Positions 1-64,000 of a DNA stretch of 64,000 bases are shown in pieces. The stretch is from contig CAMOID010000001.1 in the NCBI GenBank assembly GCA_946615975.1, positions 66,638 to 130,637 of the forward strand, in the 5' to 3' direction. The translations under genes were made by a program, and so were the position numbers. The notes under the pieces were generated by a model. That model was not told where the DNA came from. It was given only the letters and a program-made list of their open reading frames with translations, and searched no databases. The DNA comes from an uncultured Bacillales bacterium. Lineage in GTDB: Bacteria > Bacillota_I > Bacilli_A > RF39 > UBA660. Position 1 is the stretch's first letter. Each line of letters begins with the position of its first letter.

Positions 1-1
1 C

Positions 2-1402
2 AATGAGTTATGGACTCAAATTCTATCCAGAATTGAGTCATCAGTTTCAACAATGATATATAACATATACTTTAAAGACACTACTCTTTTAGATATAGAT
101 AATAATAATACTTTTAAAATACAAGTAAAAAATGAATTTATAAAGAATCATTTATTAAACCATTTTGATGATCTAATAAATGAAAAAATAAAAGAAGTAA
201 CTAGAAAAGATTATTTATATGAACTTGTTACTTCACCTGGGGAATTAGAAATACCTAAGAAAAAAGTAGAAGATAATGAATATATTAGTCAATTACCTTT
301 AGAAATAGAAAATAATGTTCATAACGAACCAGTTATGAACGTTGTAGATGAAGTTTTCCCAGATTATAATGATAATTTAAATCCTAATTATACATTTGAA
401 AACTTTGTTGTAGGTAATCAAAACAGTATTGCATATACTTGTGCAAAAGCTGTAGCTGATCAACCTGGTGTTTTATATAATCCCCTATTTATTTGGGGTA
501 AAAGTGGTTTGGGTAAAACACATTTGATGCATGCTATAGGTAATGAAATAAAACATAAATATAATAAAAGAGTTTTATATATTAGTTCAAAACAGTTTAA
601 AGAAGATTATCAAGAAATATTTGCTAATAAAAATACTAATACAACGTTATTAAGTGCTTTTAAAAAGAAATACTATGATATTGATGTATTAATAATAGAT
701 GATATTCAATTCTTATCATCAGCGGAAAAGACTCAAGAGGAATTACATAATACATTTGAAGCTTTTAAGCCTTTCCAAAAGCAAATAATTATTAGTTCAG
801 ATACAAGTCCAGATGACTTACAAAAGTTTGAGGATAGATTAAAAACAAGATTTGCCTGGGGAATGACAGTTCAAATATCTCCACCAGATCTAGAATTAAA
901 GATTAAAATACTAAAAAATAAGATGGCTGGACATGAAACAGCTGAAAAAATTAAGCCTGAAGTACTAGAATATATAGCTAGTAATTCACAATCAGATGTT
1001 AGACATCTTGAAGGAATAATAAATAGATTATATCTAATGATATTAATGAATCCTAATGAAGAAGTTAATTTAGAATTCGTTCAAAAATATCTAATAGAAG
1101 AAATAAATAATAATATATATGCAGAAAATAGCGTAGAAAAGATTAAAAAAGCTGTAGCAGATTACTATAATGTAACTGTAGATACATTAAAATCTAAGAA
1201 AAGAAAAGCTGAAATTAATAAAGCAAGACAAGTTGCTATCTATCTTTGTACCATGAATACTGATGAAACAGTAGAAAGAATTGGATTAAGCTTTAATAGA
1301 GATCATGCTACTGTAATACATGCTAGAGAAAAAATTACTGAAGATCTTAAAAATTCAGAACAATTAAAACAAGAAATTAAAGAAATTAAAGATAAGATTT
1401 AA
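2..1402 (+). CDS. dnaA: Chromosomal replication initiator DnaA; the 5' end runs off the window
   Basis: Walker A 'GKSGLGKTHL', Walker B 'LIIDDIQFL', C-terminal DNA-binding helix 'ARQVAIYLCTMNTDETVERIGLSFNRDHATVIHA'. The frame stays open upstream of the first ATG at 53; codons from nt 2 read NELWTQILSRIESSVST, which is typical of DnaA domain I. The true start therefore lies left of the window. Confidence 0.95.
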   Translation, partial: NELWTQILSRIESSVSTMIYNIYFKDTTLLDIDNNNTFKIQVKNEFIKNHLLNHFDDLINEKIKEVTRKDYLYELVTSPGELEIPKKKVEDNEYISQLPLEIENNVHNEPVMNVVDEVFPDYNDNLNPNYTFENFVVGNQNSIAYTCAKAVADQPGVLYNPLFIWGKSGLGKTHLMHAIGNEIKHKYNKRVLYISSKQFKEDYQEIFANKNTNTTLLSAFKKKYYDIDVLIIDDIQFLSSAEKTQEELHNTFEAFKPFQKQIIISSDTSPDDLQKFEDRLKTRFAWGMTVQISPPDLELKIKILKNKMAGHETAEKIKPEVLEYIASNSQSDVRHLEGIINRLYLMILMNPNEEVNLEFVQKYLIEEINNNIYAENSVEKIKKAVADYYNVTVDTLKSKKRKAEINKARQVAIYLCTMNTDETVERIGLSFNRDHATVIHAREKITEDLKNSEQLKQEIKEIKDKI

Positions 1403-1470
1403 AAAGTTGTTAAAAACTTATACATTATTAACAATAATAAATAATAAAAATTAATAAAAACTAACGTATT

Positions 1471-1479
1471 TGTGTATAA
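1471..1479. promoter_or_regulatory. Single DnaA-box-like 9-mer (TGTGTATAA, reverse complement TTATACACA) in the AT-rich dnaA-dnaN spacer
   Basis: One mismatch from the TTATCCACA consensus. It lies in the dnaA-dnaN intergenic region, where Bacillus-type oriC unwinding elements sit. I found only one box. Confidence 0.3.
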
Positions 1480-1554
1480 TTTAATAGTTTTCAACTTTAT
1501 AAACCCTATAATAAATAATAATATATTTAATAAAAAAGAAAGAAGGAATGGAAG

Positions 1555-2676
1555 ATGAAATTTTCAATAAATAAAAATATAATATTAGAACAATTACAAT
1601 ATGTAAGTAAAGCAATATCTCCAAAGAATATAATTAATATATTAAATGGTATTAAATTCGAATTAGATAGTAAAGGATTAAGTTTAACAGCAAGTGATAG
1701 TAATTTAACTATAAAAGCTTCTATAGATAAAGAAAAAATAGAAAGTATAGATAAAGTTGGATCTATTATAGTAAGTAATAAATCATTACTAGATATTATT
1801 AAGGCTATGCCTGAAGATATTATTAAGTTTGAAGTAGAAGATGGATTAAGAATTAAAATAACATCTGGTGAATGTGAGTTTAATTTAAATTGTTTAAATA
1901 GTTTAGACTATCCAGATATTGATATGTCAGATAATAAAACACATATAGATATTAAAGCTGAAACACTAAAGAAAATGATTAAACAAACTATATTTGCTGT
2001 TTCAGTACAAGAATCTAGACCTTTATTAATGGGTATTAATATTAAAGTTAATGGAAATATATTAGAATGTACTGCTACAGATTCATATAGATTAGCTAAA
2101 AAGACTATTACTTTAGATTCAGCTTATGATGAAGTTGTTGATATAGTAATACCTGCTTCTAATATTGGAGAATTAGAAAAGATTATTTCTGATGAATCTA
2201 AAAATGTTGAAATGCATATATTTGATAAGAAAATATTATTTAAATATGAAAATATATTATTCCAATCTAATTTATTAGAAGGAACATATCCAAATACTTC
2301 ATCATTTATTCCAGTAGATTTTGAACATATTGTTAATGTTAATTTAAATAATTATTATGCTTCTATTAATCGTGTTGCTTTAATTGGACAATCTAAAGAT
2401 AAAAATATTATTAAGATGGATGTTAATGAAAAAGAAATAGTATTAAGTTCTTTAGCAACACAAATTGGTGCTGGTACTGATAAAGTATCTATTACTAAGA
2501 ATAATAATGAAGAAATTAGTATTAGTTTCTCAGCTAAATATATGATTGATGTATTAAGATCATTTGAAGATGAAGAAATTATTATATATATGAATACAGA
2601 TTCTAAACCAATTGTAATTATGTCAGCATCTGATGATTCATTAGTACAATTAATTTTACCTATCAAGACATTTTAA
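1555..2676 (+). CDS. dnaN: DNA polymerase III beta sliding clamp
   Basis: 373 aa, immediately downstream of dnaA. 'LLEGTYPN' motif and three-domain clamp length. RBS 'aaggaatggaag' upstream. Confidence 0.93.
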   Translation: MKFSINKNIILEQLQYVSKAISPKNIINILNGIKFELDSKGLSLTASDSNLTIKASIDKEKIESIDKVGSIIVSNKSLLDIIKAMPEDIIKFEVEDGLRIKITSGECEFNLNCLNSLDYPDIDMSDNKTHIDIKAETLKKMIKQTIFAVSVQESRPLLMGINIKVNGNILECTATDSYRLAKKTITLDSAYDEVVDIVIPASNIGELEKIISDESKNVEMHIFDKKILFKYENILFQSNLLEGTYPNTSSFIPVDFEHIVNVNLNNYYASINRVALIGQSKDKNIIKMDVNEKEIVLSSLATQIGAGTDKVSITKNNNEEISISFSAKYMIDVLRSFEDEEIIIYMNTDSKPIVIMSASDDSLVQLILPIKTF

Positions 2677-2696
2677 TTAAAAATGTCTTTTTTTTT
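2665..2696 (+). terminator. Rho-independent terminator of dnaN
   Basis: 10-bp stem aagacatttt/aaaatgtctt with loop aatta, followed by a T-run. It overlaps the dnaN stop codon. Confidence 0.8.
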
Positions 2697-2757
2697 ACTT
2701 TAATATACCTTTTTATACTTTGTATTATGTTATTTTACCTCTCAAGGAGGTGAAAAT

Positions 2758-3207
2758 ATGAAAAAATATAATATTACAGATAATACATTAGCTATATTAC
2801 CTATGGGTGATAAAAATTCATTAGTATATGAAGTTGATAAAATGTTAGTTATTAACAATAAACCTAATAATATAATTAAATATAATTGTGAGATAGATGG
2901 TAGTTCATACGATATTAGAGTTAATTATTACAGAAATATAACTGGAAATATGTATAAATCCCCTATTCTAGTAAAAAATAGGAATTATTTAGTATTTTTT
3001 CCTACATGTTCTCCTAGGATTAAAAATGTATCATGGTTAAATATTAAATCTATTAATAATGTGTATTTAAATGAAGATAATAATAGTTCAGTAATAGAAC
3101 TTATTAATGGAGATAAAATTAATTTTAAAGAATCTTTATGGGCTTTAAATAATCAAATTTTAAAAGCAAGTAGATTTGAATTTTTATTAAGAAAAAAAGA
3201 GGCCTAA
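2758..3207 (+). CDS. ComK-family (competence transcription factor-like) protein
   Basis: Aligns by eye to B. subtilis ComK landmarks: 'NTLAILP' vs ATIAVLP, 'GSSYDIR' vs GSSYAGR, 'KSPILVKNRNYLVFFPTCSP' vs KPPIMVDPSNQIFLFPTLSS, 'VSWLN' vs CGWIS. Strong RBS 'aaggaggtg'. At 149 aa it is shorter than ComK. Confidence 0.65.
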   Translation: MKKYNITDNTLAILPMGDKNSLVYEVDKMLVINNKPNNIIKYNCEIDGSSYDIRVNYYRNITGNMYKSPILVKNRNYLVFFPTCSPRIKNVSWLNIKSINNVYLNEDNNSSVIELINGDKINFKESLWALNNQILKASRFEFLLRKKEA

Positions 3208-3316
3208 AAAGCCTTTTTTTCTTTTTTTAGTACTTATTTTGTGATATAATTATATTGTGGTATAGGAGTACCTAAAACATATAAAAATTGCTTAAAATCA
3301 AAATTAGGGGGTAAAA

Positions 3317-4414
3317 ATGAAAATTACGAGTTTAAAAATAAATAATTTTCGTAACTACAAAAAACTTGTTTTAGATTTTAATCCTTCTAAAAATATCATC
3401 ATTGGAAAAAATGGTATGGGTAAAACAAATATAGTTGAAGCTATCTATGTTTTAGCCTTAACTAAGTCTTTCAGAGGTTCTAAAGATGATGTAATTATTA
3501 AAATAAATGAAAATAATTGCAAAGTAGAAGGAACTGTAGTTGATGATTATAAAATTGATTATAAGATTGTTATAAGTAAAGATGAAAATAAGAAAGTATG
3601 GATAAATAAGAAAAAGATACCTAAATTGGTAGACTATTTATCTAATATTAATATTGTATTATTTACTTTAGATGATCTTAAGCTAGTAAAAGATACTCCA
3701 AATACTAGAAGAAAATTGATAAATATTGAACTATCTCAATTTAGTAATGATTATTTAAAAATAACTACTTTATATAATAAATTACTTAAACAAAGAAATT
3801 CTTATTTAAAAACTTTATATATTAATGGTAATGCTTCTCAAGAATATTTAGATATTATTACTGCTAAATTAATCGAATATGGCATGAAAATATATGAATA
3901 TAGATATAATTTTATAGAAGATATATCTAAATATATAACTAATAACTATAAGAAAATAACTGGTTTAGATAATTTAAAAATTGTTTATAAGTCAGATTTT
4001 TTAAACAAATCTTATGAAGAAATAGAAAAATTGTATAAAAAGAATAAAAATAGAGATATTACAAGTGGTATTACAAATATTGGAATACATAGAGATGATT
4101 TTGAGTTCGTATTAGATGAAAAAGTTTTAAAAGACTTCGGATCTGAAGGAGAACAAAAAAACGCTGTAATAGCTTTAAAAATGGCTGAGATAGAAATATT
4201 TAAAGATAAGAAAAACATTATTCCTATTTTAATATTAGATGATTTATTTAGTGAATTAGATAAAACTAAGATAAATAATATATTAAAATTTATTGATAAT
4301 GATATTCAAACATTCATTACTACAACAGAATTAAGCAAATTAAATAAGAAATTATTAAATGATTCTAAAATATTTGTTGTTAAAAATGGTGTAGTTGAAA
4401 TAAAGGAGAATTGA
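3317..4414 (+). CDS. recF: DNA replication/repair protein RecF
   Basis: Walker A '[13 protein letters not shown]', ABC signature 'GSEGEQKN', Walker B 'ILILDD'. Canonical position upstream of gyrB. Confidence 0.93.
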
Positions 4415-4415
4415 T

Positions 4416-6341
4416 ATGGCAGAAAATATTGAACATTATGACGCTTCCGATATTCAAGTGCTTGAAGGTCTAGAAGCAGTACGTAAAAGACCAGGTATGT
4501 ATATTGGTACTACTGATCTTAAGGGATTACATCATTTAGTATGGGAAATAGTAGATAATGCTATAGATGAAGCTTTAGCAGGATATTGTCATAATATTGA
4601 TGTAATTATTAATAAAGATAATAGTATTACTGTTAAAGATGATGGTCGTGGTATTCCAGTAGATATTCATCCAAAAACAGGTATATCAACAGTAGAAACT
4701 GTTTATACAGTATTACATGCTGGTGGTAAATTTGGTGGTGGAGGATATAAAGTATCTGGTGGATTACATGGTGTAGGTGCATCTGTAGTTAACGCATTAT
4801 CTAAATGGGTAGAAGTTAAAGTATATAAAAATGGTAAAATCTACTCTATTCGTTTTGAAAATGGTGGACATACTGTTGAACCATTAAAAGAAATTGGTAC
4901 ATATGAAGATAATAGAAGTGGTACTACTGTAACATTTAAACCAGATCCAGATATATTTGATTCTGAAATCTATGATTATGAAACATTAAAGACTAGAATA
5001 AGAGAATTAGCTTTCTTAAATAAAGGATTAGCTATTAATCTTAGAGATGATAGAGATGAAGAAGATACTACTGGAGATCATTTCTTATATGAAGGTGGTA
5101 TTAAAGAATACGTAAGATTTATTAATCAAGGTAAAACTCCTATTCATGAAGATATTATTTATTTTGAAGGTGAAGAAGATGGAGTTATGTTTGAAGTTGC
5201 AATGCAATATAACACTTCATACAATGACAATATTTATTCATTCGTTAATAATATTAATACACATGATGGTGGAACACATGAAGAAGGTGTTAGAAGAGCT
5301 TTAACTGCTTGTATTAATAAATATGCTCAAAAGAACGGTATTCTTAAAGAAAAAGATGATAATCTTACAGGAGACGATGTTAAAGAAGGTTTAACAATGA
5401 TTATTTCATGTAAGCACCCTAACCCACAATTTGAAGGACAAACAAAAGGTAGATTAGGTAACTCTGAAGTAAGAAAACTAGCTTCTGATGTATTTAGTCA
5501 AGGATTTGAAAGATTCTTATTAGAAAATCCAGAAGAAGCAAGAGCTATAGTACAAAAAGCTATGTTAGCTTGTAGAGCTAGAAATGCTGCTAAGAAAGCA
5601 AGAGAAATTACTAGAAAGAGTGAAATTGGACAAACTTCATTCTTTGGTAAATTATCTGACTGTAAGAGTAAAGATCCAGTTGAATCTGAAATATTTATAG
5701 TCGAAGGAGATAGTGCCGGTGGATCTGCTAAAAAAGGTAGAGATTCCATGACTCAAGCTATTCTTCCTTTAAGAGGTAAAATCTTAAATGTAGAAAAAGC
5801 TAGATTAGATAGAGCACTATCAAATGAAGAAATTAGAACTATTATTACAGCATTTGGTACTGGTATTGGTGATGAATTTGATTTAGAAAAATTAAGATAT
5901 CATAAAATAATAATCATGACCGATGCCGATGTCGATGGATCACATATTAGAGTATTATTATTAACATTATTCTATAGATTCTTTAGACCAATTGTTGAAG
6001 CTGGTTATGTATATGCTGCTCAACCACCATTATTTAGAATAATGCATGGTAAGACACGTAAATATGTATTGAATGATAAGGAAAGAGATGATTATATTAA
6101 TAATCTTGATCCTAAAGTTAAATATGAAGTTGCTCGTATGAAAGGTCTTGGTGAAATGGATGCCGATGAATTATACGAAACAACAATGGATATTAATCAA
6201 AGAGTATTAAGAAAGATTACAGTTAATGACTGTGTTGCTGCTGATGCTATATTTGAAAAACTTATGGGTGATGAAGTTGAACCTAGACGTGAATTTATAG
6301 TAGAAAATGCAGGATACGGAAATATTAACTTAGATATTTAG
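4416..6341 (+). CDS. gyrB: DNA gyrase subunit B
   Basis: '[16 protein letters not shown]', '[10 protein letters not shown]', '[12 protein letters not shown]', '[12 protein letters not shown]'. Confidence 0.98.
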
Positions 6342-6354
6342 GGAGGTTTTTAAA

Positions 6355-8982
6355 GTGGAAGAAGAAAATAAAAATATTGAAACTACTGAAGAAGTAGAAG
6401 AAACTGTTGAAAACCAATCAGATATCAACAAAGAAAATCATGATGCTTTAGATATACATAATAGTGAATTTAATGGATATTTCCATGAAAGAGATTCATT
6501 AGAAGAAAATAATATTGTAGATGAAGTTGGTACTTCATTCCTAGAATATTCGATGTCAGTTATTACTGCTAGAGCATTACCAGATTTAAGAGATGGATTA
6601 AAACCAGTTAATAGACGTATTTTATGGGCTATGAATGAATCTGGTTTATTTCCTGATAAACCTCATAGAAAATCAGCTACAACTGTTGGATATGTTATGG
6701 GTAATTATCACCCACATGGTGATAGTTCTATATATGAAGCAATGGTTAGAATGGCTCAAGATTTCAACCAAAGATATTTAATGGTTGATGGTCATGGTAA
6801 CTTCGGTAATATCGAAGGTGATGGAGCTGCAGCTATGCGTTATACAGAATCAAGATTATCTAAGTTATCTTTAGAAATGTTAAGAGATATTGATAAAGAT
6901 ACAGTAAATATGGATGATAACTTTGATTTTACAAAGAAAGAACCATCAGTCTTACCTTCTCGTTTCCCTAATATCTTAGTTAACGGTACTATGGGTATTG
7001 CAGTTGGTATGGCTACTAATATTCCACCTCATAATTTAGGTGAAGTTATTGATGGATGTGTTGCTTATATTGATAATCCTGAAATAGATACTAAAGGATT
7101 AATGCAATACATTAAAGGTCCTGACTTCCCTACTGGCGGTGTTATTTTAGGTAATAAAGGTATAATTGAAGCTTATGAAACAGGAAGAGGATCTATTACT
7201 ATTAGATCTAGAGCTGAAATTATTGAAGAAAATAATAAACAACAAATAGTTATAACAGAAGTTCCATATGGAACAAATACATTAGAATTAAAAAATAAAG
7301 TTGCAGAACTTGTTCATTCTAAGGTATTAGATGGTATATCTGATTATCATACTGATTTAAAAAATGGTGTTAAGATTACTATTACATTAAAAAGAGATGC
7401 TAATGCACAAGTTATTTTAAATAACTTATATAAACATACTGATTTCCAAAAAAATTATGGAATTATTCTATTAATGCTAGATAATGGAGTTCCTCGTACT
7501 TTAGGATTAAAATCAATTATTTCTAAATATATTGATTATCAAAAAGAAGTTATTATAAGAAGAACTAAATATATCTTAGGAAAAGCTGAAGATAGAGTTC
7601 ATATTCTTGAAGGTAGACGTATTGCTTTAGATCATATTGATGAAGTTGTACATATTATTAGAAATAGTGCTACTGAAGAAATAGCTAAAGCTGAATTAAT
7701 GTCTAGATTTGCATTATCTGATATTCAAGCTACTGATATCTTAAATATGAGATTAGGTAAGTTAACTGGATTAGAAAGAGATGCAATTGAAAATGAATTA
7801 AATGAATTAGCTGAAAAGATTGCTGATTATCATGATATTCTTGCTAAAGAAGAAAGAGTATTAGGAATAATTAAAGATGAAATGTTAGAAATTAAACGTA
7901 AATACGGCGATGAAAGACGTACTAACATTGATATGACAGCTATAGACTTTATTGAAGATGAATCATTAATACCTGAAGAAAACATTATGATTTCATTAAC
8001 AGATAAAGGATATATTAAGAGATTAACTACTGATACATATAGAACTCAACATCGTGGAGGTGTTGGTGTAAAGGGAATGTCAACTAACGAAGAAGACTAC
8101 GTTAAATTCTTGATTAATGCTTCAACTCATGATCACATTATGTTCTTTACTAATAAAGGTAGAACATATCGTATTAAAGGTTATGAAATTCCTGAATACA
8201 GCAGACAATCTAAAGGATTACCTATTATTAACCTACTTCAACTTGAAAAAGATGAAAAGATTAGTTCTGTAATTAAAGTAGCTAAAGATAATGATGCTAG
8301 ATTCTTAATCTTCGCAACTAAACAAGGTTTAATTAAGAAAACACCTATTGAAGAATTTGATAATATCAGAAAAACTGGTAAGATTGCTATCACATTAAAA
8401 GATAACGATGAATTAATAGATGTTTTATTAACAGACGGTACTTATAATGTTTGTTTAGGTTCTTCAGCAGGAAGAATGGTAGTATTTGATGAAAATGATG
8501 TTAGACCTATGGGTAGAACAGCATCTGGTGTTAAAGGTATTAATTTAGATGGTGCTGAATGCTTAGGTATGGATATTGCACATAATGAAGATAATATTTT
8601 AATAGTAACTAAGAATGGTTATGGTAAGAAAACTAAATTATCTGAATATAGATTAACTAAACGTGGATCTAAAGGTGTAACAGCTATTAATGTTACTGAA
8701 AAGAATGGTCCAATGGTAGCATTTAAGAATGCAACTGATGATGAAGACTTATTAATTATTACTGAATCAGGAATGATTATAAGAATTACAGTTGATTCTA
8801 TATCTCAATTAGGTAGAGTTACTCAAGGTGTTAGATTAATTAATCTTAAAGAAGATCAATATGTTTCAACTATTAGTTTAACTAGTAAAGACGATGAGGA
8901 TAATTCAGAGTTATCAACAATAGAAAATATTGAAGAATCCCCTACTCCAGTTGAAACTACAAATACTGAAGAAGAAGTTTAA
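6355..8982 (+). CDS. gyrA: DNA gyrase subunit A (GTG start)
   Basis: '[19 protein letters not shown]', active-site 'AAAMRYTE', C-terminal beta-pinwheel repeats. The N-terminal (about 55 aa) and C-terminal tails are acidic. Confidence 0.97.
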
Positions 8983-9000
8983 TATACTTCTTCTTTTTTT
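8971..9000 (+). terminator. Rho-independent terminator of gyrA
   Basis: Stem gaagaagt/acttcttc with loop ttaatat, followed by 7 T. It overlaps the gyrA stop codon. Confidence 0.75.
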
Positions 9001-9430
9001 ATGTTTCATGTGAAACATATCCCCTACTTTATTATAAATAGTTATTGTTTTTATATTAAATTTAAGAAGAATCACCTATTTTTATCTTTATTTATGATTA
9101 ATTAATGTTTCATGTGAAACATCTACTCTATTTTATATTAAATAACTATTGTTTTTTTAAATATTAAATTTAAGAAGAATCCCCTATTCTTTAATCTATC
9201 TATAATTAATTGATGTTTCACGTGAAACATCTACCCTATTTTTTTATTATATATAATATATTTTTTTAATATTATACCTTTTAATAACTACTACATTCTA
9301 TTTATTATTAGATAATAGTTATCTATGTTTCACGTGAAACTATTTTTTATTTAAAATTGATTTATTTTAATGTTTCACGTGAAACATAATGCTTTGATTT
9401 ATTAATATTTTAATGTTTCATGTGAAACAT
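9001..9430. repeat. Array of six 18-bp parS-type palindromes ATGTTTCA(C/T)GTGAAACAT in one intergenic region
   Basis: 16-bp cores at 9002-9017, 9106-9121, 9214-9229, 9326-9341, 9371-9386 and 9414-9429. Cores 9214 and 9371 equal TGTTTCACGTGAAACA. Cores 9002, 9106 and 9414 have a central C>T change. Core 9326 ends in T. The first two units are about 104-108-bp tandem duplicates; the identical 21-mer atattaaatttaagaagaatc occurs at 9053 and 9161. Confidence 0.75.
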
Positions 9431-9441
9431 TATATAAAATC

Positions 9442-9469
9442 TTGCTTAATTATTTGATTATGTTATAAT
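9442..9469 (+). promoter_or_regulatory. Sigma-A-type promoter for the SRP RNA gene
   Basis: -35 ttgctt, then an extended -10 tgtTATAAT ending about 7 nt before the RNA helix. Confidence 0.55.
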
Positions 9470-9475
9470 ATTTTT

Positions 9476-9550
9476 GCGCAACGGTTATATTGGAACCTGG
9501 TCAGAGTAGGAATACAGCAGCCATAACAGTCTCTAATCGTGTGCGCATTT
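9476..9550 (+). ncRNA. ffs: Small (4.5S-type) signal recognition particle RNA
   Basis: Terminal helix GCGCAACGGTTA pairs with TAATCGTGTGCGC (one bulge). Domain IV-like core 'cctGGTCAG..GGAA..CAGCAGCC'. Ends in a T-run. Sits in the tadA/dnaX neighbourhood as in Bacillus. Confidence 0.7.
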
Positions 9551-9566
9551 TTTAATGAGGTAGAGT

Positions 9567-9980
9567 ATGAAAGAATATATATTAGAAATTCTTAAAGAAG
9601 CAGATTTATCTTATAAAAATAATGATATTCCTATTGGTGCAATAATTGTTAAAAACGGCGAAATTATAGGTAGGGGACATAATTCAAGAATTGATATCCC
9701 GGATGTTACAAATCATGCTGAAATAATGGCTATCAGAGATGCTGAAAAATATTTAAACGATTGGAGATTAAATGATTGTGATCTTTATGTTACTTTATAT
9801 CCTTGTGATATGTGTTTAGAAGTAGCAAAAGCTAGTAGAGTAGATAATATATATTATTTGTTAGATAGAGATAATAAAAATAAATTTGATTCTACAAATA
9901 TAAATAGGGTAGATGATGATGTTTCACGTGAAACATATAAAAAAAAGTTATCAACATTTTTTAAAGAAAACATAAGATGA
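9567..9980 (+). CDS. tadA: tRNA-specific adenosine deaminase
   Basis: Zinc-binding CDA motifs 'HAEIMAI' and 'PCDMC'; 137 aa. Confidence 0.88.
   Translation: MKEYILEILKEADLSYKNNDIPIGAIIVKNGEIIGRGHNSRIDIPDVTNHAEIMAIRDAEKYLNDWRLNDCDLYVTLYPCDMCLEVAKASRVDNIYYLLDRDNKNKFDSTNINRVDDDVSRETYKKKLSTFFKENIR
9920..9935. other. Seventh parS-type site (perfect TGTTTCACGTGAAACA), inside the tadA coding sequence
   Basis: Exact 16-bp palindrome, translated as V-S-R-E-T in tadA. Confidence 0.7.
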
Positions 9981-10056
9981 ATTTGTCATCTTTTTTTTAT
10001 GCAAAAATGTACTATATTCCTAGGTATTATGGTATAATTTATATAGGTGAATACGT

Positions 10057-11631
10057 ATGGACTATCAAGTTTTATATAGAAAATATAGACCTAGTAATTT
10101 TGATGAATTAATGGGTCAAGATCATATTGTTAGACTACTAAAAAATTCTGTTATTGAAAATAAGTTAGCTCATACTTATTTATTTACAGGACCAAGAGGT
10201 ACAGGTAAAACAAGTAGTGCTAGAATTTTTGCTAAAACTATTAATTGTGAGAATCCTAAAGATGGTATTCCATGTGGAGAATGTGCATCTTGTCAAAACT
10301 TTAATAGTTCTCCTGATATAGTAGAAATAGATGCTGCTTCTAACACTGGTGTAGATAATATAAGAAATATAATAGATGAAGTAATGATTGCTCCTTCATT
10401 TATGAAATATAAAGTATATATTATGGATGAAGTACATATGTTATCTAAAAGTGCATGGAATGCATTTTTAAAAGTGCTAGAAGAACCACCTGAATATGTT
10501 GTTTTCATACTAGCAACAACAGATGTTCAAAATGTTCCAATTACTGTATTATCTAGATGTCAAAGATTAGATTTTAGAAGAATTGATAGAAATAAAATAG
10601 TAGATAATTTAAAGAAAATATGTAAGAACGAAGGTATTAAAGCTACTGATGATGCTTTAGAAGAAATATCTTATTTATCTGATGGTGGTATGAGAGATGC
10701 ATTAAGTATCTTAGATCAATTATCAAAAGCTGCAGATAAAATTGATATTGATGTTATTAAGAATAATTATGGAACTGTAACTGTTGATGAAATTAATGAA
10801 CTTTATAATAATATATTACATAATGATATAGATACTTTAGTTAATAGTTTAAACAATATTAAATTAACTGGAATTGATATAAAAATACTTATCAACAAAA
10901 TGTTAGATTGTTATATAGATAAAGCTGTTGATATGAAAAAGAGAAACTTATCTACACAAGCATTTAATCAAATTAAAAAGCTTATTGAATCATTAAATGA
11001 TATATCTGGTAAATTAAATTATTCTTCTAATGGTTTCTTAATGTTAGAACTAGAACTTATATCATTTATTAATGATGATGAAACAAAATTAAGCTCGAGA
11101 GAAATATCTCAAATTATTTCCCGGGAAATAATTGATAATGAGTGTCAAGTAGATGTAAATCGATTTATTGATAATTCAACACATTATAATATGTGTGATG
11201 AATTTATTAACATAAGAATTAATAATTCATTTGTTAATGCATCTAAAGAATATAAGCAATCTTGTCATGAATTATGGAATAAATTTATAAATGAAATAAA
11301 CAATTTGAAATTGAAAGAGTTTAACTTGTTAGTAGGTAAGACTATGGTTCAAGTTGCGTCTGATAATAATATATTATTAGTTGCTAAAACTGAATCTGTT
11401 AAATTGGTTGGTAATAATAAACTATTTGAAATAGAAAATAAGTTTAATGAGATAAATAAATCAAAATATAAACTTATATTTATTACTGAAAAAGAATGGA
11501 AAGATCTATTAAGTTCTTTTGATAAAGATAAAAAATATAAATTAATGAATGAAGATAAATTTGTTAATGAATCTGCTGATACTGTTTCATTAGCTGAAAG
11601 TTTATTTGATGATAAAATAGAAATTAAATAA
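10057..11631 (+). CDS. dnaX: DNA polymerase III subunit tau/gamma
   Basis: Walker A 'GPRGTGKTS', 'IMDEVHML', sensor 'VLSRCQRLDF'. Extended -10 tgGTATAAT at about 10029. Confidence 0.93.
   Translation: MDYQVLYRKYRPSNFDELMGQDHIVRLLKNSVIENKLAHTYLFTGPRGTGKTSSARIFAKTINCENPKDGIPCGECASCQNFNSSPDIVEIDAASNTGVDNIRNIIDEVMIAPSFMKYKVYIMDEVHMLSKSAWNAFLKVLEEPPEYVVFILATTDVQNVPITVLSRCQRLDFRRIDRNKIVDNLKKICKNEGIKATDDALEEISYLSDGGMRDALSILDQLSKAADKIDIDVIKNNYGTVTVDEINELYNNILHNDIDTLVNSLNNIKLTGIDIKILINKMLDCYIDKAVDMKKRNLSTQAFNQIKKLIESLNDISGKLNYSSNGFLMLELELISFINDDETKLSSREISQIISREIIDNECQVDVNRFIDNSTHYNMCDEFINIRINNSFVNASKEYKQSCHELWNKFINEINNLKLKEFNLLVGKTMVQVASDNNILLVAKTESVKLVGNNKLFEIENKFNEINKSKYKLIFITEKEWKDLLSSFDKDKKYKLMNEDKFVNESADTVSLAESLFDDKIEIK
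11115..11130. other. Noc-binding-site-type palindrome TATTTCCCGGGAAATA inside dnaX
   Basis: Perfect 16-bp palindrome containing the published 14-bp NBS consensus ATTTCCCGGGAAAT. I saw no other CCCGGG in the window. Encodes I-S-R-E-I. Confidence 0.5.
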
Positions 11632-11647
11632 AAGGAGATTAGATATT

Positions 11648-11944
11648 ATGAATATGAATGCTTTAATGCAACAAGCACAAAGAATGCAAAAAGATATGCA
11701 AAAAAAACAAGAAGAAATATATAAATCAGAATATACAGGAACATCTGAATTTGTTGATGTTACTTTAATGGGCGATAAGTCAGTAAAAAAAGTAACTATA
11801 AAAAATAAACAATTAGATTCAGAAGATATCGAAATTTTAGAAGATATGATTGCTATTGCTTTAAATGATGCTATTAGTAAAATTGATAAAGATATTGATT
11901 CTAAAATGGGAATGTATGGTAAACAATTAGGCGGTTTATTCTAA
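11648..11944 (+). CDS. ybaB: Nucleoid-associated protein YbaB/EbfC
   Basis: 98 aa, 'MQQAQRMQKDMQKKQEE' N-terminus; conserved dnaX-ybaB-recR order. Confidence 0.9.
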   Translation: MNMNALMQQAQRMQKDMQKKQEEIYKSEYTGTSEFVDVTLMGDKSVKKVTIKNKQLDSEDIEILEDMIAIALNDAISKIDKDIDSKMGMYGKQLGGLF

Positions 11945-11945
11945 T

Positions 11946-12545
11946 ATGTTATATCCAAAGAGTTTAGAAAATGCTATTAACTCTTTTAAGAAACTTCCAG
12001 GTGTAGGTGAAAAAAGTGCTGAAAGATATGCACTTTCTTTACTTGATTTAGATGAAAAAGAAATAGAAGATTTTTCTAAAAGTGTTAAAGAAGTAAAAGA
12101 AAGTATTAAAACATGTAGTATATGTGGACATTTAACTGATAAAGATGTATGTGATATTTGTTCAGATAAAAATAGAAATGATAATCTTATTTGTGTAGTA
12201 GAAGATTATAAATCAGTTTTTATGTTTGAAAAGACTGGAACATTTAATGGTAAATATCATGTATTAAATGGTTTAATTAGTCCAATAGATGGAGTATATC
12301 CTGAAGATATTAATATTAGTGGTTTAGTTGATAGAATAGGTGAAGATAATAAAGATGCTGAAATAATCATAGCTTTAAAACCTACTATTGAAGGAGAAAC
12401 TACTACTTTATATATTAAAAAGATATTTGAAAAGAAAAATATTAAAGTATCAAGATTATCATATGGTATTCCAATTGGCGTAGATATTGATTATATTGAT
12501 TCTTTAACATTAGATAGAGCATTAGTAGATAGAAAAGAAATATAG
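11946..12545 (+). CDS. recR: Recombination protein RecR
   Basis: HhH 'LPGVGEKSAER', C4 zinc finger 'CSICGHLTDKDVCDIC', Toprim region. Confidence 0.94.
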   Translation: MLYPKSLENAINSFKKLPGVGEKSAERYALSLLDLDEKEIEDFSKSVKEVKESIKTCSICGHLTDKDVCDICSDKNRNDNLICVVEDYKSVFMFEKTGTFNGKYHVLNGLISPIDGVYPEDINISGLVDRIGEDNKDAEIIIALKPTIEGETTTLYIKKIFEKKNIKVSRLSYGIPIGVDIDYIDSLTLDRALVDRKEI

Positions 12546-13490
12546 GTGTTTATGGAAAGTAAAAAAGCAAAGGAAACTATTTTAAAATCATTTCATGAGA
12601 AAAATAATTCCCATGCTTTTTTAATTGAAACAAATAATATAAATGATTGCCTTGCTGATATAGTTGATATAGCTAGACAAATAGAATGTGAAGTAGATGG
12701 AGATGAAAAATGTACTTGTAAGATATGTAATCTTATAAGAAATAATAATAATCCAGATTTACTTGTATTAAGAAGATTAGAAAAAGATGATAAAGAAGAA
12801 GATAAAATTAAAGATATAGATATATCTTCTAAAAGTAAAAAAATAGATACATTAAAGACTGAAATAACAACAAAACAAATTGATAGTTTAGTTAATTTAT
12901 TTAGAACAACTCCTTTGGTTTCTAAATATCAAATATATATTATATTTGAAGCTGATAAATTAAATAGAAATGCTGCTAATAAATTATTAAAATTTCTTGA
13001 AGAACCTAATGCTAATATAATAGGTTTCTTTATAACTGATACATTTGATAAAATGATTTCTACTATTGTATCTAGATGTGAAATATATAATTTTAGATAT
13101 GGAACTGATAATATTTTAAGTTTATTAGATATTACAGATAAAGAATATGAAAAATATTATGATCAAACTATGAAATTAGTTTATGATTTAGAACATTCTA
13201 AATCATATGAATTAATGGTTAATAGTAAGAGTCTTTCTAAAAAAGAAAGAGATGATTTATTATTTATTATTAAGTTATTAAAGAAAATTTATACAATTAA
13301 GTTTGAAAATATTGTATATAATTATTATAATAATTTAGAATTTGCTAATCAGGTATTAGATGCAATTGATATTGATGATGTATCAATTTTATCTAAGAGA
13401 ATATTATTAATTGATGAAATATTATCTGATTTAAGTAAAAATAGTATAAGAGATATGAGTATTAATAAACTATTTATAAAGTGGGTGTAA
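12546..13490 (+). CDS. holB: DNA polymerase III delta' subunit (start GTG 12546 or ATG 12552)
   Basis: Clamp-loader motifs 'ANKLLKFLEEP' and 'IVSRCEIYNF' (SRC); position recR-holB-ricT as in Bacillus. Confidence 0.8.
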   Translation: MFMESKKAKETILKSFHEKNNSHAFLIETNNINDCLADIVDIARQIECEVDGDEKCTCKICNLIRNNNNPDLLVLRRLEKDDKEEDKIKDIDISSKSKKIDTLKTEITTKQIDSLVNLFRTTPLVSKYQIYIIFEADKLNRNAANKLLKFLEEPNANIIGFFITDTFDKMISTIVSRCEIYNFRYGTDNILSLLDITDKEYEKYYDQTMKLVYDLEHSKSYELMVNSKSLSKKERDDLLFIIKLLKKIYTIKFENIVYNYYNNLEFANQVLDAIDIDDVSILSKRILLIDEILSDLSKNSIRDMSINKLFIKWV

Positions 13491-13493
13491 TAT

Positions 13494-14288
13494 ATGAAAG
13501 TATGTGCAATTAAATTTAAAACATCTTCTAAATCATATTTATTTAAATATGATCAACTTGATTTAGTAATAGGTGACTATGTTATTGTTGAAACAGAAAA
13601 AGGAACTCAATATGGTAAAGTAGTTGATATTAATGTTGAAAATACTAAAAATATTAACATTGATAAAATGAAACCTGTTTTAAGAAAAGCTGAACCTAAA
13701 GATGAAAAAGATTATGAAAAAAATTTAAAGCATTCTAAAGAAGCATTAGAATTTGCAAGAAAAAAAGCAGAAGAATTAAATCTTGACATGAGAATTGTAG
13801 ATGCTTCTTATACATTAGATAAAAAACAATTAACATTTAATTTCGTTGCTGATGAGAGAATTGATTTTAGAGATTTAGTTAAAGAATTAGCAGCTAAATT
13901 TAAAACTAGAATTGAATTACACCAAATGGGTGTAAGAGATAAAGCTAAAGAAGTAGGAGGTTTAGGACCTTGTGGTAGAGCTTTATGTTGTGCTGGTTTC
14001 TTAAATGGTGTTGATTCTATTTCAATTAATATGGCTAAGAACCAAAACATAGCTCTTAATCCAACAAAAATAAATGGTTTATGTGGAAGATTATTATGTT
14101 GTTTATCATATGAAGATGATGTTTATACTGACCATAGAAAATGTTTACCTAAGATGGGTGAAATAGTTAAAACATCTGATGGTGAAGGTAAAGTAGTATC
14201 TTTAGATGTATTAAACAAAAAATATTCAGTTAATATAGATGGGGATATTAAAGAATATGACTGTCATGAATACAAAAAGAGAAATTAA
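13494..14288 (+). CDS. ricT: PSP1-domain regulatory iron-sulfur protein RicT (YaaT)
   Basis: PSP1 core with Cys cluster 'GPCGRALCCAGFL...GLCGRLLCCLSYE'. Confidence 0.88.
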   Translation: MKVCAIKFKTSSKSYLFKYDQLDLVIGDYVIVETEKGTQYGKVVDINVENTKNINIDKMKPVLRKAEPKDEKDYEKNLKHSKEALEFARKKAEELNLDMRIVDASYTLDKKQLTFNFVADERIDFRDLVKELAAKFKTRIELHQMGVRDKAKEVGGLGPCGRALCCAGFLNGVDSISINMAKNQNIALNPTKINGLCGRLLCCLSYEDDVYTDHRKCLPKMGEIVKTSDGEGKVVSLDVLNKKYSVNIDGDIKEYDCHEYKKRN

Positions 14289-14979
14289 CGATCTATATGA
14301 TTATGGGTATTATATATACCAAAATCCTGATTATTTTAAATTTTCAATAGACTCAGTTTTACTAGCTGAGTTTGTTTGCGTTCATAAAAAGATAAATAAA
14401 GTACTAGATTTATGTTCTGGTAATGCACCGGTTCCAATGATATTAAATATTAAATATGGTGATAGAGTTGATATAACTGGTGTTGAATTACAAAATGAAA
14501 TATATAGTTTAGGTAAAGATAGTATTGAATATAATAAATTAAATAATATTAAATTTATAAATGATGATGTTAAAAATATACCTAATGTTATAAAAGAAAA
14601 GTTTGATATTGTAACTTGTAATCCTCCATATTTTGAAGTTTCAGGTGACAATATTAATGAAAATGAAGTAAAAGCAATTGCTAGACATGAAATTAAAATT
14701 GATTTAGATGGTATAATTAATGTTGCATCTAAGATGATAGAAAATAAAGGATATTTTTATATGGTACATAGAGCTAATAGATTAGCTGATATCATAAATA
14801 CATTAAATAAATATAGATTTGGTATAAAAAGAATTATTCCTGTATATGATAAACAGGGTGTTGATTGTACTTTTATTTTAATAGAATCTGTTTACAATGG
14901 TAAAAATTATGTTAAAATAGGTAAACCTGTTTATATAAAAGAAAACAGTACTTATAAGAATATATTTGAGGAGGTGTAA
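14239..14979 (+). CDS. SAM-dependent methyltransferase, YabB/TrmN6-like (start uncertain; ATGs at 14257 and 14266 reduce the overlap with ricT)
   Basis: 'VLDLCSGNAPV' SAM motif I and 'VTCNPPYF' N6-adenine methyltransferase motif IV. Confidence 0.8.
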   Translation: MGILKNMTVMNTKREINDLYDYGYYIYQNPDYFKFSIDSVLLAEFVCVHKKINKVLDLCSGNAPVPMILNIKYGDRVDITGVELQNEIYSLGKDSIEYNKLNNIKFINDDVKNIPNVIKEKFDIVTCNPPYFEVSGDNINENEVKAIARHEIKIDLDGIINVASKMIENKGYFYMVHRANRLADIINTLNKYRFGIKRIIPVYDKQGVDCTFILIESVYNGKNYVKIGKPVYIKENSTYKNIFEEV

Positions 14980-14981
14980 GT

Positions 14982-15527
14982 ATGAAGATTATTGTAGGAC
15001 TTGGTAATCCAGGTAAAGAATATGCTAATACTAGACATAATATAGGATGGTATTGTTTAGATAAGTTTTTAGGAGATGTTGATTGGACTAAAAAATTTAA
15101 TTCAGCAATATATGAAACTAATATAAATGGAGAAAAATATATATTTGTTAAACCTTTAACTTATATGAATTTATCTGGAAATGCTGTTGGTGAGATAGTT
15201 AATTTTTATAAATTAGATTATAAAGATGTTTTAGTAATTCAAGATGATTTAGATATGGAATGTGGAAAAGTTAGATTAAAGATTAATTCATCTGCAGGTG
15301 GACATAATGGTATTAAAGATATTATTGCTCATCTTCATACTGAAGCATTTGCTCGTATTAAAATTGGTGTTTCACATGATAGATCAATTGATACTAAAGA
15401 TTATGTTTTAGGTAAATTATCTAAAGAAGAATTAAAACATATAGATGAGAATTTAGATAAAGTATTTAGTATTATTAAAGAATTTGATTACGATAATATT
15501 CAAGATTTAATGAATAAATATAATTAA
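14982..15527 (+). CDS. pth: Peptidyl-tRNA hydrolase
   Basis: 'GLGNPGKEYANTRHNIGW', 'GGHNGIKDI'. Confidence 0.95.
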   Translation: MKIIVGLGNPGKEYANTRHNIGWYCLDKFLGDVDWTKKFNSAIYETNINGEKYIFVKPLTYMNLSGNAVGEIVNFYKLDYKDVLVIQDDLDMECGKVRLKINSSAGGHNGIKDIIAHLHTEAFARIKIGVSHDRSIDTKDYVLGKLSKEELKHIDENLDKVFSIIKEFDYDNIQDLMNKYN

Positions 15528-15536
15528 GGGGTATTT

Positions 15537-18500
15537 ATGGATTTCTTAAATAATATATTTAACTATAAGAGTCATGATACTGTATGTGGATTATCTGATG
15601 AATTAAATATATTATATTATTACAATTATTTTAAAAATTATAATAAAAATGTATTAATTGTCACTAATGCTTTATATGACTCTAATAAAATCTATCAAAG
15701 ATTAAAAACATATACAGACGATGTCTGTCTTTTTCCGATGGATGATTTTTTACCAAGTGTAGCTTTAGCTATATCTCCTGATTTAAAAGTAAAAAGATTA
15801 CAAACATTAGAATTAGTTAAATCTAATAAACCTCATATTGTTGTTACTAATTTAATGGGTTATTTAAGATATTTACCTGGTATAGAAACTTCTAAAAAAT
15901 TAAATGTTAATTTAAATAAAGGTGATTCTATTAATCGTGATAAATTAATAGAATTATTTGAAGAATTCGGATATAAAAGAGATACTTTAGTTACTTCAAC
16001 AGGTGAATATGCTGTAAGAGGTTTTATAATTGATATATTTCCTATTGAAGCTAATCATCCAATTAGAGTTGAATTCTTTGGTGATGAAGTTGATAGTATA
16101 AGAGTATTTGATGAAAATACTCAATTAAGTATAAATGAAATTAATAATACTAATATACTTCCTTTTGAAGAAATTGTTACTAAGAATCATAATAGTTTAT
16201 ATGATTATATGAATCATCCAATGGTATTCTTTATAAATGAATCTCAAATAATAAATGGTATGAATAAAATACTTGAAGATGAAGAAGAATTTAAGAAAGC
16301 AAGATCTTTAGAAAAAGATACTACTTTTATGTATAACTTTGATGATATTAAAGTAAAAGATTTTATTAAAATTGAAACAATTAATAATATTAAAGGTTCT
16401 CAAATGTATAATAGTAGAAATATGTCTAAATTTAATGGAGATTATAATAAGTTTAAAGATTATTGTAATGTTCATAAAAAAGATAGTACTGTTATTGTTT
16501 GTTTAAGTAAACAATCTCAAATTGATAAAATTGCTGAATATATACCTGATTATAGTTTAGATGTTATTCAAGAAGGTAGAATTACTATCATTAATAAGAA
16601 AATAAATGAAGGATTTATTATAGAAAACTATTATGTTATTTCTGAATATGATATTGATGATGTTAAAAGTGTAAGTAATAATTATAATAATACTTATAAA
16701 ATGGGTAGAAAAATTAAAGATTTTTCTGAAATAAAACCTGGTGATTATGTAGTACATATTCAACATGGTATTGGTATATATGGTGGAATAGTTGCACTTG
16801 AAAAAGGTGGATTATTAAGAGATTATATTTTAATTAATTATCAAGGTAATGATAAAGTATATATTCCTGTTGAAAAAATAAATACAATATATAAGTATGT
16901 AGAAAAAGATGGTGTAAAACCTCATATTAATAAATTAAATAGTACTCAATGGGCTAAAACTAAGATGAAAGTCAGATCTAGAATAAAAGATATATCTGAT
17001 GAATTAATTAAATTATATGCTGCTAGAGAAAATATAGAAGGTCCTGTTTTTAATGACTATGATGATGAATTTGAATTTGGTTCTCAATTTGAATTTAATG
17101 AAACAGGAGATCAAATAAAATGTATTAAAGAAATTGATGTTGATTTAAAAAATAAAGTACCAATGGATAGATTACTATGTGGTGATGTAGGATTTGGTAA
17201 AACAGAAGTTGCATTTAGAGGTATGTTTAAAACAGTTATGAATGGTTATCAAGTAGCATATCTATGTCCTACAACTTTATTAAGTAGACAACAATATTTA
17301 AATGCTAAAGATAGATTTAAAGAATATCCTATTAATATTGAATTATTAAACAGATTTACTACAGCTAAAGAAGTAACAAGAATACTTAAAGGTTTAAGTG
17401 ATGGTTCTGTTGATATTGTATTTGGTACACATAAATTATTAAATGATAAAGTTCAATACAAAAATTTAGGTTTATTAATTATCGATGAAGAACAAAGATT
17501 TGGTGTTACTCATAAAGAAAAGATAAAAGAACTTAAAAATGATGTTAATGTTCTTACTTTAAGTGCAACACCTATACCTAGAACATTAAAGATGGCAATG
17601 TCTGGATTAAGAGATTTATCTATTATAGATACTGCACCAGTTAATAGATATCCAGTACAAACTTATGTGTTAGAAGAACAAGATATTATTATTAAAGATG
17701 CTATATATAAAGAATTATCCAGAGATGGACAAGTATTTATTCTTTATAACAAAGTAGAATCTATTCAAGATTATGCTACTAAAATAAAACAATTAGTACC
17801 AGAAGCTAGAATTACTATTGCTCATGGTAAGATGGATAAACATGAATTAGAAGATGTTGTATCTGAATTTATAGATAATAAATATGATATATTAATTTGT
17901 ACTACTATAATAGAAACAGGTATAGATATTCCAAATGTTAATACTTTAATTGTTATTGATTCAGATAATTTTGGATTATCTCAACTATATCAATTAAGAG
18001 GTAGAGTTGGTAGATCTGATAAGATAGCTTATGCTTACTTAATGTATAAACCTTCTAAGGTATTAACTGAAACAGCAGTAAAAAGATTACAATCAATTAA
18101 AGAATTTACTGAATTAGGTTCAGGATATAAAATTGCAATGAGAGATTTATCTATAAGAGGTGCAGGAGATTTATTAGGATCTGAACAAGCAGGATTTGTT
18201 GATTCTGTAGGATTAGAATTATATACTCAAATGGTTCAAGAAGAAATGAATAAATTAAAAGGTATAGAAAATCCAAATCCAGAAGATGAAGCAAGTAATC
18301 CATTAATAGAAGTAGCAAATCATATAGATGATAATTATGTATCTGAAGAATCTCTTAAGATTGAAATTCATAAATTAATTAATGAAATAAAAGATGAAGA
18401 ATCTTTAGAATTAATTAAAAAAGAAATAGAAGATAGATTTGGTAAGATTGATAATAATATGGAAGTATATATGTATGAAGAATGGTTTGAAAAACTTGCT

Positions 18501-18752
18501 GATAAATTAGGTATTAATAGAGTTACTAAAACTGATACTACTATTACAATAGAGCTTCCTGAAGATATATCAAATAAGATAGATGGAGAAAAGTTATTCT
18601 TAATAACTTATAGTATTAATCCTAGATATAAATTAAGTTATAAATTAAAAAAGATTAATATAACTTTACCATTAATTAATTTAGATAAACATTTCATTTA
18701 TTATGAGGTAAAACTGTTAAATGAAGTGATAAATATGGTAAAAGATAAATAA
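15537..18752 (+). CDS. mfd: Transcription-repair coupling factor
   Basis: 1071 aa. CarD/RID region 'GDYVVHIQHGIG', helicase motifs 'LLCGDVGFGKTEVA' and 'IIDEEQRFGV', TRG motif region. Confidence 0.95.
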   Translation: MDFLNNIFNYKSHDTVCGLSDELNILYYYNYFKNYNKNVLIVTNALYDSNKIYQRLKTYTDDVCLFPMDDFLPSVALAISPDLKVKRLQTLELVKSNKPHIVVTNLMGYLRYLPGIETSKKLNVNLNKGDSINRDKLIELFEEFGYKRDTLVTSTGEYAVRGFIIDIFPIEANHPIRVEFFGDEVDSIRVFDENTQLSINEINNTNILPFEEIVTKNHNSLYDYMNHPMVFFINESQIINGMNKILEDEEEFKKARSLEKDTTFMYNFDDIKVKDFIKIETINNIKGSQMYNSRNMSKFNGDYNKFKDYCNVHKKDSTVIVCLSKQSQIDKIAEYIPDYSLDVIQEGRITIINKKINEGFIIENYYVISEYDIDDVKSVSNNYNNTYKMGRKIKDFSEIKPGDYVVHIQHGIGIYGGIVALEKGGLLRDYILINYQGNDKVYIPVEKINTIYKYVEKDGVKPHINKLNSTQWAKTKMKVRSRIKDISDELIKLYAARENIEGPVFNDYDDEFEFGSQFEFNETGDQIKCIKEIDVDLKNKVPMDRLLCGDVGFGKTEVAFRGMFKTVMNGYQVAYLCPTTLLSRQQYLNAKDRFKEYPINIELLNRFTTAKEVTRILKGLSDGSVDIVFGTHKLLNDKVQYKNLGLLIIDEEQRFGVTHKEKIKELKNDVNVLTLSATPIPRTLKMAMSGLRDLSIIDTAPVNRYPVQTYVLEEQDIIIKDAIYKELSRDGQVFILYNKVESIQDYATKIKQLVPEARITIAHGKMDKHELEDVVSEFIDNKYDILICTTIIETGIDIPNVNTLIVIDSDNFGLSQLYQLRGRVGRSDKIAYAYLMYKPSKVLTETAVKRLQSIKEFTELGSGYKIAMRDLSIRGAGDLLGSEQAGFVDSVGLELYTQMVQEEMNKLKGIENPNPEDEASNPLIEVANHIDDNYVSEESLKIEIHKLINEIKDEESLELIKKEIEDRFGKIDNNMEVYMYEEWFEKLADKLGINRVTKTDTTITIELPEDISNKIDGEKLFLITYSINPRYKLSYKLKKINITLPLINLDKHFIYYEVKLLNEVINMVKDK

Positions 18753-18787
18753 TTACTTGAATATAAAATATTCATGTGATATATTAT

Positions 18788-18992
18788 TTTCGTTAAGCAA
18801 TGAAGGAAAGAAGCCAATGATGAAGCTTTATTAGAGAGCCCTGTTAGGTGAAAGTGGGTAAGTGGATAGTTGGTCGAATGGGTCTGGAGTTTAAATCGCA
18901 AATCAGCGTTATCGATTTAAGGTGATTATAAAGTCATGAATTAAGGTGGTACCACGGGTATTAACTCGTCCTTTAATTTATGACTTTTTTAT
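18788..18992 (+). promoter_or_regulatory. T-box leader (Met specifier) controlling metG
   Basis: Stem I 'AGAGAG' and 'GGTGAAAG' elements. Candidate specifier AUG at 18878-18880 followed by a purine. T-box 'AATTAAGGTGGTACCACGG' at 18939-18957. Terminator aagtcatgaattaagg/cctttaatttatgactt plus a T-run. Confidence 0.88.
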
Positions 18993-19013
18993 TTTAGGAA
19001 AGAAGGGTTTTAA

Positions 19014-20561
19014 ATGGAAAAATATTATATTTCTACTGCTATTGCATATGCTTCAGGTAAACCTCATATTGGTAATACATATGAGATTGTATTAGCAGAT
19101 GCTATTGCAAGAAACAAAAGATTAGAAGGTTACGATGTTTATTTACAAACTGGTACAGATGAACATGGTGAAAAGATTGAACAAAAAGCAAAAGCTAAAG
19201 GTATAACTCCTCAACAATATGTTGATGAAGCTACTGGTGAAATTAAACGTATTTGGGATTTAATGAATACTAAATATGATAAATTTGTTAGAACAACTGA
19301 TAAAAAACACGAAGAAATCGTTCAACATATTTTTAAGAAAATGTATGATAAAGGTGATATTTATTTAGATAAATATGAAGGATGGTATTGTGTACCTGAT
19401 GAATCATTCTGGACTGAATCTCAAGTTGTTGAAAATGAAGATGGTGTAATGGTTTGTCCTGATTGTGGTAGACCAGTTGAAAAAAGAAGTGAAGAATCAT
19501 ATTTCTTTAGATTAAGTAAATATCAAAAACAATTAGAAGAATATATTGAATCTCATCCAGATTTCATTCAACCAGAATCTAGAAAGAATGAAATGTTAAA
19601 TAATTTCATCAAACCAGGATTACAAGATTTATGTGTGTCAAGAACTGCATTTACTTGGGGAATACCAGTAGACTTTGATCCTAAACATGTTGTTTATGTT
19701 TGGTTAGATGCATTAACTAACTATATTACTAATATTGGTTATGATGTAGATGGTGGAAATGATGAATTCAAGAAATGGTGGCCTGCTGATCTTCATTTAA
19801 TTGGAAAAGATATTATTAGATTTCATACTATTTATTGGCCTTGTTTCTTAATGAGTTTAGATATTCCAATGCCTAAGAAAGTATTTGGACATCCTTGGTT
19901 AATAATGGCAGATGGTAAGATGTCTAAGTCAGTTGGAAATGTAGTATATGCTGATGATTTAGTAGAAAAATATGGAGTAGATGCAGTTAGATATTATTTC
20001 TTACATGAAATTCCATTTGCTAATGATGGAGTATTTACTGAAGATTTATTAGTTGAAAGAATTAATGGAGATTTAGCTAATATATTAGGAAACTTAGTTA
20101 ATAGAACTATTTCAATGAGTAATAAATATTTTGAAGGAGTTGTTGAATCAACTGGTGTTGAAGATACAATGGATGCTCCATTAAAAGAATTAGTTACTTC
20201 TTTAGGTGATAAAGTTGCTAAACATATGGATGACTTAAGAATTGCTGATGCTATTGATGATGTTTTTGAAGTATTAAGAGCTTCAAATAAATATATCGAT
20301 GAAACTATGCCTTGGGCACTAGCTAAAGAAGAAGATAAACAAGATAGATTAAAAGAAGTTTTATATAATTTAATTGAAAGTATTAGAGTATGTGCTGTAT
20401 ACTTACAAGCATTCTTACCTGAAACTGCAGATAAGATTTTCTATCAAATTAATACAGATATTAAATCATATGAAAGTACTAAAGAATTTGGTAAATATGT
20501 ATCTGGTACTAAAGTAAATAATCCAGAAATATTATTTGCTAGAATTGATACAACTAAATAG
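19014..20561 (+). CDS. metG: Methionyl-tRNA synthetase (short form, no C-terminal tRNA-binding domain)
   Basis: HIGH-type 'GKPHIGNTYE', 'KMSKS', zinc knuckle 'CPDCGRPV'. Confidence 0.95.
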   Translation: MEKYYISTAIAYASGKPHIGNTYEIVLADAIARNKRLEGYDVYLQTGTDEHGEKIEQKAKAKGITPQQYVDEATGEIKRIWDLMNTKYDKFVRTTDKKHEEIVQHIFKKMYDKGDIYLDKYEGWYCVPDESFWTESQVVENEDGVMVCPDCGRPVEKRSEESYFFRLSKYQKQLEEYIESHPDFIQPESRKNEMLNNFIKPGLQDLCVSRTAFTWGIPVDFDPKHVVYVWLDALTNYITNIGYDVDGGNDEFKKWWPADLHLIGKDIIRFHTIYWPCFLMSLDIPMPKKVFGHPWLIMADGKMSKSVGNVVYADDLVEKYGVDAVRYYFLHEIPFANDGVFTEDLLVERINGDLANILGNLVNRTISMSNKYFEGVVESTGVEDTMDAPLKELVTSLGDKVAKHMDDLRIADAIDDVFEVLRASNKYIDETMPWALAKEEDKQDRLKEVLYNLIESIRVCAVYLQAFLPETADKIFYQINTDIKSYESTKEFGKYVSGTKVNNPEILFARIDTTK

Positions 20562-20586
20562 TCGGCATTATTACCGACTATTTTTA
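20559..20586 (+). terminator. Rho-independent terminator of metG
   Basis: Stem tagtcgg/ccgacta followed by a T-run; overlaps the stop codon. Confidence 0.75.
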
Positions 20587-20601
20587 ACGGAGGTAATATA
20601 G

Positions 20602-21351
20602 ATGTTATATGATACACATTGCCATTTATATAAAGAATATTATGATGATATAGAATCTATTATTGTTAAAGCAAAAGATAATGGTGTTGAAAAATATATA
20701 TCTAATGCTACTAATACAGAAACTTGTTATGAAATGTTAGAATTATCAAAGATGTATCCTGATATATATATTACTTTAGGAATACACCCTGAATGTATAG
20801 ATGATAATTTTGAAGAATTAAAAAAGATTGTATTAGATAATTTAGATAATGAAAAATTTATAGCTATTGGTGAGATTGGTTTAGATTATCATTATGATGG
20901 ATATGAAAAAGATAAACAAATAAGCTTATTTGAAAAACAATTAGAATTAGCAGAAGAAATAGATAAACCTGTAGTTATTCATTGCAGAGATGCATTTGAT
21001 GATATGATAGAAATATTGAAGAAACACAATAATAGAGGTGTTATTCATTGTTTTGATGGTACATTAGAACAATATAAAGAATATAAAAAGTTAGGTTATT
21101 ACATTGGAGTAGATGGTAATCTAACTTTTAAGAATAGTACTATAAGAGATGTTATTAAGGAAATTCCAATGGATAGAATATTATTGGAAACAGATAGTCC
21201 TTATTTAACACCAGAACCTTTAAGAGGTACTAAAAATAATCCTTCTAATATACGTATAATTGCAGAATATATTGCAAAACTTAAAAATATAGACATAAAT
21301 GACGTAAAAAAGTGTCAAAAAAGTGTCGTTTCAAAAGTTTTTGACTTTTAA
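20602..21351 (+). CDS. tatD: TatD-family metal-dependent DNase/hydrolase
   Basis: 'YDTHCHL', 'IGEIGLDYHY', 'VIHCRDAF', 'LLETDSPYL'. Confidence 0.9.
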   Translation: MLYDTHCHLYKEYYDDIESIIVKAKDNGVEKYISNATNTETCYEMLELSKMYPDIYITLGIHPECIDDNFEELKKIVLDNLDNEKFIAIGEIGLDYHYDGYEKDKQISLFEKQLELAEEIDKPVVIHCRDAFDDMIEILKKHNNRGVIHCFDGTLEQYKEYKKLGYYIGVDGNLTFKNSTIRDVIKEIPMDRILLETDSPYLTPEPLRGTKNNPSNIRIIAEYIAKLKNIDINDVKKCQKSVVSKVFDF

Positions 21352-21390
21352 ATACTTGCATCGTATAATATAAATAGAGGATGATGATAA

Positions 21391-21927
21391 ATGATTAAAG
21401 ATAGACTACACAAAGTATTTAAAGCAACACAAATCATTTTTATTATAGCTATTGTATTATGTGCTCAACAAGTTGGAATGAAGTCAGAAGATGGCAAAAT
21501 CTCTAACGTTAATGTTAATAAAACCTTAGATTTAAGTGCTATGGCATATAAATTAAATGAAATTAATATGCAAGATATATATTATCCATTAGATACATTA
21601 ACTGGTGATCTTACAGGTTATGCTGCTGATTGTCCTTTATGTGGTGGTACATTAGGATGTACTGGACAAAATGTATTAGATGGAACTACTACATATGATG
21701 ACAAAACATATGGTACTGTAGATATAGTTGCAAGTTCTAAATCACTTGCATGTGGTTCTATTATTACTTGGGAAATGAATGGTGAAAAGAGAACTGCTAT
21801 CGTATTAGACAGAGGCGTACTTGGTACTGATATTGATTTATTATCTCCAAGTGAAGAATATGCTTCTAAATATATTGGAAGAAGAAAAATTACATACGAT
21901 GTATTAAGAGTAGGATGGACTAGATAA
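21391..21927 (+). CDS. Membrane-anchored 3D-domain (YabE/MltA-like) cell-wall protein
   Basis: N-terminal TM segment. C-terminal 'TAIVLDRGVLGTDIDLL' resembles the 3D/DPBB motif. Occupies the yabE slot between tatD and rsmA. Confidence 0.6.
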   Translation: MIKDRLHKVFKATQIIFIIAIVLCAQQVGMKSEDGKISNVNVNKTLDLSAMAYKLNEINMQDIYYPLDTLTGDLTGYAADCPLCGGTLGCTGQNVLDGTTTYDDKTYGTVDIVASSKSLACGSIITWEMNGEKRTAIVLDRGVLGTDIDLLSPSEEYASKYIGRRKITYDVLRVGWTR

Positions 21928-21963
21928 TCCTACTTTTTTTATGTTATAATCTTACACGAAGAA

Positions 21964-22764
21964 GTGATTAATATGAAATTTAATTTTAAAAAGAAATTTG
22001 GACAAAACTTTTTAACTGATAATAATGTTATAGATATTATTGTTGGATTAATACCTGCTAAAGAAAATGATTTAATAATTGAAGTAGGTCCAGGAGCTGG
22101 TGCTCTTACTAAAAAGTTAAAAAAGTATAATGCTAATTTAATAGCATATGAAATTGATCAAGATACTAAAGATTATTTATTACCTTTAGAAGATGATAAA
22201 ACTAAAATAATATATGATGATTTCTTAAAAAGAGATATAAAGAATGATATTAAAGATATTAAATATGATACTTTATATATTATTGGAAATTTACCATATT
22301 ATATTACTACTCCAATTATTACTAATATTATTAATAGTGGTTTAGATGTTAAAAAAATAGTAATTATGATTCAAAAAGAAGTTGCAGATAGATTTAGTGC
22401 TAGACCTAATTCTAAAGAATATGGAAGTATAACTGTATTTTTAAATTATTTCTTTAATATTAGAAAAGAATTAATTGTTTCTAAAAAGAAATTTAATCCT
22501 ATGCCTAATGTAGATTCTGCTGTTATTAGTTTAAATAGAAGAGATAATTTAGAACATACTGATTTTGATAAATTTAATAAATTAGTTAGAGATTCATTCC
22601 AATTTAAACGTAAGAATTTACGTAATAATTTAAGAAGTTATGATTTAGATAAACTTGAAAATATATTGCAATCAATAGGCTTTACTTTAAATGATAGAGC
22701 TGAAACTTTAACATATGAAGATTTTGTATTTATTACTAATGAATACTTTGATATCAACAATTAG
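21964..22764 (+). CDS. rsmA: 16S rRNA (adenine1518/1519-N6)-dimethyltransferase
   Basis: 'FGQNFL', 'EVGPGAGALT', 'GNLPYYITTPI'. Start GTG 21964 or ATG 21973. Confidence 0.93.
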   Translation: MINMKFNFKKKFGQNFLTDNNVIDIIVGLIPAKENDLIIEVGPGAGALTKKLKKYNANLIAYEIDQDTKDYLLPLEDDKTKIIYDDFLKRDIKNDIKDIKYDTLYIIGNLPYYITTPIITNIINSGLDVKKIVIMIQKEVADRFSARPNSKEYGSITVFLNYFFNIRKELIVSKKKFNPMPNVDSAVISLNRRDNLEHTDFDKFNKLVRDSFQFKRKNLRNNLRSYDLDKLENILQSIGFTLNDRAETLTYEDFVFITNEYFDINN

Positions 22765-22840
22765 AAAAAAATTATTGTAATTGAATAAAGTCTGTATTAT
22801 AATTTATTTAGAATAGGATTATAGTAGAGAGGTGTACACG

Positions 22841-23128
22841 ATGGAAATTACTAATGTAAGAGTTCGCGTAGTTGAGAAAGAAAATTCAAAAATGAGAGGA
22901 TTTGCTTCAGTTACAATTGATGATCAATTTGTAGTTCATGATATTAGAATCCTTGAAGGCGATAATGGTTTATTTTTAGCAATGCCTTCTAAGCAAATTG
23001 CTCCAGGAGAATATAGAGATATCGCTCATCCAATCAACGCAGAAGCTCGTAAGATATTTTCTGATGCTATCTTAGCTGAATATGAGAATGAGTTAAAGAA
23101 AGATAATGCTGATACTGAAGAAGAATAA
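22841..23128 (+). CDS. spoVG: Regulatory protein SpoVG (ATG 22841 preferred over the upstream GTG of the ORF track)
   Basis: 'MEITNVRVRVV...GFASVTIDDQFVVHDIRILEG..GLFLAMPS...DIAHPIN'. Confidence 0.93.
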   Translation: MEITNVRVRVVEKENSKMRGFASVTIDDQFVVHDIRILEGDNGLFLAMPSKQIAPGEYRDIAHPINAEARKIFSDAILAEYENELKKDNADTEEE

Positions 23129-23237
23129 TTAGACCAACGTAAAGTTGGTTTTTTTATTTGTATAATATGCGTAAATTTATTTTATTTTTACATTTATATA
23201 AATTTTGTATAGATTTTCTATGTTAAAATTTATGTAG

Positions 23238-23540
23238 GTGAATATGCATATGAAGAAGAAGAGGTTAAGATTTTTAGTATATTGCGCTGTTATAATTACA
23301 ATCTTTTTTGTAACCTTTTTATCATGTGCGCCTGATTTAATAAAAATACATAATACTAAAAAAGAGATTAGTGAATTAAAAGAAAAATATAATAAGTTAT
23401 TAACTGAAGAAGATAAGTTAAGTGAAGATGTTATAAAATTACAAGATTCTGAGTATGCTGCAAAGTATGCTAGAGAAAAATACTTATATACAAAAGATGG
23501 AGAATTAATTATTGATTTAAGTAAAAATGAAGAGGATTAA
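23238..23540 (+). CDS. divIC: Septum formation initiator (FtsB/DivIC family)
   Basis: N-terminal TM segment followed by the coiled coil 'ELKEKYNKLLTEEDKLSEDVIKLQD..YAAKYAREKY'. Confidence 0.65.
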   Translation: MNMHMKKKRLRFLVYCAVIITIFFVTFLSCAPDLIKIHNTKKEISELKEKYNKLLTEEDKLSEDVIKLQDSEYAAKYAREKYLYTKDGELIIDLSKNEED

Positions 23541-23590
23541 TAATCCTTTTTATTTGCTAAAAAGAGAGTATTGTTGTATATTTTATGTAC

Positions 23591-23948
23591 GGGGTCGTTT
23601 TCTGGTTTCGACAGATTACAGTCCGGATTTAGTTGCAAGCGGAAGGTGATTGCCTTAAATCACACAGTTTAAATTAACTGACAATAATTTTAATTTTGCT
23701 CCAGTATACGCTTAATAACTAGCGTGGAGTGCTGATAGTTTAATCTTCTACAGTTAATCTATTGGTTCATATATGTAGAATATATCAAATGATTGTTTAC
23801 TCAAGATCAAATGATGAATATTTATTGAGTAACGCTAGTATTAGTTTGTTAGACGCTTTTTTACTAGTGTATTTGAGTTCTAACTAAGCTTGTAGATGCT
23901 ACTTCTTGAGTAATTTGGACGCGAGTTCGAATCTCGCCGACTCCACCA
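23591..23948 (+). ncRNA. ssrA: Transfer-messenger RNA
   Basis: 5' 'GGGGTCGTTTTCTGGTTTCGACAG', 3' 'GGACGCGAGTTCGAATCTCGCCGACTCCACCA'. Candidate tag ORF 23680-23712 reads DNNFNFAPVYA, followed by a TAA TAA double stop. Confidence 0.9.
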
Positions 23949-24014
23949 TGGAAAATTCAATTGAACTGTAGTTCAATTTAATATAAAAAAGACGAAAATT
24001 AATTCGTCTTTTTT

Positions 24015-25271
24015 TTATAAATTCTTTGCAAAATTTGCTAATGAAACTCCATTATTAACTCTTATTCTTGGTAATTCTAGTTTATCCATTCCAGGTCTTA
24101 CTTTACCAAATTGAGTTGTGAATCCTAAAACGAAACCTGCATCTTTAGTTATTGTTTTAACATTTTGATTAACATCTCCAAATGGATAAGCAACTGTATA
24201 TACTTTATTTACTTGTTCTAGATCTGTTTTAGATTTGGTCATATCTTGTACACCTGCATCATGTGATATGCAATTAAATAATCCACCATGGTTTTCAGGA
24301 CATCCACCTTTATGCATGTCATATGTGTGTGATTGGAAATCAATTCCTTTGTCTTTATATGTTGATGCTATCCAATCTCCATGTGTCCATGAACTTACAA
24401 TAAATGATGTACATCTAATATTGTATTTTTGACATATAGGAATTGCTAATTCAAAGAACGATGGATTACCATCATCAGCTGTTACTATAACTGATTTTTC
24501 TGGTAATGTTGTTTTACCATCGACATATTCTATAAGTTCTTCCCATGTTGGTTGATAATAATTATTATCTTGTAAGTATTTCATTTGTTCTTCAAATAAA
24601 TGAATTTCCATCCAGTTTCCATCATTTTTATTTTCTTTATTTTTATCATAGAAGAAATGATACATTAAAACAGGTATTCCTGATGTATTATTTGTTTTAG
24701 GTTTTTCTAATACTTCAATAGTTCTAGTAGTGGATACCTTATTACCTGATGAATCTTCTACTTCATATATAATTGTATACGTACCAGCTTTGTTAATATC
24801 TAATGAATTATTAACATTAACTTTATCTGTTAAATCACCATCATATTCATCATATGCTTTATAACCTGGTTCTTTATATTGATTTCCTGTATATAGTTTT
24901 ATATTTGTATTTCCAGTTAATTCAATAGTAGGTTCTATTTTATCTACTATTTCAATTGTTCTTGTTATTGATGAAGATACAAAAGAATATTTGGCTTCAT
25001 ATTTTATTTCATATTTTCCTACTTTTGTTGTATCTACTTCTCCAGATATATTTATATCTTTTATATCTTTAAATAAATATTTAGCTTTAGCACCTTGTTC
25101 TTCATATGGATCATTGTAATTTAAAGTAATATAGTTTTCTCCATTTAATGTTATATTAACTCTACCTAATGTTAAGAATAAAACTATTCCAATTGTTAAT
25201 AAAATTATAATTATTAACAAAATAATTATAGGTAATTTTAACTTTCTTTTTTTCTTTTCCATATAACTCAT
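24015..25271 (-). CDS. Membrane-anchored polysaccharide deacetylase with Ig-like (DUF5011-type) repeats
   Basis: TM anchor. Two 'Y.EPGY.A.D..DGDLT.KV' Ig-like repeats. NodB-type 'VIVTADDGNPS' and 'QSHTYDMH'. Confidence 0.8.
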   Translation of the reverse strand: MSYMEKKKRKLKLPIIILLIIIILLTIGIVLFLTLGRVNITLNGENYITLNYNDPYEEQGAKAKYLFKDIKDINISGEVDTTKVGKYEIKYEAKYSFVSSSITRTIEIVDKIEPTIELTGNTNIKLYTGNQYKEPGYKAYDEYDGDLTDKVNVNNSLDINKAGTYTIIYEVEDSSGNKVSTTRTIEVLEKPKTNNTSGIPVLMYHFFYDKNKENKNDGNWMEIHLFEEQMKYLQDNNYYQPTWEELIEYVDGKTTLPEKSVIVTADDGNPSFFELAIPICQKYNIRCTSFIVSSWTHGDWIASTYKDKGIDFQSHTYDMHKGGCPENHGGLFNCISHDAGVQDMTKSKTDLEQVNKVYTVAYPFGDVNQNVKTITKDAGFVLGFTTQFGKVRPGMDKLELPRIRVNNGVSLANFAKNL

Positions 25272-25408
25272 ATCCTTTTCTTTAACATTGTATAAAAAAT
25301 ATAATAAAAAGTAAATAATAGTACTAATTTCTATTATTGTTAAAAATATATAATATGTAATTTTAACAATGCTTTTTTTATTAAATAAATATGATATAAT
25401 TATTATAG

Positions 25409-25696
25409 GTGAATAATATGAAACATAAGGTAGCTAAAATTATTTTTATTATTTCTTTTTTACCAATTATGTTTTGTTTTGTTGCTGGTATAGTATGTGC
25501 TTTTAGAGGATATTCTTATACTGCTATTTTAGGTGATATTCCAACAACAGTATATGGTTTAAAAGCTTTTTGGGAAGTATTTATTACAGATTTAGTTGCA
25601 ATGATATTTTTAGGTATTATACCTGTTTGTATGGTATATCAATTAGTATATTTAATTATTGATTTCAAAAATAGAAATGATGAAGTAGATTTATAG
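25409..25696 (+). CDS. Small three-TM membrane protein, unknown function
   Basis: The ORF has three hydrophobic segments and is tightly followed by the next gene. Confidence 0.5.
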   Translation: MNNMKHKVAKIIFIISFLPIMFCFVAGIVCAFRGYSYTAILGDIPTTVYGLKAFWEVFITDLVAMIFLGIIPVCMVYQLVYLIIDFKNRNDEVDL

Positions 25697-25704
25697 GAGG
25701 AATT

Positions 25705-26907
25705 ATGAATAAGATAGATGAATGGACTAATACTTTTGAAGCTAATTTAAGAGCAATTAGATCAAAGATAAAAATATATTATAGTGAATTAAATGAATAT
25801 GAATTAATGATTCCTTCAGATAGATTTCGTCATAAAGATAGAATTATCGAATTAAGAAGTATGATAGATTATTATGAAGATATTATATCTAAATATGAAG
25901 ATGAATCTATTAAATTACAAGATGAAATATTAGGTGATGTTTATATCAGTGGTGAAGTTAAATCAAATGAAGTTGTTGAAACTGAATTTGGTGATTTCCC
26001 AGTTGTATACAATAAGAGCAAAGAAGAATTAATTGATGAATACTATGAAATAATTCAAAATTTAAATCAATTAAAAAGAACAGATAAATCTAATTTAAAT
26101 ACATATAAAGCATTAGCAGAACAATATTATTTTAAATATGCTTTATTAATTGAAAGAGCACCATTTGTAAGAGAAGGTGTTATTCAAAATGATTCTTTAT
26201 CTGTAGAAAAAGAAGATTATCAATTATATGTTAACCAATATAATTTATTAAAGAGATTAGTAATTAACTTAGATGAGAAGATAGAAGAATTAAATAGTAG
26301 AGTTCATTTATTAGAAAATCAATATATGAATTTTTCTAATAGAAATAGTATAGAAAAGAATAAAATTAAAGTTGAGATAGCTGATATAAAATGTGATATA
26401 GCTGCTATGAAAGCTGAAAAGAATAAATATGAAATGTTATCTGAACAAGCATTAATTAAACTACAAACAGCTAAAGGTGTTATTAAAAAAGATTATTGTG
26501 CTTATTTAATAGCTAAATTAGATGCTGATGATAGAGTTAATCGCGAATTATCTAATATAGAAGTATTTAAATATGAAATAGAGAAAAATGATGCGGAATT
26601 AAGATTGGATGCTTTAAGTGAAAATTCTGATGAAGCTAAAAGACAACAATTATTGAAAACTGGTGCTTCTCTTGAAAAGATGAGAGAAGATGCATTTGCT
26701 GATTTATCTAAAGCAAGAAAGAAAAGATTAAAACAAGAAATATTACATGCATATAATGTTGGTTCTATTGCAAAAGAAGAAAAAGAAAATAGATTACATC
26801 AATTAGAATCATATATAGTTATTAATGAAGCTGTTGAAAAAGAAGTAAGTTTATATTTAACAGAAGATAATTCAACTCCAAATGTTGAATCTAGTGTTAA
26901 AAGATAA
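25705..26907 (+). CDS. Coiled-coil protein, unknown function
   Basis: 400 aa, heptad-rich and E/K/L/N-rich. RBS 'aggagg' at 25695. No recognisable catalytic motif. Confidence 0.55.
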   Translation: MNKIDEWTNTFEANLRAIRSKIKIYYSELNEYELMIPSDRFRHKDRIIELRSMIDYYEDIISKYEDESIKLQDEILGDVYISGEVKSNEVVETEFGDFPVVYNKSKEELIDEYYEIIQNLNQLKRTDKSNLNTYKALAEQYYFKYALLIERAPFVREGVIQNDSLSVEKEDYQLYVNQYNLLKRLVINLDEKIEELNSRVHLLENQYMNFSNRNSIEKNKIKVEIADIKCDIAAMKAEKNKYEMLSEQALIKLQTAKGVIKKDYCAYLIAKLDADDRVNRELSNIEVFKYEIEKNDAELRLDALSENSDEAKRQQLLKTGASLEKMREDAFADLSKARKKRLKQEILHAYNVGSIAKEEKENRLHQLESYIVINEAVEKEVSLYLTEDNSTPNVESSVKR

Positions 26908-26962
26908 GTATTTATACTTATCTTTTTTTATGCTAAAATATAGTTAGAATAGAGGGATATTC

Positions 26963-28450
26963 ATGGAAATAGTATTAAGTAGAAAAAATATGAATAAATG
27001 TGAAAACTTAGCATTACAAAATGGTGTTAGTTTAGAGAAAACTATAAGAGATAGTGCTAAAGGTGTTTTTGATGCTTATGCATTTAAATCTAGAGTTGCT
27101 ATTGTATGTGGAAATTCTAATAATGCTGCTATTGGATATGCTCTTGCTAGTTTATTAAAAGATAATAAGATTGGTGTTACTATCTTTTTAGTAGAAGAAA
27201 AATTTAGTAAGATTGGTAAAACTCTATTTGATGAATGTATAAATAAAAAAATACCTTATCATCTAATTGAAAAGGGTACTAACTTTGGCAGTTATTCATG
27301 TATAGTTGATGCTATATATGGTATTAATTTTAATGGAGATTTAAAAGATTTAGAATTAAAAATAGTTAATAAAATAAATGCATCTAAAAAGAAAGTTATT
27401 TCTATTGATATACCATCTGGTTTAAATGCAGATAATGGTATATGTTCTAATGCTGTTCATTCATATTTAACAGTAGCATTAAGTTCATATAAAATAGGAC
27501 ATTTCTTACATGATGCTAAAGATTATATTGAACATTTAACATGTGCTCCATTAGGATATCCTATTTTAGATGATAGTATTAAATTATATGAAGAAAAAGA
27601 TGTTAAAAAATTATTAGGTAAAAGATCTAATAATTCTGATAAAGGTGATTTTGGATATGTTTCTATCATGGGTGGAAGTGTAGAATATTCAGGATCTGTT
27701 AAATTAGCTTCTATGGGATTAAGTGCTTTATTATCAGGATGTGGAGTATCTAGAATATGTGTTCCTGAACCTATAGCTATTGGTTTAATACCTTATGTAT
27801 TAGAAAGCACAATATTTCCTATGCCATCTAAAGATGGAAAAATTAGATTTGATAAAGAATATATGTTAAGTGCTTTAGATAAAACTAAAGCATTACTAGT
27901 TGGAATAGGATGGGGTAAATCTCCTGAATATAATAAGATTGTTAAATGGTTATTAAGAAATTATAATAAACCAATTATATTTGATGCTGATGGTATTAAT
28001 ACATTAGCTAATATGGATCTAAATGAATTAAAAGGAGCTCAAGGAAAGATTATTATTACTCCTCATGTTAAAGAATTCTCTAGAATTAGTAAAATTAGAG
28101 AAAAAGATATTATGAATGATCCAATTAAAAAAGTAAAAGACTTTGCTAAAAAATATAATATTATAGTTTTATTAAAAGGGCCTACTACTGTTATAAGTGA
28201 TGGTGAAAAAGTATTACTTGTTAACAAAGGTGTTCCAGGAATGGCAACAGCTGGATCTGGAGATATATTAGCTGGTATATTAGTTGGATTACTTGGATAT
28301 AATAAACCTGATATTAATACTGTTGCTGCTGGTGCATATATTAATGGATATGCTGGTGAAATAGCTCAAGGTAAATCTAATTCATTTAGTATGATAGCTA
28401 GAAATACAGTAAAGTGTATTCCTGATGCAATTACTAAAATAACAAAATAA
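26963..28450 (+). CDS. nnr: Bifunctional NAD(P)H-hydrate repair enzyme (epimerase/ADP-dependent dehydratase)
   Basis: YjeF-N domain plus C-terminal kinase fold 'GPTTVISDG' and 'ATAGSGDILAGILVGLLG'. Confidence 0.88.
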   Translation: MEIVLSRKNMNKCENLALQNGVSLEKTIRDSAKGVFDAYAFKSRVAIVCGNSNNAAIGYALASLLKDNKIGVTIFLVEEKFSKIGKTLFDECINKKIPYHLIEKGTNFGSYSCIVDAIYGINFNGDLKDLELKIVNKINASKKKVISIDIPSGLNADNGICSNAVHSYLTVALSSYKIGHFLHDAKDYIEHLTCAPLGYPILDDSIKLYEEKDVKKLLGKRSNNSDKGDFGYVSIMGGSVEYSGSVKLASMGLSALLSGCGVSRICVPEPIAIGLIPYVLESTIFPMPSKDGKIRFDKEYMLSALDKTKALLVGIGWGKSPEYNKIVKWLLRNYNKPIIFDADGINTLANMDLNELKGAQGKIIITPHVKEFSRISKIREKDIMNDPIKKVKDFAKKYNIIVLLKGPTTVISDGEKVLLVNKGVPGMATAGSGDILAGILVGLLGYNKPDINTVAAGAYINGYAGEIAQGKSNSFSMIARNTVKCIPDAITKITK

Positions 28451-28476
28451 AAGAAGGATTTAATCCTTCTTTTTTG

Positions 28477-30207
28477 TTACATTTTATTAACTTCATCAAT
28501 TGCTAATATATTAAGTAAATTACTTAATGTATTATAAACTAATTTAGATAATGCTATATATGTATTTTTATATTCTTCATTAGTTTCATTTGAGATATTG
28601 TGATCTCCATAGAACTTATTAAATAATGAAGATAATTCATATATAAAATCACATATATAATTTAATGAAGCATCTTGATAACTTGCTGTTAAAGATTTTG
28701 GTAATTCAGTTAATTTAACTAATATATCTCTTACTTCTTGATTTGGAATGTTAGTAAGTGATGTGTTTTCAACATTAACTTTATTTAATAATGATTTAAT
28801 TCTTGTTGTTGTATATACTGCATATATTCCTGTTTTACCAACAAATTCAGTAAATTTTTCTACATCAAATATATAATCTGTTCTTCTTTGTGGAGTAAGA
28901 TCTGAATATTTTAATGTTGCTAATGTTAATTTATCAGCTATATCTCTTCTTTCTTCTCCAGTAATCTCTTCTTTAATCTTAGGTTCTATTTCATCATGTA
29001 CTAATTTAATTAAACCTTTTAGTGACATTACACCACCATCACGAGTTTTAAATGGTTTTCCATCTTTTCCGTTTATTGTACCGAATCCACAGAATCTTAA
29101 TACTGTATCGTCGTTAACAATTCCAGCTTTTTTAACACCTCTGAATGCTTGTTCAAAGTGTAATGATTGTCTTTCATCAGTGAAATACCATATTTCATCT
29201 GGATTCCAATCTTTCATTCTTTGATATATAGTAGCTAATTCAGTTGTATCATATAGAATAGCTCCATCTGATTTAACTAACATTAGTGGTGGCATTTCTT
29301 TGTTATCTGTTTCTTCTTTAACATGCATGATTAATGCACCATCAGATTCTTCAGCTAAACCTTTTTCTTTTAATATATTTAATACATCATTAACATAAGG
29401 AGCAGCGTTTGATTCACCGTATGAATAATCAAATTTACAATTTAAATAATCATATATTTTTTCAGCATCTTTTTCAGATGTATTAACAATATGTTTCCAT
29501 AAAGCTAAAAGTCCTTTATCACCATTTTGTAATCTTTCAGTTATTGCTTTAGCTTCTTCAGCGTATTGTTCATCTTCTTTTTTCTTTAAAGATGCTCTTG
29601 GATATATAACTCCTAATTCTTCATTTGTTACTGGTGATTCAGTTGGATATTCTCCATCAAAGTTTGGATCAAAATAAGGTAATTCAGGATACATTTCTTG
29701 AATTTCTCTTATAACTAATCCCATTGGTGTTCCCCAGTCACCCCAGTGTACATCTGATATTGTTTCATCACCAAATACATTTAATAATCTTCTTACAGCT
29801 TCACCAATATTACATCTAAAATGACCAACATGCATTTCTTTAGCAATATTAGCACCACCGTAATCTAATACTATTTTTCTTTTCTTTTCATTTTTATCTA
29901 CATAGTTATCGAAGTTATTCATTGATTCATTTGCATCTTTTAATAATGTTTCATCACTTATACTAATATTAATAAATCCAGGTCCTTGAATATTAACATT
30001 AGTAAATCTATTATCAAATTTATCTACTATTTCTTGTGCAATTTCTCTTGGATTCTTTCCTGCTTGTTTTGCAAGAGACATAGCTGCATTAATTTGATAA
30101 TCTCCAAATTCTTTCATTTTAGATTTCTCGATTTTTACATCTGTTTCATATCCTAAATCTTTAATAACTTCATTAACATATTGTTCTAAATCTTTAATTA
30201 AGCTCAT
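28477..30207 (-). CDS. argS: Arginyl-tRNA synthetase (ATG at 30207; the ORF-track GTG at 30216 lies inside the RBS gggtga)
   Basis: 'ANIAKEMHVGHFR' HIGH-type motif, Arg-tRNA-synthetase N-terminal domain, C-terminal DALR anticodon-binding region. Confidence 0.93.
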   Translation of the reverse strand: MSLIKDLEQYVNEVIKDLGYETDVKIEKSKMKEFGDYQINAAMSLAKQAGKNPREIAQEIVDKFDNRFTNVNIQGPGFINISISDETLLKDANESMNNFDNYVDKNEKKRKIVLDYGGANIAKEMHVGHFRCNIGEAVRRLLNVFGDETISDVHWGDWGTPMGLVIREIQEMYPELPYFDPNFDGEYPTESPVTNEELGVIYPRASLKKKEDEQYAEEAKAITERLQNGDKGLLALWKHIVNTSEKDAEKIYDYLNCKFDYSYGESNAAPYVNDVLNILKEKGLAEESDGALIMHVKEETDNKEMPPLMLVKSDGAILYDTTELATIYQRMKDWNPDEIWYFTDERQSLHFEQAFRGVKKAGIVNDDTVLRFCGFGTINGKDGKPFKTRDGGVMSLKGLIKLVHDEIEPKIKEEITGEERRDIADKLTLATLKYSDLTPQRRTDYIFDVEKFTEFVGKTGIYAVYTTTRIKSLLNKVNVENTSLTNIPNQEVRDILVKLTELPKSLTASYQDASLNYICDFIYELSSLFNKFYGDHNISNETNEEYKNTYIALSKLVYNTLSNLLNILAIDEVNKM

Positions 30208-30227
30208 TATTATCACCCTTTTTTAAT

Positions 30228-30425
30228 TAAAAAAATCCTATAATATAAGGACGACTATATCGTGGTACCACCTTATTTCATAGGATTATCTATCTCTTAT
30301 CTTTATAGCAGATCTGCTTTTAAACTCCAAGGTGCGTTCATAAAACATAATATGGATCTCTCACCAACCGATACCTCACTGTATATTATTGGTTTTACTA
30401 ATATTCCTCTTCTTCGTTTAAGTTG
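30228..30425 (-). promoter_or_regulatory. T-box leader (Arg specifier) controlling argS
   Basis: The minus strand reads 'GGTGAGAG', 'GAA-CGC-A' (the codon is gcg on the + strand at 30334-30336), T-box 'AAATAAGGTGGTACCACG', and a terminator aatcctat../..ataggatt plus a T-run. Confidence 0.85.
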
Positions 30426-30430
30426 TTTAG

Positions 30431-30459
30431 ATTATAATATTTTAAATATGTTTTGTCAA
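30431..30459 (-). promoter_or_regulatory. Consensus sigma-A promoter TTGACA-N17-TATAAT for the argS leader
   Basis: The minus strand reads ttgaca (30454-30459), a 17-nt spacer, then tataat (30431-30436). Confidence 0.75.
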
Positions 30460-30531
30460 TTAGTTATATAGGTGTTTTTATTGATATTTACTGGTCTTTG
30501 TAATAAAATAATTGTATAGGGAGGACTAATA

Positions 30532-31347
30532 ATGAAGAAGAATATTTTTATAGTCGGATTTTTTATTCTTGTAATAATATTATTAGTTGTTTTGGTTAAA
30601 ATAGAAAAAGCTGGCTCAAGAGTTATTGAAGTTAACTATTCTGATTTATCAACTAAGATGGCTGAATATAAAGAAGGCTTAATATATGTTCCTTCAAATA
30701 ATGAAGATAGTACATTTGTTGATTTCTTTAAAAAAGAATATAAAATTAAAGTATTAAAAACTAAAATGACACTTAATGAATTAAGTGATTTAATTAAATC
30801 ATCTAATTTAGATATTGATGCTAAATTACCAATGTTTATAATATTTGATGAAGGAAAAGTAATAGGCGGATTTGAAGCCGAAATTACTGAAAAAGAAGCA
30901 AATGAAATGTTTAGATACTATTATTTTAATGAAATACCTTCTAAGATGATTTATTATAAAACACTTAGTACTGCTGAAGAATATATAAAAAAGGTAAATA
31001 GTAATGATTTAACTGTAGCTGTATTTGGATATGATGCTTGTTCATATTGTAATTTATATAAACCAGTATTTAATAAAGTAGCAAAAGATTATAATTTAAA
31101 TATATATTATTTTGATTCAGATAAGTATAATGAAGAAGAATATCTTAAGATATTAGATTTAGATTTAACTATACCTGCATCTTGTACTGTAGATGGTAAT
31201 GAAACTAGTCTAAAGAAAGGTTTCCCAAAACCAATGACATTAGTTACTAAAAAAGGTAAATTAGTTGGATGTATTAAAGGTTATGTTAATGAAGATAGTT
31301 TAGTTAAAAAACTAAAAGAGTTTAAAGTATTGGAGAGTGGTAAGTAA
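30532..31347 (+). CDS. Membrane-anchored thioredoxin-fold protein (two Trx-like halves, one CxxC)
   Basis: N-terminal TM segment; 'VAVFGYDACSYCNLYKPVF' CxxC motif in the second half. Confidence 0.6.
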   Translation: MKKNIFIVGFFILVIILLVVLVKIEKAGSRVIEVNYSDLSTKMAEYKEGLIYVPSNNEDSTFVDFFKKEYKIKVLKTKMTLNELSDLIKSSNLDIDAKLPMFIIFDEGKVIGGFEAEITEKEANEMFRYYYFNEIPSKMIYYKTLSTAEEYIKKVNSNDLTVAVFGYDACSYCNLYKPVFNKVAKDYNLNIYYFDSDKYNEEEYLKILDLDLTIPASCTVDGNETSLKKGFPKPMTLVTKKGKLVGCIKGYVNEDSLVKKLKEFKVLESGK

Positions 31348-31805
31348 TGGCTAAAGGTTGTTTAACATTAGTAAAAGATTTTGTGGATAAATATCCATAT
31401 GGTATTTGTTGGAGAATAAAAAAGCATTGTAAGATTATTGATATGCATTTAAATCCTAATGAAGAAATTCAATTTGTTTGTTGTGGACAATTAAACAATG
31501 AACCTTGGGGATTAATTGATAGTGCAGTTCTTGCAATTACAAATGAAAGAATTATGATTGGTCATAAGAAAATTTTGCCTGGTTATAAGTTTATTTCTAT
31601 TACTCCAGATTTATATAATGATATGTCTGTTATCTCATCTATTTTCTGGGGTACTGTTGTAATTGATACTGTAAAAGAAGTAATTTATTTATCTAACTTA
31701 GATAAAAAATGTTTGCCTGAAGTTGAAACAAAGATTACTACTTTCATGATGGATATGAAGAAGAAATACGGTAAAGATGAAAAAGAAGAAGATTCTAAAG
31801 AATAG
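31347..31805 (+). CDS. Small cytoplasmic protein, possibly a bacterial PH (YokE-like) domain
   Basis: Start overlaps the previous stop (TAATG). The central 'AVLAITNERIMIG' region resembles bPH folds by eye only. Confidence 0.45.
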   Translation: MAKGCLTLVKDFVDKYPYGICWRIKKHCKIIDMHLNPNEEIQFVCCGQLNNEPWGLIDSAVLAITNERIMIGHKKILPGYKFISITPDLYNDMSVISSIFWGTVVIDTVKEVIYLSNLDKKCLPEVETKITTFMMDMKKKYGKDEKEEDSKE

Positions 31806-31828
31806 AATCTTTTTATATAGGAGAATTT

Positions 31829-32905
31829 ATGAAAAAAATAGTAGTATTAGCGATATCTTTTATATTACTTATCATATGTGTAATAGTATTTACTAATAAA
31901 GAAAGAACTTATGTCTTAGATTACGATAAAGATGGCTATAAAGTAGTAGAAAGATATGATGGTAATTATTTCACTTTTAATATTTCTAAAGATAATATTA
32001 ATGTAGATTTTGCTTATGAACATAAATACACAACTAAAAGAAAATTAGTTGAAGAAATTAATTGTTATGAAGAAGAATCTGGTTATACTCTTTGTAAGTT
32101 AAAAGTTTTTAATGAAACAAAAATGGTTCAAATAAAAGATAATAAATTATATTCAATTTTATATGAAAACGATGAAGTAAAAAATGATGCTAATATTAAA
32201 AAGGTTGATAATATAACTCTTAATGATGATTCATCAACAATATTAATCTGGACATCATATGGATTTAAAGATATTATTCATAATAAAGAATATAATTTTA
32301 TTGATAAAGAACAATATGATAATCCTTTGACATATCAATTAGGTAATTATTTATTAATACCTGATTATAATCAAAGTAAATCTTTTAATGTTTTTTATAT
32401 AATTGATGTTAAAAATCAAAAGATTAATAAATGGAAATTAAAATATAATATTTCTTTTGATTCATACTTTTTAGGTGATAAAGATAACTTGATATATTTA
32501 TTTGATAAAGAAAATGAAAAAGAATATACATTGAATATAGATAAGAAACAAATGAAAAAAATATCTAATTCAAATGGTGGTATTGCATTTGAAGGAAGAG
32601 AAATTAATTATTCATTGTCAGATTTAAAATATAAGAATATAACATTTAAGAATAATAATATATTTAATTACTATATTAGAGATAATAAATTATATTATAA
32701 TTATTATGGATCTACTAAAGAAATAAATGTTATTAAAAATTTAGATGTTAAAAAGATTATTAGTTTAGATAATAAAGGTAATGCTTTTGTATTATCTGGT
32801 GATTCAATTTACTATGTAGAAAATTCAGGTAATTACAGAAAAATCGCATCATATTTTGAATGGAATTTTAGTGCTGATAATAAAGTATTTATATTCAATA
32901 ACTAA
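31829..32905 (+). CDS. Membrane-anchored extracytoplasmic protein, unknown function
   Basis: N-terminal TM segment, N/K/Y-rich beta-rich ectodomain, RBS 'aggag'. Confidence 0.5.
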   Translation: MKKIVVLAISFILLIICVIVFTNKERTYVLDYDKDGYKVVERYDGNYFTFNISKDNINVDFAYEHKYTTKRKLVEEINCYEEESGYTLCKLKVFNETKMVQIKDNKLYSILYENDEVKNDANIKKVDNITLNDDSSTILIWTSYGFKDIIHNKEYNFIDKEQYDNPLTYQLGNYLLIPDYNQSKSFNVFYIIDVKNQKINKWKLKYNISFDSYFLGDKDNLIYLFDKENEKEYTLNIDKKQMKKISNSNGGIAFEGREINYSLSDLKYKNITFKNNNIFNYYIRDNKLYYNYYGSTKEINVIKNLDVKKIISLDNKGNAFVLSGDSIYYVENSGNYRKIASYFEWNFSADNKVFIFNN

Positions 32906-32973
32906 AGAATAATATAATATATATTATTCTTTTTTTATGTTATAATATAGACATAATAGGAGGCTGGTCTAAA

Positions 32974-34569
32974 GTGATAATTAGAAAACCGTATGCATTT
33001 ATAATTAGACATTTTAAAGTTATCAATTTAGTTATCGCTGGATGTATTGCCTTCTTATCTGTAAATGCTACTAACTTACAACAACAATTTATTGATTTGA
33101 AGACTAGTAAGATGTATACATATGCTGGTGCTGAATATTTAATAAGTAATAATATATTCTTATTTGTAGTAGTAGGTTTAATATTAACTGGATTAGTTTA
33201 TTATTTATTAAAAGAAAAAAAGAAACCAACGAGAGCTTATTTAGGAACATTAGCATATTTTATTGGTACTGCTTTATTAATTTTTTATTTAAAAAGTGTA
33301 TGTAATAATTTAGTAAATGGAACAGTAACTGATTCTACATTATCTCTTGCAAGAGATGCATCAATGATGATTAGATATGTAGGTTTTGGTTTATTCTGTG
33401 TTATCTTTGTACGTGGTATTGGTTTTAATTTAGGACAATTTAATTTCTCTAAAGATATAAGAGAAATGAAGATAGTTGAAGAAGATTCTGCTGAATTCGA
33501 AGTAATGATTGGCCAAAACAATTATAAGTATGCTAGAGGATTAAGAAGATTTTTAAGAGAGTGCAAATATTATTTCTTAGAGAATTTAGTATATTTTGAG
33601 TTGCTAGGTGGTTTATTAGTAATTGCTTGTGGTATATATGGTTTATATTACTATAAAACATATTTAGATAGAGCTAAACAAGAAGCAGTTATGACAGTTG
33701 CTGGTATTAATTATACTGTTAATGGAGCTTATATAACTGGTGAAGATTATAATGGTAATGTTGTTAAAGAAGGTTCTAGATTTGTTGTAGTTAATATGTC
33801 TTTAACAAATGTATCATTTGCTGATGCTGTATTAGATTTAACTAAGATAAGTATTCAAAGTGGTAAGATTGAATTCTTCCCAACATTGAATTATAATTCT
33901 AAATTCTATGATTTAGGTGTTCCTTATCAAGATAAACAAAATTTAGTATCAGGAGTACCAGTAGATGTAACTCTTACATTTGAAGTACCAAGTACTACTA
34001 ATGTTAGAAATTGGACTTTAAGAATTCAAGATTCAGTAGATAATAGTGGATTAAAAGTATTAGTAATGTATAGAAAATTTAAAATTACTACTAAAGATAT
34101 TGATTCAGAAGATAGAGACAGTGGTTTTAGTGTAGGACAAGATATTAAAGTAAATACAGTTAATCATAATATGTTTAAAATGAATGTTCAAAAGTATGAT
34201 ATTCTTGAAAAATTCGAAATACCATATGCATTATGTAATAATAAAATGGTATGTAATTTACAAAGAAAAATTATTGAACCTTCAAGAAATAGTGCTGATA
34301 TGATGTTAATGTTAAATCTTGATCATACTATGTATGATGATGCATATTTTACTAAAACATTTACTACATTAAATGATGTATTTGCTAATTATGCTACTGT
34401 TATATATACTGTTGGAACTAAAGAATATAAAGAAAAAGGTGTATTAGTAAGTAAAGAAAATGTTGATAATTATGTATTCTTACAAGTTAATAGAAGAATT
34501 AAACAAGCAAGAGATGTTAAAGTAAAATTTGATTTTAGAAATCAAAAGTATTATTTAAACCTTAATTAA
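32974..34569 (+). CDS. Polytopic membrane protein with a C-terminal Ig-like (DUF4352-like) ectodomain (GTG start)
   Basis: About 5 TM segments; 'GSRFVVVNMSLTN...VPVDVTLTFEVPS' resembles DUF4352 beta-sandwich proteins. Confidence 0.5.
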   Translation: MIIRKPYAFIIRHFKVINLVIAGCIAFLSVNATNLQQQFIDLKTSKMYTYAGAEYLISNNIFLFVVVGLILTGLVYYLLKEKKKPTRAYLGTLAYFIGTALLIFYLKSVCNNLVNGTVTDSTLSLARDASMMIRYVGFGLFCVIFVRGIGFNLGQFNFSKDIREMKIVEEDSAEFEVMIGQNNYKYARGLRRFLRECKYYFLENLVYFELLGGLLVIACGIYGLYYYKTYLDRAKQEAVMTVAGINYTVNGAYITGEDYNGNVVKEGSRFVVVNMSLTNVSFADAVLDLTKISIQSGKIEFFPTLNYNSKFYDLGVPYQDKQNLVSGVPVDVTLTFEVPSTTNVRNWTLRIQDSVDNSGLKVLVMYRKFKITTKDIDSEDRDSGFSVGQDIKVNTVNHNMFKMNVQKYDILEKFEIPYALCNNKMVCNLQRKIIEPSRNSADMMLMLNLDHTMYDDAYFTKTFTTLNDVFANYATVIYTVGTKEYKEKGVLVSKENVDNYVFLQVNRRIKQARDVKVKFDFRNQKYYLNLN

Positions 34570-34614
34570 TTATTGAAATGGTTATTTTATCGTGATATAA
34601 TCATTTCATGTAAC

Positions 34615-34688
34615 GGAGCTTTAGCCAAGTGGTAAGGCAAGGGACTGCAACTCCCTGAGCACCAGTTCGAATCTGGTAGGCTCCTCCA
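34615..34688 (+). tRNA. tRNA-Cys (GCA)
   Basis: Acceptor ggagctt/aggctcc (one G-U pair), anticodon stem aggga/tccct, loop ctGCAac, T-arm accag-ttcgaat-ctggt, encoded CCA. TGaTATAAT promoter at about 34592-34600. Confidence 0.9.
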
Positions 34689-34721
34689 TTAAAAAATAAA
34701 AGAGACTATTAAGTCTCTTTT

Positions 34722-36614
34722 TTATTTTTTTATACTTTTTCTTTTTCCTATTTCTATTTCATAGTCATCTAATGATCTACGTTTTTGGTTTATTTCTTCT
34801 GTTACCATATCAATGTATTCATTATATGATTTAACATCTTCTTCAGTATATTTATTTAATACAAATTTCTTTATACATCTATTTGCAACATTATCTGCAT
34901 ATCTTCTTAATGGAGATGTTACATGTGAATAATAATCAATACCTAATCCATAGTGACCATCATTAATTCTTGTATAGTATGCTCTAGGGAATAGGTTTTT
35001 AATCATTTCTAAGTCTTTTACCATTTGATCTGTTCTTTGTCGTAGTTTTAATCTTTCTTGTAGGTCTGTTAGTTCTTGAATTTGTTCTTCATCTACAACG
35101 TGACATCTATATATAAATGGTAATTCTTTTTCATCAAATAATTTTGCAACATTATAATTTGCATATATCATTGCTGATTCAACAATACCTCTTGATACAG
35201 ATGAATCTCTTAAATTATGGAACTCATGATAAATAAGATCTTCATTATAAACTTGTTTTAATATAGATGATACTTGATTTAAAAGTATTAAAGTTTCTTC
35301 TATATTTTTATCATATGTTCCATGTCTTAAAATATAATCGAATTGATCATAAGTCATATTCTTTGTTATTACTATAGGTTCTGCTTTAATATCAAATTTT
35401 ATAATATTACCCGTTCTTGAATCTATATCGAAATAATATGACATACTATATGTTCTTTTACCTTCATTTAATCCCATTAAGTCTTTAGATAGATTTAAAG
35501 GATACATTGGTATACATCCATCTTCAATATATAAAGATCTAGTTCTTTTTCTAGCTTCATCATTAATTATTGAATCTTCACTTATGTATGCTGTAGGATC
35601 AGCTATATGAACTCCTAAATGATATATACCATCTTCAAATGAAATAGATAAACCATCGTCTATTTCACATGCTCCTTCACCATCAAATGTATATATTTGT
35701 TTATTATATTTTGGTTCTTCAATTTGTTGATTTGCTATATATATTTGTTTTGCTTCTGATTTATGAGCTTCTTTAAATACATCATGAACTTCATATTTAT
35801 AATTTAAATATGAATATGTTTCTTCTTCTTTGTCACCATTTAATTTTATAAATGCTGAATTAGTATAAAAGTATAATTTTTCTTTTGCTCTTTGTGATGT
35901 TAATCTGCTATGATTTTCTCTAAATTTAATTATTTTGTTTAAAAGTAATTCTTTTTCAACTTCAGATATATTAAATTTATCTGATTCAAGTATTGTAGTT
36001 AATACTTTATCATAATAAATAAGATCATCTAATGGTCCTAGGTTGGGCTTAGATATATAATCGTGTAATGCTTCTAAGTATTTATTTAATACTACTTCTA
36101 TAAGTGGTATTCCTTTTTTATTAACTGAATTTGCCATATGTGGGAATTTTTCACATGCTGTTCTAAAAAAGTTTATATTTTTTAAATCAAATATAATGTA
36201 GTAAATATATTCTTCTTTGGATGGATCATATTCAATAGGACTATTATAGTAAATACGTAACATAGTATCTTCCATTTTATTCATTATTCTATGAAGTGAT
36301 CCTATTTTAGCTCTTTGTTTTTCTGTTAATCCCTCTTTTGGTATTGTATGTAATATATTTTTCATTTCATTATTGATATAAGTAAATCTATCATATAATT
36401 GAATTTGCATTTCTTTAGTATCTCTTAAGTTATTAACTAAGATATCAAATGCCTTATAAAGATAATCATAATCTGTTTCTTCATTTAAATTAAAATTTAA
36501 TACTTCATCTTCTAAAATATCTACTATAGCAGTAGATACTTTATTTTTATTGTGAGTCAATAATTCTACATTGTCTGATAATAAAATATTTTTAATATGT
36601 TGATTATATGCCAT
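34722..36614 (-). CDS. Atypical RNB-domain (RNase II/R family) protein with a novel about 300-aa N-terminal region and no CSD/S1 domains
   Basis: 'FDGEGACEIDDGLS' (compare [16 protein letters not shown] in the rnr gene of this window) and 'HYGLGIDYYSHVTSPLRRYADNV'. Confidence 0.75.
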   Translation of the reverse strand: MAYNQHIKNILLSDNVELLTHNKNKVSTAIVDILEDEVLNFNLNEETDYDYLYKAFDILVNNLRDTKEMQIQLYDRFTYINNEMKNILHTIPKEGLTEKQRAKIGSLHRIMNKMEDTMLRIYYNSPIEYDPSKEEYIYYIIFDLKNINFFRTACEKFPHMANSVNKKGIPLIEVVLNKYLEALHDYISKPNLGPLDDLIYYDKVLTTILESDKFNISEVEKELLLNKIIKFRENHSRLTSQRAKEKLYFYTNSAFIKLNGDKEEETYSYLNYKYEVHDVFKEAHKSEAKQIYIANQQIEEPKYNKQIYTFDGEGACEIDDGLSISFEDGIYHLGVHIADPTAYISEDSIINDEARKRTRSLYIEDGCIPMYPLNLSKDLMGLNEGKRTYSMSYYFDIDSRTGNIIKFDIKAEPIVITKNMTYDQFDYILRHGTYDKNIEETLILLNQVSSILKQVYNEDLIYHEFHNLRDSSVSRGIVESAMIYANYNVAKLFDEKELPFIYRCHVVDEEQIQELTDLQERLKLRQRTDQMVKDLEMIKNLFPRAYYTRINDGHYGLGIDYYSHVTSPLRRYADNVANRCIKKFVLNKYTEEDVKSYNEYIDMVTEEINQKRRSLDDYEIEIGKRKSIKK

Positions 36615-36723
36615 TTATAAACCTCCCTGATTATATCTAATTATATTATATCAACTTAATATAACTTTTTATAGATAAGTTTACAGTAATAGAGTTATAA
36701 TAGTATTTGAAAGGCGTGATGAT

Positions 36724-37647
36724 ATGAAGACTTGTGCAGTTATATATAATCCTAATAGTGGACATACACTTCATCATGCTGACATGTCTAAATATAAAAA
36801 GATAATAGAAAAATATGGATATTCACCAACTTTCATTGGTACTCAATATCGTGGACATGCTAAAGAAATAGTTAGTCATCTAGGATATGTAGACTTAGTC
36901 ATATCAATGGGTGGCGATGGAACTTTTAATGAAGTAGTGTATGGAAATATACAAAGAAAAAGAAGATTAATTCTTGCACATATTCCTGTAGGTACAACAA
37001 ATGATGTTGGTACAATGTTTGGATATGGTAAAGATATAGCTGAAAACTTAAAATTATGTTTAAGTGGAGAAGTTAAAGAAATAGATATTCCTATGGTTAA
37101 TAATAGACCATTTGTATATGTATGTGGATTTGGTAAGTTTATGCAAATACCATATGAAACACCTAGAGAAGAAAAAAAGAAATATGGACATTTAGCATAT
37201 GTTTGGAATGGTATAAAAGACTTCTTTACTGTTACTAAAAGTTATAATATTTCTTTTGAAGTAGATGGTGTAGAGAAAACTGGTAAGTATTCACTTATGT
37301 TAATAGGATCTGCTACAAGAATAGCAGGTATGGATAATTTCTTTAGAGATGTTAAATTAAATGATGATAAATTTGAAATATTACTTTGTACATATACTAA
37401 GAGACTAGATATATTAAAAGCATTTGCTCAAGTGTTTGCTGTAGGTGCTGAACATGTAGGTGGATTTGAATATTATAAAGCTTCAAGAATTGATATTGTA
37501 TTTGATAAACATCCACATAAAGCTTGGTGTGTTGATGGAGAAAAACTTGAAATAAGAACTCTTAAATATAGTATAAAGAACGAAAAGAGTATAAAAATAT
37601 TATTACCTAAAAAGAATTTAAAGAAATTATTTGTTGAAGATAAATAA
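36724..37647 (+). CDS. dagK: Diacylglycerol/lipid kinase (YegS/DagK family)
   Basis: 'NPNSG', 'VISMGGDGTFNEVV', 'IPVGTTNDVG'. Confidence 0.85.
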   Translation: MKTCAVIYNPNSGHTLHHADMSKYKKIIEKYGYSPTFIGTQYRGHAKEIVSHLGYVDLVISMGGDGTFNEVVYGNIQRKRRLILAHIPVGTTNDVGTMFGYGKDIAENLKLCLSGEVKEIDIPMVNNRPFVYVCGFGKFMQIPYETPREEKKKYGHLAYVWNGIKDFFTVTKSYNISFEVDGVEKTGKYSLMLIGSATRIAGMDNFFRDVKLNDDKFEILLCTYTKRLDILKAFAQVFAVGAEHVGGFEYYKASRIDIVFDKHPHKAWCVDGEKLEIRTLKYSIKNEKSIKILLPKKNLKKLFVEDK

Positions 37648-37656
37648 AAAAGCATA

Positions 37657-40269
37657 CTATTTAGTATGCTTTTTCTTTTTCTTTGGTTTCTTTTTAATTA
37701 AACCTTTAAATTTCTCTTTTATCTTTTCTCCAAATACTTTATCTATTATTAGAATTGATATACCAAATATAGATAATAATAAACTTGGTATAAAATATGG
37801 AATCTTATATTTAAATGTTATATTGTGTTTTCCAGGTCCAACATAGAATGATAAGAATGCATTTCCTAGTGGAGTGGTTTTTACTTGTTCTCCATCTACG
37901 TATACTTTCCATCCTTCATCATATGGTATAGAAGTATATACTAGTTTATTTTCATCTACTTCTATTGTTGCTTCTATATTTGATTCTTTAAATGATTTAA
38001 TATCTAATTTATTTTCTAATAATTTTTTATATCCTTTTTCAAACTCTTCATGATTAATTGTATATACTGTAGGATTTGAATTGTAGTAATATGTGTAATC
38101 TACAAATATTACAATTTTATCATCTTGAGAAGCTATATTAATTATTTTTGGTTCACCATAATCTTCTAAATAAGAATAATCTAAATCATAATCAATGCTA
38201 GCATATGCATCTCCATCATAGTATAATGCACTTCCTATTTGAACAAAGTTAAATGATCCTTCTCTAGAATAAAAATACATTTGATCTCCAGTATTTTTAT
38301 ATTCAAATCTAACTAATGTATTTGAATCATCTTCATATACTACATCTTTTGATAATGGTTTAGCTTCATCAAATGGCTTATAACCTGTGGCTTTATAGAA
38401 GAAATCATTTTGAACATCAAATGGATTTGCACTTTCATATAACCATTCATCTAATTTAGTATCTGTTGCAAATCCTAAACCAACATTGTAATTAAATTTA
38501 GAAATTGTAAAATCTGTTGTATTTTCTAATTTGTATCTTTTCTTATCATTAGTGAAGCCAAATATATATTTCATATCTAAGATAATATCATTTACTGGAG
38601 TTGTTTCAGAATATTGATAACTATTTATGTTATTTCCAGAATATCCTAATCTATCCATTAAATGTGATAATGATTCATATGCCATTGAACTAAATGTTGA
38701 AACACCATTGTAACCATACCATGATGCATCATTTAATGTAAGCATATTAGTTGTATCTATACGATAGAATTTATCAGTTTCTGTTTTATCTAAATAATGT
38801 AATTCTTGTAATCTTGTTTCATAATCACTATAGAAATTTGCTTTTATTTGAGTTATATCCCAGTTAGTATTTATTGATACACATGCATCCATACATACTA
38901 CGAAAATTAATGCTACATAAAATATTTTTTTGAAGTTTGGTAATATAACAATTGCTGTATAAAATAAGAAATATAAAGTTAATATAATCATATTTATATA
39001 ACACATATTAGTTGTTATATTTTCCCAAGTTTCAGTTGATGCTAGTAATAATAATGACATTAAGAATAAATATGCAATTATCATTACTGGGAATTTTATT
39101 TTTCTCATATTAACAAGTGAATATGCCATAATGATACACATTATAAATGAATATATAAATGAGTATCTATATGGTAAGTCATTTGGAACATGAAATGCTT
39201 GTAATATAAAGTCTAAAGGTGCATAGAAGAATGCAGCTATAAAGAAACCTAGTAATAATAAATATATTATTTTATTTTTGAATTTAATATCTAAATTCAT
39301 TAAATAACATAGTAATGCAGCAACTGATAATATTCCACATGAAATATTTGGCGCTGTTATTACATCAGATCCAAATGTTGTTGTTTGAACACCAGTTAGA
39401 TGCATTTTAATATAATCTATTAATAGAAAATCATAATATTGAGTTTTTGGTATTGATCCACCTGTTGCTGATATTGATTGCATTGAAGTAAACATAGGAA
39501 TCAAGAATACTGCTGATATACATCCAGCTAGTAATGATCCTATTGCAAATAACCAACATCTATCAAATATATCTATTAGTATTTGTTTGAATTTATTACC
39601 TTTAATTTTTAATTTATATAATCCATATAATATAAAATATAAAACTGAATATATACAAATCATATATGCTATAAAATAATTTGCTATTAACATTATTGAT
39701 AATGTTATTGTATAGAACTTCCAAGTTTTCTTATTAATAATATTTTCTATACCTAGTGTTATAAGTGGTAATAAATACATACCATCTATCCACATTAGAT
39801 TCCAATAATATGATTGATAGTATGCACAGAAACCATATGCTATACCAGGTAATATCATATATAATTCTTTGTTATTAAATTTCTTTGTTAAATAATATGT
39901 CATAAAAGTAGAAGCAAGTACTGCTTTTAATCCTATTATTAATGAATAAGATTCTAATAAATTTGTTTTAGAAAATAATAATAACAATATATTTATAGGA
40001 CTACTCATATAATTTAAAAAATTTCTAAAGAATGGTAATCCCATACCCATACTAAATGAGTATATTAAATTACTACCTGATAGTATTCTATCGTGTAGTT
40101 CTCCCATCATAGGTCCATATTGATGAAAGAAGTCTACACATAGTAATGATTTTTCACCAAATGGTGTAACCTTATTTATAATATATGAAATAATTATTAT
40201 TAATGTACTTAATATGAAAGTATATAGATATATTCTATTATTTATAAAAAAGTTCTTTATCTTTTTCAT
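37657..40269 (-). CDS. yfhO: YfhO-family polytopic membrane glycosyltransferase
   Basis: 870 aa with about 13 N-terminal TM segments, a large C-terminal ectodomain and a final TM segment; typical YfhO architecture. Convergent bidirectional hairpin aagcatact/agtatgctt at 37650-37672. Confidence 0.75.
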   Translation of the reverse strand: MKKIKNFFINNRIYLYTFILSTLIIIISYIINKVTPFGEKSLLCVDFFHQYGPMMGELHDRILSGSNLIYSFSMGMGLPFFRNFLNYMSSPINILLLLFSKTNLLESYSLIIGLKAVLASTFMTYYLTKKFNNKELYMILPGIAYGFCAYYQSYYWNLMWIDGMYLLPLITLGIENIINKKTWKFYTITLSIMLIANYFIAYMICIYSVLYFILYGLYKLKIKGNKFKQILIDIFDRCWLFAIGSLLAGCISAVFLIPMFTSMQSISATGGSIPKTQYYDFLLIDYIKMHLTGVQTTTFGSDVITAPNISCGILSVAALLCYLMNLDIKFKNKIIYLLLLGFFIAAFFYAPLDFILQAFHVPNDLPYRYSFIYSFIMCIIMAYSLVNMRKIKFPVMIIAYLFLMSLLLLASTETWENITTNMCYINMIILTLYFLFYTAIVILPNFKKIFYVALIFVVCMDACVSINTNWDITQIKANFYSDYETRLQELHYLDKTETDKFYRIDTTNMLTLNDASWYGYNGVSTFSSMAYESLSHLMDRLGYSGNNINSYQYSETTPVNDIILDMKYIFGFTNDKKRYKLENTTDFTISKFNYNVGLGFATDTKLDEWLYESANPFDVQNDFFYKATGYKPFDEAKPLSKDVVYEDDSNTLVRFEYKNTGDQMYFYSREGSFNFVQIGSALYYDGDAYASIDYDLDYSYLEDYGEPKIINIASQDDKIVIFVDYTYYYNSNPTVYTINHEEFEKGYKKLLENKLDIKSFKESNIEATIEVDENKLVYTSIPYDEGWKVYVDGEQVKTTPLGNAFLSFYVGPGKHNITFKYKIPYFIPSLLLSIFGISILIIDKVFGEKIKEKFKGLIKKKPKKKKKHTK

Positions 40270-40390
40270 ATTATCACCATAGTAATTATAACAATTAAAA
40301 GTGAATAAAAAAACCTAAAAATATATTTTACTTGCTAAAATTAAACATTTGTTGTATTATTTTATAGTTATTAAAAAAGGAGTGGAATTT

Positions 40391-42199
40391 ATGGATAAAA
40401 TCATAAATGTTGCAGTTGTTGCACACGTTGATGCTGGTAAAAGTACATTAGTTGATGCATTATTACAACAAAATGGTGCTTTTAATGAACATGATGAAAT
40501 TGTTGATCAAGTAATGGATTCAGATCAAATTGAAAGAGAAAGAGGTATCACAATTTATTCTAAAAACTGTGCTATTAGATATAAGGATTATAAAATTAAT
40601 ATTGTAGATACTCCAGGACATGCTGACTTCTCATCTGAAGTTGAAAGAATTATTAGAACTGTTGATACAGTTATTTTAATTGTTGACTCAGCTGAAGGTC
40701 CAATGCCTCAAACTAGATTCGTTTTATCTAAAGCATTAGAACAAAACTTAAAACCAGTATTATTTATAAATAAAATTGATAAGAAAGATGCAAGACCAGA
40801 AGAAGTTGTTAATGAAGTATTTGACTTATTTGTTGATTTAAATGCAAATGATGAACAATTAGATTTCCCAATTGTTTATGGTGTTGCTAGAGATGGTATT
40901 GCTACATTAGATTATCATGATTTAAGTACTAAGAGTATTGAACCATTATTAGATGTAGTATTAAATCAAGTTTCTGCTTATGAAGGAAATGAAAATGATG
41001 ATTTACAATTACAAGTTTCTTCATTAGCATATGATGAATATATTGGTAGATTAGGTATTGGTAGAATTACTAAAGGTAAAATTAAATCTGGTGAATTAGT
41101 TACATTATGTAAAAATGATGGTTCATTAGAAAGTTTTAAAGTATCTAAATTATTTGTTAATGAAGGATTAAATAGAGTAGAAAAAAATGAAGCATTCTAT
41201 GGTGATATTGTTACTGTAGCAGGATGTGCAGATATTTCTATTGGTGATACTATTTGTACAAAAGATAAACCAAATCCACTTCCACCTATTGAAATTGAAA
41301 CTCCAACTTTAAGTATGAACTTCTTAGTTAATGATGGTCCATTCGTTGGACAATCAGGTAAATTCTTAACATCAAGACATATTAAAGAAAGATTAGATAA
41401 AGAATTACAAACTAATGTAGGTTTAAGAGTAGAAGAATTACCTAATTCAGATGGTTATAAAGTTTCTGGTAGAGGTGAATTACATTTATCTATCTTACTT
41501 GAAAACATGAGAAGAGAAGGATATGAATTATGTGTATCTAAACCTCAAGTTTTATTTAAAGAAGAAAATGGTCAAAAACTTGAACCATTTGAACAAGTAA
41601 TAATTAATGTTCCTAATGATTATGCTTCTACAATTATTAGTGATATTCAAAATAGAAAAGGTTTATTAATGAGTATGACTACTACACCTGATAACTATAC
41701 TCACTTAACTTTTAGTGCTCCAACTAGAGGATTAATTGGTTATAGATCAGCATTCATCACTAATACTAAAGGTGAAGGTGTAATGGTTAGATCATTTGAA
41801 GGCTACAAACCATATGTTGGTGAATTACAAACACGTAAGAATGGTGTTTTAGTATCAATGGAAAATGGTAAGTCTTTAGGATTCTCATTATTCAACTTAC
41901 AAGATAGAGGTCAATTAATTGTTGGACCTGCTGTTGATATTTACCAAGGTATGATTGTTGGTATTCATTCAAGAGATAATGACTTAGATGTTAACCCATG
42001 TAAGAATAAACAATTAACTAATACTCGTGCTTCTGGCTCAGATGATGCTATTGCTTTAGTACCACCTAGAACATTCACATTAGAAGAAGCTTTAGAATTC
42101 ATCAATGATGATGAATATGTAGAAGTTACTCCTACTGATATTAGATTAAGAAAAGCTATTCTTAATCCAGATGAAAGAAGAAGAGCTAATAGAAAATAA
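40391..42199 (+). CDS. typA: Translational GTPase TypA/BipA (ATG 40391 after RBS aaggag; the ORF-track start is upstream)
   Basis: 'AHVDAGKST', 'DTPGHADF', 'NKIDK', EF-G-like domains. Confidence 0.95.
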   Translation: MDKIINVAVVAHVDAGKSTLVDALLQQNGAFNEHDEIVDQVMDSDQIERERGITIYSKNCAIRYKDYKINIVDTPGHADFSSEVERIIRTVDTVILIVDSAEGPMPQTRFVLSKALEQNLKPVLFINKIDKKDARPEEVVNEVFDLFVDLNANDEQLDFPIVYGVARDGIATLDYHDLSTKSIEPLLDVVLNQVSAYEGNENDDLQLQVSSLAYDEYIGRLGIGRITKGKIKSGELVTLCKNDGSLESFKVSKLFVNEGLNRVEKNEAFYGDIVTVAGCADISIGDTICTKDKPNPLPPIEIETPTLSMNFLVNDGPFVGQSGKFLTSRHIKERLDKELQTNVGLRVEELPNSDGYKVSGRGELHLSILLENMRREGYELCVSKPQVLFKEENGQKLEPFEQVIINVPNDYASTIISDIQNRKGLLMSMTTTPDNYTHLTFSAPTRGLIGYRSAFITNTKGEGVMVRSFEGYKPYVGELQTRKNGVLVSMENGKSLGFSLFNLQDRGQLIVGPAVDIYQGMIVGIHSRDNDLDVNPCKNKQLTNTRASGSDDAIALVPPRTFTLEEALEFINDDEYVEVTPTDIRLRKAILNPDERRRANRK

Positions 42200-42222
42200 A
42201 AAAAGAGACTTTTATGTCTCTT

Positions 42223-43506
42223 TTATTTTTGTGCTGATTGTAATAGTTCAGGTGGTATAGCTTCATTTGGATGATTATTAAATTCGTTTTCAATGAAACT
42301 AGTTTTTATTAATCTATCAAATGTAAATTCTGAACATACTAAGTCAAATTCACCAACATATTCATATATTTTAGCATTCCAATCTTTCTTGAATGCATTT
42401 AATCCATTATAATTTGATGTTTCATCATTAAATTTAGCTGTTACACCACCAATATCACAGAAATCAAAATATTGTTTATATCTTTCAAATATTGCATAGT
42501 GTAAGAAATGATTTGGATTTAAATATTTATAATTTGCATCAAATCCAGATGCTACTATAGATACACGATTAAATTGTTTAACTATTAATGCGCCAGCTAT
42601 TGTTACTTCACGATGTTCCTTTAATCCTTCAGTTGCTTTAATAACATCAGCTTTATAACCTTGTAATTTTTGATCTGAATTCATTTTTCCATTTAAATTA
42701 GATTTTTTAGGATCTAATCTAATTTTATCATTCCATAGATCATTCCATTCAAGTTCTCTTTCATATTTATCTTTAACGAATTGTAAGTATTTGTTAAAAT
42801 CTACTTTTACAAATACTAAATCAATTGAGTTATCTTGATTAAATACATTATAGAAGTCACGGTAGAATTCTATAGATTTATTAGTTTTACCTTTAAGTAA
42901 TGGATATAATTCATCAACATCTTTGTATGTACCAACTGTTAATGATAAACCATTTCCTAAACATCTTTTAATTTTCTTTCTATAATTTCTATTAATAGTA
43001 TATAAATTAGTAGCTTTTAAATTAATAAATGCATTATATTTAGGTTCCATTAAATCGAATTCTCTAACTTCTAATCTACGTTTTACTTTTAATGCTTTTA
43101 ATGTATCTATTATTCTTACATTACCATTGTAAGAGATTTGCCATTTTTCTGCTTTAGAAGTAGATCCTGTAATTATTTCAGGATTAAATTTTATAAATAT
43201 AAAGTTTTGTTTTTTATAATAAGCTTTTAATTCTTTTAAGAATGTTTGTAATGTATCTCCATCATAATAATTTAAAAGGAATCCTTTTGGAGCATATCCA
43301 TATCTAGTATTACCAGTTATTTTTCTTTTAAGTATTACAGAGGCTGCAACTATTTGACCATTATCATCTTTTAAACCAATAAGATCATAGTCATATCCAT
43401 GATTAGTCATTAATCTAGCATATTTAGATGATTGTTGATAATTATTAAGTGGATGATATTTAGCAAATTCATCAAATTCGCCTGGTGTTAATGTTACTAA
43501 TTTCAT
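42223..43506 (-). CDS. FemAB/MurM-family peptidoglycan interpeptide aminoacyltransferase
   Basis: 427 aa; N-terminal 'FDEFAKYHPLNNYQQSSKYA' and two GNAT-like halves with a central coiled-coil insertion, typical of FemABX. Confidence 0.8.
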   Translation of the reverse strand: MKLVTLTPGEFDEFAKYHPLNNYQQSSKYARLMTNHGYDYDLIGLKDDNGQIVAASVILKRKITGNTRYGYAPKGFLLNYYDGDTLQTFLKELKAYYKKQNFIFIKFNPEIITGSTSKAEKWQISYNGNVRIIDTLKALKVKRRLEVREFDLMEPKYNAFINLKATNLYTINRNYRKKIKRCLGNGLSLTVGTYKDVDELYPLLKGKTNKSIEFYRDFYNVFNQDNSIDLVFVKVDFNKYLQFVKDKYERELEWNDLWNDKIRLDPKKSNLNGKMNSDQKLQGYKADVIKATEGLKEHREVTIAGALIVKQFNRVSIVASGFDANYKYLNPNHFLHYAIFERYKQYFDFCDIGGVTAKFNDETSNYNGLNAFKKDWNAKIYEYVGEFDLVCSEFTFDRLIKTSFIENEFNNHPNEAIPPELLQSAQK

Positions 43507-43680
43507 GTTATCGCCTCCTTCTTATTCTTTCTATATTATATCATAAAAAATATTATAAATAAGTATTAATCTTTGTATTGATTTAGTTTTACATATAAAT
43601 TATACTATTTACTATATTTATTAAATGTCTATTTTTCTTGATATTTATGTATGTTTATGTTAAATTATTAAAGAAATCGG

Positions 43681-43920
43681 GTGATTATGATGGCAGAAAT
43701 TTTAGAAATGGCATTAATAGTAATATCTGTTTTACTAATAGCTTTAGTATTATTACAAAGTAATAAAGCTCAAGCTGGTGGACAAATTATTACAGGTGGT
43801 AATCAAGAATTATTCTCTAACATAAAAGAAAGAGGATCTGAATTAGTAATAAGTAGAATAACATTGATTTTAGGTATTTCATTCTTTGTTATTTCGTTAG
43901 TTTTATACTTATTTTACTAG
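43681..43920 (+). CDS. secG: Preprotein translocase subunit SecG (likely start ATG 43687 or 43690)
   Basis: Two TM segments and 'VLLQSNKAQAGG'; secG-rnr-smpB synteny. Confidence 0.85.
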   Translation: MIMMAEILEMALIVISVLLIALVLLQSNKAQAGGQIITGGNQELFSNIKERGSELVISRITLILGISFFVISLVLYLFY

Positions 43921-43989
43921 TGTTATATTTACAATGAGAAGTACATGAAAATGTACTTTTTTTATTAAACAATGCTATAATTAGAATAG

Positions 43990-46164
43990 GTGATTATGAT
44001 GAAAGAGAGACTTTTAGAATTATTACAAAATGAATATAGTGCATTAGATGTGATGACTATTGCAGATAAACTTGGATTAAAGACACCAGAAGAAGTTTCT
44101 AATCTACAAACAGTATTAGAAGAATGTCAAAAAGAATTTACTGTTTATTTAACAAAAAAGAATAAATATATTTTATATGTTAATTGTCCTAACTTTAGAA
44201 AGGGTGTAATATCTGTTAATAAAAAAGGATTTGGTTTCTTAATTAATACTACACCTGGTGAAGAAGATATTCATATATCTGCGGATAATTTAAATAAAGC
44301 ATTAGATGATGACTATGTTTTAGTAGAAGTAATTGATGAATCTAAATGGGAAGGTAAAGTTATTTCTATTTTAAAAAGAGATAAAAAGAATATAGTTGGT
44401 GAAATAAAAAACGAAAAAGGAAAACTATATTTTGCACCTTTAGATCCAAGAGCAGGATTAGTTAAAGTTCCACAAGATCAAATTGATAATTGTGTTGAAG
44501 GTGAAATAGTATGTGTTAAATTATCTTCTGATTTAAAGAAGTGTAATGCAGATATAGTTGAACATCTTGGACATAAAGATGATGCAGGGATGGATGTATT
44601 AGCAGAATGTGCTAAATATGATATATTTGATAAGTTCCCTGATGAAGCTATGCAACAAACTGAAGAAATACCTACAGAAGTAGAAGAAAAAGATAGAGTA
44701 GGAAGAAAAGATTTAACTAATGAAATGATATTTACTATCGATGGTGCTGATACTAAAGATATTGATGATGCTATTTCATTAGAAGTAAAAGATGGATATT
44801 ATTATTTAGGAGTACATATTGCTGATGTTTCTTATTATGTAACTGAAGGATCTCCTTTAGATAAAGAAGCATTAAGAAGAGGTACATCTACTTATCCAGC
44901 TAATTATGTTATTCCACAATTACCACATAAATTATCAAATGGTATTTGTTCATTAAATGAAGGTGTGGATAGATGTGCTATTTCATGTGTAATGAAAATA
45001 GATTCAAGAGGAAGAACAGTGTCATCTGATATTTTCCCATCTATTATTAGATCTAATAAGAAAATGACTTATACAAATGTTAATGAAATTATAGAAAAAG
45101 ATAATATTCCAGAAGGATATGAACCTTTTGCTGAAACATTAAAATCAATGCAAGAATTAGCTCATATCATTAGAAATGATAGAACTCGAAGAGGCGCATC
45201 TGATTTTGATATAGATGAATCTAAAGTAGTATGTGATGAAAATGGTAAACCAATTGAAATCAGCACTAGAGTTAGAGGAGAAGGCGAAAGATTAATTGAA
45301 GACTTCATGATTGCTGCTAATGAAGCTGTAGCTACTACTATTTATTACATGCAATTACCTGGTATATATCGTGTTCACGATGTACCAAATGAAGAAAAAC
45401 TTCAAGATTTTATTCATTTCTGTGAATTAAATGGTCAACATTTAACAGGAATGAAGACAGTTAATCCAAGAGAATATCAAAAATTATTAAATCAATTACA
45501 TGTTGATGATGATAAATTAGCTCAAATATTTAAATCAAAAGCTGTTAGAGCTATGGCTAAAGCAGTATATTCAACAGATAATATTGGACACTTCGGTTTA
45601 GCAAGTAAATGTTATACACATTTTACTTCACCAATTAGAAGATATCCTGACTTAGAAACTCATAGATTATTAAGAACATATTTATTTGAACATAAATTAG
45701 ATGAAAGAACTATTAATTATTATGGCTCACATCTTGATGAAATTTGCCAACAATCTTCTGATAGAGAACAAGCATCTGCAAAAGCCGAAAGAGAAGTTAA
45801 TAAGATGAAGATGGCAGAATATATGGAAGATCATATTGGTGAAGAATTCCAAGTTATGGTTACTGATGTAACTGGAACTGGTATGTTCTGCGCTATTGAT
45901 AATGGTATTGAAGGATTTGTTCCTGTTCAATCATTAAAAGGTGATTATTTCGAATATGTAGAAGATCTTATGTGTTTAATGGGTAAGAGTACTAAGAAAA
46001 GATATAGCATAGGTGACAGATTATTCGTTAAATGTACTAGAGCTTCTAAAGAAGATAAACAAATAGATTTTGAACTAGTAAAAGATTTAGAATTAGATAA
46101 TAATCAAGAAGAATTAGAGGACGCTAAAAAATTAACATTAAATAATGGTAGAAGTAAAAAATAA
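43990..46164 (+). CDS. rnr: Ribonuclease R (likely start ATG 43996 or 43999)
   Basis: CSD region, '[16 protein letters not shown]', '[21 protein letters not shown]', C-terminal S1 domain and a basic tail. Confidence 0.94.
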
Positions 46165-46576
46165 AAAAGCATACTTTGATTATTTTATAGAAGAAGAGTA
46201 TGAATGTGGAATTGTACTTAAAGGCACAGAAATTAAATCTATCAGAAAGGGTAGCGTTGATTTAAAAGATACTTTTGCTAGAGTTAAAAATGGTGAAATA
46301 TATGTTATAAACATGTATATTGCTAAATATGATGAAGGTAATAGATTTAATCATGATGAAAGAAGAGAAAGAAAACTATTACTTCATAAAAAAGAAATAA
46401 ATAAAATATTTGATATAGTTAAACAAACTGGTAAAACTTTAGTACCTTTAAAATTATATTTTAAAGATGATAAAGTAAAGATTCTTTTAGGTATATGTAC
46501 TGGTAAAAAGTTATATGATAAGAGGGAATCTATAAAAGAAAGAGATTTAGCTAGAGAAAAAAGAGATTTATATTAA
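46145..46576 (+). CDS. smpB: SsrA-binding protein
   Basis: '[29 protein letters not shown]', C-terminal basic tail; overlaps rnr by 20 nt. Confidence 0.95.
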
Positions 46577-46657
46577 AAATCTCTTTTTTATATACTTTAA
46601 TATACCTTTTTGTACTTTCGTGTATGTTAATTTATTCTTCGGAAAGGAGGAATAAGT

Positions 46658-46864
46658 GTGATAGGTATAGTAAAGTGGTTTAATAATGATAAAGGGTATG
46701 GATTTATTAGTTATGATAATAAAGAAGTATTTGTTCATTATTCCCAAATAGTAGATTCAGGTTTTAAGACATTAATACCTGGAAGTGAAGTTAAATTTGA
46801 ACTATTAGATACTACTAAAGGATATCAAGCAAAGTCTGTAAAAATAATTCCTGCAAATGCATAA
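46658..46864 (+). CDS. Cold-shock protein (CspA family, GTG start)
   Basis: RNP1 'KGYGFI' and RNP2-like 'VFVHY'; 68 aa; RBS 'aaggagg'. Confidence 0.92.
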   Translation: MIGIVKWFNNDKGYGFISYDNKEVFVHYSQIVDSGFKTLIPGSEVKFELLDTTKGYQAKSVKIIPANA

Positions 46865-46917
46865 TTATATTGCAAAAATGAGTATTTGTGATATAGTACA
46901 AGTAGGAGGCTGATGTT

Positions 46918-47448
46918 ATGAATATTAATATTCGTGGCGACAAGATTGAAGTAACTGATTCAATCAAAAAATATGTGGGAGAAAAACTTGAGAGACTTAA
47001 TAAGTATTTCGAAGATGCAAGTAAAGTTGATGCTCATGTTTTAATTAGAGCAAGAAATGGTGAACAAATTATTGAAGTAACTGTTCCAACATCTAGATAT
47101 ACATTAAGAGCTGAAGAAAAACATAGCGACCTATATGCTGCTATTGATTTAGTAGTAGATGTACTAGAAAGACAAATAAGAAAGAATAAAACAAAATTAA
47201 ATAAACGTAGAGATGCTGCTGATGTAGTATTTAGCTTTATTCCTGAAGAAGATGAAGAATATGTTGAAACTAATCAAGTAGTTAAAAGAAAAACTGTTGA
47301 AAATAAACCTATGAGTGAAGAAGAAGCTATTCTTCAAATGGAATTACTAGATCACGACTTTTTCTTATATAATGACGTAGACGAAGGATGTTTTGCTGTT
47401 ATTTATAAGAGAAAAGACGGAAATTACGGAATTATTTATTCTAAGTAA
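46918..47448 (+). CDS. hpf: Ribosome hibernation promoting factor (long form)
   Basis: S30AE N-terminal domain plus C-terminal dimerisation domain 'KPMSEEEAILQMELLDHDFFLYND'. Confidence 0.93.
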   Translation: MNINIRGDKIEVTDSIKKYVGEKLERLNKYFEDASKVDAHVLIRARNGEQIIEVTVPTSRYTLRAEEKHSDLYAAIDLVVDVLERQIRKNKTKLNKRRDAADVVFSFIPEEDEEYVETNQVVKRKTVENKPMSEEEAILQMELLDHDFFLYNDVDEGCFAVIYKRKDGNYGIIYSK

Positions 47449-47566
47449 TAAAAAAGAGATTATAAATCTCTTTTTTTATGGTATAATTTAACTAGTATGT
47501 ATTGATTTTTCTACCATATTAATAAGGGGTATGATAGAATAATATATACATTTGGAGGTTTTATAG

Positions 47567-50074
47567 ATGGGATTAATTAAAAGATTATTTGACAGCGAAT
47601 ATAAAGAACTTAGCAAATTTAAAAAAATTGCTGATAAAATTGAAGCCTTAGACGAAGAATATCAAAAGAAATCAGATAAAGATTTAGCAGCTATGACTGA
47701 CATATTAAGAGAAGAATTAGCTAATGGTAAAACTATAAATGATGAAGATATTATTGTTAGAGCTTTTGCAACAATCAGAGAGGTTGCATACAGACAAATT
47801 GGTGAAAAACCTTACTATGTTCAATTACTTGGTGGTTTAGCATTACATTATGGTAATATCGCAGAAATGAAAACAGGTGAAGGTAAAACTTTAACTACTA
47901 TTCTTCCTGCATATTTAAATGCATTAGCTGGTAACGGTGTTCATGTTGTTACAGTTAATGAATACTTAACTGATCGTAATGCTGAATGGATGGGACCAAT
48001 TTATAAATTCTTAGGTTTAACTGTTGGTGTTAACTTAAGAGAATTATCACCAGAACAAAAGAGAGAAGTTTATAACTGTGATATAACTTATTCTACAAAC
48101 TCTGAATTAGGTTTTGACTACTTAAGAGATAATATGGTAGTTAATAAAGAAGATAGAGTTCAAAGAGGATTAAATTATATTATCTTAGACGAAGTAGATT
48201 CAATTCTTATTGATGAAGCAAGAACTCCATTAATTATAAGTGGTGGTAAATTTAATTCTGCTAATCTTTATAAAGATGCAGATAAAGCTGTTAAAACATT
48301 AGAAGCTGAAGTTGATTATACTGTTGATCTTAAAACTAAATCAGTTATTTTAACTGAAGAAGGTTCTAAGAAAATGGAAAAATACTTCAAGTTAAAAAAT
48401 TTATATGATGCAGATAATACAATTTTAATTCACCATATTAATCAAGCTTTAAAAGCTAATTATGGTATGGCAATAGATGTTGATTATGTAGTATCTCAAG
48501 ATGGTAAAGTTGTTATAGTTGATCAATTTACTGGACGTTTAATGGAAGGTAGACAATTTAGTGATGGATTACATCAAGCTCTTGAAGCTAAAGAAGGTGT
48601 AGAAATCAATGAAGAAACTAGAACAATGGCTACTATTACATATCAAAATTTATTTAGAATGTATAACAAGATTTCAGGTATGACTGGTACTGCTAAAACT
48701 GAAGAAGAAGAATTTAGAGATATTTATAACATGTATGTTATTCAAATACCTACTAATAAACCTTGTATCAGAAAAGATATGGCAGATATCATGTATGCTA
48801 CAGAAGCTGGTAAGTTTAGAGCTATAGTTGAATTTATTAAACAAGTTCATGCTACTGGACAACCAATTCTAGTTGGTACAATTTCAGTTGAAAACAACGA
48901 AAAATTATCAAAGATGTTAACAAAAGCTAACTTAAAGCATGAAGTATTAAATGCTAAGAATCATGCAAGAGAAGCTGAAATAATTGCTAAGGCTGGTCAA
49001 AAAGGTGCAATTACTATTGCAACTAACATGGCTGGTCGTGGTACAGATATTAAGCTTGGACCTGGTGTTGCAGAACTAGGTGGTTTATGTGTAATCGGTA
49101 CTGAAAGACATGAATCAAGACGTATTGATAACCAATTACGTGGTCGTGCTGGTAGACAAGGTGACCCTGGTTATTCTCAATTCTTTATTTCATTTGAAGA
49201 TGAATTAATGAAACGTTTTGGTGCAGATAGAATAAAAAATACTGTTGCTGCTCTTGGATTAGATGATATGCAACAAGTTAGATCAAAGATGTTCTCAAAA
49301 TCAGTTGAATCAGCTCAAAAGAAAGTTGAAGGAAACAACTATGATATGCGTAAGAACTTACTTGATTATGATAATATCGTATCTGAACAAAGAAAAACAA
49401 TTTATGCAAGACGTAATAATATATTAGATGCTGAAGATGTTCATCCATTGATTATTGATATGATTAAGAATTTCATTGATATATTAATTGAAGAACATAT
49501 TGCACCTGAAGGATATTTAACAGATGCTGACTTAGATGATATTTTAGATGTTACTAACCATCAATTATTAAGAAAATCTAAAATTCATTTAGATGAATTA
49601 TCTGGAAAGAAAGAATCTGAAGTATTCGATATTATTTCGGAAAAAGTAATTGAAGAATATGAAGAAAAGATTTCTATTGCTCCTAAAGAATTAGTAGATG
49701 ATTTCGAAAGACATATTACTTTAAGAGTAATGGATGAAGCTTGGGTTAAACATATTTCTGATATGGATATGTTAAGAGAAGGAATTGGATTAAGAGGATA
49801 TTCTCAATCTGATCCATTACAAGCTTATGCATTAGAAGGTCATAAGATGTTCGAAGAAATGCAAGATAACATTGATAGATCTGTAGCTATCTTCTGTGCA
49901 AGAATGGAAGTTAGACAAAATTTTGCTGCTAGACCTGTAACAAAAGCAGAAGGACAAACTGATGGTAAAGAAGCTGCAAAGAAGAAACCAACAGTTAAAG
50001 GAAACAAGATTAAACGTAATGATCCATGTCCATGTGGCAGTGGTAAAAAATATAAACAATGTTGTGGTAAATAG
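47567..50074 (+). CDS. secA: Preprotein translocase ATPase SecA
   Basis: 'MKTGEGKTL', 'DEVDSILIDEARTPLIISG', 'TNMAGRGTDI', C-terminal zinc motif 'CPCGSGKKYKQCCGK'. Confidence 0.98.
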   Translation: MGLIKRLFDSEYKELSKFKKIADKIEALDEEYQKKSDKDLAAMTDILREELANGKTINDEDIIVRAFATIREVAYRQIGEKPYYVQLLGGLALHYGNIAEMKTGEGKTLTTILPAYLNALAGNGVHVVTVNEYLTDRNAEWMGPIYKFLGLTVGVNLRELSPEQKREVYNCDITYSTNSELGFDYLRDNMVVNKEDRVQRGLNYIILDEVDSILIDEARTPLIISGGKFNSANLYKDADKAVKTLEAEVDYTVDLKTKSVILTEEGSKKMEKYFKLKNLYDADNTILIHHINQALKANYGMAIDVDYVVSQDGKVVIVDQFTGRLMEGRQFSDGLHQALEAKEGVEINEETRTMATITYQNLFRMYNKISGMTGTAKTEEEEFRDIYNMYVIQIPTNKPCIRKDMADIMYATEAGKFRAIVEFIKQVHATGQPILVGTISVENNEKLSKMLTKANLKHEVLNAKNHAREAEIIAKAGQKGAITIATNMAGRGTDIKLGPGVAELGGLCVIGTERHESRRIDNQLRGRAGRQGDPGYSQFFISFEDELMKRFGADRIKNTVAALGLDDMQQVRSKMFSKSVESAQKKVEGNNYDMRKNLLDYDNIVSEQRKTIYARRNNILDAEDVHPLIIDMIKNFIDILIEEHIAPEGYLTDADLDDILDVTNHQLLRKSKIHLDELSGKKESEVFDIISEKVIEEYEEKISIAPKELVDDFERHITLRVMDEAWVKHISDMDMLREGIGLRGYSQSDPLQAYALEGHKMFEEMQDNIDRSVAIFCARMEVRQNFAARPVTKAEGQTDGKEAAKKKPTVKGNKIKRNDPCPCGSGKKYKQCCGK

Positions 50075-50120
50075 TCATTTAACCAAATAAATATAAGGGC
50101 TTTAGAGAAAATACCAAATT

Positions 50121-50176
50121 ACGAAAAGTTGCAATTTATTGCAATTTTTTTGTTTTAGATACAGTTTAGATACAGT
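50121..50176 (+). repeat. Left copy of an about 56-bp direct repeat bracketing the NUDIX gene
   Basis: acgaaaagTTGCAATttaTTGCAATttttttgTTTTAGATACAGTTTAGATACAGT. It contains internal tandem TTGCAAT x2 and TAGATACAG x2. The partner copy is at 50839-50897. Confidence 0.7.
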
Positions 50177-50222
50177 AAAATTATTTAAATTTACCATTGC
50201 CTCACAGATAAGGAAAATTATA

Positions 50223-50231
50223 TGGTATAAT
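50223..50231 (+). promoter_or_regulatory. Extended -10 (TGgTATAAT) for the NUDIX gene
   Basis: Exact TGnTATAAT 20 nt upstream of the start codon. Confidence 0.5.
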
Positions 50232-50250
50232 AATTCTAGGAGTTGATATA

Positions 50251-50832
50251 ATGGACTTTAAAAAAATGAGAGAATATACTCACGAAGAATTTGTAAATTT
50301 GATATTAAGCTTGGATGAACAACAATTATTGGAGTTAAGTGCTAAATATGGTGGTTACCCTGTTCTATTTAGAATGGCTTTAGATGATAGAATTAGTCAC
50401 ATACCATTTATTCAAACAGGAGCGGCTATTATTATAAGAAATGAAAATGGTCAAATTCTTTTACAAGAAAGAACTGATAGAGATAAATGGGGGCTTCCTG
50501 GTGGATGCCAAGATTTAGGAGAAGATTTAAGAATCACTGCAGTAAGGGAAGCTTTTGAAGAAACAGGAATTAAACTTGATCCTAATGAAATTGAATTAAT
50601 TGATACTTTATCTGGTGAATCTAGAAAGAATAGTTATCCGAATGGAGATATTGTCTATAATAATACATCATTATATTTAGCTGATGTGTCAATGGAAGAT
50701 GCTTCTAATTTAAAAGGCGATTCTGAAACTAAGAGATTAAGATTCTTTAATCCTGAAGAAGTACCTGAAAATTTAATGGATGCAGATTTAATAAAATCAT
50801 ATATTAGTTATATGAATAAAAGACATAAATAA
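50251..50832 (+). CDS. NUDIX hydrolase
   Basis: Nudix box 'GCQDLGEDLRITAVREAFEETGI' (Gx5Ex7REUxEExGU). Confidence 0.88.
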   Translation: MDFKKMREYTHEEFVNLILSLDEQQLLELSAKYGGYPVLFRMALDDRISHIPFIQTGAAIIIRNENGQILLQERTDRDKWGLPGGCQDLGEDLRITAVREAFEETGIKLDPNEIELIDTLSGESRKNSYPNGDIVYNNTSLYLADVSMEDASNLKGDSETKRLRFFNPEEVPENLMDADLIKSYISYMNKRHK

Positions 50833-50838
50833 GAACTT

Positions 50839-50897
50839 ACATAAAAGTTGTAAAAAATTGCAATAATCCAATTTTAGATACAGTTTTAGATACAGTT
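50839..50897 (+). repeat. Right copy of the direct repeat bracketing the NUDIX gene
   Basis: acataaaagTTGTAAAaaaTTGCAATaatccaaTTTTAGATACAGTTTTAGATACAGT; about 80% identical to 50121-50176. Confidence 0.7.
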
Positions 50898-51001
50898 TGC
50901 CGTTGAAGCCGAGTGAAATAGCGTGAAGCTAAGTGAAAAATATTCAATAAATTCAAGGGTTTTATGAAATCAAGTGGAGCCAAACAGAGCAATTTTTTTA
51001 T

Positions 51002-51046
51002 CCATGTGGTAGCGGAAAAAAATACAAACAATGTTGTGGTAAATAA
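51002..51046 (+). pseudogene. Orphan duplicate of the last 14 codons plus stop of secA (PCGSGKKYKQCCGK*)
   Basis: The 45 nt align with secA 50030-50074 with 5 mismatches, all synonymous third positions (ggc/ggt, agt/agc, ggt/gga, tat/tac, tag/taa). The upstream in-frame sequence has no SecA similarity and hits a stop at 50948. Confidence 0.8.
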
Positions 51047-51047
51047 A

Positions 51048-51072
51048 AGAGTTTAATAAAACTCTTTTTTTA
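51048..51072 (+). terminator. Rho-independent terminator after the secA 3' remnant (probably the ancestral secA terminator)
   Basis: Stem agagttt/aaactct with loop aata, followed by a T-run. Confidence 0.7.
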
Positions 51073-51123
51073 TTGTATATATAAGAGTATAATTATCTTA
51101 CATATATAAAAGAGGTAAAAAAT

Positions 51124-51984
51124 ATGGATAGATTTAAAGCAACTAAGAGAGCAAGTTTATTAGGTATTATAGGTAATATATTTTTGTTAATTATTAAATT
51201 TACTATAGGTATTATATCTAGAAGTCAAGCAATGCTTGCTGATAGTGTTAATAGTGCTGGTGATATCTTATCATCATTCATGACATTCATTGGAAATAAG
51301 ATTGCAGCTAAACCTAGCGATGATGATCATAATATGGGACATGGAAAAGCAGAATATATATTTTCATTGTTAATAAGTGTAACAATGATAGTTGTTTCAT
51401 TTAAAATATTTTATAATGGAATTCATTCATTGATATATAAAGAGTATTTAGAGTTTTCTATATGGTTAATTATTGTATGTATTATAACTATCTTAGTTAA
51501 ATTATTTTTATACTTATATACTAGAAATTTATCGAAAAAGATTAATAATTTATTATTAGCTGCTAATTCTATGGATCATAGAAATGATATGTTTGTAACT
51601 TCATTTACATTAATATCTATTATAGCTAGTATATTTGGTATATATTGGTTAGATGGTATTACAGGTATAGGTATATCTATTTGGATATGTTATACAGGTA
51701 TTATGATATTTAAAGAAAGTTATGATGTTTTAATGGATAAAGCTATATCAGAAGCTGATAAGAAAAAAGTATTAGCAATTATTGATAAATATCCTGAAAT
51801 AAAAAAAATACAACATTTTAATTCAACTCCTGTTGGATATAAATATCAAATATCTTTTACTATATTTGTAGATGGTAAACTAAGTACTCATGAAAGTCAT
51901 GAGATTGCTGATAAACTTGAAGATGATATTATTAAAAACATTGATGAAGTATATTTATGTGTAATTCACGTTAATCCATTATAG
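51124..51984 (+). CDS. Cation diffusion facilitator family transporter
   Basis: Six TM segments, 'LADSVNSAGD' (TM2) and 'DHRNDMF' (TM5) metal-site motifs, C-terminal cytoplasmic domain. Confidence 0.85.
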   Translation: MDRFKATKRASLLGIIGNIFLLIIKFTIGIISRSQAMLADSVNSAGDILSSFMTFIGNKIAAKPSDDDHNMGHGKAEYIFSLLISVTMIVVSFKIFYNGIHSLIYKEYLEFSIWLIIVCIITILVKLFLYLYTRNLSKKINNLLLAANSMDHRNDMFVTSFTLISIIASIFGIYWLDGITGIGISIWICYTGIMIFKESYDVLMDKAISEADKKKVLAIIDKYPEIKKIQHFNSTPVGYKYQISFTIFVDGKLSTHESHEIADKLEDDIIKNIDEVYLCVIHVNPL

Positions 51985-52069
51985 AAACTGGTGTAAACCA
52001 GTTTTTTATTTTGTTCAAATTAAATAAAAAAAACAGATTAAATGATATAATTCAAATGAAGGTGATTAT

Positions 52070-53044
52070 ATGAAATATAAGAAGGTAGTTGTAGCTGGTG
52101 CTGGCGTATTAGGAAGCCAAATAGCTTTTCAAACAGCTTATTGTGGTTTTGATGTAACTGTATTAGTAAGGGAAGAAGACAACCAAGAAGAAATAAAAGA
52201 AAGATTTAAGAAATTACATGAAACATATTTAGATACTATTGATGTAATGGATACTAAAGTTGGTAAAAGTAAAGATGTATGGGCTTTAGGTATTTCATCT
52301 GTAGATGACTTTAATAAAAAAGAATGTATTGATAAAGCTAATAATGCTTATGAATCAATTAAAATTGAAACAGATGCTTCTATAGCATTAGCTGATGCTG
52401 ATTTATTAATTGAATCTATTACAGAAGATATTAAGATTAAGAATGCATTCTATTCTGGTATTGCAAATTTAATGCCAGAGAAAACAGTTATAGTAACTAA
52501 TTCTTCAACATTATTACCATCTAAGATGGCTAAGTCAACAGGTAGAGAAGAAAAATTCTTAGCATTACATTTTGCTAACTCTATTTGGAAAAATAATGTT
52601 GCTGAAATTATGGGACATTCTAAAACTGATGAAGTATATTTTGATGAATTAGATAAATTTGCTAAAGCAATTAATATGATTCCATTAGTGGCTAGAGAAG
52701 AAAAATCTGGATATTTATTAAATTCAATGTTAGTACCATTCTTATTAAGTGCTATGGATTTATTAGCTAATGGTGTATCAGATGCTGAAACTATAGATAA
52801 AGCATGGACTTTAGGAACAGGTGCTCCTCATGGACCTTTTGCAATTATTGATGTTGTAGGATTAGAAACTGCTAGATATATAGTATTACAATATCAAAAA
52901 GTACCAGATTTATTTGATCCATTGTTAAAAAAGATGATGCTTCCATATAACTACGATGGTATGTTAGCTATCTTAGATAAAATGATGGCAGAAGGCAAAA
53001 CTGGTAAGGCTGCAGGAGAAGGATTCTATAAGTATAAAAAGTAA
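52070..53044 (+). CDS. 3-hydroxyacyl-CoA dehydrogenase family oxidoreductase
   Basis: Rossmann 'VVVAGAGVLGSQIA', 'LIESITEDIKIK', C-terminal 'GPFAIIDVVGLE' domain. Confidence 0.78.
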   Translation: MKYKKVVVAGAGVLGSQIAFQTAYCGFDVTVLVREEDNQEEIKERFKKLHETYLDTIDVMDTKVGKSKDVWALGISSVDDFNKKECIDKANNAYESIKIETDASIALADADLLIESITEDIKIKNAFYSGIANLMPEKTVIVTNSSTLLPSKMAKSTGREEKFLALHFANSIWKNNVAEIMGHSKTDEVYFDELDKFAKAINMIPLVAREEKSGYLLNSMLVPFLLSAMDLLANGVSDAETIDKAWTLGTGAPHGPFAIIDVVGLETARYIVLQYQKVPDLFDPLLKKMMLPYNYDGMLAILDKMMAEGKTGKAAGEGFYKYKK

Positions 53045-53105
53045 GAGACTAAATAGTCTCTTTTTTTTATTATTAATAAGTTGTATAATTAAAATAGGTG
53101 GGGAC

Positions 53106-54992
53106 ATGGAAGAACAACTAGATTATACAATTAAACTTATAAACAAAAAAAATAATGAATTATTAGATAAACAAGTGGATGGTTGCGCCTATAAGGTTGA
53201 TGTTGTTATACCAATGAAGTATGGTTGGTTAGACGATTTATATTTGTGTGTTTCAAGTGATAAATTTAATCATTGCTTTAAAATTCCATTTGATCATAAT
53301 GATGAAAAGAATGTACATTTTTCAGGGGAAATATTTTTAGAAACTAGAGCTATATATAGAACTTATTTTACTGTTACTTGTAATGGAAGAAGATTTTATT
53401 TAAATAAAAATAGACAAATAACAGACTTTTTAGATAATAATGCTATTGATAAATTATCAGTTAATTTTGATACACCAGAATGGGCTAAAGGAGCTATGAT
53501 GTATCATATATTTGTTGATAGATTTAAACGTGGAAGTAAACATCACCTTAAACCTATGAAAAATAGAATTATTAAATCATGGGATGAAGGTGCAAAGGAT
53601 GGTCCAAATATTGATGGTAATTGGAATAATGAATTCTTTGGTGGAGATTTAGAAGGTATAATTCAAAAATTAGATTATATTCAATCTTTAGGAACAGATA
53701 TTATTTACTTAAGTCCAATAGTTAAGAGTCAATCAAATCATAGATATGATGCTGCCGATTATGAAACTGTTGACCCATATGCTGGCACTAATGAAGATTT
53801 AAAACGTTTATGTGATGAAGCACATAAAAGAGGTATGAGAATAGTATTAGATGCTGTATTTAATCATACAGGAAATGATTCTAAATACTATAATGAATAT
53901 GGTAATTATAAAACTACAGGAGCTTGGCAAGACAAGGAATCTTATTATGGTTCATTCTATAGAAAACACTATGGTGATGATGGAAGAGTATATTTTGACC
54001 ATTGGTGGGGAATGCCTAACTTACCTGTATGTGATGGATGTTCTAAAAATTGGCAAGATTATATTTATGGAGAAAATGGTGTAATAGATCAATGGTTTGC
54101 TCTTGGTATTGATGGATTAAGACTAGATGTTGCTGATGAATTAACTGATGAATTTATTGAAGGTATTAGAAGAGCAGTTAAAAGAAATAAAGAAGATGGA
54201 TTTATTCTTGGAGAAGTTTGGAAAAATGCTATGAGAATGAATAGAACATATATATCTTCAGCTAAAGCTATGGATTCACAAATGGATTATCCACTTGTAG
54301 ATGCATTAATGAGATATATTAAATATAGTGATGTAACTAAATTAAGATATATAATTCAAGATATGTTAAATGAATATCCTAAAGCTTCTATTGAAACATT
54401 AATGAATTTTTCTTCTACTCATGATATATCTAGACCTTTAGATATATTTGGATCTAGAGAATTTGATTTTTATACTGAATGGGTATGGGATACACTTCAT
54501 AGAAGAGATAATAAAGATGATTATGTATATTTTAATAATTTTAAGTTAACTCCAGAAGAAAGAGCTAAAGGTAAGGAATTATTTAAAACATATTTATTTT
54601 GTTTAAACTTTATGCCAGGAATATTATCAATATTCTATGGAGATGAAGTAGGTGTTGAAGGTTTAGGTAATATTTTAAATAGACAACCATATCCATGGGG
54701 ACATGAAGATATGGAATTGTTACAATTTGTTAGAAATCTTGGAAGTATAAGAAAAAATGAACAATTTTTAAGAAAAGCTGATATGAATATCGTTGATATT
54801 AATAATGATTATTTTATGTTCGAAAGAACAAGTAATGATGGAGATGCTTTAATTACTATTAATAGAACTCCAGATAAGAAAAAAATAGTACTTCCATCTA
54901 AATATGAAACACCAAATAGCTTATATACTCTTAATAAAAGTACTAAAAAAATACTTACTCCATATGGAGGAAATGCAATTATAAAACGATAA
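53106..54992 (+). CDS. GH13 alpha-amylase-family glycoside hydrolase (neopullulanase/cyclomaltodextrinase-like, no signal peptide)
   Basis: Conserved regions I 'DAVFNHTG', II 'GIDGLRLDVADE', III 'ILGEVW', IV 'FSSTHD'. Confidence 0.85.
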   Translation: MEEQLDYTIKLINKKNNELLDKQVDGCAYKVDVVIPMKYGWLDDLYLCVSSDKFNHCFKIPFDHNDEKNVHFSGEIFLETRAIYRTYFTVTCNGRRFYLNKNRQITDFLDNNAIDKLSVNFDTPEWAKGAMMYHIFVDRFKRGSKHHLKPMKNRIIKSWDEGAKDGPNIDGNWNNEFFGGDLEGIIQKLDYIQSLGTDIIYLSPIVKSQSNHRYDAADYETVDPYAGTNEDLKRLCDEAHKRGMRIVLDAVFNHTGNDSKYYNEYGNYKTTGAWQDKESYYGSFYRKHYGDDGRVYFDHWWGMPNLPVCDGCSKNWQDYIYGENGVIDQWFALGIDGLRLDVADELTDEFIEGIRRAVKRNKEDGFILGEVWKNAMRMNRTYISSAKAMDSQMDYPLVDALMRYIKYSDVTKLRYIIQDMLNEYPKASIETLMNFSSTHDISRPLDIFGSREFDFYTEWVWDTLHRRDNKDDYVYFNNFKLTPEERAKGKELFKTYLFCLNFMPGILSIFYGDEVGVEGLGNILNRQPYPWGHEDMELLQFVRNLGSIRKNEQFLRKADMNIVDINNDYFMFERTSNDGDALITINRTPDKKKIVLPSKYETPNSLYTLNKSTKKILTPYGGNAIIKR

Positions 54993-55066
54993 TTTATCAA
55001 TTTAGTATATATTATTTGTTTAAATTGTTATATAATTGTATAAGACATAAATGAGGTGAAATATTC

Positions 55067-56296
55067 ATGGTAGTAATAGTTTATTATATACTATTTATAT
55101 TTTGTTTATTATATTCAATGTATTTCTTTTTTACATCTCTATGGGGATTTAAAGGAATGCATAAATCGATAATAAAAAAACATAAAGAAAAATATAAAAT
55201 TGCTTGTTTAATAGCTGCACGTAATGAAGAACAAGTTGTTCCTTCATTAGTTAAGTCATTATTAAGACAAGATTATCCAAAAGAATTATTTGATGTATTT
55301 GTTATTCCTAATAACTGTACAGATGATACAGAAGGTGCTGCTAGAAAAGCAGGAGCTAAAATAATTGATGTAACTATTCCTGTTAAAAGTAAAGGTGAAG
55401 TATTAAAATTTACTTTTGATAAGTTAAAAGATGAAGATTATGATGCATATATTATTTTCGATTCAGATAATATTGTTGATAAGAACTTTGTTAAAAGAAT
55501 GAATGATACATTATGTGATGGTTATGAAGTAGCACAAGGTTATAGAGATTCAAAAAATGCTGGTGATAACTGGATTACTGGATCTTATTCAATCTTCTAT
55601 TGGATTCAAAACTTCTTCTTTAATAGAGCTAGAATGTATATAAATGGTTCTGCTTCTATTAATGGTACTGGTTTTATGATTAAGAAATCTGTTATTGAAG
55701 CTGAAGGATTCCAAACTTATACATTAACAGAAGATGTTGAATTTACTGCTCAATGTGCTATTAAGAATAGAAGAATTGCCTTTGTTGAAGATGCAATTAC
55801 TTATGATGAACAACCATTACAATTTGGTGCTTCATGGGTACAAAGAAGTAGATGGACAACTGGTAACTTACAATGTTTTGCTAGATATGATTTAAAGTTA
55901 ATTAAAGCTTTCTTTAAAAATCATAATATTGCTGCATTAGATATGGCTTTATTATTCTTTGCACCAATGTTCCAAGTATTAGGATTTGTTTTAATGATAG
56001 TATTAATTCTATTTAAAACATTTGGTATTGAATTAGTTGATATGTTCTCATATTTATTTGCATATGGAGCTTTATTCTTCATATTAGGATATATTGGTAA
56101 CTTTATATTAAATGTATTTATAGTTAAATATAATAGAAATAATAAAGTATTAAATCTTATTTGGGGTATTTTATTCTTCCCATTATTCTTATTAACTTGG
56201 GTACCAATTAATATTAAGTGCTTAATTAAAAGAGATTCTAAATGGAAAGAAATTAAACATACAAGAAGTATTAATATTGAAGAGATTGATAATTAA
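55067..56296 (+). CDS. Membrane-embedded processive family-2 glycosyltransferase
   Basis: N-terminal TM segment, 'IAARNEE', 'FDSDN', 'TEDVEF', 'QRSRW' (QxxRW) and about 4 C-terminal TM segments. Confidence 0.82.
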   Translation: MVVIVYYILFIFCLLYSMYFFFTSLWGFKGMHKSIIKKHKEKYKIACLIAARNEEQVVPSLVKSLLRQDYPKELFDVFVIPNNCTDDTEGAARKAGAKIIDVTIPVKSKGEVLKFTFDKLKDEDYDAYIIFDSDNIVDKNFVKRMNDTLCDGYEVAQGYRDSKNAGDNWITGSYSIFYWIQNFFFNRARMYINGSASINGTGFMIKKSVIEAEGFQTYTLTEDVEFTAQCAIKNRRIAFVEDAITYDEQPLQFGASWVQRSRWTTGNLQCFARYDLKLIKAFFKNHNIAALDMALLFFAPMFQVLGFVLMIVLILFKTFGIELVDMFSYLFAYGALFFILGYIGNFILNVFIVKYNRNNKVLNLIWGILFFPLFLLTWVPINIKCLIKRDSKWKEIKHTRSINIEEIDN

Positions 56297-56310
56297 ATCT
56301 CTTCTTTTTT
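56281..56310 (+). terminator. Rho-independent terminator of the GT2 gene
   Basis: Stem agagatt/aatctct with an 8-nt loop, followed by tctttttt; overlaps the stop codon. Confidence 0.7.
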
Positions 56311-56311
56311 A

Positions 56312-56320
56312 TGCTATAAT
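56312..56320 (+). promoter_or_regulatory. Extended -10 (TGcTATAAT) starting the radical SAM operon
   Basis: Exact TGnTATAAT directly after the terminator T-run, 16 nt before ATG 56337. Confidence 0.55.
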
Positions 56321-56336
56321 TATTCTAGGTGAGAAT

Positions 56337-58172
56337 ATGAAAAAAAGATATCTATTTTATTTAATTATTTGTTTATTAATACCTACTATTGTTTTTGCAA
56401 AATCAAACTCAAATGATTTAGATGAAATTCCTGCTTTTGGATATGCATTATTTATTAGTATTTTTCATCTTGTTTTTATTCTTATGCCTATAATGTCTTC
56501 TAGAAATAGTGAGTTTAAATTCTCTACTAAAGATACAATTAAATACTATGCTATTTTAGTTGGATTAAACGCTATTATATGTGATGCTTTTGGTGTAGTA
56601 GGAATGGCTATTGGTTTCTTTTCAGTATTTGTCATTGGTTTTCCAGCTATGTTTTTTATGTCATCAGGTGGATTTAGAGAAAAAGTAAATGATCCTATTA
56701 ATGTTGATCCTTCAAAAGTAATTGAAGGATGTGATACTGATAAAGGTCTAATTATTAAATGCTTAAAATGTGGTAATAGAATCACAGTTAATAATAAATA
56801 TTGTGATGCATGTGGTGCTGATGTACAAGGTAATAATGTTAAAGTAGAAAAGAAAGATGCTTCTGAATTAGCATTGCAATTAAAATCTTTTGATAATATG
56901 TATGCTAAATCAGAAGAAGAACTTATTAAACTTATAATTACAAATGAATGTAAGAGTTTAGGATTAGATCTTAATACTAAATTAATACCTAGAAGTGAAA
57001 AAGTTAGATATATTATTTTAGATATTATATTTTGTGTTCTATTATTCTTATTTATTGGTTTAATATTCTATCATGTATCAATTAGAATATATGCAATAGG
57101 AATAGTAATATTAATTTTATTCTTTATTAAAAAGAATAAATTTGATTTATATAATTACTTATATAAAGAAGTTAAAGCTAGACCAAATGAAAATATAGAT
57201 AATATTATAGGTGCTTTAAAAGAAAATTTAGTTCCTAAAGAAGAAATTGTTACTAGAATATTATTACCTATCTTAGTAGTATTAATTAGTTTAATTATAT
57301 TTAAAGATCCAATTATATTATATGAACCATTGGAAGATGGATATGCTGTAAGATTTTACTTTACTGGTTTGAGTAGTTTGACTCATGCTACAATTCCTGA
57401 AGAACATAATGGTAAAAAAGTTATTTCTTTAAGAGGTAATGCTTTTTCAAATATGCCTTTATTAAATGAAGTATATTTACCTGATAGTATATATGAAATT
57501 AGAGGCGAAGCATTTAAGAATGATTTCTTATTAAAGAAAGTTCATTTACCTGCTAATCTTAAGTATTTAGGTGGTGAATCATTTTATCATTGTATTAATT
57601 TAGAAGAAGTTAATTTCACATATGAAATGCCACTTGAAGAAATTAAGGGAAATACTTTTGAAGGATGTACATCATTAAAGAAAATTGTTATACCTGATTC
57701 AGTTACTAGAATAGGTGGACATGCATTCCATGGTGATGAATCATTAAGTGAAGTTAGTATATCTGAACATAGTTCTTTAACTCAAATTGGATCATCTGCA
57801 TTTAGAGAATGTACATCATTAAAAGAAATAATTTTACCTATGTATGCAACATATGAATCTAATTCATTTAAAGGTTCATATACTAAAATATCTAAATATG
57901 GTTCAGATAATGATTATTTAATAGGAACTATGAATTTAGAATTAGATGATGTTAAATCATATACTTTACCTGAATATGGAACAATTAAATTAAATTACTA
58001 TTCTTATAATGCTACTAAAGGTCTTCATAAGGTAGATATATATGGTGCAGTTAATAAAAATATTTCATTTGTAGATAATTATAAATATTATATAAATGAT
58101 ACAAATTATATTGAATTTGAATCAACAGACACTTCTGAAATAGTTGTATATTTTTACAAAGTTTGGAGATGA
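56337..58172 (+). CDS. Polytopic membrane protein with an internal zinc ribbon and a C-terminal BspA-type leucine-rich-repeat domain
   Basis: Start at 'MKKRYLFYLIICLL' (signal/TM segment). 'CLKCGNRITVNNKYCDACGADV' zinc ribbon. About 7 TM segments. LRR units such as 'LKKIVIPDSVTRIGGHAFHGDESL' and 'LKEIILP'. Confidence 0.7.
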   Translation: MKKRYLFYLIICLLIPTIVFAKSNSNDLDEIPAFGYALFISIFHLVFILMPIMSSRNSEFKFSTKDTIKYYAILVGLNAIICDAFGVVGMAIGFFSVFVIGFPAMFFMSSGGFREKVNDPINVDPSKVIEGCDTDKGLIIKCLKCGNRITVNNKYCDACGADVQGNNVKVEKKDASELALQLKSFDNMYAKSEEELIKLIITNECKSLGLDLNTKLIPRSEKVRYIILDIIFCVLLFLFIGLIFYHVSIRIYAIGIVILILFFIKKNKFDLYNYLYKEVKARPNENIDNIIGALKENLVPKEEIVTRILLPILVVLISLIIFKDPIILYEPLEDGYAVRFYFTGLSSLTHATIPEEHNGKKVISLRGNAFSNMPLLNEVYLPDSIYEIRGEAFKNDFLLKKVHLPANLKYLGGESFYHCINLEEVNFTYEMPLEEIKGNTFEGCTSLKKIVIPDSVTRIGGHAFHGDESLSEVSISEHSSLTQIGSSAFRECTSLKEIILPMYATYESNSFKGSYTKISKYGSDNDYLIGTMNLELDDVKSYTLPEYGTIKLNYYSYNATKGLHKVDIYGAVNKNISFVDNYKYYINDTNYIEFESTDTSEIVVYFYKVWR

Positions 58173-58176
58173 CATC

Positions 58177-59913
58177 ATGGATTATAAATATATACATTTA
58201 TTGTATGTTCCAACTATGGCTTGTAATATGCAATGTAAGTATTGTTACTTAGAAGATAATACGAAAGATATTAATACTAAATATAATGAAGTAGATACTT
58301 TAAAATATGCTATAGAAAAGTTTAAAAAGAGTAATGTTATACCATTTAATATTTCACTTCATGGAGGAGAAGTTACAACATTAAGTAAAGAATCATTCCA
58401 TGATATTATTAAATTAATAAGTGATTATTATAATGAAAATAAAGATATTATTAAAGCTGGAGGATTTAATGTTGGTAATCCTCATATTAAAACTAATATG
58501 TATGCTTTAGATAAACATATAGATACAATAAAAGAATTTAATGTATCTATATCAGGGAGTTTAGATTTACCTTTAAAATTACATGATAAATATCGTGTAA
58601 CTAAAGGTGATAAAACGACATTAGATAAGATTTTATCTAATATTGAATTGATGAAAGATATTCCTAATAAAAAGAAAGTATCTGCAACTATTTTTAAAGA
58701 ACATTTTGAATATTTAGATGATATTGTTGAAGATATAAAATGGTTAAATAAAAATACATGTTTAGATATGAATGATTTTAATTTTATGATTGGATTTGAT
58801 TATAATTCAAATGGAATATTACATCATATAACAGAAGAAGAACAAATTAAATTATATGAAAGAATGCATGAAGAATTTGATAATACTGATTTAGATGCAG
58901 GAGTAAATGGACCTTGGTTTGATGAATTTGGACCAGGTTATTGCTCTAATTGTGATAACTGTGGATCTAAGTTTTTCTTACTAGAAAAAAATGGAGATAT
59001 TTATTCATGTGTAAGAGGACAAAAGAATAAAGATTATTATTATGGTAATATATATGATAATACTGTAGAAGAAATATTAGAAACAGCATTAGGTAAAATA
59101 TTTAGAAATCATAACAAAATGGAATTTAATGAAGATTGTTCTAAATGTGGGTATTTATATTTATGTAAGACTGGTTGTCCATTTGTAAAAAACACATATA
59201 AAACAAATAAAAGTTATACTTGTTTATTACAACAAAGAATGTATAAAGATAGAAACTATGAACAAGATATTAACAATGAATTTGTTCCAGTTTATTTAAG
59301 TAATATGAGATTAGGAGATAATAGCAAGTATTATCCTGAAAATAAAAATAATTTATATCCAGATATAAAAGATATTATAAATGAAGACAAGAATCTTAAA
59401 TATATATATGATCCTGATTCATTTATATTAAATATAGATGGAGAAGAATATAAATTAGAATCTCAAATATTAAAAAATAATAGAGATATCATTTATGTTA
59501 CACCTGAATCTAAAGTGTTTATTTATATGAAAAAACATTTAATTGAAGAAGTATGTGATTATCCTGAAAATAATTCATTATATATTATGTTATTATCAGG
59601 TAATTTAGTTACATATGGAGATGAAGGTAGAACTAAACAAAGACATATAAATACAAATCAAATATATAAAGGTGTATTAGATAATATTAAAAGTGATAAA
59701 AAAGATTATTATAAATATGATATAAGTAATTATATTAAAGAATATAAAGATTATTATTCAGATGAAAATCCTAATAATATATTTTTTACTACAAGTAGTT
59801 TAAGAGATTATCATTATAATAAACAAAAAAATAATGCTTATTATCATATACAAGCAATTAATTTACCATTTCAAAATATTGAATTTTATTATGTAGAAGG
59901 GAGTAATGATTAA
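58177..59913 (+). CDS. Radical SAM enzyme with a complete SPASM domain and an uncharacterised about 210-aa C-terminal extension
   Basis: Start ATG 58177 after RBS ggaga. C16-x3-C20-x2-C23 ('MACNMQCKYCY'), 'HGGEVTTL' SAM motif. SPASM 'NGDIYSC' (G-x4-C) and 'CSKCGYLYLCKTGCP' (C-x2-C-x5-C-x3-C). Confidence 0.85.
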   Translation: MDYKYIHLLYVPTMACNMQCKYCYLEDNTKDINTKYNEVDTLKYAIEKFKKSNVIPFNISLHGGEVTTLSKESFHDIIKLISDYYNENKDIIKAGGFNVGNPHIKTNMYALDKHIDTIKEFNVSISGSLDLPLKLHDKYRVTKGDKTTLDKILSNIELMKDIPNKKKVSATIFKEHFEYLDDIVEDIKWLNKNTCLDMNDFNFMIGFDYNSNGILHHITEEEQIKLYERMHEEFDNTDLDAGVNGPWFDEFGPGYCSNCDNCGSKFFLLEKNGDIYSCVRGQKNKDYYYGNIYDNTVEEILETALGKIFRNHNKMEFNEDCSKCGYLYLCKTGCPFVKNTYKTNKSYTCLLQQRMYKDRNYEQDINNEFVPVYLSNMRLGDNSKYYPENKNNLYPDIKDIINEDKNLKYIYDPDSFILNIDGEEYKLESQILKNNRDIIYVTPESKVFIYMKKHLIEEVCDYPENNSLYIMLLSGNLVTYGDEGRTKQRHINTNQIYKGVLDNIKSDKKDYYKYDISNYIKEYKDYYSDENPNNIFFTTSSLRDYHYNKQKNNAYYHIQAINLPFQNIEFYYVEGSND

Positions 59914-60302
59914 TGAAAGCAAATGAACCAAAATCATATCAAGGAATAATTAATAAAAAGAGAATGTATGAAATAGTTAAAGCTTATGATATATCTCAAA
60001 ATGTATATGATTTAATATTAAACTTTAAGACTGAAAATCCTAATGGAAAAGTTGAATGTGGTAAAAGATATATTACTCTTATTAAAGATAATGAAATCGT
60101 TCAATATATAGATGCTCCTATAAAATCTATTTCATATGATGGAATAATATGGGATGGAGATAAGTTTAAATTAATTGAACATTATGTTGCTCCTTCCTAT
60201 AGTAGTAGTAGTTGGTCTTCTGGTGGAAGTAGCTGGTCTTCAAGTGGTGGAGGATCATCTAACAACAATAACAATAATAACAATAACAACAATAATAGAT
60301 AG
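59913..60302 (+). CDS. 129-aa protein with a C-terminal SYSSSSWSSGGSSWSSSGGGSS-N12-R tail (candidate substrate of the flanking radical SAM enzymes)
   Basis: The ATG overlaps the upstream stop (TAATG) and follows RBS gaagggag. The tail is encoded at 60195-60299 and contains the tandem unit SWSS(S)GG x2. There is no signal peptide or TM segment. Confidence 0.65.
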   Translation: MKANEPKSYQGIINKKRMYEIVKAYDISQNVYDLILNFKTENPNGKVECGKRYITLIKDNEIVQYIDAPIKSISYDGIIWDGDKFKLIEHYVAPSYSSSSWSSGGSSWSSSGGGSSNNNNNNNNNNNNR

Positions 60303-60313
60303 GGTTGGTATAT

Positions 60314-61321
60314 ATGGTATATGTATCTGATGTGTTTCATAAAAAGAAATTAGATAGTAAAAAGATTAACATTAAAACTATATATTTAGTTGATGGTATT
60401 AGATATGAAAGAAATACTGATGGATCTAAAGATGATAATATAACTAATGGTATTAGAGTAAAAAAAGAATACTACTTAAATAATGAATTAAAACATACTG
60501 AACATGAATTTGATACAAGAATAGAATATAGTTTTGTTGAAAATGAAAATAGTAATAAAAATTATACATGTCCAAATTGTGGAATGACTGCTAAATTAAA
60601 AGAATTTAATGGCGGTTGTCCTTATTGTGGTACATATTATAATTTAGATTATAAAGATAAAGATTTAGGTAGTAAAAAATATTATGATAGAGTTTTAAGA
60701 AATAAATCTTATAGATTAATATCTGCAATTATAGATGCTATAATTTGCTTTTTAATATCATTTATCATAATTAAGAATACTTCTAGAACATTTAATATAA
60801 ATGATTTTTATAAGATATTTGTATTTGGTAGTATAGCATCTTTATTATTTTATTATGTATTCTATATAGTAGATGCATATGTAATACTAGGACCTATAAA
60901 AAGATATAAAGATAAACAAAATGAATTACAAAAAGATTTTTGGAAAAAGAGTGGTTTAGATAAAGTAACATTCTTTAATAATTTTAATTATGAAGTAAGA
61001 AAATATTATTACAATAAAGAAGATGTTATTGATTATGACATAATTGATTTTGATTCTTTTAAAGATTATACAATTAAAGATGATAGATATGTAGAAGTAG
61101 AAGCTTATATTAGAGTTGTTTATTTTGATGGAGATTTTCGTTCAAATTTTAAAAAGAAAATATTTAGATTTAAACAAAATAAAAATGGAACTACTAAGCT
61201 AGGTAAAGGTACAAATATAATGATGTGCCATAACTGTGGTGCTTCTATAGATGTAACTAAGAGTAAATGTGATTACTGTGATTCTGAAATTAAATATTTA
61301 CAAGAATGGATATTACAATAA
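60314..61321 (+). CDS. Two-TM membrane protein with N- and C-terminal zinc ribbons (possibly a Tim44-like C-terminal domain)
   Basis: 'CPNCGMTAKLKEFNGGCPYCG', TM hairpin 'LISAIIDAIICFLISFIII'/'IFVFGSIASLLFYYVFYIV', 'CHNCGASIDVTKSKCDYCD'. Start ATG 60314 or TTG 60305. Confidence 0.65.
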   Translation: MVYVSDVFHKKKLDSKKINIKTIYLVDGIRYERNTDGSKDDNITNGIRVKKEYYLNNELKHTEHEFDTRIEYSFVENENSNKNYTCPNCGMTAKLKEFNGGCPYCGTYYNLDYKDKDLGSKKYYDRVLRNKSYRLISAIIDAIICFLISFIIIKNTSRTFNINDFYKIFVFGSIASLLFYYVFYIVDAYVILGPIKRYKDKQNELQKDFWKKSGLDKVTFFNNFNYEVRKYYYNKEDVIDYDIIDFDSFKDYTIKDDRYVEVEAYIRVVYFDGDFRSNFKKKIFRFKQNKNGTTKLGKGTNIMMCHNCGASIDVTKSKCDYCDSEIKYLQEWILQ

Positions 61322-62121
61322 TGTTTAAAAAAGTATATGTAGAAATAACAAATAATTGTAATTTAGATTGTAGTTTTTGTATTGGTAATAAAAGAGAAAA
61401 GAAGTTTATAGATATAGATTCTTTTGAAATATTATTAAATAAGTTAGAAGGATATACTGATTATTTATATTTTCATGTAATGGGTGAACCTTTATTACAT
61501 CCTAAGATAAATGATCTTATTAATATTGCTTCTAATAAATATAATATTAATATCACTACAAATGGTTATTTAATTAATAGAATTAAAGATAATAAAAATA
61601 TAAGACAGATAAATATATCATTACATTCATTTGATGATAAATATAAAACAACTCTAGATGAGTATATGAATAATATATTTGATTCAGTTGATGAATTAAG
61701 TAAAAATACTTATATTGAATATAGAATGTGGGTAGATAATGTTAATAAAGATAAAATTATTAACAAATTAGAAGAAAAATATAATATATCTATTGGTGAT
61801 ATTGATCATATTACTTTAGATAAAAATGTATTTTATCAAGTTGAACAAGAATTTATTTGGCCTGATATAAATAATTCTTATTATGAAGAAGAAGGCACTT
61901 GTATGGGTACTAGAAGCCATATAGGTATATTAGTAGATGGAACTGTAGTTCCATGTTGTTTAGATAGTAATGGATCTATTAATTTAGGTAATATATATGA
62001 ATCTAGTTTAGATGATATTTTAAATGGTGAATTATATTCTTCAATTAAAGAAGGATTCTTAAATAATAAAAAGATTCATCCTATGTGTAGACATTGTAAT
62101 TTTTATGAATTAAAGAGATGA
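61321..62121 (+). CDS. Short radical SAM enzyme with a partial SPASM/twitch-like C-terminus
   Basis: The ATG overlaps the upstream stop (TAATG). C13-x3-C17-x2-C20 ('NNCNLDCSFC'), 'HVMGEPLL', 'DGTVVPCC' (G-x4-C), terminal 'CRHC'. Confidence 0.82.
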   Translation: MFKKVYVEITNNCNLDCSFCIGNKREKKFIDIDSFEILLNKLEGYTDYLYFHVMGEPLLHPKINDLINIASNKYNINITTNGYLINRIKDNKNIRQINISLHSFDDKYKTTLDEYMNNIFDSVDELSKNTYIEYRMWVDNVNKDKIINKLEEKYNISIGDIDHITLDKNVFYQVEQEFIWPDINNSYYEEEGTCMGTRSHIGILVDGTVVPCCLDSNGSINLGNIYESSLDDILNGELYSSIKEGFLNNKKIHPMCRHCNFYELKR

Positions 62122-62140
62122 TTTATCATCTTTTTATTTT
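62116..62140 (+). terminator. Rho-independent terminator ending the radical SAM operon
   Basis: Stem agatga/tcatct with loop ttta, followed by ttttattttt; overlaps the TGA stop. Confidence 0.65.
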
Positions 62141-62150
62141 TGCCTTAAAA

Positions 62151-62159
62151 TGGTATAAT
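62151..62159 (+). promoter_or_regulatory. Extended -10 (TGgTATAAT) for prfB
   Basis: Exact TGnTATAAT 22 nt upstream of ATG 62181. Confidence 0.55.
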
Positions 62160-62180
62160 TTTAATAGAAGGTGTTTAAAG

Positions 62181-63279
62181 ATGAATATAAATGAATTAAA
62201 AAGTGAATTATTAAATCTTAAAACAAATATTATTGATATTGGGAGGTCACTTTGACTTAGATAATAAAAAATCTAAAATAAGTGAATTAGAATCTAAATT
62301 AAGTAATCCAGATATTTGGAATAATCCGGATGAAGCTAATAAATATAATCAAGAATTAGCTGGATTAAAAAAAGATATATCACAATATGATAATCTATTA
62401 TCAAATATCGATAATAATATTGAACTTCTACAATTATTAGAAATAGAACCTGATGATAATGAGTTGAAGAATATAGAATCAGAATTAGATAATATAAAAA
62501 AAGAAGTTGATGAATTTCAAATTAAATCATTATTAAATGGTGAATATGATTCTGGTAATTGTTATTTAGAAATACATCCTGGAGCTGGAGGTACTGAATC
62601 TTGTGATTGGGCTTCTATGTTACTTCGTATGTATACAATGTTTTTTGATAAGTTTGGTTTTAAATATAGTATATTAGATCAACAACCTGGTGAAGAAGCA
62701 GGTATTAAATCAGTTATGGTATATGTTGAAGGTATGTATGCATATGGTTATTTAAAATCAGAAATAGGTGTTCATAGATTAGTTAGAATTAGTCCTTTTA
62801 ATGCAGCTGGTAAAAGACAAACATCATTTGCTGCAGTAAATGTAACACCTGAGTTTAATGAAGTATCTAAGGATATAGAAATTAAAGATGAAGATATAAG
62901 AGTTGATGTTTATAGATCTTCTGGTAATGGTGGTCAAGGAGTTAATACAACTGATTCAGCAGTTAGAATTAGTCATATTCCTACTGGAATAGTTGTTACT
63001 TGCCAAAATGAAAGAAGTCAATTAAGAAATAAAGAAACAGCAATGAAGATCTTAAAAAGTAAGTTATATCAATTAGAAGTTGAAAAACAAAATAAAGAAA
63101 TTAATGATTTAAAAGGTAATGCTAATATAGATTTTGGTAGTCAAATACGTAATTATGTATTAGAACCTTATACATTAGTTAAAGATCAAAGAAGTGGATA
63201 TGAAACATCTCAAGCATATAAAGTTTTAGATGGCGATTTATATCAATTCATTGATTCTTATTTAAGAATAAAGAGGTAG
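62181..63279 (+). CDS. prfB: Peptide chain release factor 2, made by a programmed +1 frameshift (62181..62252 joined to 62254..63279)
   Basis: Frame 0 reads MNINELKSELLNLKTNIIDIGRSL then TGA. Shifting +1 at CTT-T-GAC continues DLDNKKSKISELE. 'SGNGGQGVNTTDSAVRI' contains the GGQ motif. Confidence 0.95.
62241..62256 (+). other. RF2 autoregulatory frameshift site: SD-like GGGAGG, then CTT TGA C
   Basis: gggaggtcaCTTTGAC matches the canonical bacterial prfB recoding signal. Confidence 0.92.
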
Positions 63280-63282
63280 AAT

Positions 63283-64000
63283 ATGAAAAAGGTTTTTAAT
63301 TATTTAGCTGTTATATTAGGCTGTGAATTAATTGCTCTTAGTTTTGTATTATTAATATTACCAAATAAAGTATTATCATTTGGTATAGATGGTGTAGGAG
63401 CTTTATTATATTATACTAATGGAGTTAATCCTGGTATTAATATTTTAGTATTAAATGCTATATTTATACTTATATCATTACTAGTATTAGATATAGAAGA
63501 AGTAAAGAAGTATATATTACCATCACTATTAATACCAATTCTAATCATGATAAATATGATAGTATTAAGAGATGTTACTATAGAGTTACCTGAATTAGTA
63601 GTTTCTATACTAGTATCTAGTTTCTTAATAGGATTTGGTTATAGTTTAATATATAAAAATGGACATGGAGCTGGTAATATTTTCTTGATTGAAGAAACAA
63701 TTGGAGAAGTTACTAAATTTAGATCTAAAGCTTATTCATGGATATTAGATATATTAATATTAATTGTGTTATTTATTACAAATGGATATATGGCAGTTAT
63801 TTATTCATTGATAATTATATTTGCTAGTAAGTATTTAATTACTAAAGCTAGATTTGGTATAAATGATAGTAAAATATTCTATGTAATAACTTCTAAAGAA
63901 AAAGAAGTTAAAGATTTTATTATTAGACATATGAAATATGAATTAACTGTATTAGATGTTAAAGGTGGATATAGTCAAAAGAAAAATCAAATATTATTAG
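63283..64000 (+). CDS. YitT-family membrane protein with a DUF2179 C-terminus (3' end runs off the window)
   Basis: Open frame from ATG 63283 to the window edge. TM-rich 'FGIDGVGALLYY', and C-terminal 'IFYVITSKEKEVKDFI...LTVLDVKGGYS'. It is absent from the ORF track because no stop is reached. Confidence 0.75.
   Translation, partial: MKKVFNYLAVILGCELIALSFVLLILPNKVLSFGIDGVGALLYYTNGVNPGINILVLNAIFILISLLVLDIEEVKKYILPSLLIPILIMINMIVLRDVTIELPELVVSILVSSFLIGFGYSLIYKNGHGAGNIFLIEETIGEVTKFRSKAYSWILDILILIVLFITNGYMAVIYSLIIIFASKYLITKARFGINDSKIFYVITSKEKEVKDFIIRHMKYELTVLDVKGGYSQKKNQILL

Follow-up and report, generated by a model that had tools for sequence, protein, structure and literature searches.

A radical SAM enzyme and its asparagine-tailed neighbour probably mark a new kind of protein modification

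Judged from sequence and gene order, a radical SAM enzyme and an adjoining protein that ends in a run of asparagines form an undescribed and widespread family, and this pair probably marks a new kind of protein modification. In the window, that is, the whole 64-kb stretch of DNA analysed, the pair is represented by the enzyme g2 and its neighbour g3, both of which agree with the definition that we propose for an "Asn-tail radical SAM" family: an enzyme with a C-terminal YGDE...FFTT..R.YHY...NLPF domain, and a neighbouring ORF ending in small residues plus an Asn run. The enzyme class, a conserved four-gene unit in the order g1-g2-g3-g4, and a near-perfect association between the enzyme and an Asn-tailed neighbour are established by our comparison. 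At least 219 genomes at species level carry the family, as do over 435 metagenome loci, and we found no description of it in Pfam, NCBIfam, other curated families or the searchable literature. We somewhat favour the reading that g2 is the founder of an uncharacterised branch of SPASM radical SAM protein/peptide maturases, whose hallmark signal would be the Asn-run tail. Novel protein chemistry abounds among SPASM radical SAM enzymes, to which this branch would add a new substrate class with a simple and easily spotted signature. Among the carriers of the cassette are uncultured gut Bacilli, whose biology is little known.

The cassette of the window is encoded on the forward strand and begins with g1 (56337-58172), which encodes a polytopic membrane protein of 611 aa containing an LRR_5 domain, followed by the 578-aa radical SAM/SPASM enzyme g2 (58177-59913), the 129-aa protein g3 (59913-60302), whose ATG overlaps the stop of g2 (TAATG), and g4 (60314-61321), which comprises 335 aa or, from an alternative TTG start at 60305, 338 aa. 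Next to it lies g5 (61321-62121, same strand), encoding a radical SAM protein with the short, partial SPASM region anticipated by the original prediction, which had also correctly described five co-directional genes joined by a 4-nt gap, a TAATG overlap, about 11 nt and a second TAATG overlap. The promoter-like sequence expected after a terminator was likewise found: the extended -10-like TGCTATAAT (56312-56320, forward strand) lies 17 nt before the g1 start codon and just 3' of a terminator-like hairpin (56279-56304) with a T-run, and is a candidate cassette promoter, promoter-like matches being no commoner than chance in this 25% GC region (71 versus 79 in shuffles). The hairpin proposed to close the unit after g5 exists as a weak 6-bp AT-rich stem, but it was missed by our hairpin scan. 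An assignment of the locus to accessory DNA between secA and prfB appears doubtful in view of its host-like composition, the number of species-level genomes that carry the family and the recurrent adjacency to prfB, as the cassette lies just upstream of this gene in several distant lineages besides that of the window.

The predicted CX3CX2C motif and complete SPASM cysteine set are both present in g2, which belongs to the radical SAM/SPASM superfamily by its matches to Pfam Radical_SAM (PF04055, 1.4e-10) and SPASM (PF13186, 5.8e-06) and to TIGR04085 (42 bits versus a cut-off of 27). Family-wide invariant cysteines are C256, C262, C278, C321, C324, C330, C334 and C349, and in our alignment they are also invariant across the cellular and prophage branches. 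The seven-cysteine SPASM motif binds two auxiliary [4Fe-4S] clusters. g2 lacks an N-terminal RRE; at its C-terminus it possesses a domain of ~230 aa that is specific to the family and shows two motifs, YGDE.R.K..HI and FFTT..LR.YHY.K..N..YH...NLPF. In a moderately confident structure model of g2 (pLDDT 66), the nearest folds detected by Foldseek are those of anSMEcpe and ChlB, enzymes whose substrates are proteins or peptides, which is consistent with a similar role for g2.

Our genome comparison covered 90 loci, 80 of them species-level genome loci and ten reached via g3 homologues. All 80 species-level loci contain g2, and g1, g3 and g4 as well wherever the contig extends far enough. A homologous g3 ORF follows g2 in 88 of the 90 loci, the exceptions being a locus that ends at the g2 stop codon and one with only a g2 fragment; in 88/90 loci the two genes either abut, 1-3 nt apart, or overlap by at most 14 nt. 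The flanks of the cassette vary, and at most 8 of 79 loci have any one flanking gene family in common. Identity of g2 is 71-76% between genomes in which that of release factor 2 reaches only 49-55%. Beyond the Bacilli, one Oscillospiraceae locus combines an LRR_5 protein with an enzyme that shares 54% identity with g2, and its g3-like protein has the ending ...GGSSG-N8-TNHG. Among metagenome loci, an Asn-tailed ORF lies beside the enzyme in 73 of 80; in the remaining seven, the enzyme gene itself is cut or the contig stops within ~500 nt on the side in question. None of the 668 other ORFs of these loci, which served as control, has an Asn tail. Of the 114 ORFs gathered from these loci whose C-terminus is rich in Asn, 63 contain the g3 domain, the remaining enzyme-adjacent partners being tail fibres or other small proteins; the tail is all that the partners have in common. 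A search of 1.84 billion representatives with an HMM of the g3 folded domain gave only 180 clusters, an Asn run being present in nearly every full-length one. Homologues of g3 are rare, and wherever their context was examined they lie directly behind the enzyme gene. As originally predicted, g3 is very probably partner or substrate to the 578-aa SPASM enzyme.

According to AlphaFold2 models, residues 1-94 of g3 fold into a domain with two helices and five strands (pLDDT >90), and a disordered tail follows (residues 95-129). The fold has no match in the PDB or BFVD, nor among PDB structures of RREs, and g3 has no signal peptide, though its conserved partner g1 has a predicted extracellular domain. 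The tail (60195-60299, forward strand) reads PSYSSSSWSSGGSSWSSSGGGSS-N12-R, with the Asn run at 60261-60296, and is the proposed site of recognition and modification. Its final part, SYSSSSWSSGGSSWSSSGGGSS-N12-R, confirms the Ser/Trp/Gly/Asn-rich ending noted earlier, and in the g3 family this ending takes the form GGSS-Asn(9-17)-Arg. From 83 tails we obtained the consensus (Y/S)-S-G-G-S-S-S-N(9-17)-R, in which the two serines before the Asn run are invariant (83/83) while the folded domain is merely 30-40% identical; the Ser/Gly-to-Asn-run tail is the best-conserved part of the family. Tryptophan is not conserved in this ending and occurs in 11 of the 83 tails only; no aromatic residue is found within the 12 residues before the run in 13/83, and no cysteine in any of these Bacilli-type tails, some divergent members having one. 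Ser, Thr or Cys is always present within three residues of the run. However, the target cannot be narrowed to one atom, since branches differ in the residue directly before the run, which may be S, T, G or C, and the final residue is likewise variable (R, G, A, H, Y, F or S).

The remaining members of the cassette are membrane proteins. g1 matches LRR_5 at 3.8e-31 (BspA-type, C-terminal) and weakly Zn_Ribbon_1, with the ribbon motif CLKCG...CDACG; from its hydrophobic segments and the positive-inside rule, we infer a cytoplasmic zinc ribbon and an outward LRR_5 domain. Upstream of the enzyme, a g1 homologue is present in 75 of the 80 species-level loci, in 6 of the 10 reached via g3 homologues, and also in the Oscillospiraceae locus L095. 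The description of g4 as a double zinc-ribbon protein with two transmembrane segments was accurate: an N-terminal domain is followed by a zinc ribbon, the two hydrophobic segments, a soluble domain, and a second ribbon, both ribbons being of the CxxC...CxxC type, with invariant cysteines C86, C89, C102, C105, C305, C308, C319 and C322 and weak Pfam matches (DZR, zinc ribbon). g4 is located 3' of g3 in about 80 loci and is missing in the Oscillospiraceae and Bacteroidales versions.

The same pairing of enzyme and tail occurs in Campylobacter-type prophages, which encode relatives of g2 with 33-35% identity over 99% of its length. g2 matches phrog_1802 at E 4.5e-40 (residues 11-570 versus profile positions 49-549 of 556) and aligns end to end with the protein of Campylobacter phage CAM-P21, so that the relationship is full-length and includes the C-terminal domain; the radical SAM genes of CAM-P21 and of the Campylobacter coli NZ_CP082878.1 prophage both belong to this group. 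PHROG labels it "radical SAM domain-containing protein" of unknown function, and no function is reported in the searchable literature. Homologues of g1, g3 and g4 are absent from the prophage loci. Here the partner is instead a receptor-binding tail fibre of 284-689 aa, encoded two genes upstream of the enzyme with a chaperone-like gene in between, and in all 13 loci this fibre ends in small residues plus an Asn run (for instance ...SGSTNNNNY, ...GSSNNNNY, ...STGNNF or ...SCNNNNN), although the distal domains are unrelated. Relatives without the enzyme lack such an ending and terminate in ...SFMELR or ...SFIRYS. CJIE1 H-fibres, which according to published work function with their chaperone alone, are of this enzyme-less type, so that this finding speaks only indirectly against a role of the enzyme.

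Because the enzyme has an Asn-tailed neighbour in 73/80 metagenome loci, the control ORFs carry no such tail, and the fibre tails are paired with the enzyme as well, it is most likely the Asn-run tail that the enzyme recognises and modifies, and we infer that the g3 tail is the substrate of g2. In our model, g2 would be translated together with g3 and bind its tail, probably via the family-specific C-terminal domain; it would then form a 5'-deoxyadenosyl radical and abstract hydrogen at or near the Ser-to-Asn junction, and the two auxiliary clusters might finish an oxidation or a cross-link. Rather than a released and variable antibiotic peptide, the product would most likely be a modified protein terminus. 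In its modified form, g3 may act at the membrane together with g1, which has a putative outward-facing LRR domain, and g4, while Campylobacter-type prophages would apply the same pair to their receptor-binding fibres. A bolder proposal, to which we give only tentative credence, is that of a new radical SAM modification of C-terminal poly-asparagine tails, by which phages finish their fibre tips and gut Bacillota and Bacteroidota pair the product with a surface LRR protein. If true, it would add a virion structural protein, for the first time, to the targets of radical SAM modification, and would imply a shared "tip chemistry" at microbe-phage/host interfaces; the reaction itself, at Asn or Ser, may be new. 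The prophage link suggests enzymatic modification of fibre tips as a possible new layer of receptor recognition, with relevance for engineering the host range of Campylobacter phages and tailocins.

As expected from the original prediction, the set can be assigned to no named system, all NCBIfam matches of g2 being far under cut-off and g3 matching neither Pfam nor NCBIfam. The best structural match of the g2 model is anSME (TIGR03942; PDB 4K36-4K39; Foldseek E 2e-9), which like g2 starts with the radical SAM core, lacks an RRE, and continues into a full SPASM region with two auxiliary clusters. It also acts on a whole protein, abstracting hydrogen at a Ser/Cys beta-carbon, and the tails described here have Ser, Thr or Cys near the run. 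However, g2 scores 91.1 bits versus a cut-off of 349.45, has the additional C-terminal domain that anSME lacks, and is accompanied neither by a sulfatase gene in cassette or flanks nor by a (C/S)-x-(P/A)-x-R motif in g3. The top NCBIfam match is DynA (9.9e-27, yet 94 bits versus 450). DynA and the thioether enzyme NxxcB act at the Asn beta-carbon, and thus Asn is a precedented radical target. However, DynA, DarE and NxxcB modify short peptides with Trp or Cys partners, whereas here a folded protein or phage fibre takes the place of the peptide, and Trp, other aromatics and Cys are dispensable; the scores for darobactin/dynobactin maturases (NF038005, NF041298) are 94 versus 450 and 65 versus 650 bits. 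Ranthipeptide/sactipeptide maturases (PapB NF047865, 77 versus 340 bits), whose substrate cores contain the Cys of the thioether links, are at odds with the Cys-free Bacilli-type tails, and three-residue cyclophane formers (XyeB, GrrM, FxsB, YhhB, AmcB; 28-58 bits versus cut-offs of 310-450) with those tails that lack the required aromatic-x-x. The His-Xaa-Ser system (HxsB/HxsC, HxsA repeats) likewise combines a SPASM enzyme with an adjoining Ser-rich repetitive substrate, but HxsB (TIGR03978) aligns with residues 4-186 only (66 versus 370 bits), H-x-S repeats are absent, and g5 is not conserved. Finally, an invariant C-terminal substrate motif and an enzyme highly conserved across a lineage are reminiscent of PQQ (PqqA/PqqE) and mycofactocin (MftA/MftC), and unlike hypervariable antibiotic RiPPs. 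Nevertheless, cassette and flanks contain no PqqD/MftB-type RRE partner, peptidase or tailoring genes, HMM scores are far below cut-offs, and in prophages the Asn tail belongs to a structural fibre.

A classic RiPP, in which g3 would be a long-leader precursor whose tail is cut off as the core and exported as a signal or antimicrobial, seems unlikely. It would account for the translational coupling between a SPASM enzyme and a small protein whose C-terminal stretch is disordered, for the tandem pairs of tail-bearing small ORFs in some branches (L139-L143), which resemble multi-precursor clusters, and for a conserved IPHY-x-P motif before the tail, which could be a cleavage site. However, the cassette encodes neither a transporter nor an RRE, and a protease, ABC/PCAT exporter and immunity gene are absent from cassette and variable flanks alike. 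Moreover, the "core" is near-invariant and the "leader" divergent, the opposite of most RiPPs, and the prophage tail terminates a large structural protein.

We consider it rather improbable that the Asn run is only a docking handle for the C-terminal domain that the enzyme carries, with the chemistry occurring in the partner's folded region or on a different molecule. The range of run lengths, from 4 to >26, is as expected of a handle or spacer, and a cysteine at position 18 of the folded domain is kept in most g3 homologues; however, this residue is missing from the g3 of the window, the small-residue motif is fixed in position relative to the start of the Asn run and not to the folded domain, and the folded parts of the partners are unrelated across branches and hence offer no common second site.

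A five-gene system with both radical SAM proteins acting on a Trp-containing tail, as first envisaged, is highly improbable. The TAATG overlap of g5 with g4 recurs in L001, but among the ~90 loci g5 lies beside the cassette only in the two closest relatives, L001 and L011. It comes from a ubiquitous stand-alone family (at least 8000 matches), whose place in related genomes is between uvrB and uvrA, and is unrelated to the cassette beside which it lies. Of the points raised for checking, co-occurrence of g3 homologues with both enzymes and conservation of the Ser/Trp-rich tail, the first holds for g2 and not for g5, the second for the Ser/Gly-Asn tail and not for the rare Trp residues. Lastly, that the tail is meaningless low-complexity sequence of an AT-rich genome (the window has ~25% GC) in a coincidental gene order has next to no chance of being right, since slippage or AT bias is ruled out by mixed Asn codons (AAT:AAC 63:37 versus 85:15 in g2) and by tails retained in genomes of 44-62% GC, including a 62% GC contig, the enzyme-adjacent tails find no counterpart in the control ORFs, and the Asn run is the sole (AAY)8 tract in the window, where 0 are expected by chance.

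The best-supported reading of our comparisons is that the enzyme family represented by g2 recognises a C-terminal tail on the protein encoded beside it, made of small residues followed by an Asn run, and most likely modifies this tail, because g2 and g3 are translationally coupled, enzyme and tail co-occur near-perfectly whatever the phylum, GC content or gene context, the tail is predicted to be disordered, and g2 is kin to protein- and peptide-modifying SPASM enzymes. The five co-directional genes between 56.3 and 62.1 kb, from which the original prediction had proposed an undescribed modification system, are present in the sequence, junctions included. All lie on the plus strand: g1 (56337-58172; 611 aa) has hydrophobic segments, a weak zinc-ribbon match and a strong BspA-type LRR_5 match; g2 (58177-59913; 578 aa) is a radical SAM and SPASM protein; g3 (59913-60302; 129 aa) matches no family; g4 (60314-61321; 335 aa) has two hydrophobic segments with a zinc ribbon on each side; and g5 (61321-62121; 266 aa) combines a radical SAM domain with a short SPASM. 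While the observation was only partly confirmed and its interpretation partly supported, the core idea of an undescribed system in which a radical SAM enzyme most likely modifies a protein held, and the literature searched contained no published account of this g2/Asn-tail family.

The Ser-rich g3 tail is conserved: W/Y-SSGGGSS-Nn-R is the best-conserved part of the protein among the 16 g3 homologues, the only ones recovered by a word-indexed search. In 88 of 90 loci the g2 stop lies at most a few bases from the start of an ORF of ~105-129 aa, the two exceptions being a locus that ends at the g2 stop and one with a g2 fragment only. The consensus of 83 distinct tails reads ...IPHY-x-PSS...(Y/S)-S-G-G-S-S-S-N(9-17)-R, in which both serines preceding the Asn run are invariant, the glycines almost so, and a C-terminal Arg occurs in 69. 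The importance originally given to Trp did not survive, as only 11 of the 83 tails contain it and 13 have no nearby aromatic residue at all. Furthermore, the linker from the folded domain to the GGSSS motif varies in length, so that the motif keeps its position with respect to the Asn run and not to the folded domain. The Asn codons of the tail runs are 63% AAT and 37% AAC, compared with 85% and 15% in g2; the g3 run is the sole (AAY)8 tract within the 64 kb (expected, 0), and the tail is kept at 44-50% GC in Lachnospiraceae and Bacteroidales and in one contig of 62% GC. A 51-aa ORF in another frame (60175-60330), which overlaps the g3 tail and reads its Ser/Gly/Asn codons as VVVVGLL...TTITIITITTII, was rejected as a repeat artefact, and database "proteins" such as P0267 are frameshifted calls of the same kind.

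AF2 predicted a confident fold for g3 residues 1-94 (two helices and five strands) followed by a disordered tail. The fold found no match in PDB or BFVD, and g3 was accordingly discarded as an RRE or a known fold; nor did its profile resemble g2, g4 or the prophage neighbours described below. An HMM of the folded domain retrieved only 180 clusters from 1.84 billion representatives, and nearly all full-length ones carry the Asn run, the exceptions being fragments or frameshifted calls. In a divergent subgroup the tail ends ...GDGGSSG-N10-G/A, and in an Oscillospiraceae MAG one such member comes after a membrane protein with LRR_5 and an enzyme sharing 54% identity with g2, g4 being absent from the locus. 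A Bacteroidales MAG contains enzyme and tail protein only. One database protein, P0268 (274 aa, encoded on a 2087-bp ENA contig), combines a domain resembling g3 and a short tail (...SSGGGGGGSSSNNNN) with a C-terminal LRR_5 domain; this may be a Rosetta stone that hints at a connection of g3 with g1, or else an assembly or frameshift chimera.

A search of annotated phage and plasmid records recovered full-length g2 homologues (33.7% identity, 99% coverage) from Campylobacter phage CAM-P21 and from a prophage carried by NZ_CP082878.1, a Campylobacter coli record listed as a plasmid in PLSDB; g2 also matches phrog_1802, a phage family whose function is not annotated, over its full length (4.5e-40). 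The prophage gene sits within the tail-fibre module, in the order baseplate, tail fibre, 211-aa chaperone-like protein, radical SAM, DUF1353, fibre-like protein and sheath, and the tail fibre ends ...AISYAPSGSTNNNNY. We compared 13 such loci, some with enzymes only 63-67% identical to that of CAM-P21. Their fibres are 284 to 689 aa long and differ in their distal domains, and all 13 finish with small residues and then an Asn run (...GATNNNNY, ...GSSNNNNY, ...STGNNF, ...SMGNNS, ...SSGNNF, ...SCNNNNN); endings of this sort occur in 14 of the 161 ORFs of these loci, 13 of them fibres. Enzyme-less prophages, CJIE1/CGC-2007 of C. jejuni and that of Helicobacter pullorum, share the fibre N-terminal domain, but have ...SIVSFMELR and ...CSFIRYS as fibre C-termini, and the protein encoded next is shorter, at 168 aa. 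Judging from these sequences, the chaperone seems to change along with fibre ending and enzyme. The two sizes are seen at L097 (5351-5986, enzyme-bearing, 211 aa) and L110 (1400-1906, the enzyme-less CJIE1, 168 aa), and the 168-aa CJIE1 protein is DUF4376/Tfa-like according to the literature. Studies of the CJIE1 H-fibre used enzyme-less types and do not mention the radical SAM gene (PMC7882524, PMC11464564). The prophage DUF1353 protein (128 aa) and a 337-aa protein, both encoded after the enzyme, were considered as g3 and g4 counterparts and set aside, the match in size being coincidental and not one of homology; g4 has no profile similarity to the 337-aa protein.

The same association extends to metagenomes. 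From more than 435 confirmed matches, ranked by similarity to the prophage enzyme, 80 loci were taken, and an ORF counted as Asn-tailed if it carried at least four consecutive Asn within its last 22 residues. Such an ORF lies beside the enzyme in 73 loci; the seven without one are truncated, either within ~500 nt on the side concerned or inside the enzyme gene, and none of the 668 other ORFs of these loci has such a tail. Further branches comprise prophage fibres ending ...SCNNNNGG, small ORFs in pairs, with the endings ...APSNNNNNNGG and ...ASHNNNNH, small proteins with the C-terminus ...NNNGNNNNSCSGGW, 120-156-aa proteins whose Asn run reaches at least 20 residues, and a 62% GC contig (L206) in which the 129-aa neighbour of the enzyme ends ...FTNNNNNNNNNG. 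L139-L143 have two tandem small Asn-tailed ORFs and a ~145-aa protein upstream of the enzyme, tails of the NNNGNNNNSCSGGW type belong to L138 and L144, and in L146, L149, L152 and L158 the proteins with runs of at least 20 Asn are followed by a membrane protein of ~290 aa. Neighbours in these branches gave no significant Pfam or PHROG match, only a weak PHROG one for a single L144 protein. Across prophage, Oscillospiraceae and metagenome loci, merely 63 of 114 ORFs with Asn-rich C-termini contain the g3 folded domain; the partners beside the enzyme that lack it are tail fibres or small proteins of other kinds (a few ORFs elsewhere being chance endings), and thus the tail is the only feature common to the partners.

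The enzyme itself starts directly with the CX3CX2C motif, leaving no N-terminal RRE, and its full set of SPASM cysteines is invariant in all branches. Its C-terminal domain of ~230 aa, with the conserved motifs YGDE.R.K..HI and FFTT..LR.YHY.K..N..YH...NLPF, has no Pfam match, and a function search with this domain and g4 returned zinc-ribbon matches and otherwise nothing at E up to 5. The top curated-family matches of g2 are DynA, anSME and PapB, each at no more than a quarter of the cut-off; against PDB sequences the best E was 0.3, and the g2 model (pLDDT 66) is nearest to anSMEcpe, then to ChlB, SuiB, SkfB and PDB entry 5WHY, a sactipeptide thioether-forming enzyme. From its topology, the g1 LRR is predicted to face outward. 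This branch of SPASM maturases is novel in its domain and in its substrate signature, and its link to phage tail fibres is unexpected.

As to the chemistry, the Asn run always has a Ser, Thr or Cys no more than three residues away, which makes an anSME-like oxidation at the beta-carbon possible. DynA and NxxcB abstract hydrogen at the Asn beta-carbon, a precedent by which a cross-link to Asn would also be possible. Epimerisation appears less likely, since the alignment of the g2 family has no conserved non-cluster cysteine that could donate hydrogen. Whichever applies, we consider a modified protein terminus a likelier product than a released RiPP, given that the tail is invariant, neither protease nor exporter is encoded, and the prophage tail sits on a structural fibre.

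Judged by gene order, the conserved unit is four genes, g1-g4, and not five. In a scan of one genome per species, a g2 relative was present in at least 219 genomes; the 80 loci fetched encode a g2 with 66-99% identity to that of the window, flanked by g1 and g4 wherever the contig extends. Relative to the window, g1 is typically ~40% identical, g4 ~54% and the g3 folded part 30-40%. Likewise, contigs of the 16 g3 homologues run from an LRR protein through a ~575-aa enzyme and the tail protein to a ~337-aa zinc-ribbon protein, and none has a second radical SAM gene. The two-enzyme model was therefore dropped: among ~90 loci, g5 adjoins the cassette only in the window's two closest relatives (L001, L011), and its family, with at least 8000 matches and a position between uvrB and uvrA in related genomes, identifies it as an unrelated neighbour. 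Members are stand-alone proteins of ~267 aa that combine a radical SAM domain with a short SPASM; in three gut Bacilli loci (L091, L092, L094) they lie between uvrB and uvrA, with a DUF7666 protein next in two, and the top NCBIfam match of g5, W_rSAM_matur, scored 72 bits against a cut-off of 380.

The notion that the cassette occupies accessory DNA is probably wrong, as several distant lineages (L014, L063, L080) also have it immediately upstream of prfB, with prfB farther downstream in L069. In these four loci g2 is 71-76% identical to the window's, RF2 only 49-55%, a constraint that on these identities is unusually tight for a lineage-specific enzyme; the 30-60% identity of g1, g3 and g4 speaks against a recent transfer of the cassette as a whole. 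No flanking gene is conserved (the widest-spread family occurs in at most 8 of 79 loci), no mobile-element context was found, and IMG/VR holds the Bacilli-type cassette on one contig only. Four loci of 23-27% GC with a Bacilli-type cassette (L030, L059, L066, L078) are labelled Roseburia, Paratractidigestivibacter, Acidaminococcus fermentans and Muribaculaceae, labels that are probably MAG binning errors and not true hosts. A role in defence was rejected, PADLOC giving weak, generic viperin-like matches to the radical SAM core only.

The window (~25% GC) starts with dnaA, dnaN, recF, gyrB and gyrA (53-8982) and its cumulative GC skew increases throughout, which places the cassette on the leading strand, ~56 kb from the replication origin. 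The proposed g1 promoter, TGCTATAAT, is present at 56312-56320, directly past the terminator-like hairpin closing the upstream GT2 gene, but is indistinguishable in frequency from shuffles (71 promoter-like matches in the region against 79 in shuffled sequence), and the hairpin proposed after g5 is only a weak one. Rfam gathering-score matches mark a small SRP RNA (9470-9555), a tmRNA (23591-23948), one tRNA (34615-34685) and a T-box leader (30244-30423, minus strand) upstream of a minus-strand gene (28477-30216). Finally, prfB carries a classic programmed +1 frameshift site (62182-62262), an SD-like GGGAGG and then TCA CTT TGA C, with a short upstream frame opening at the ATG at 62182 and the main frame running to 63279.
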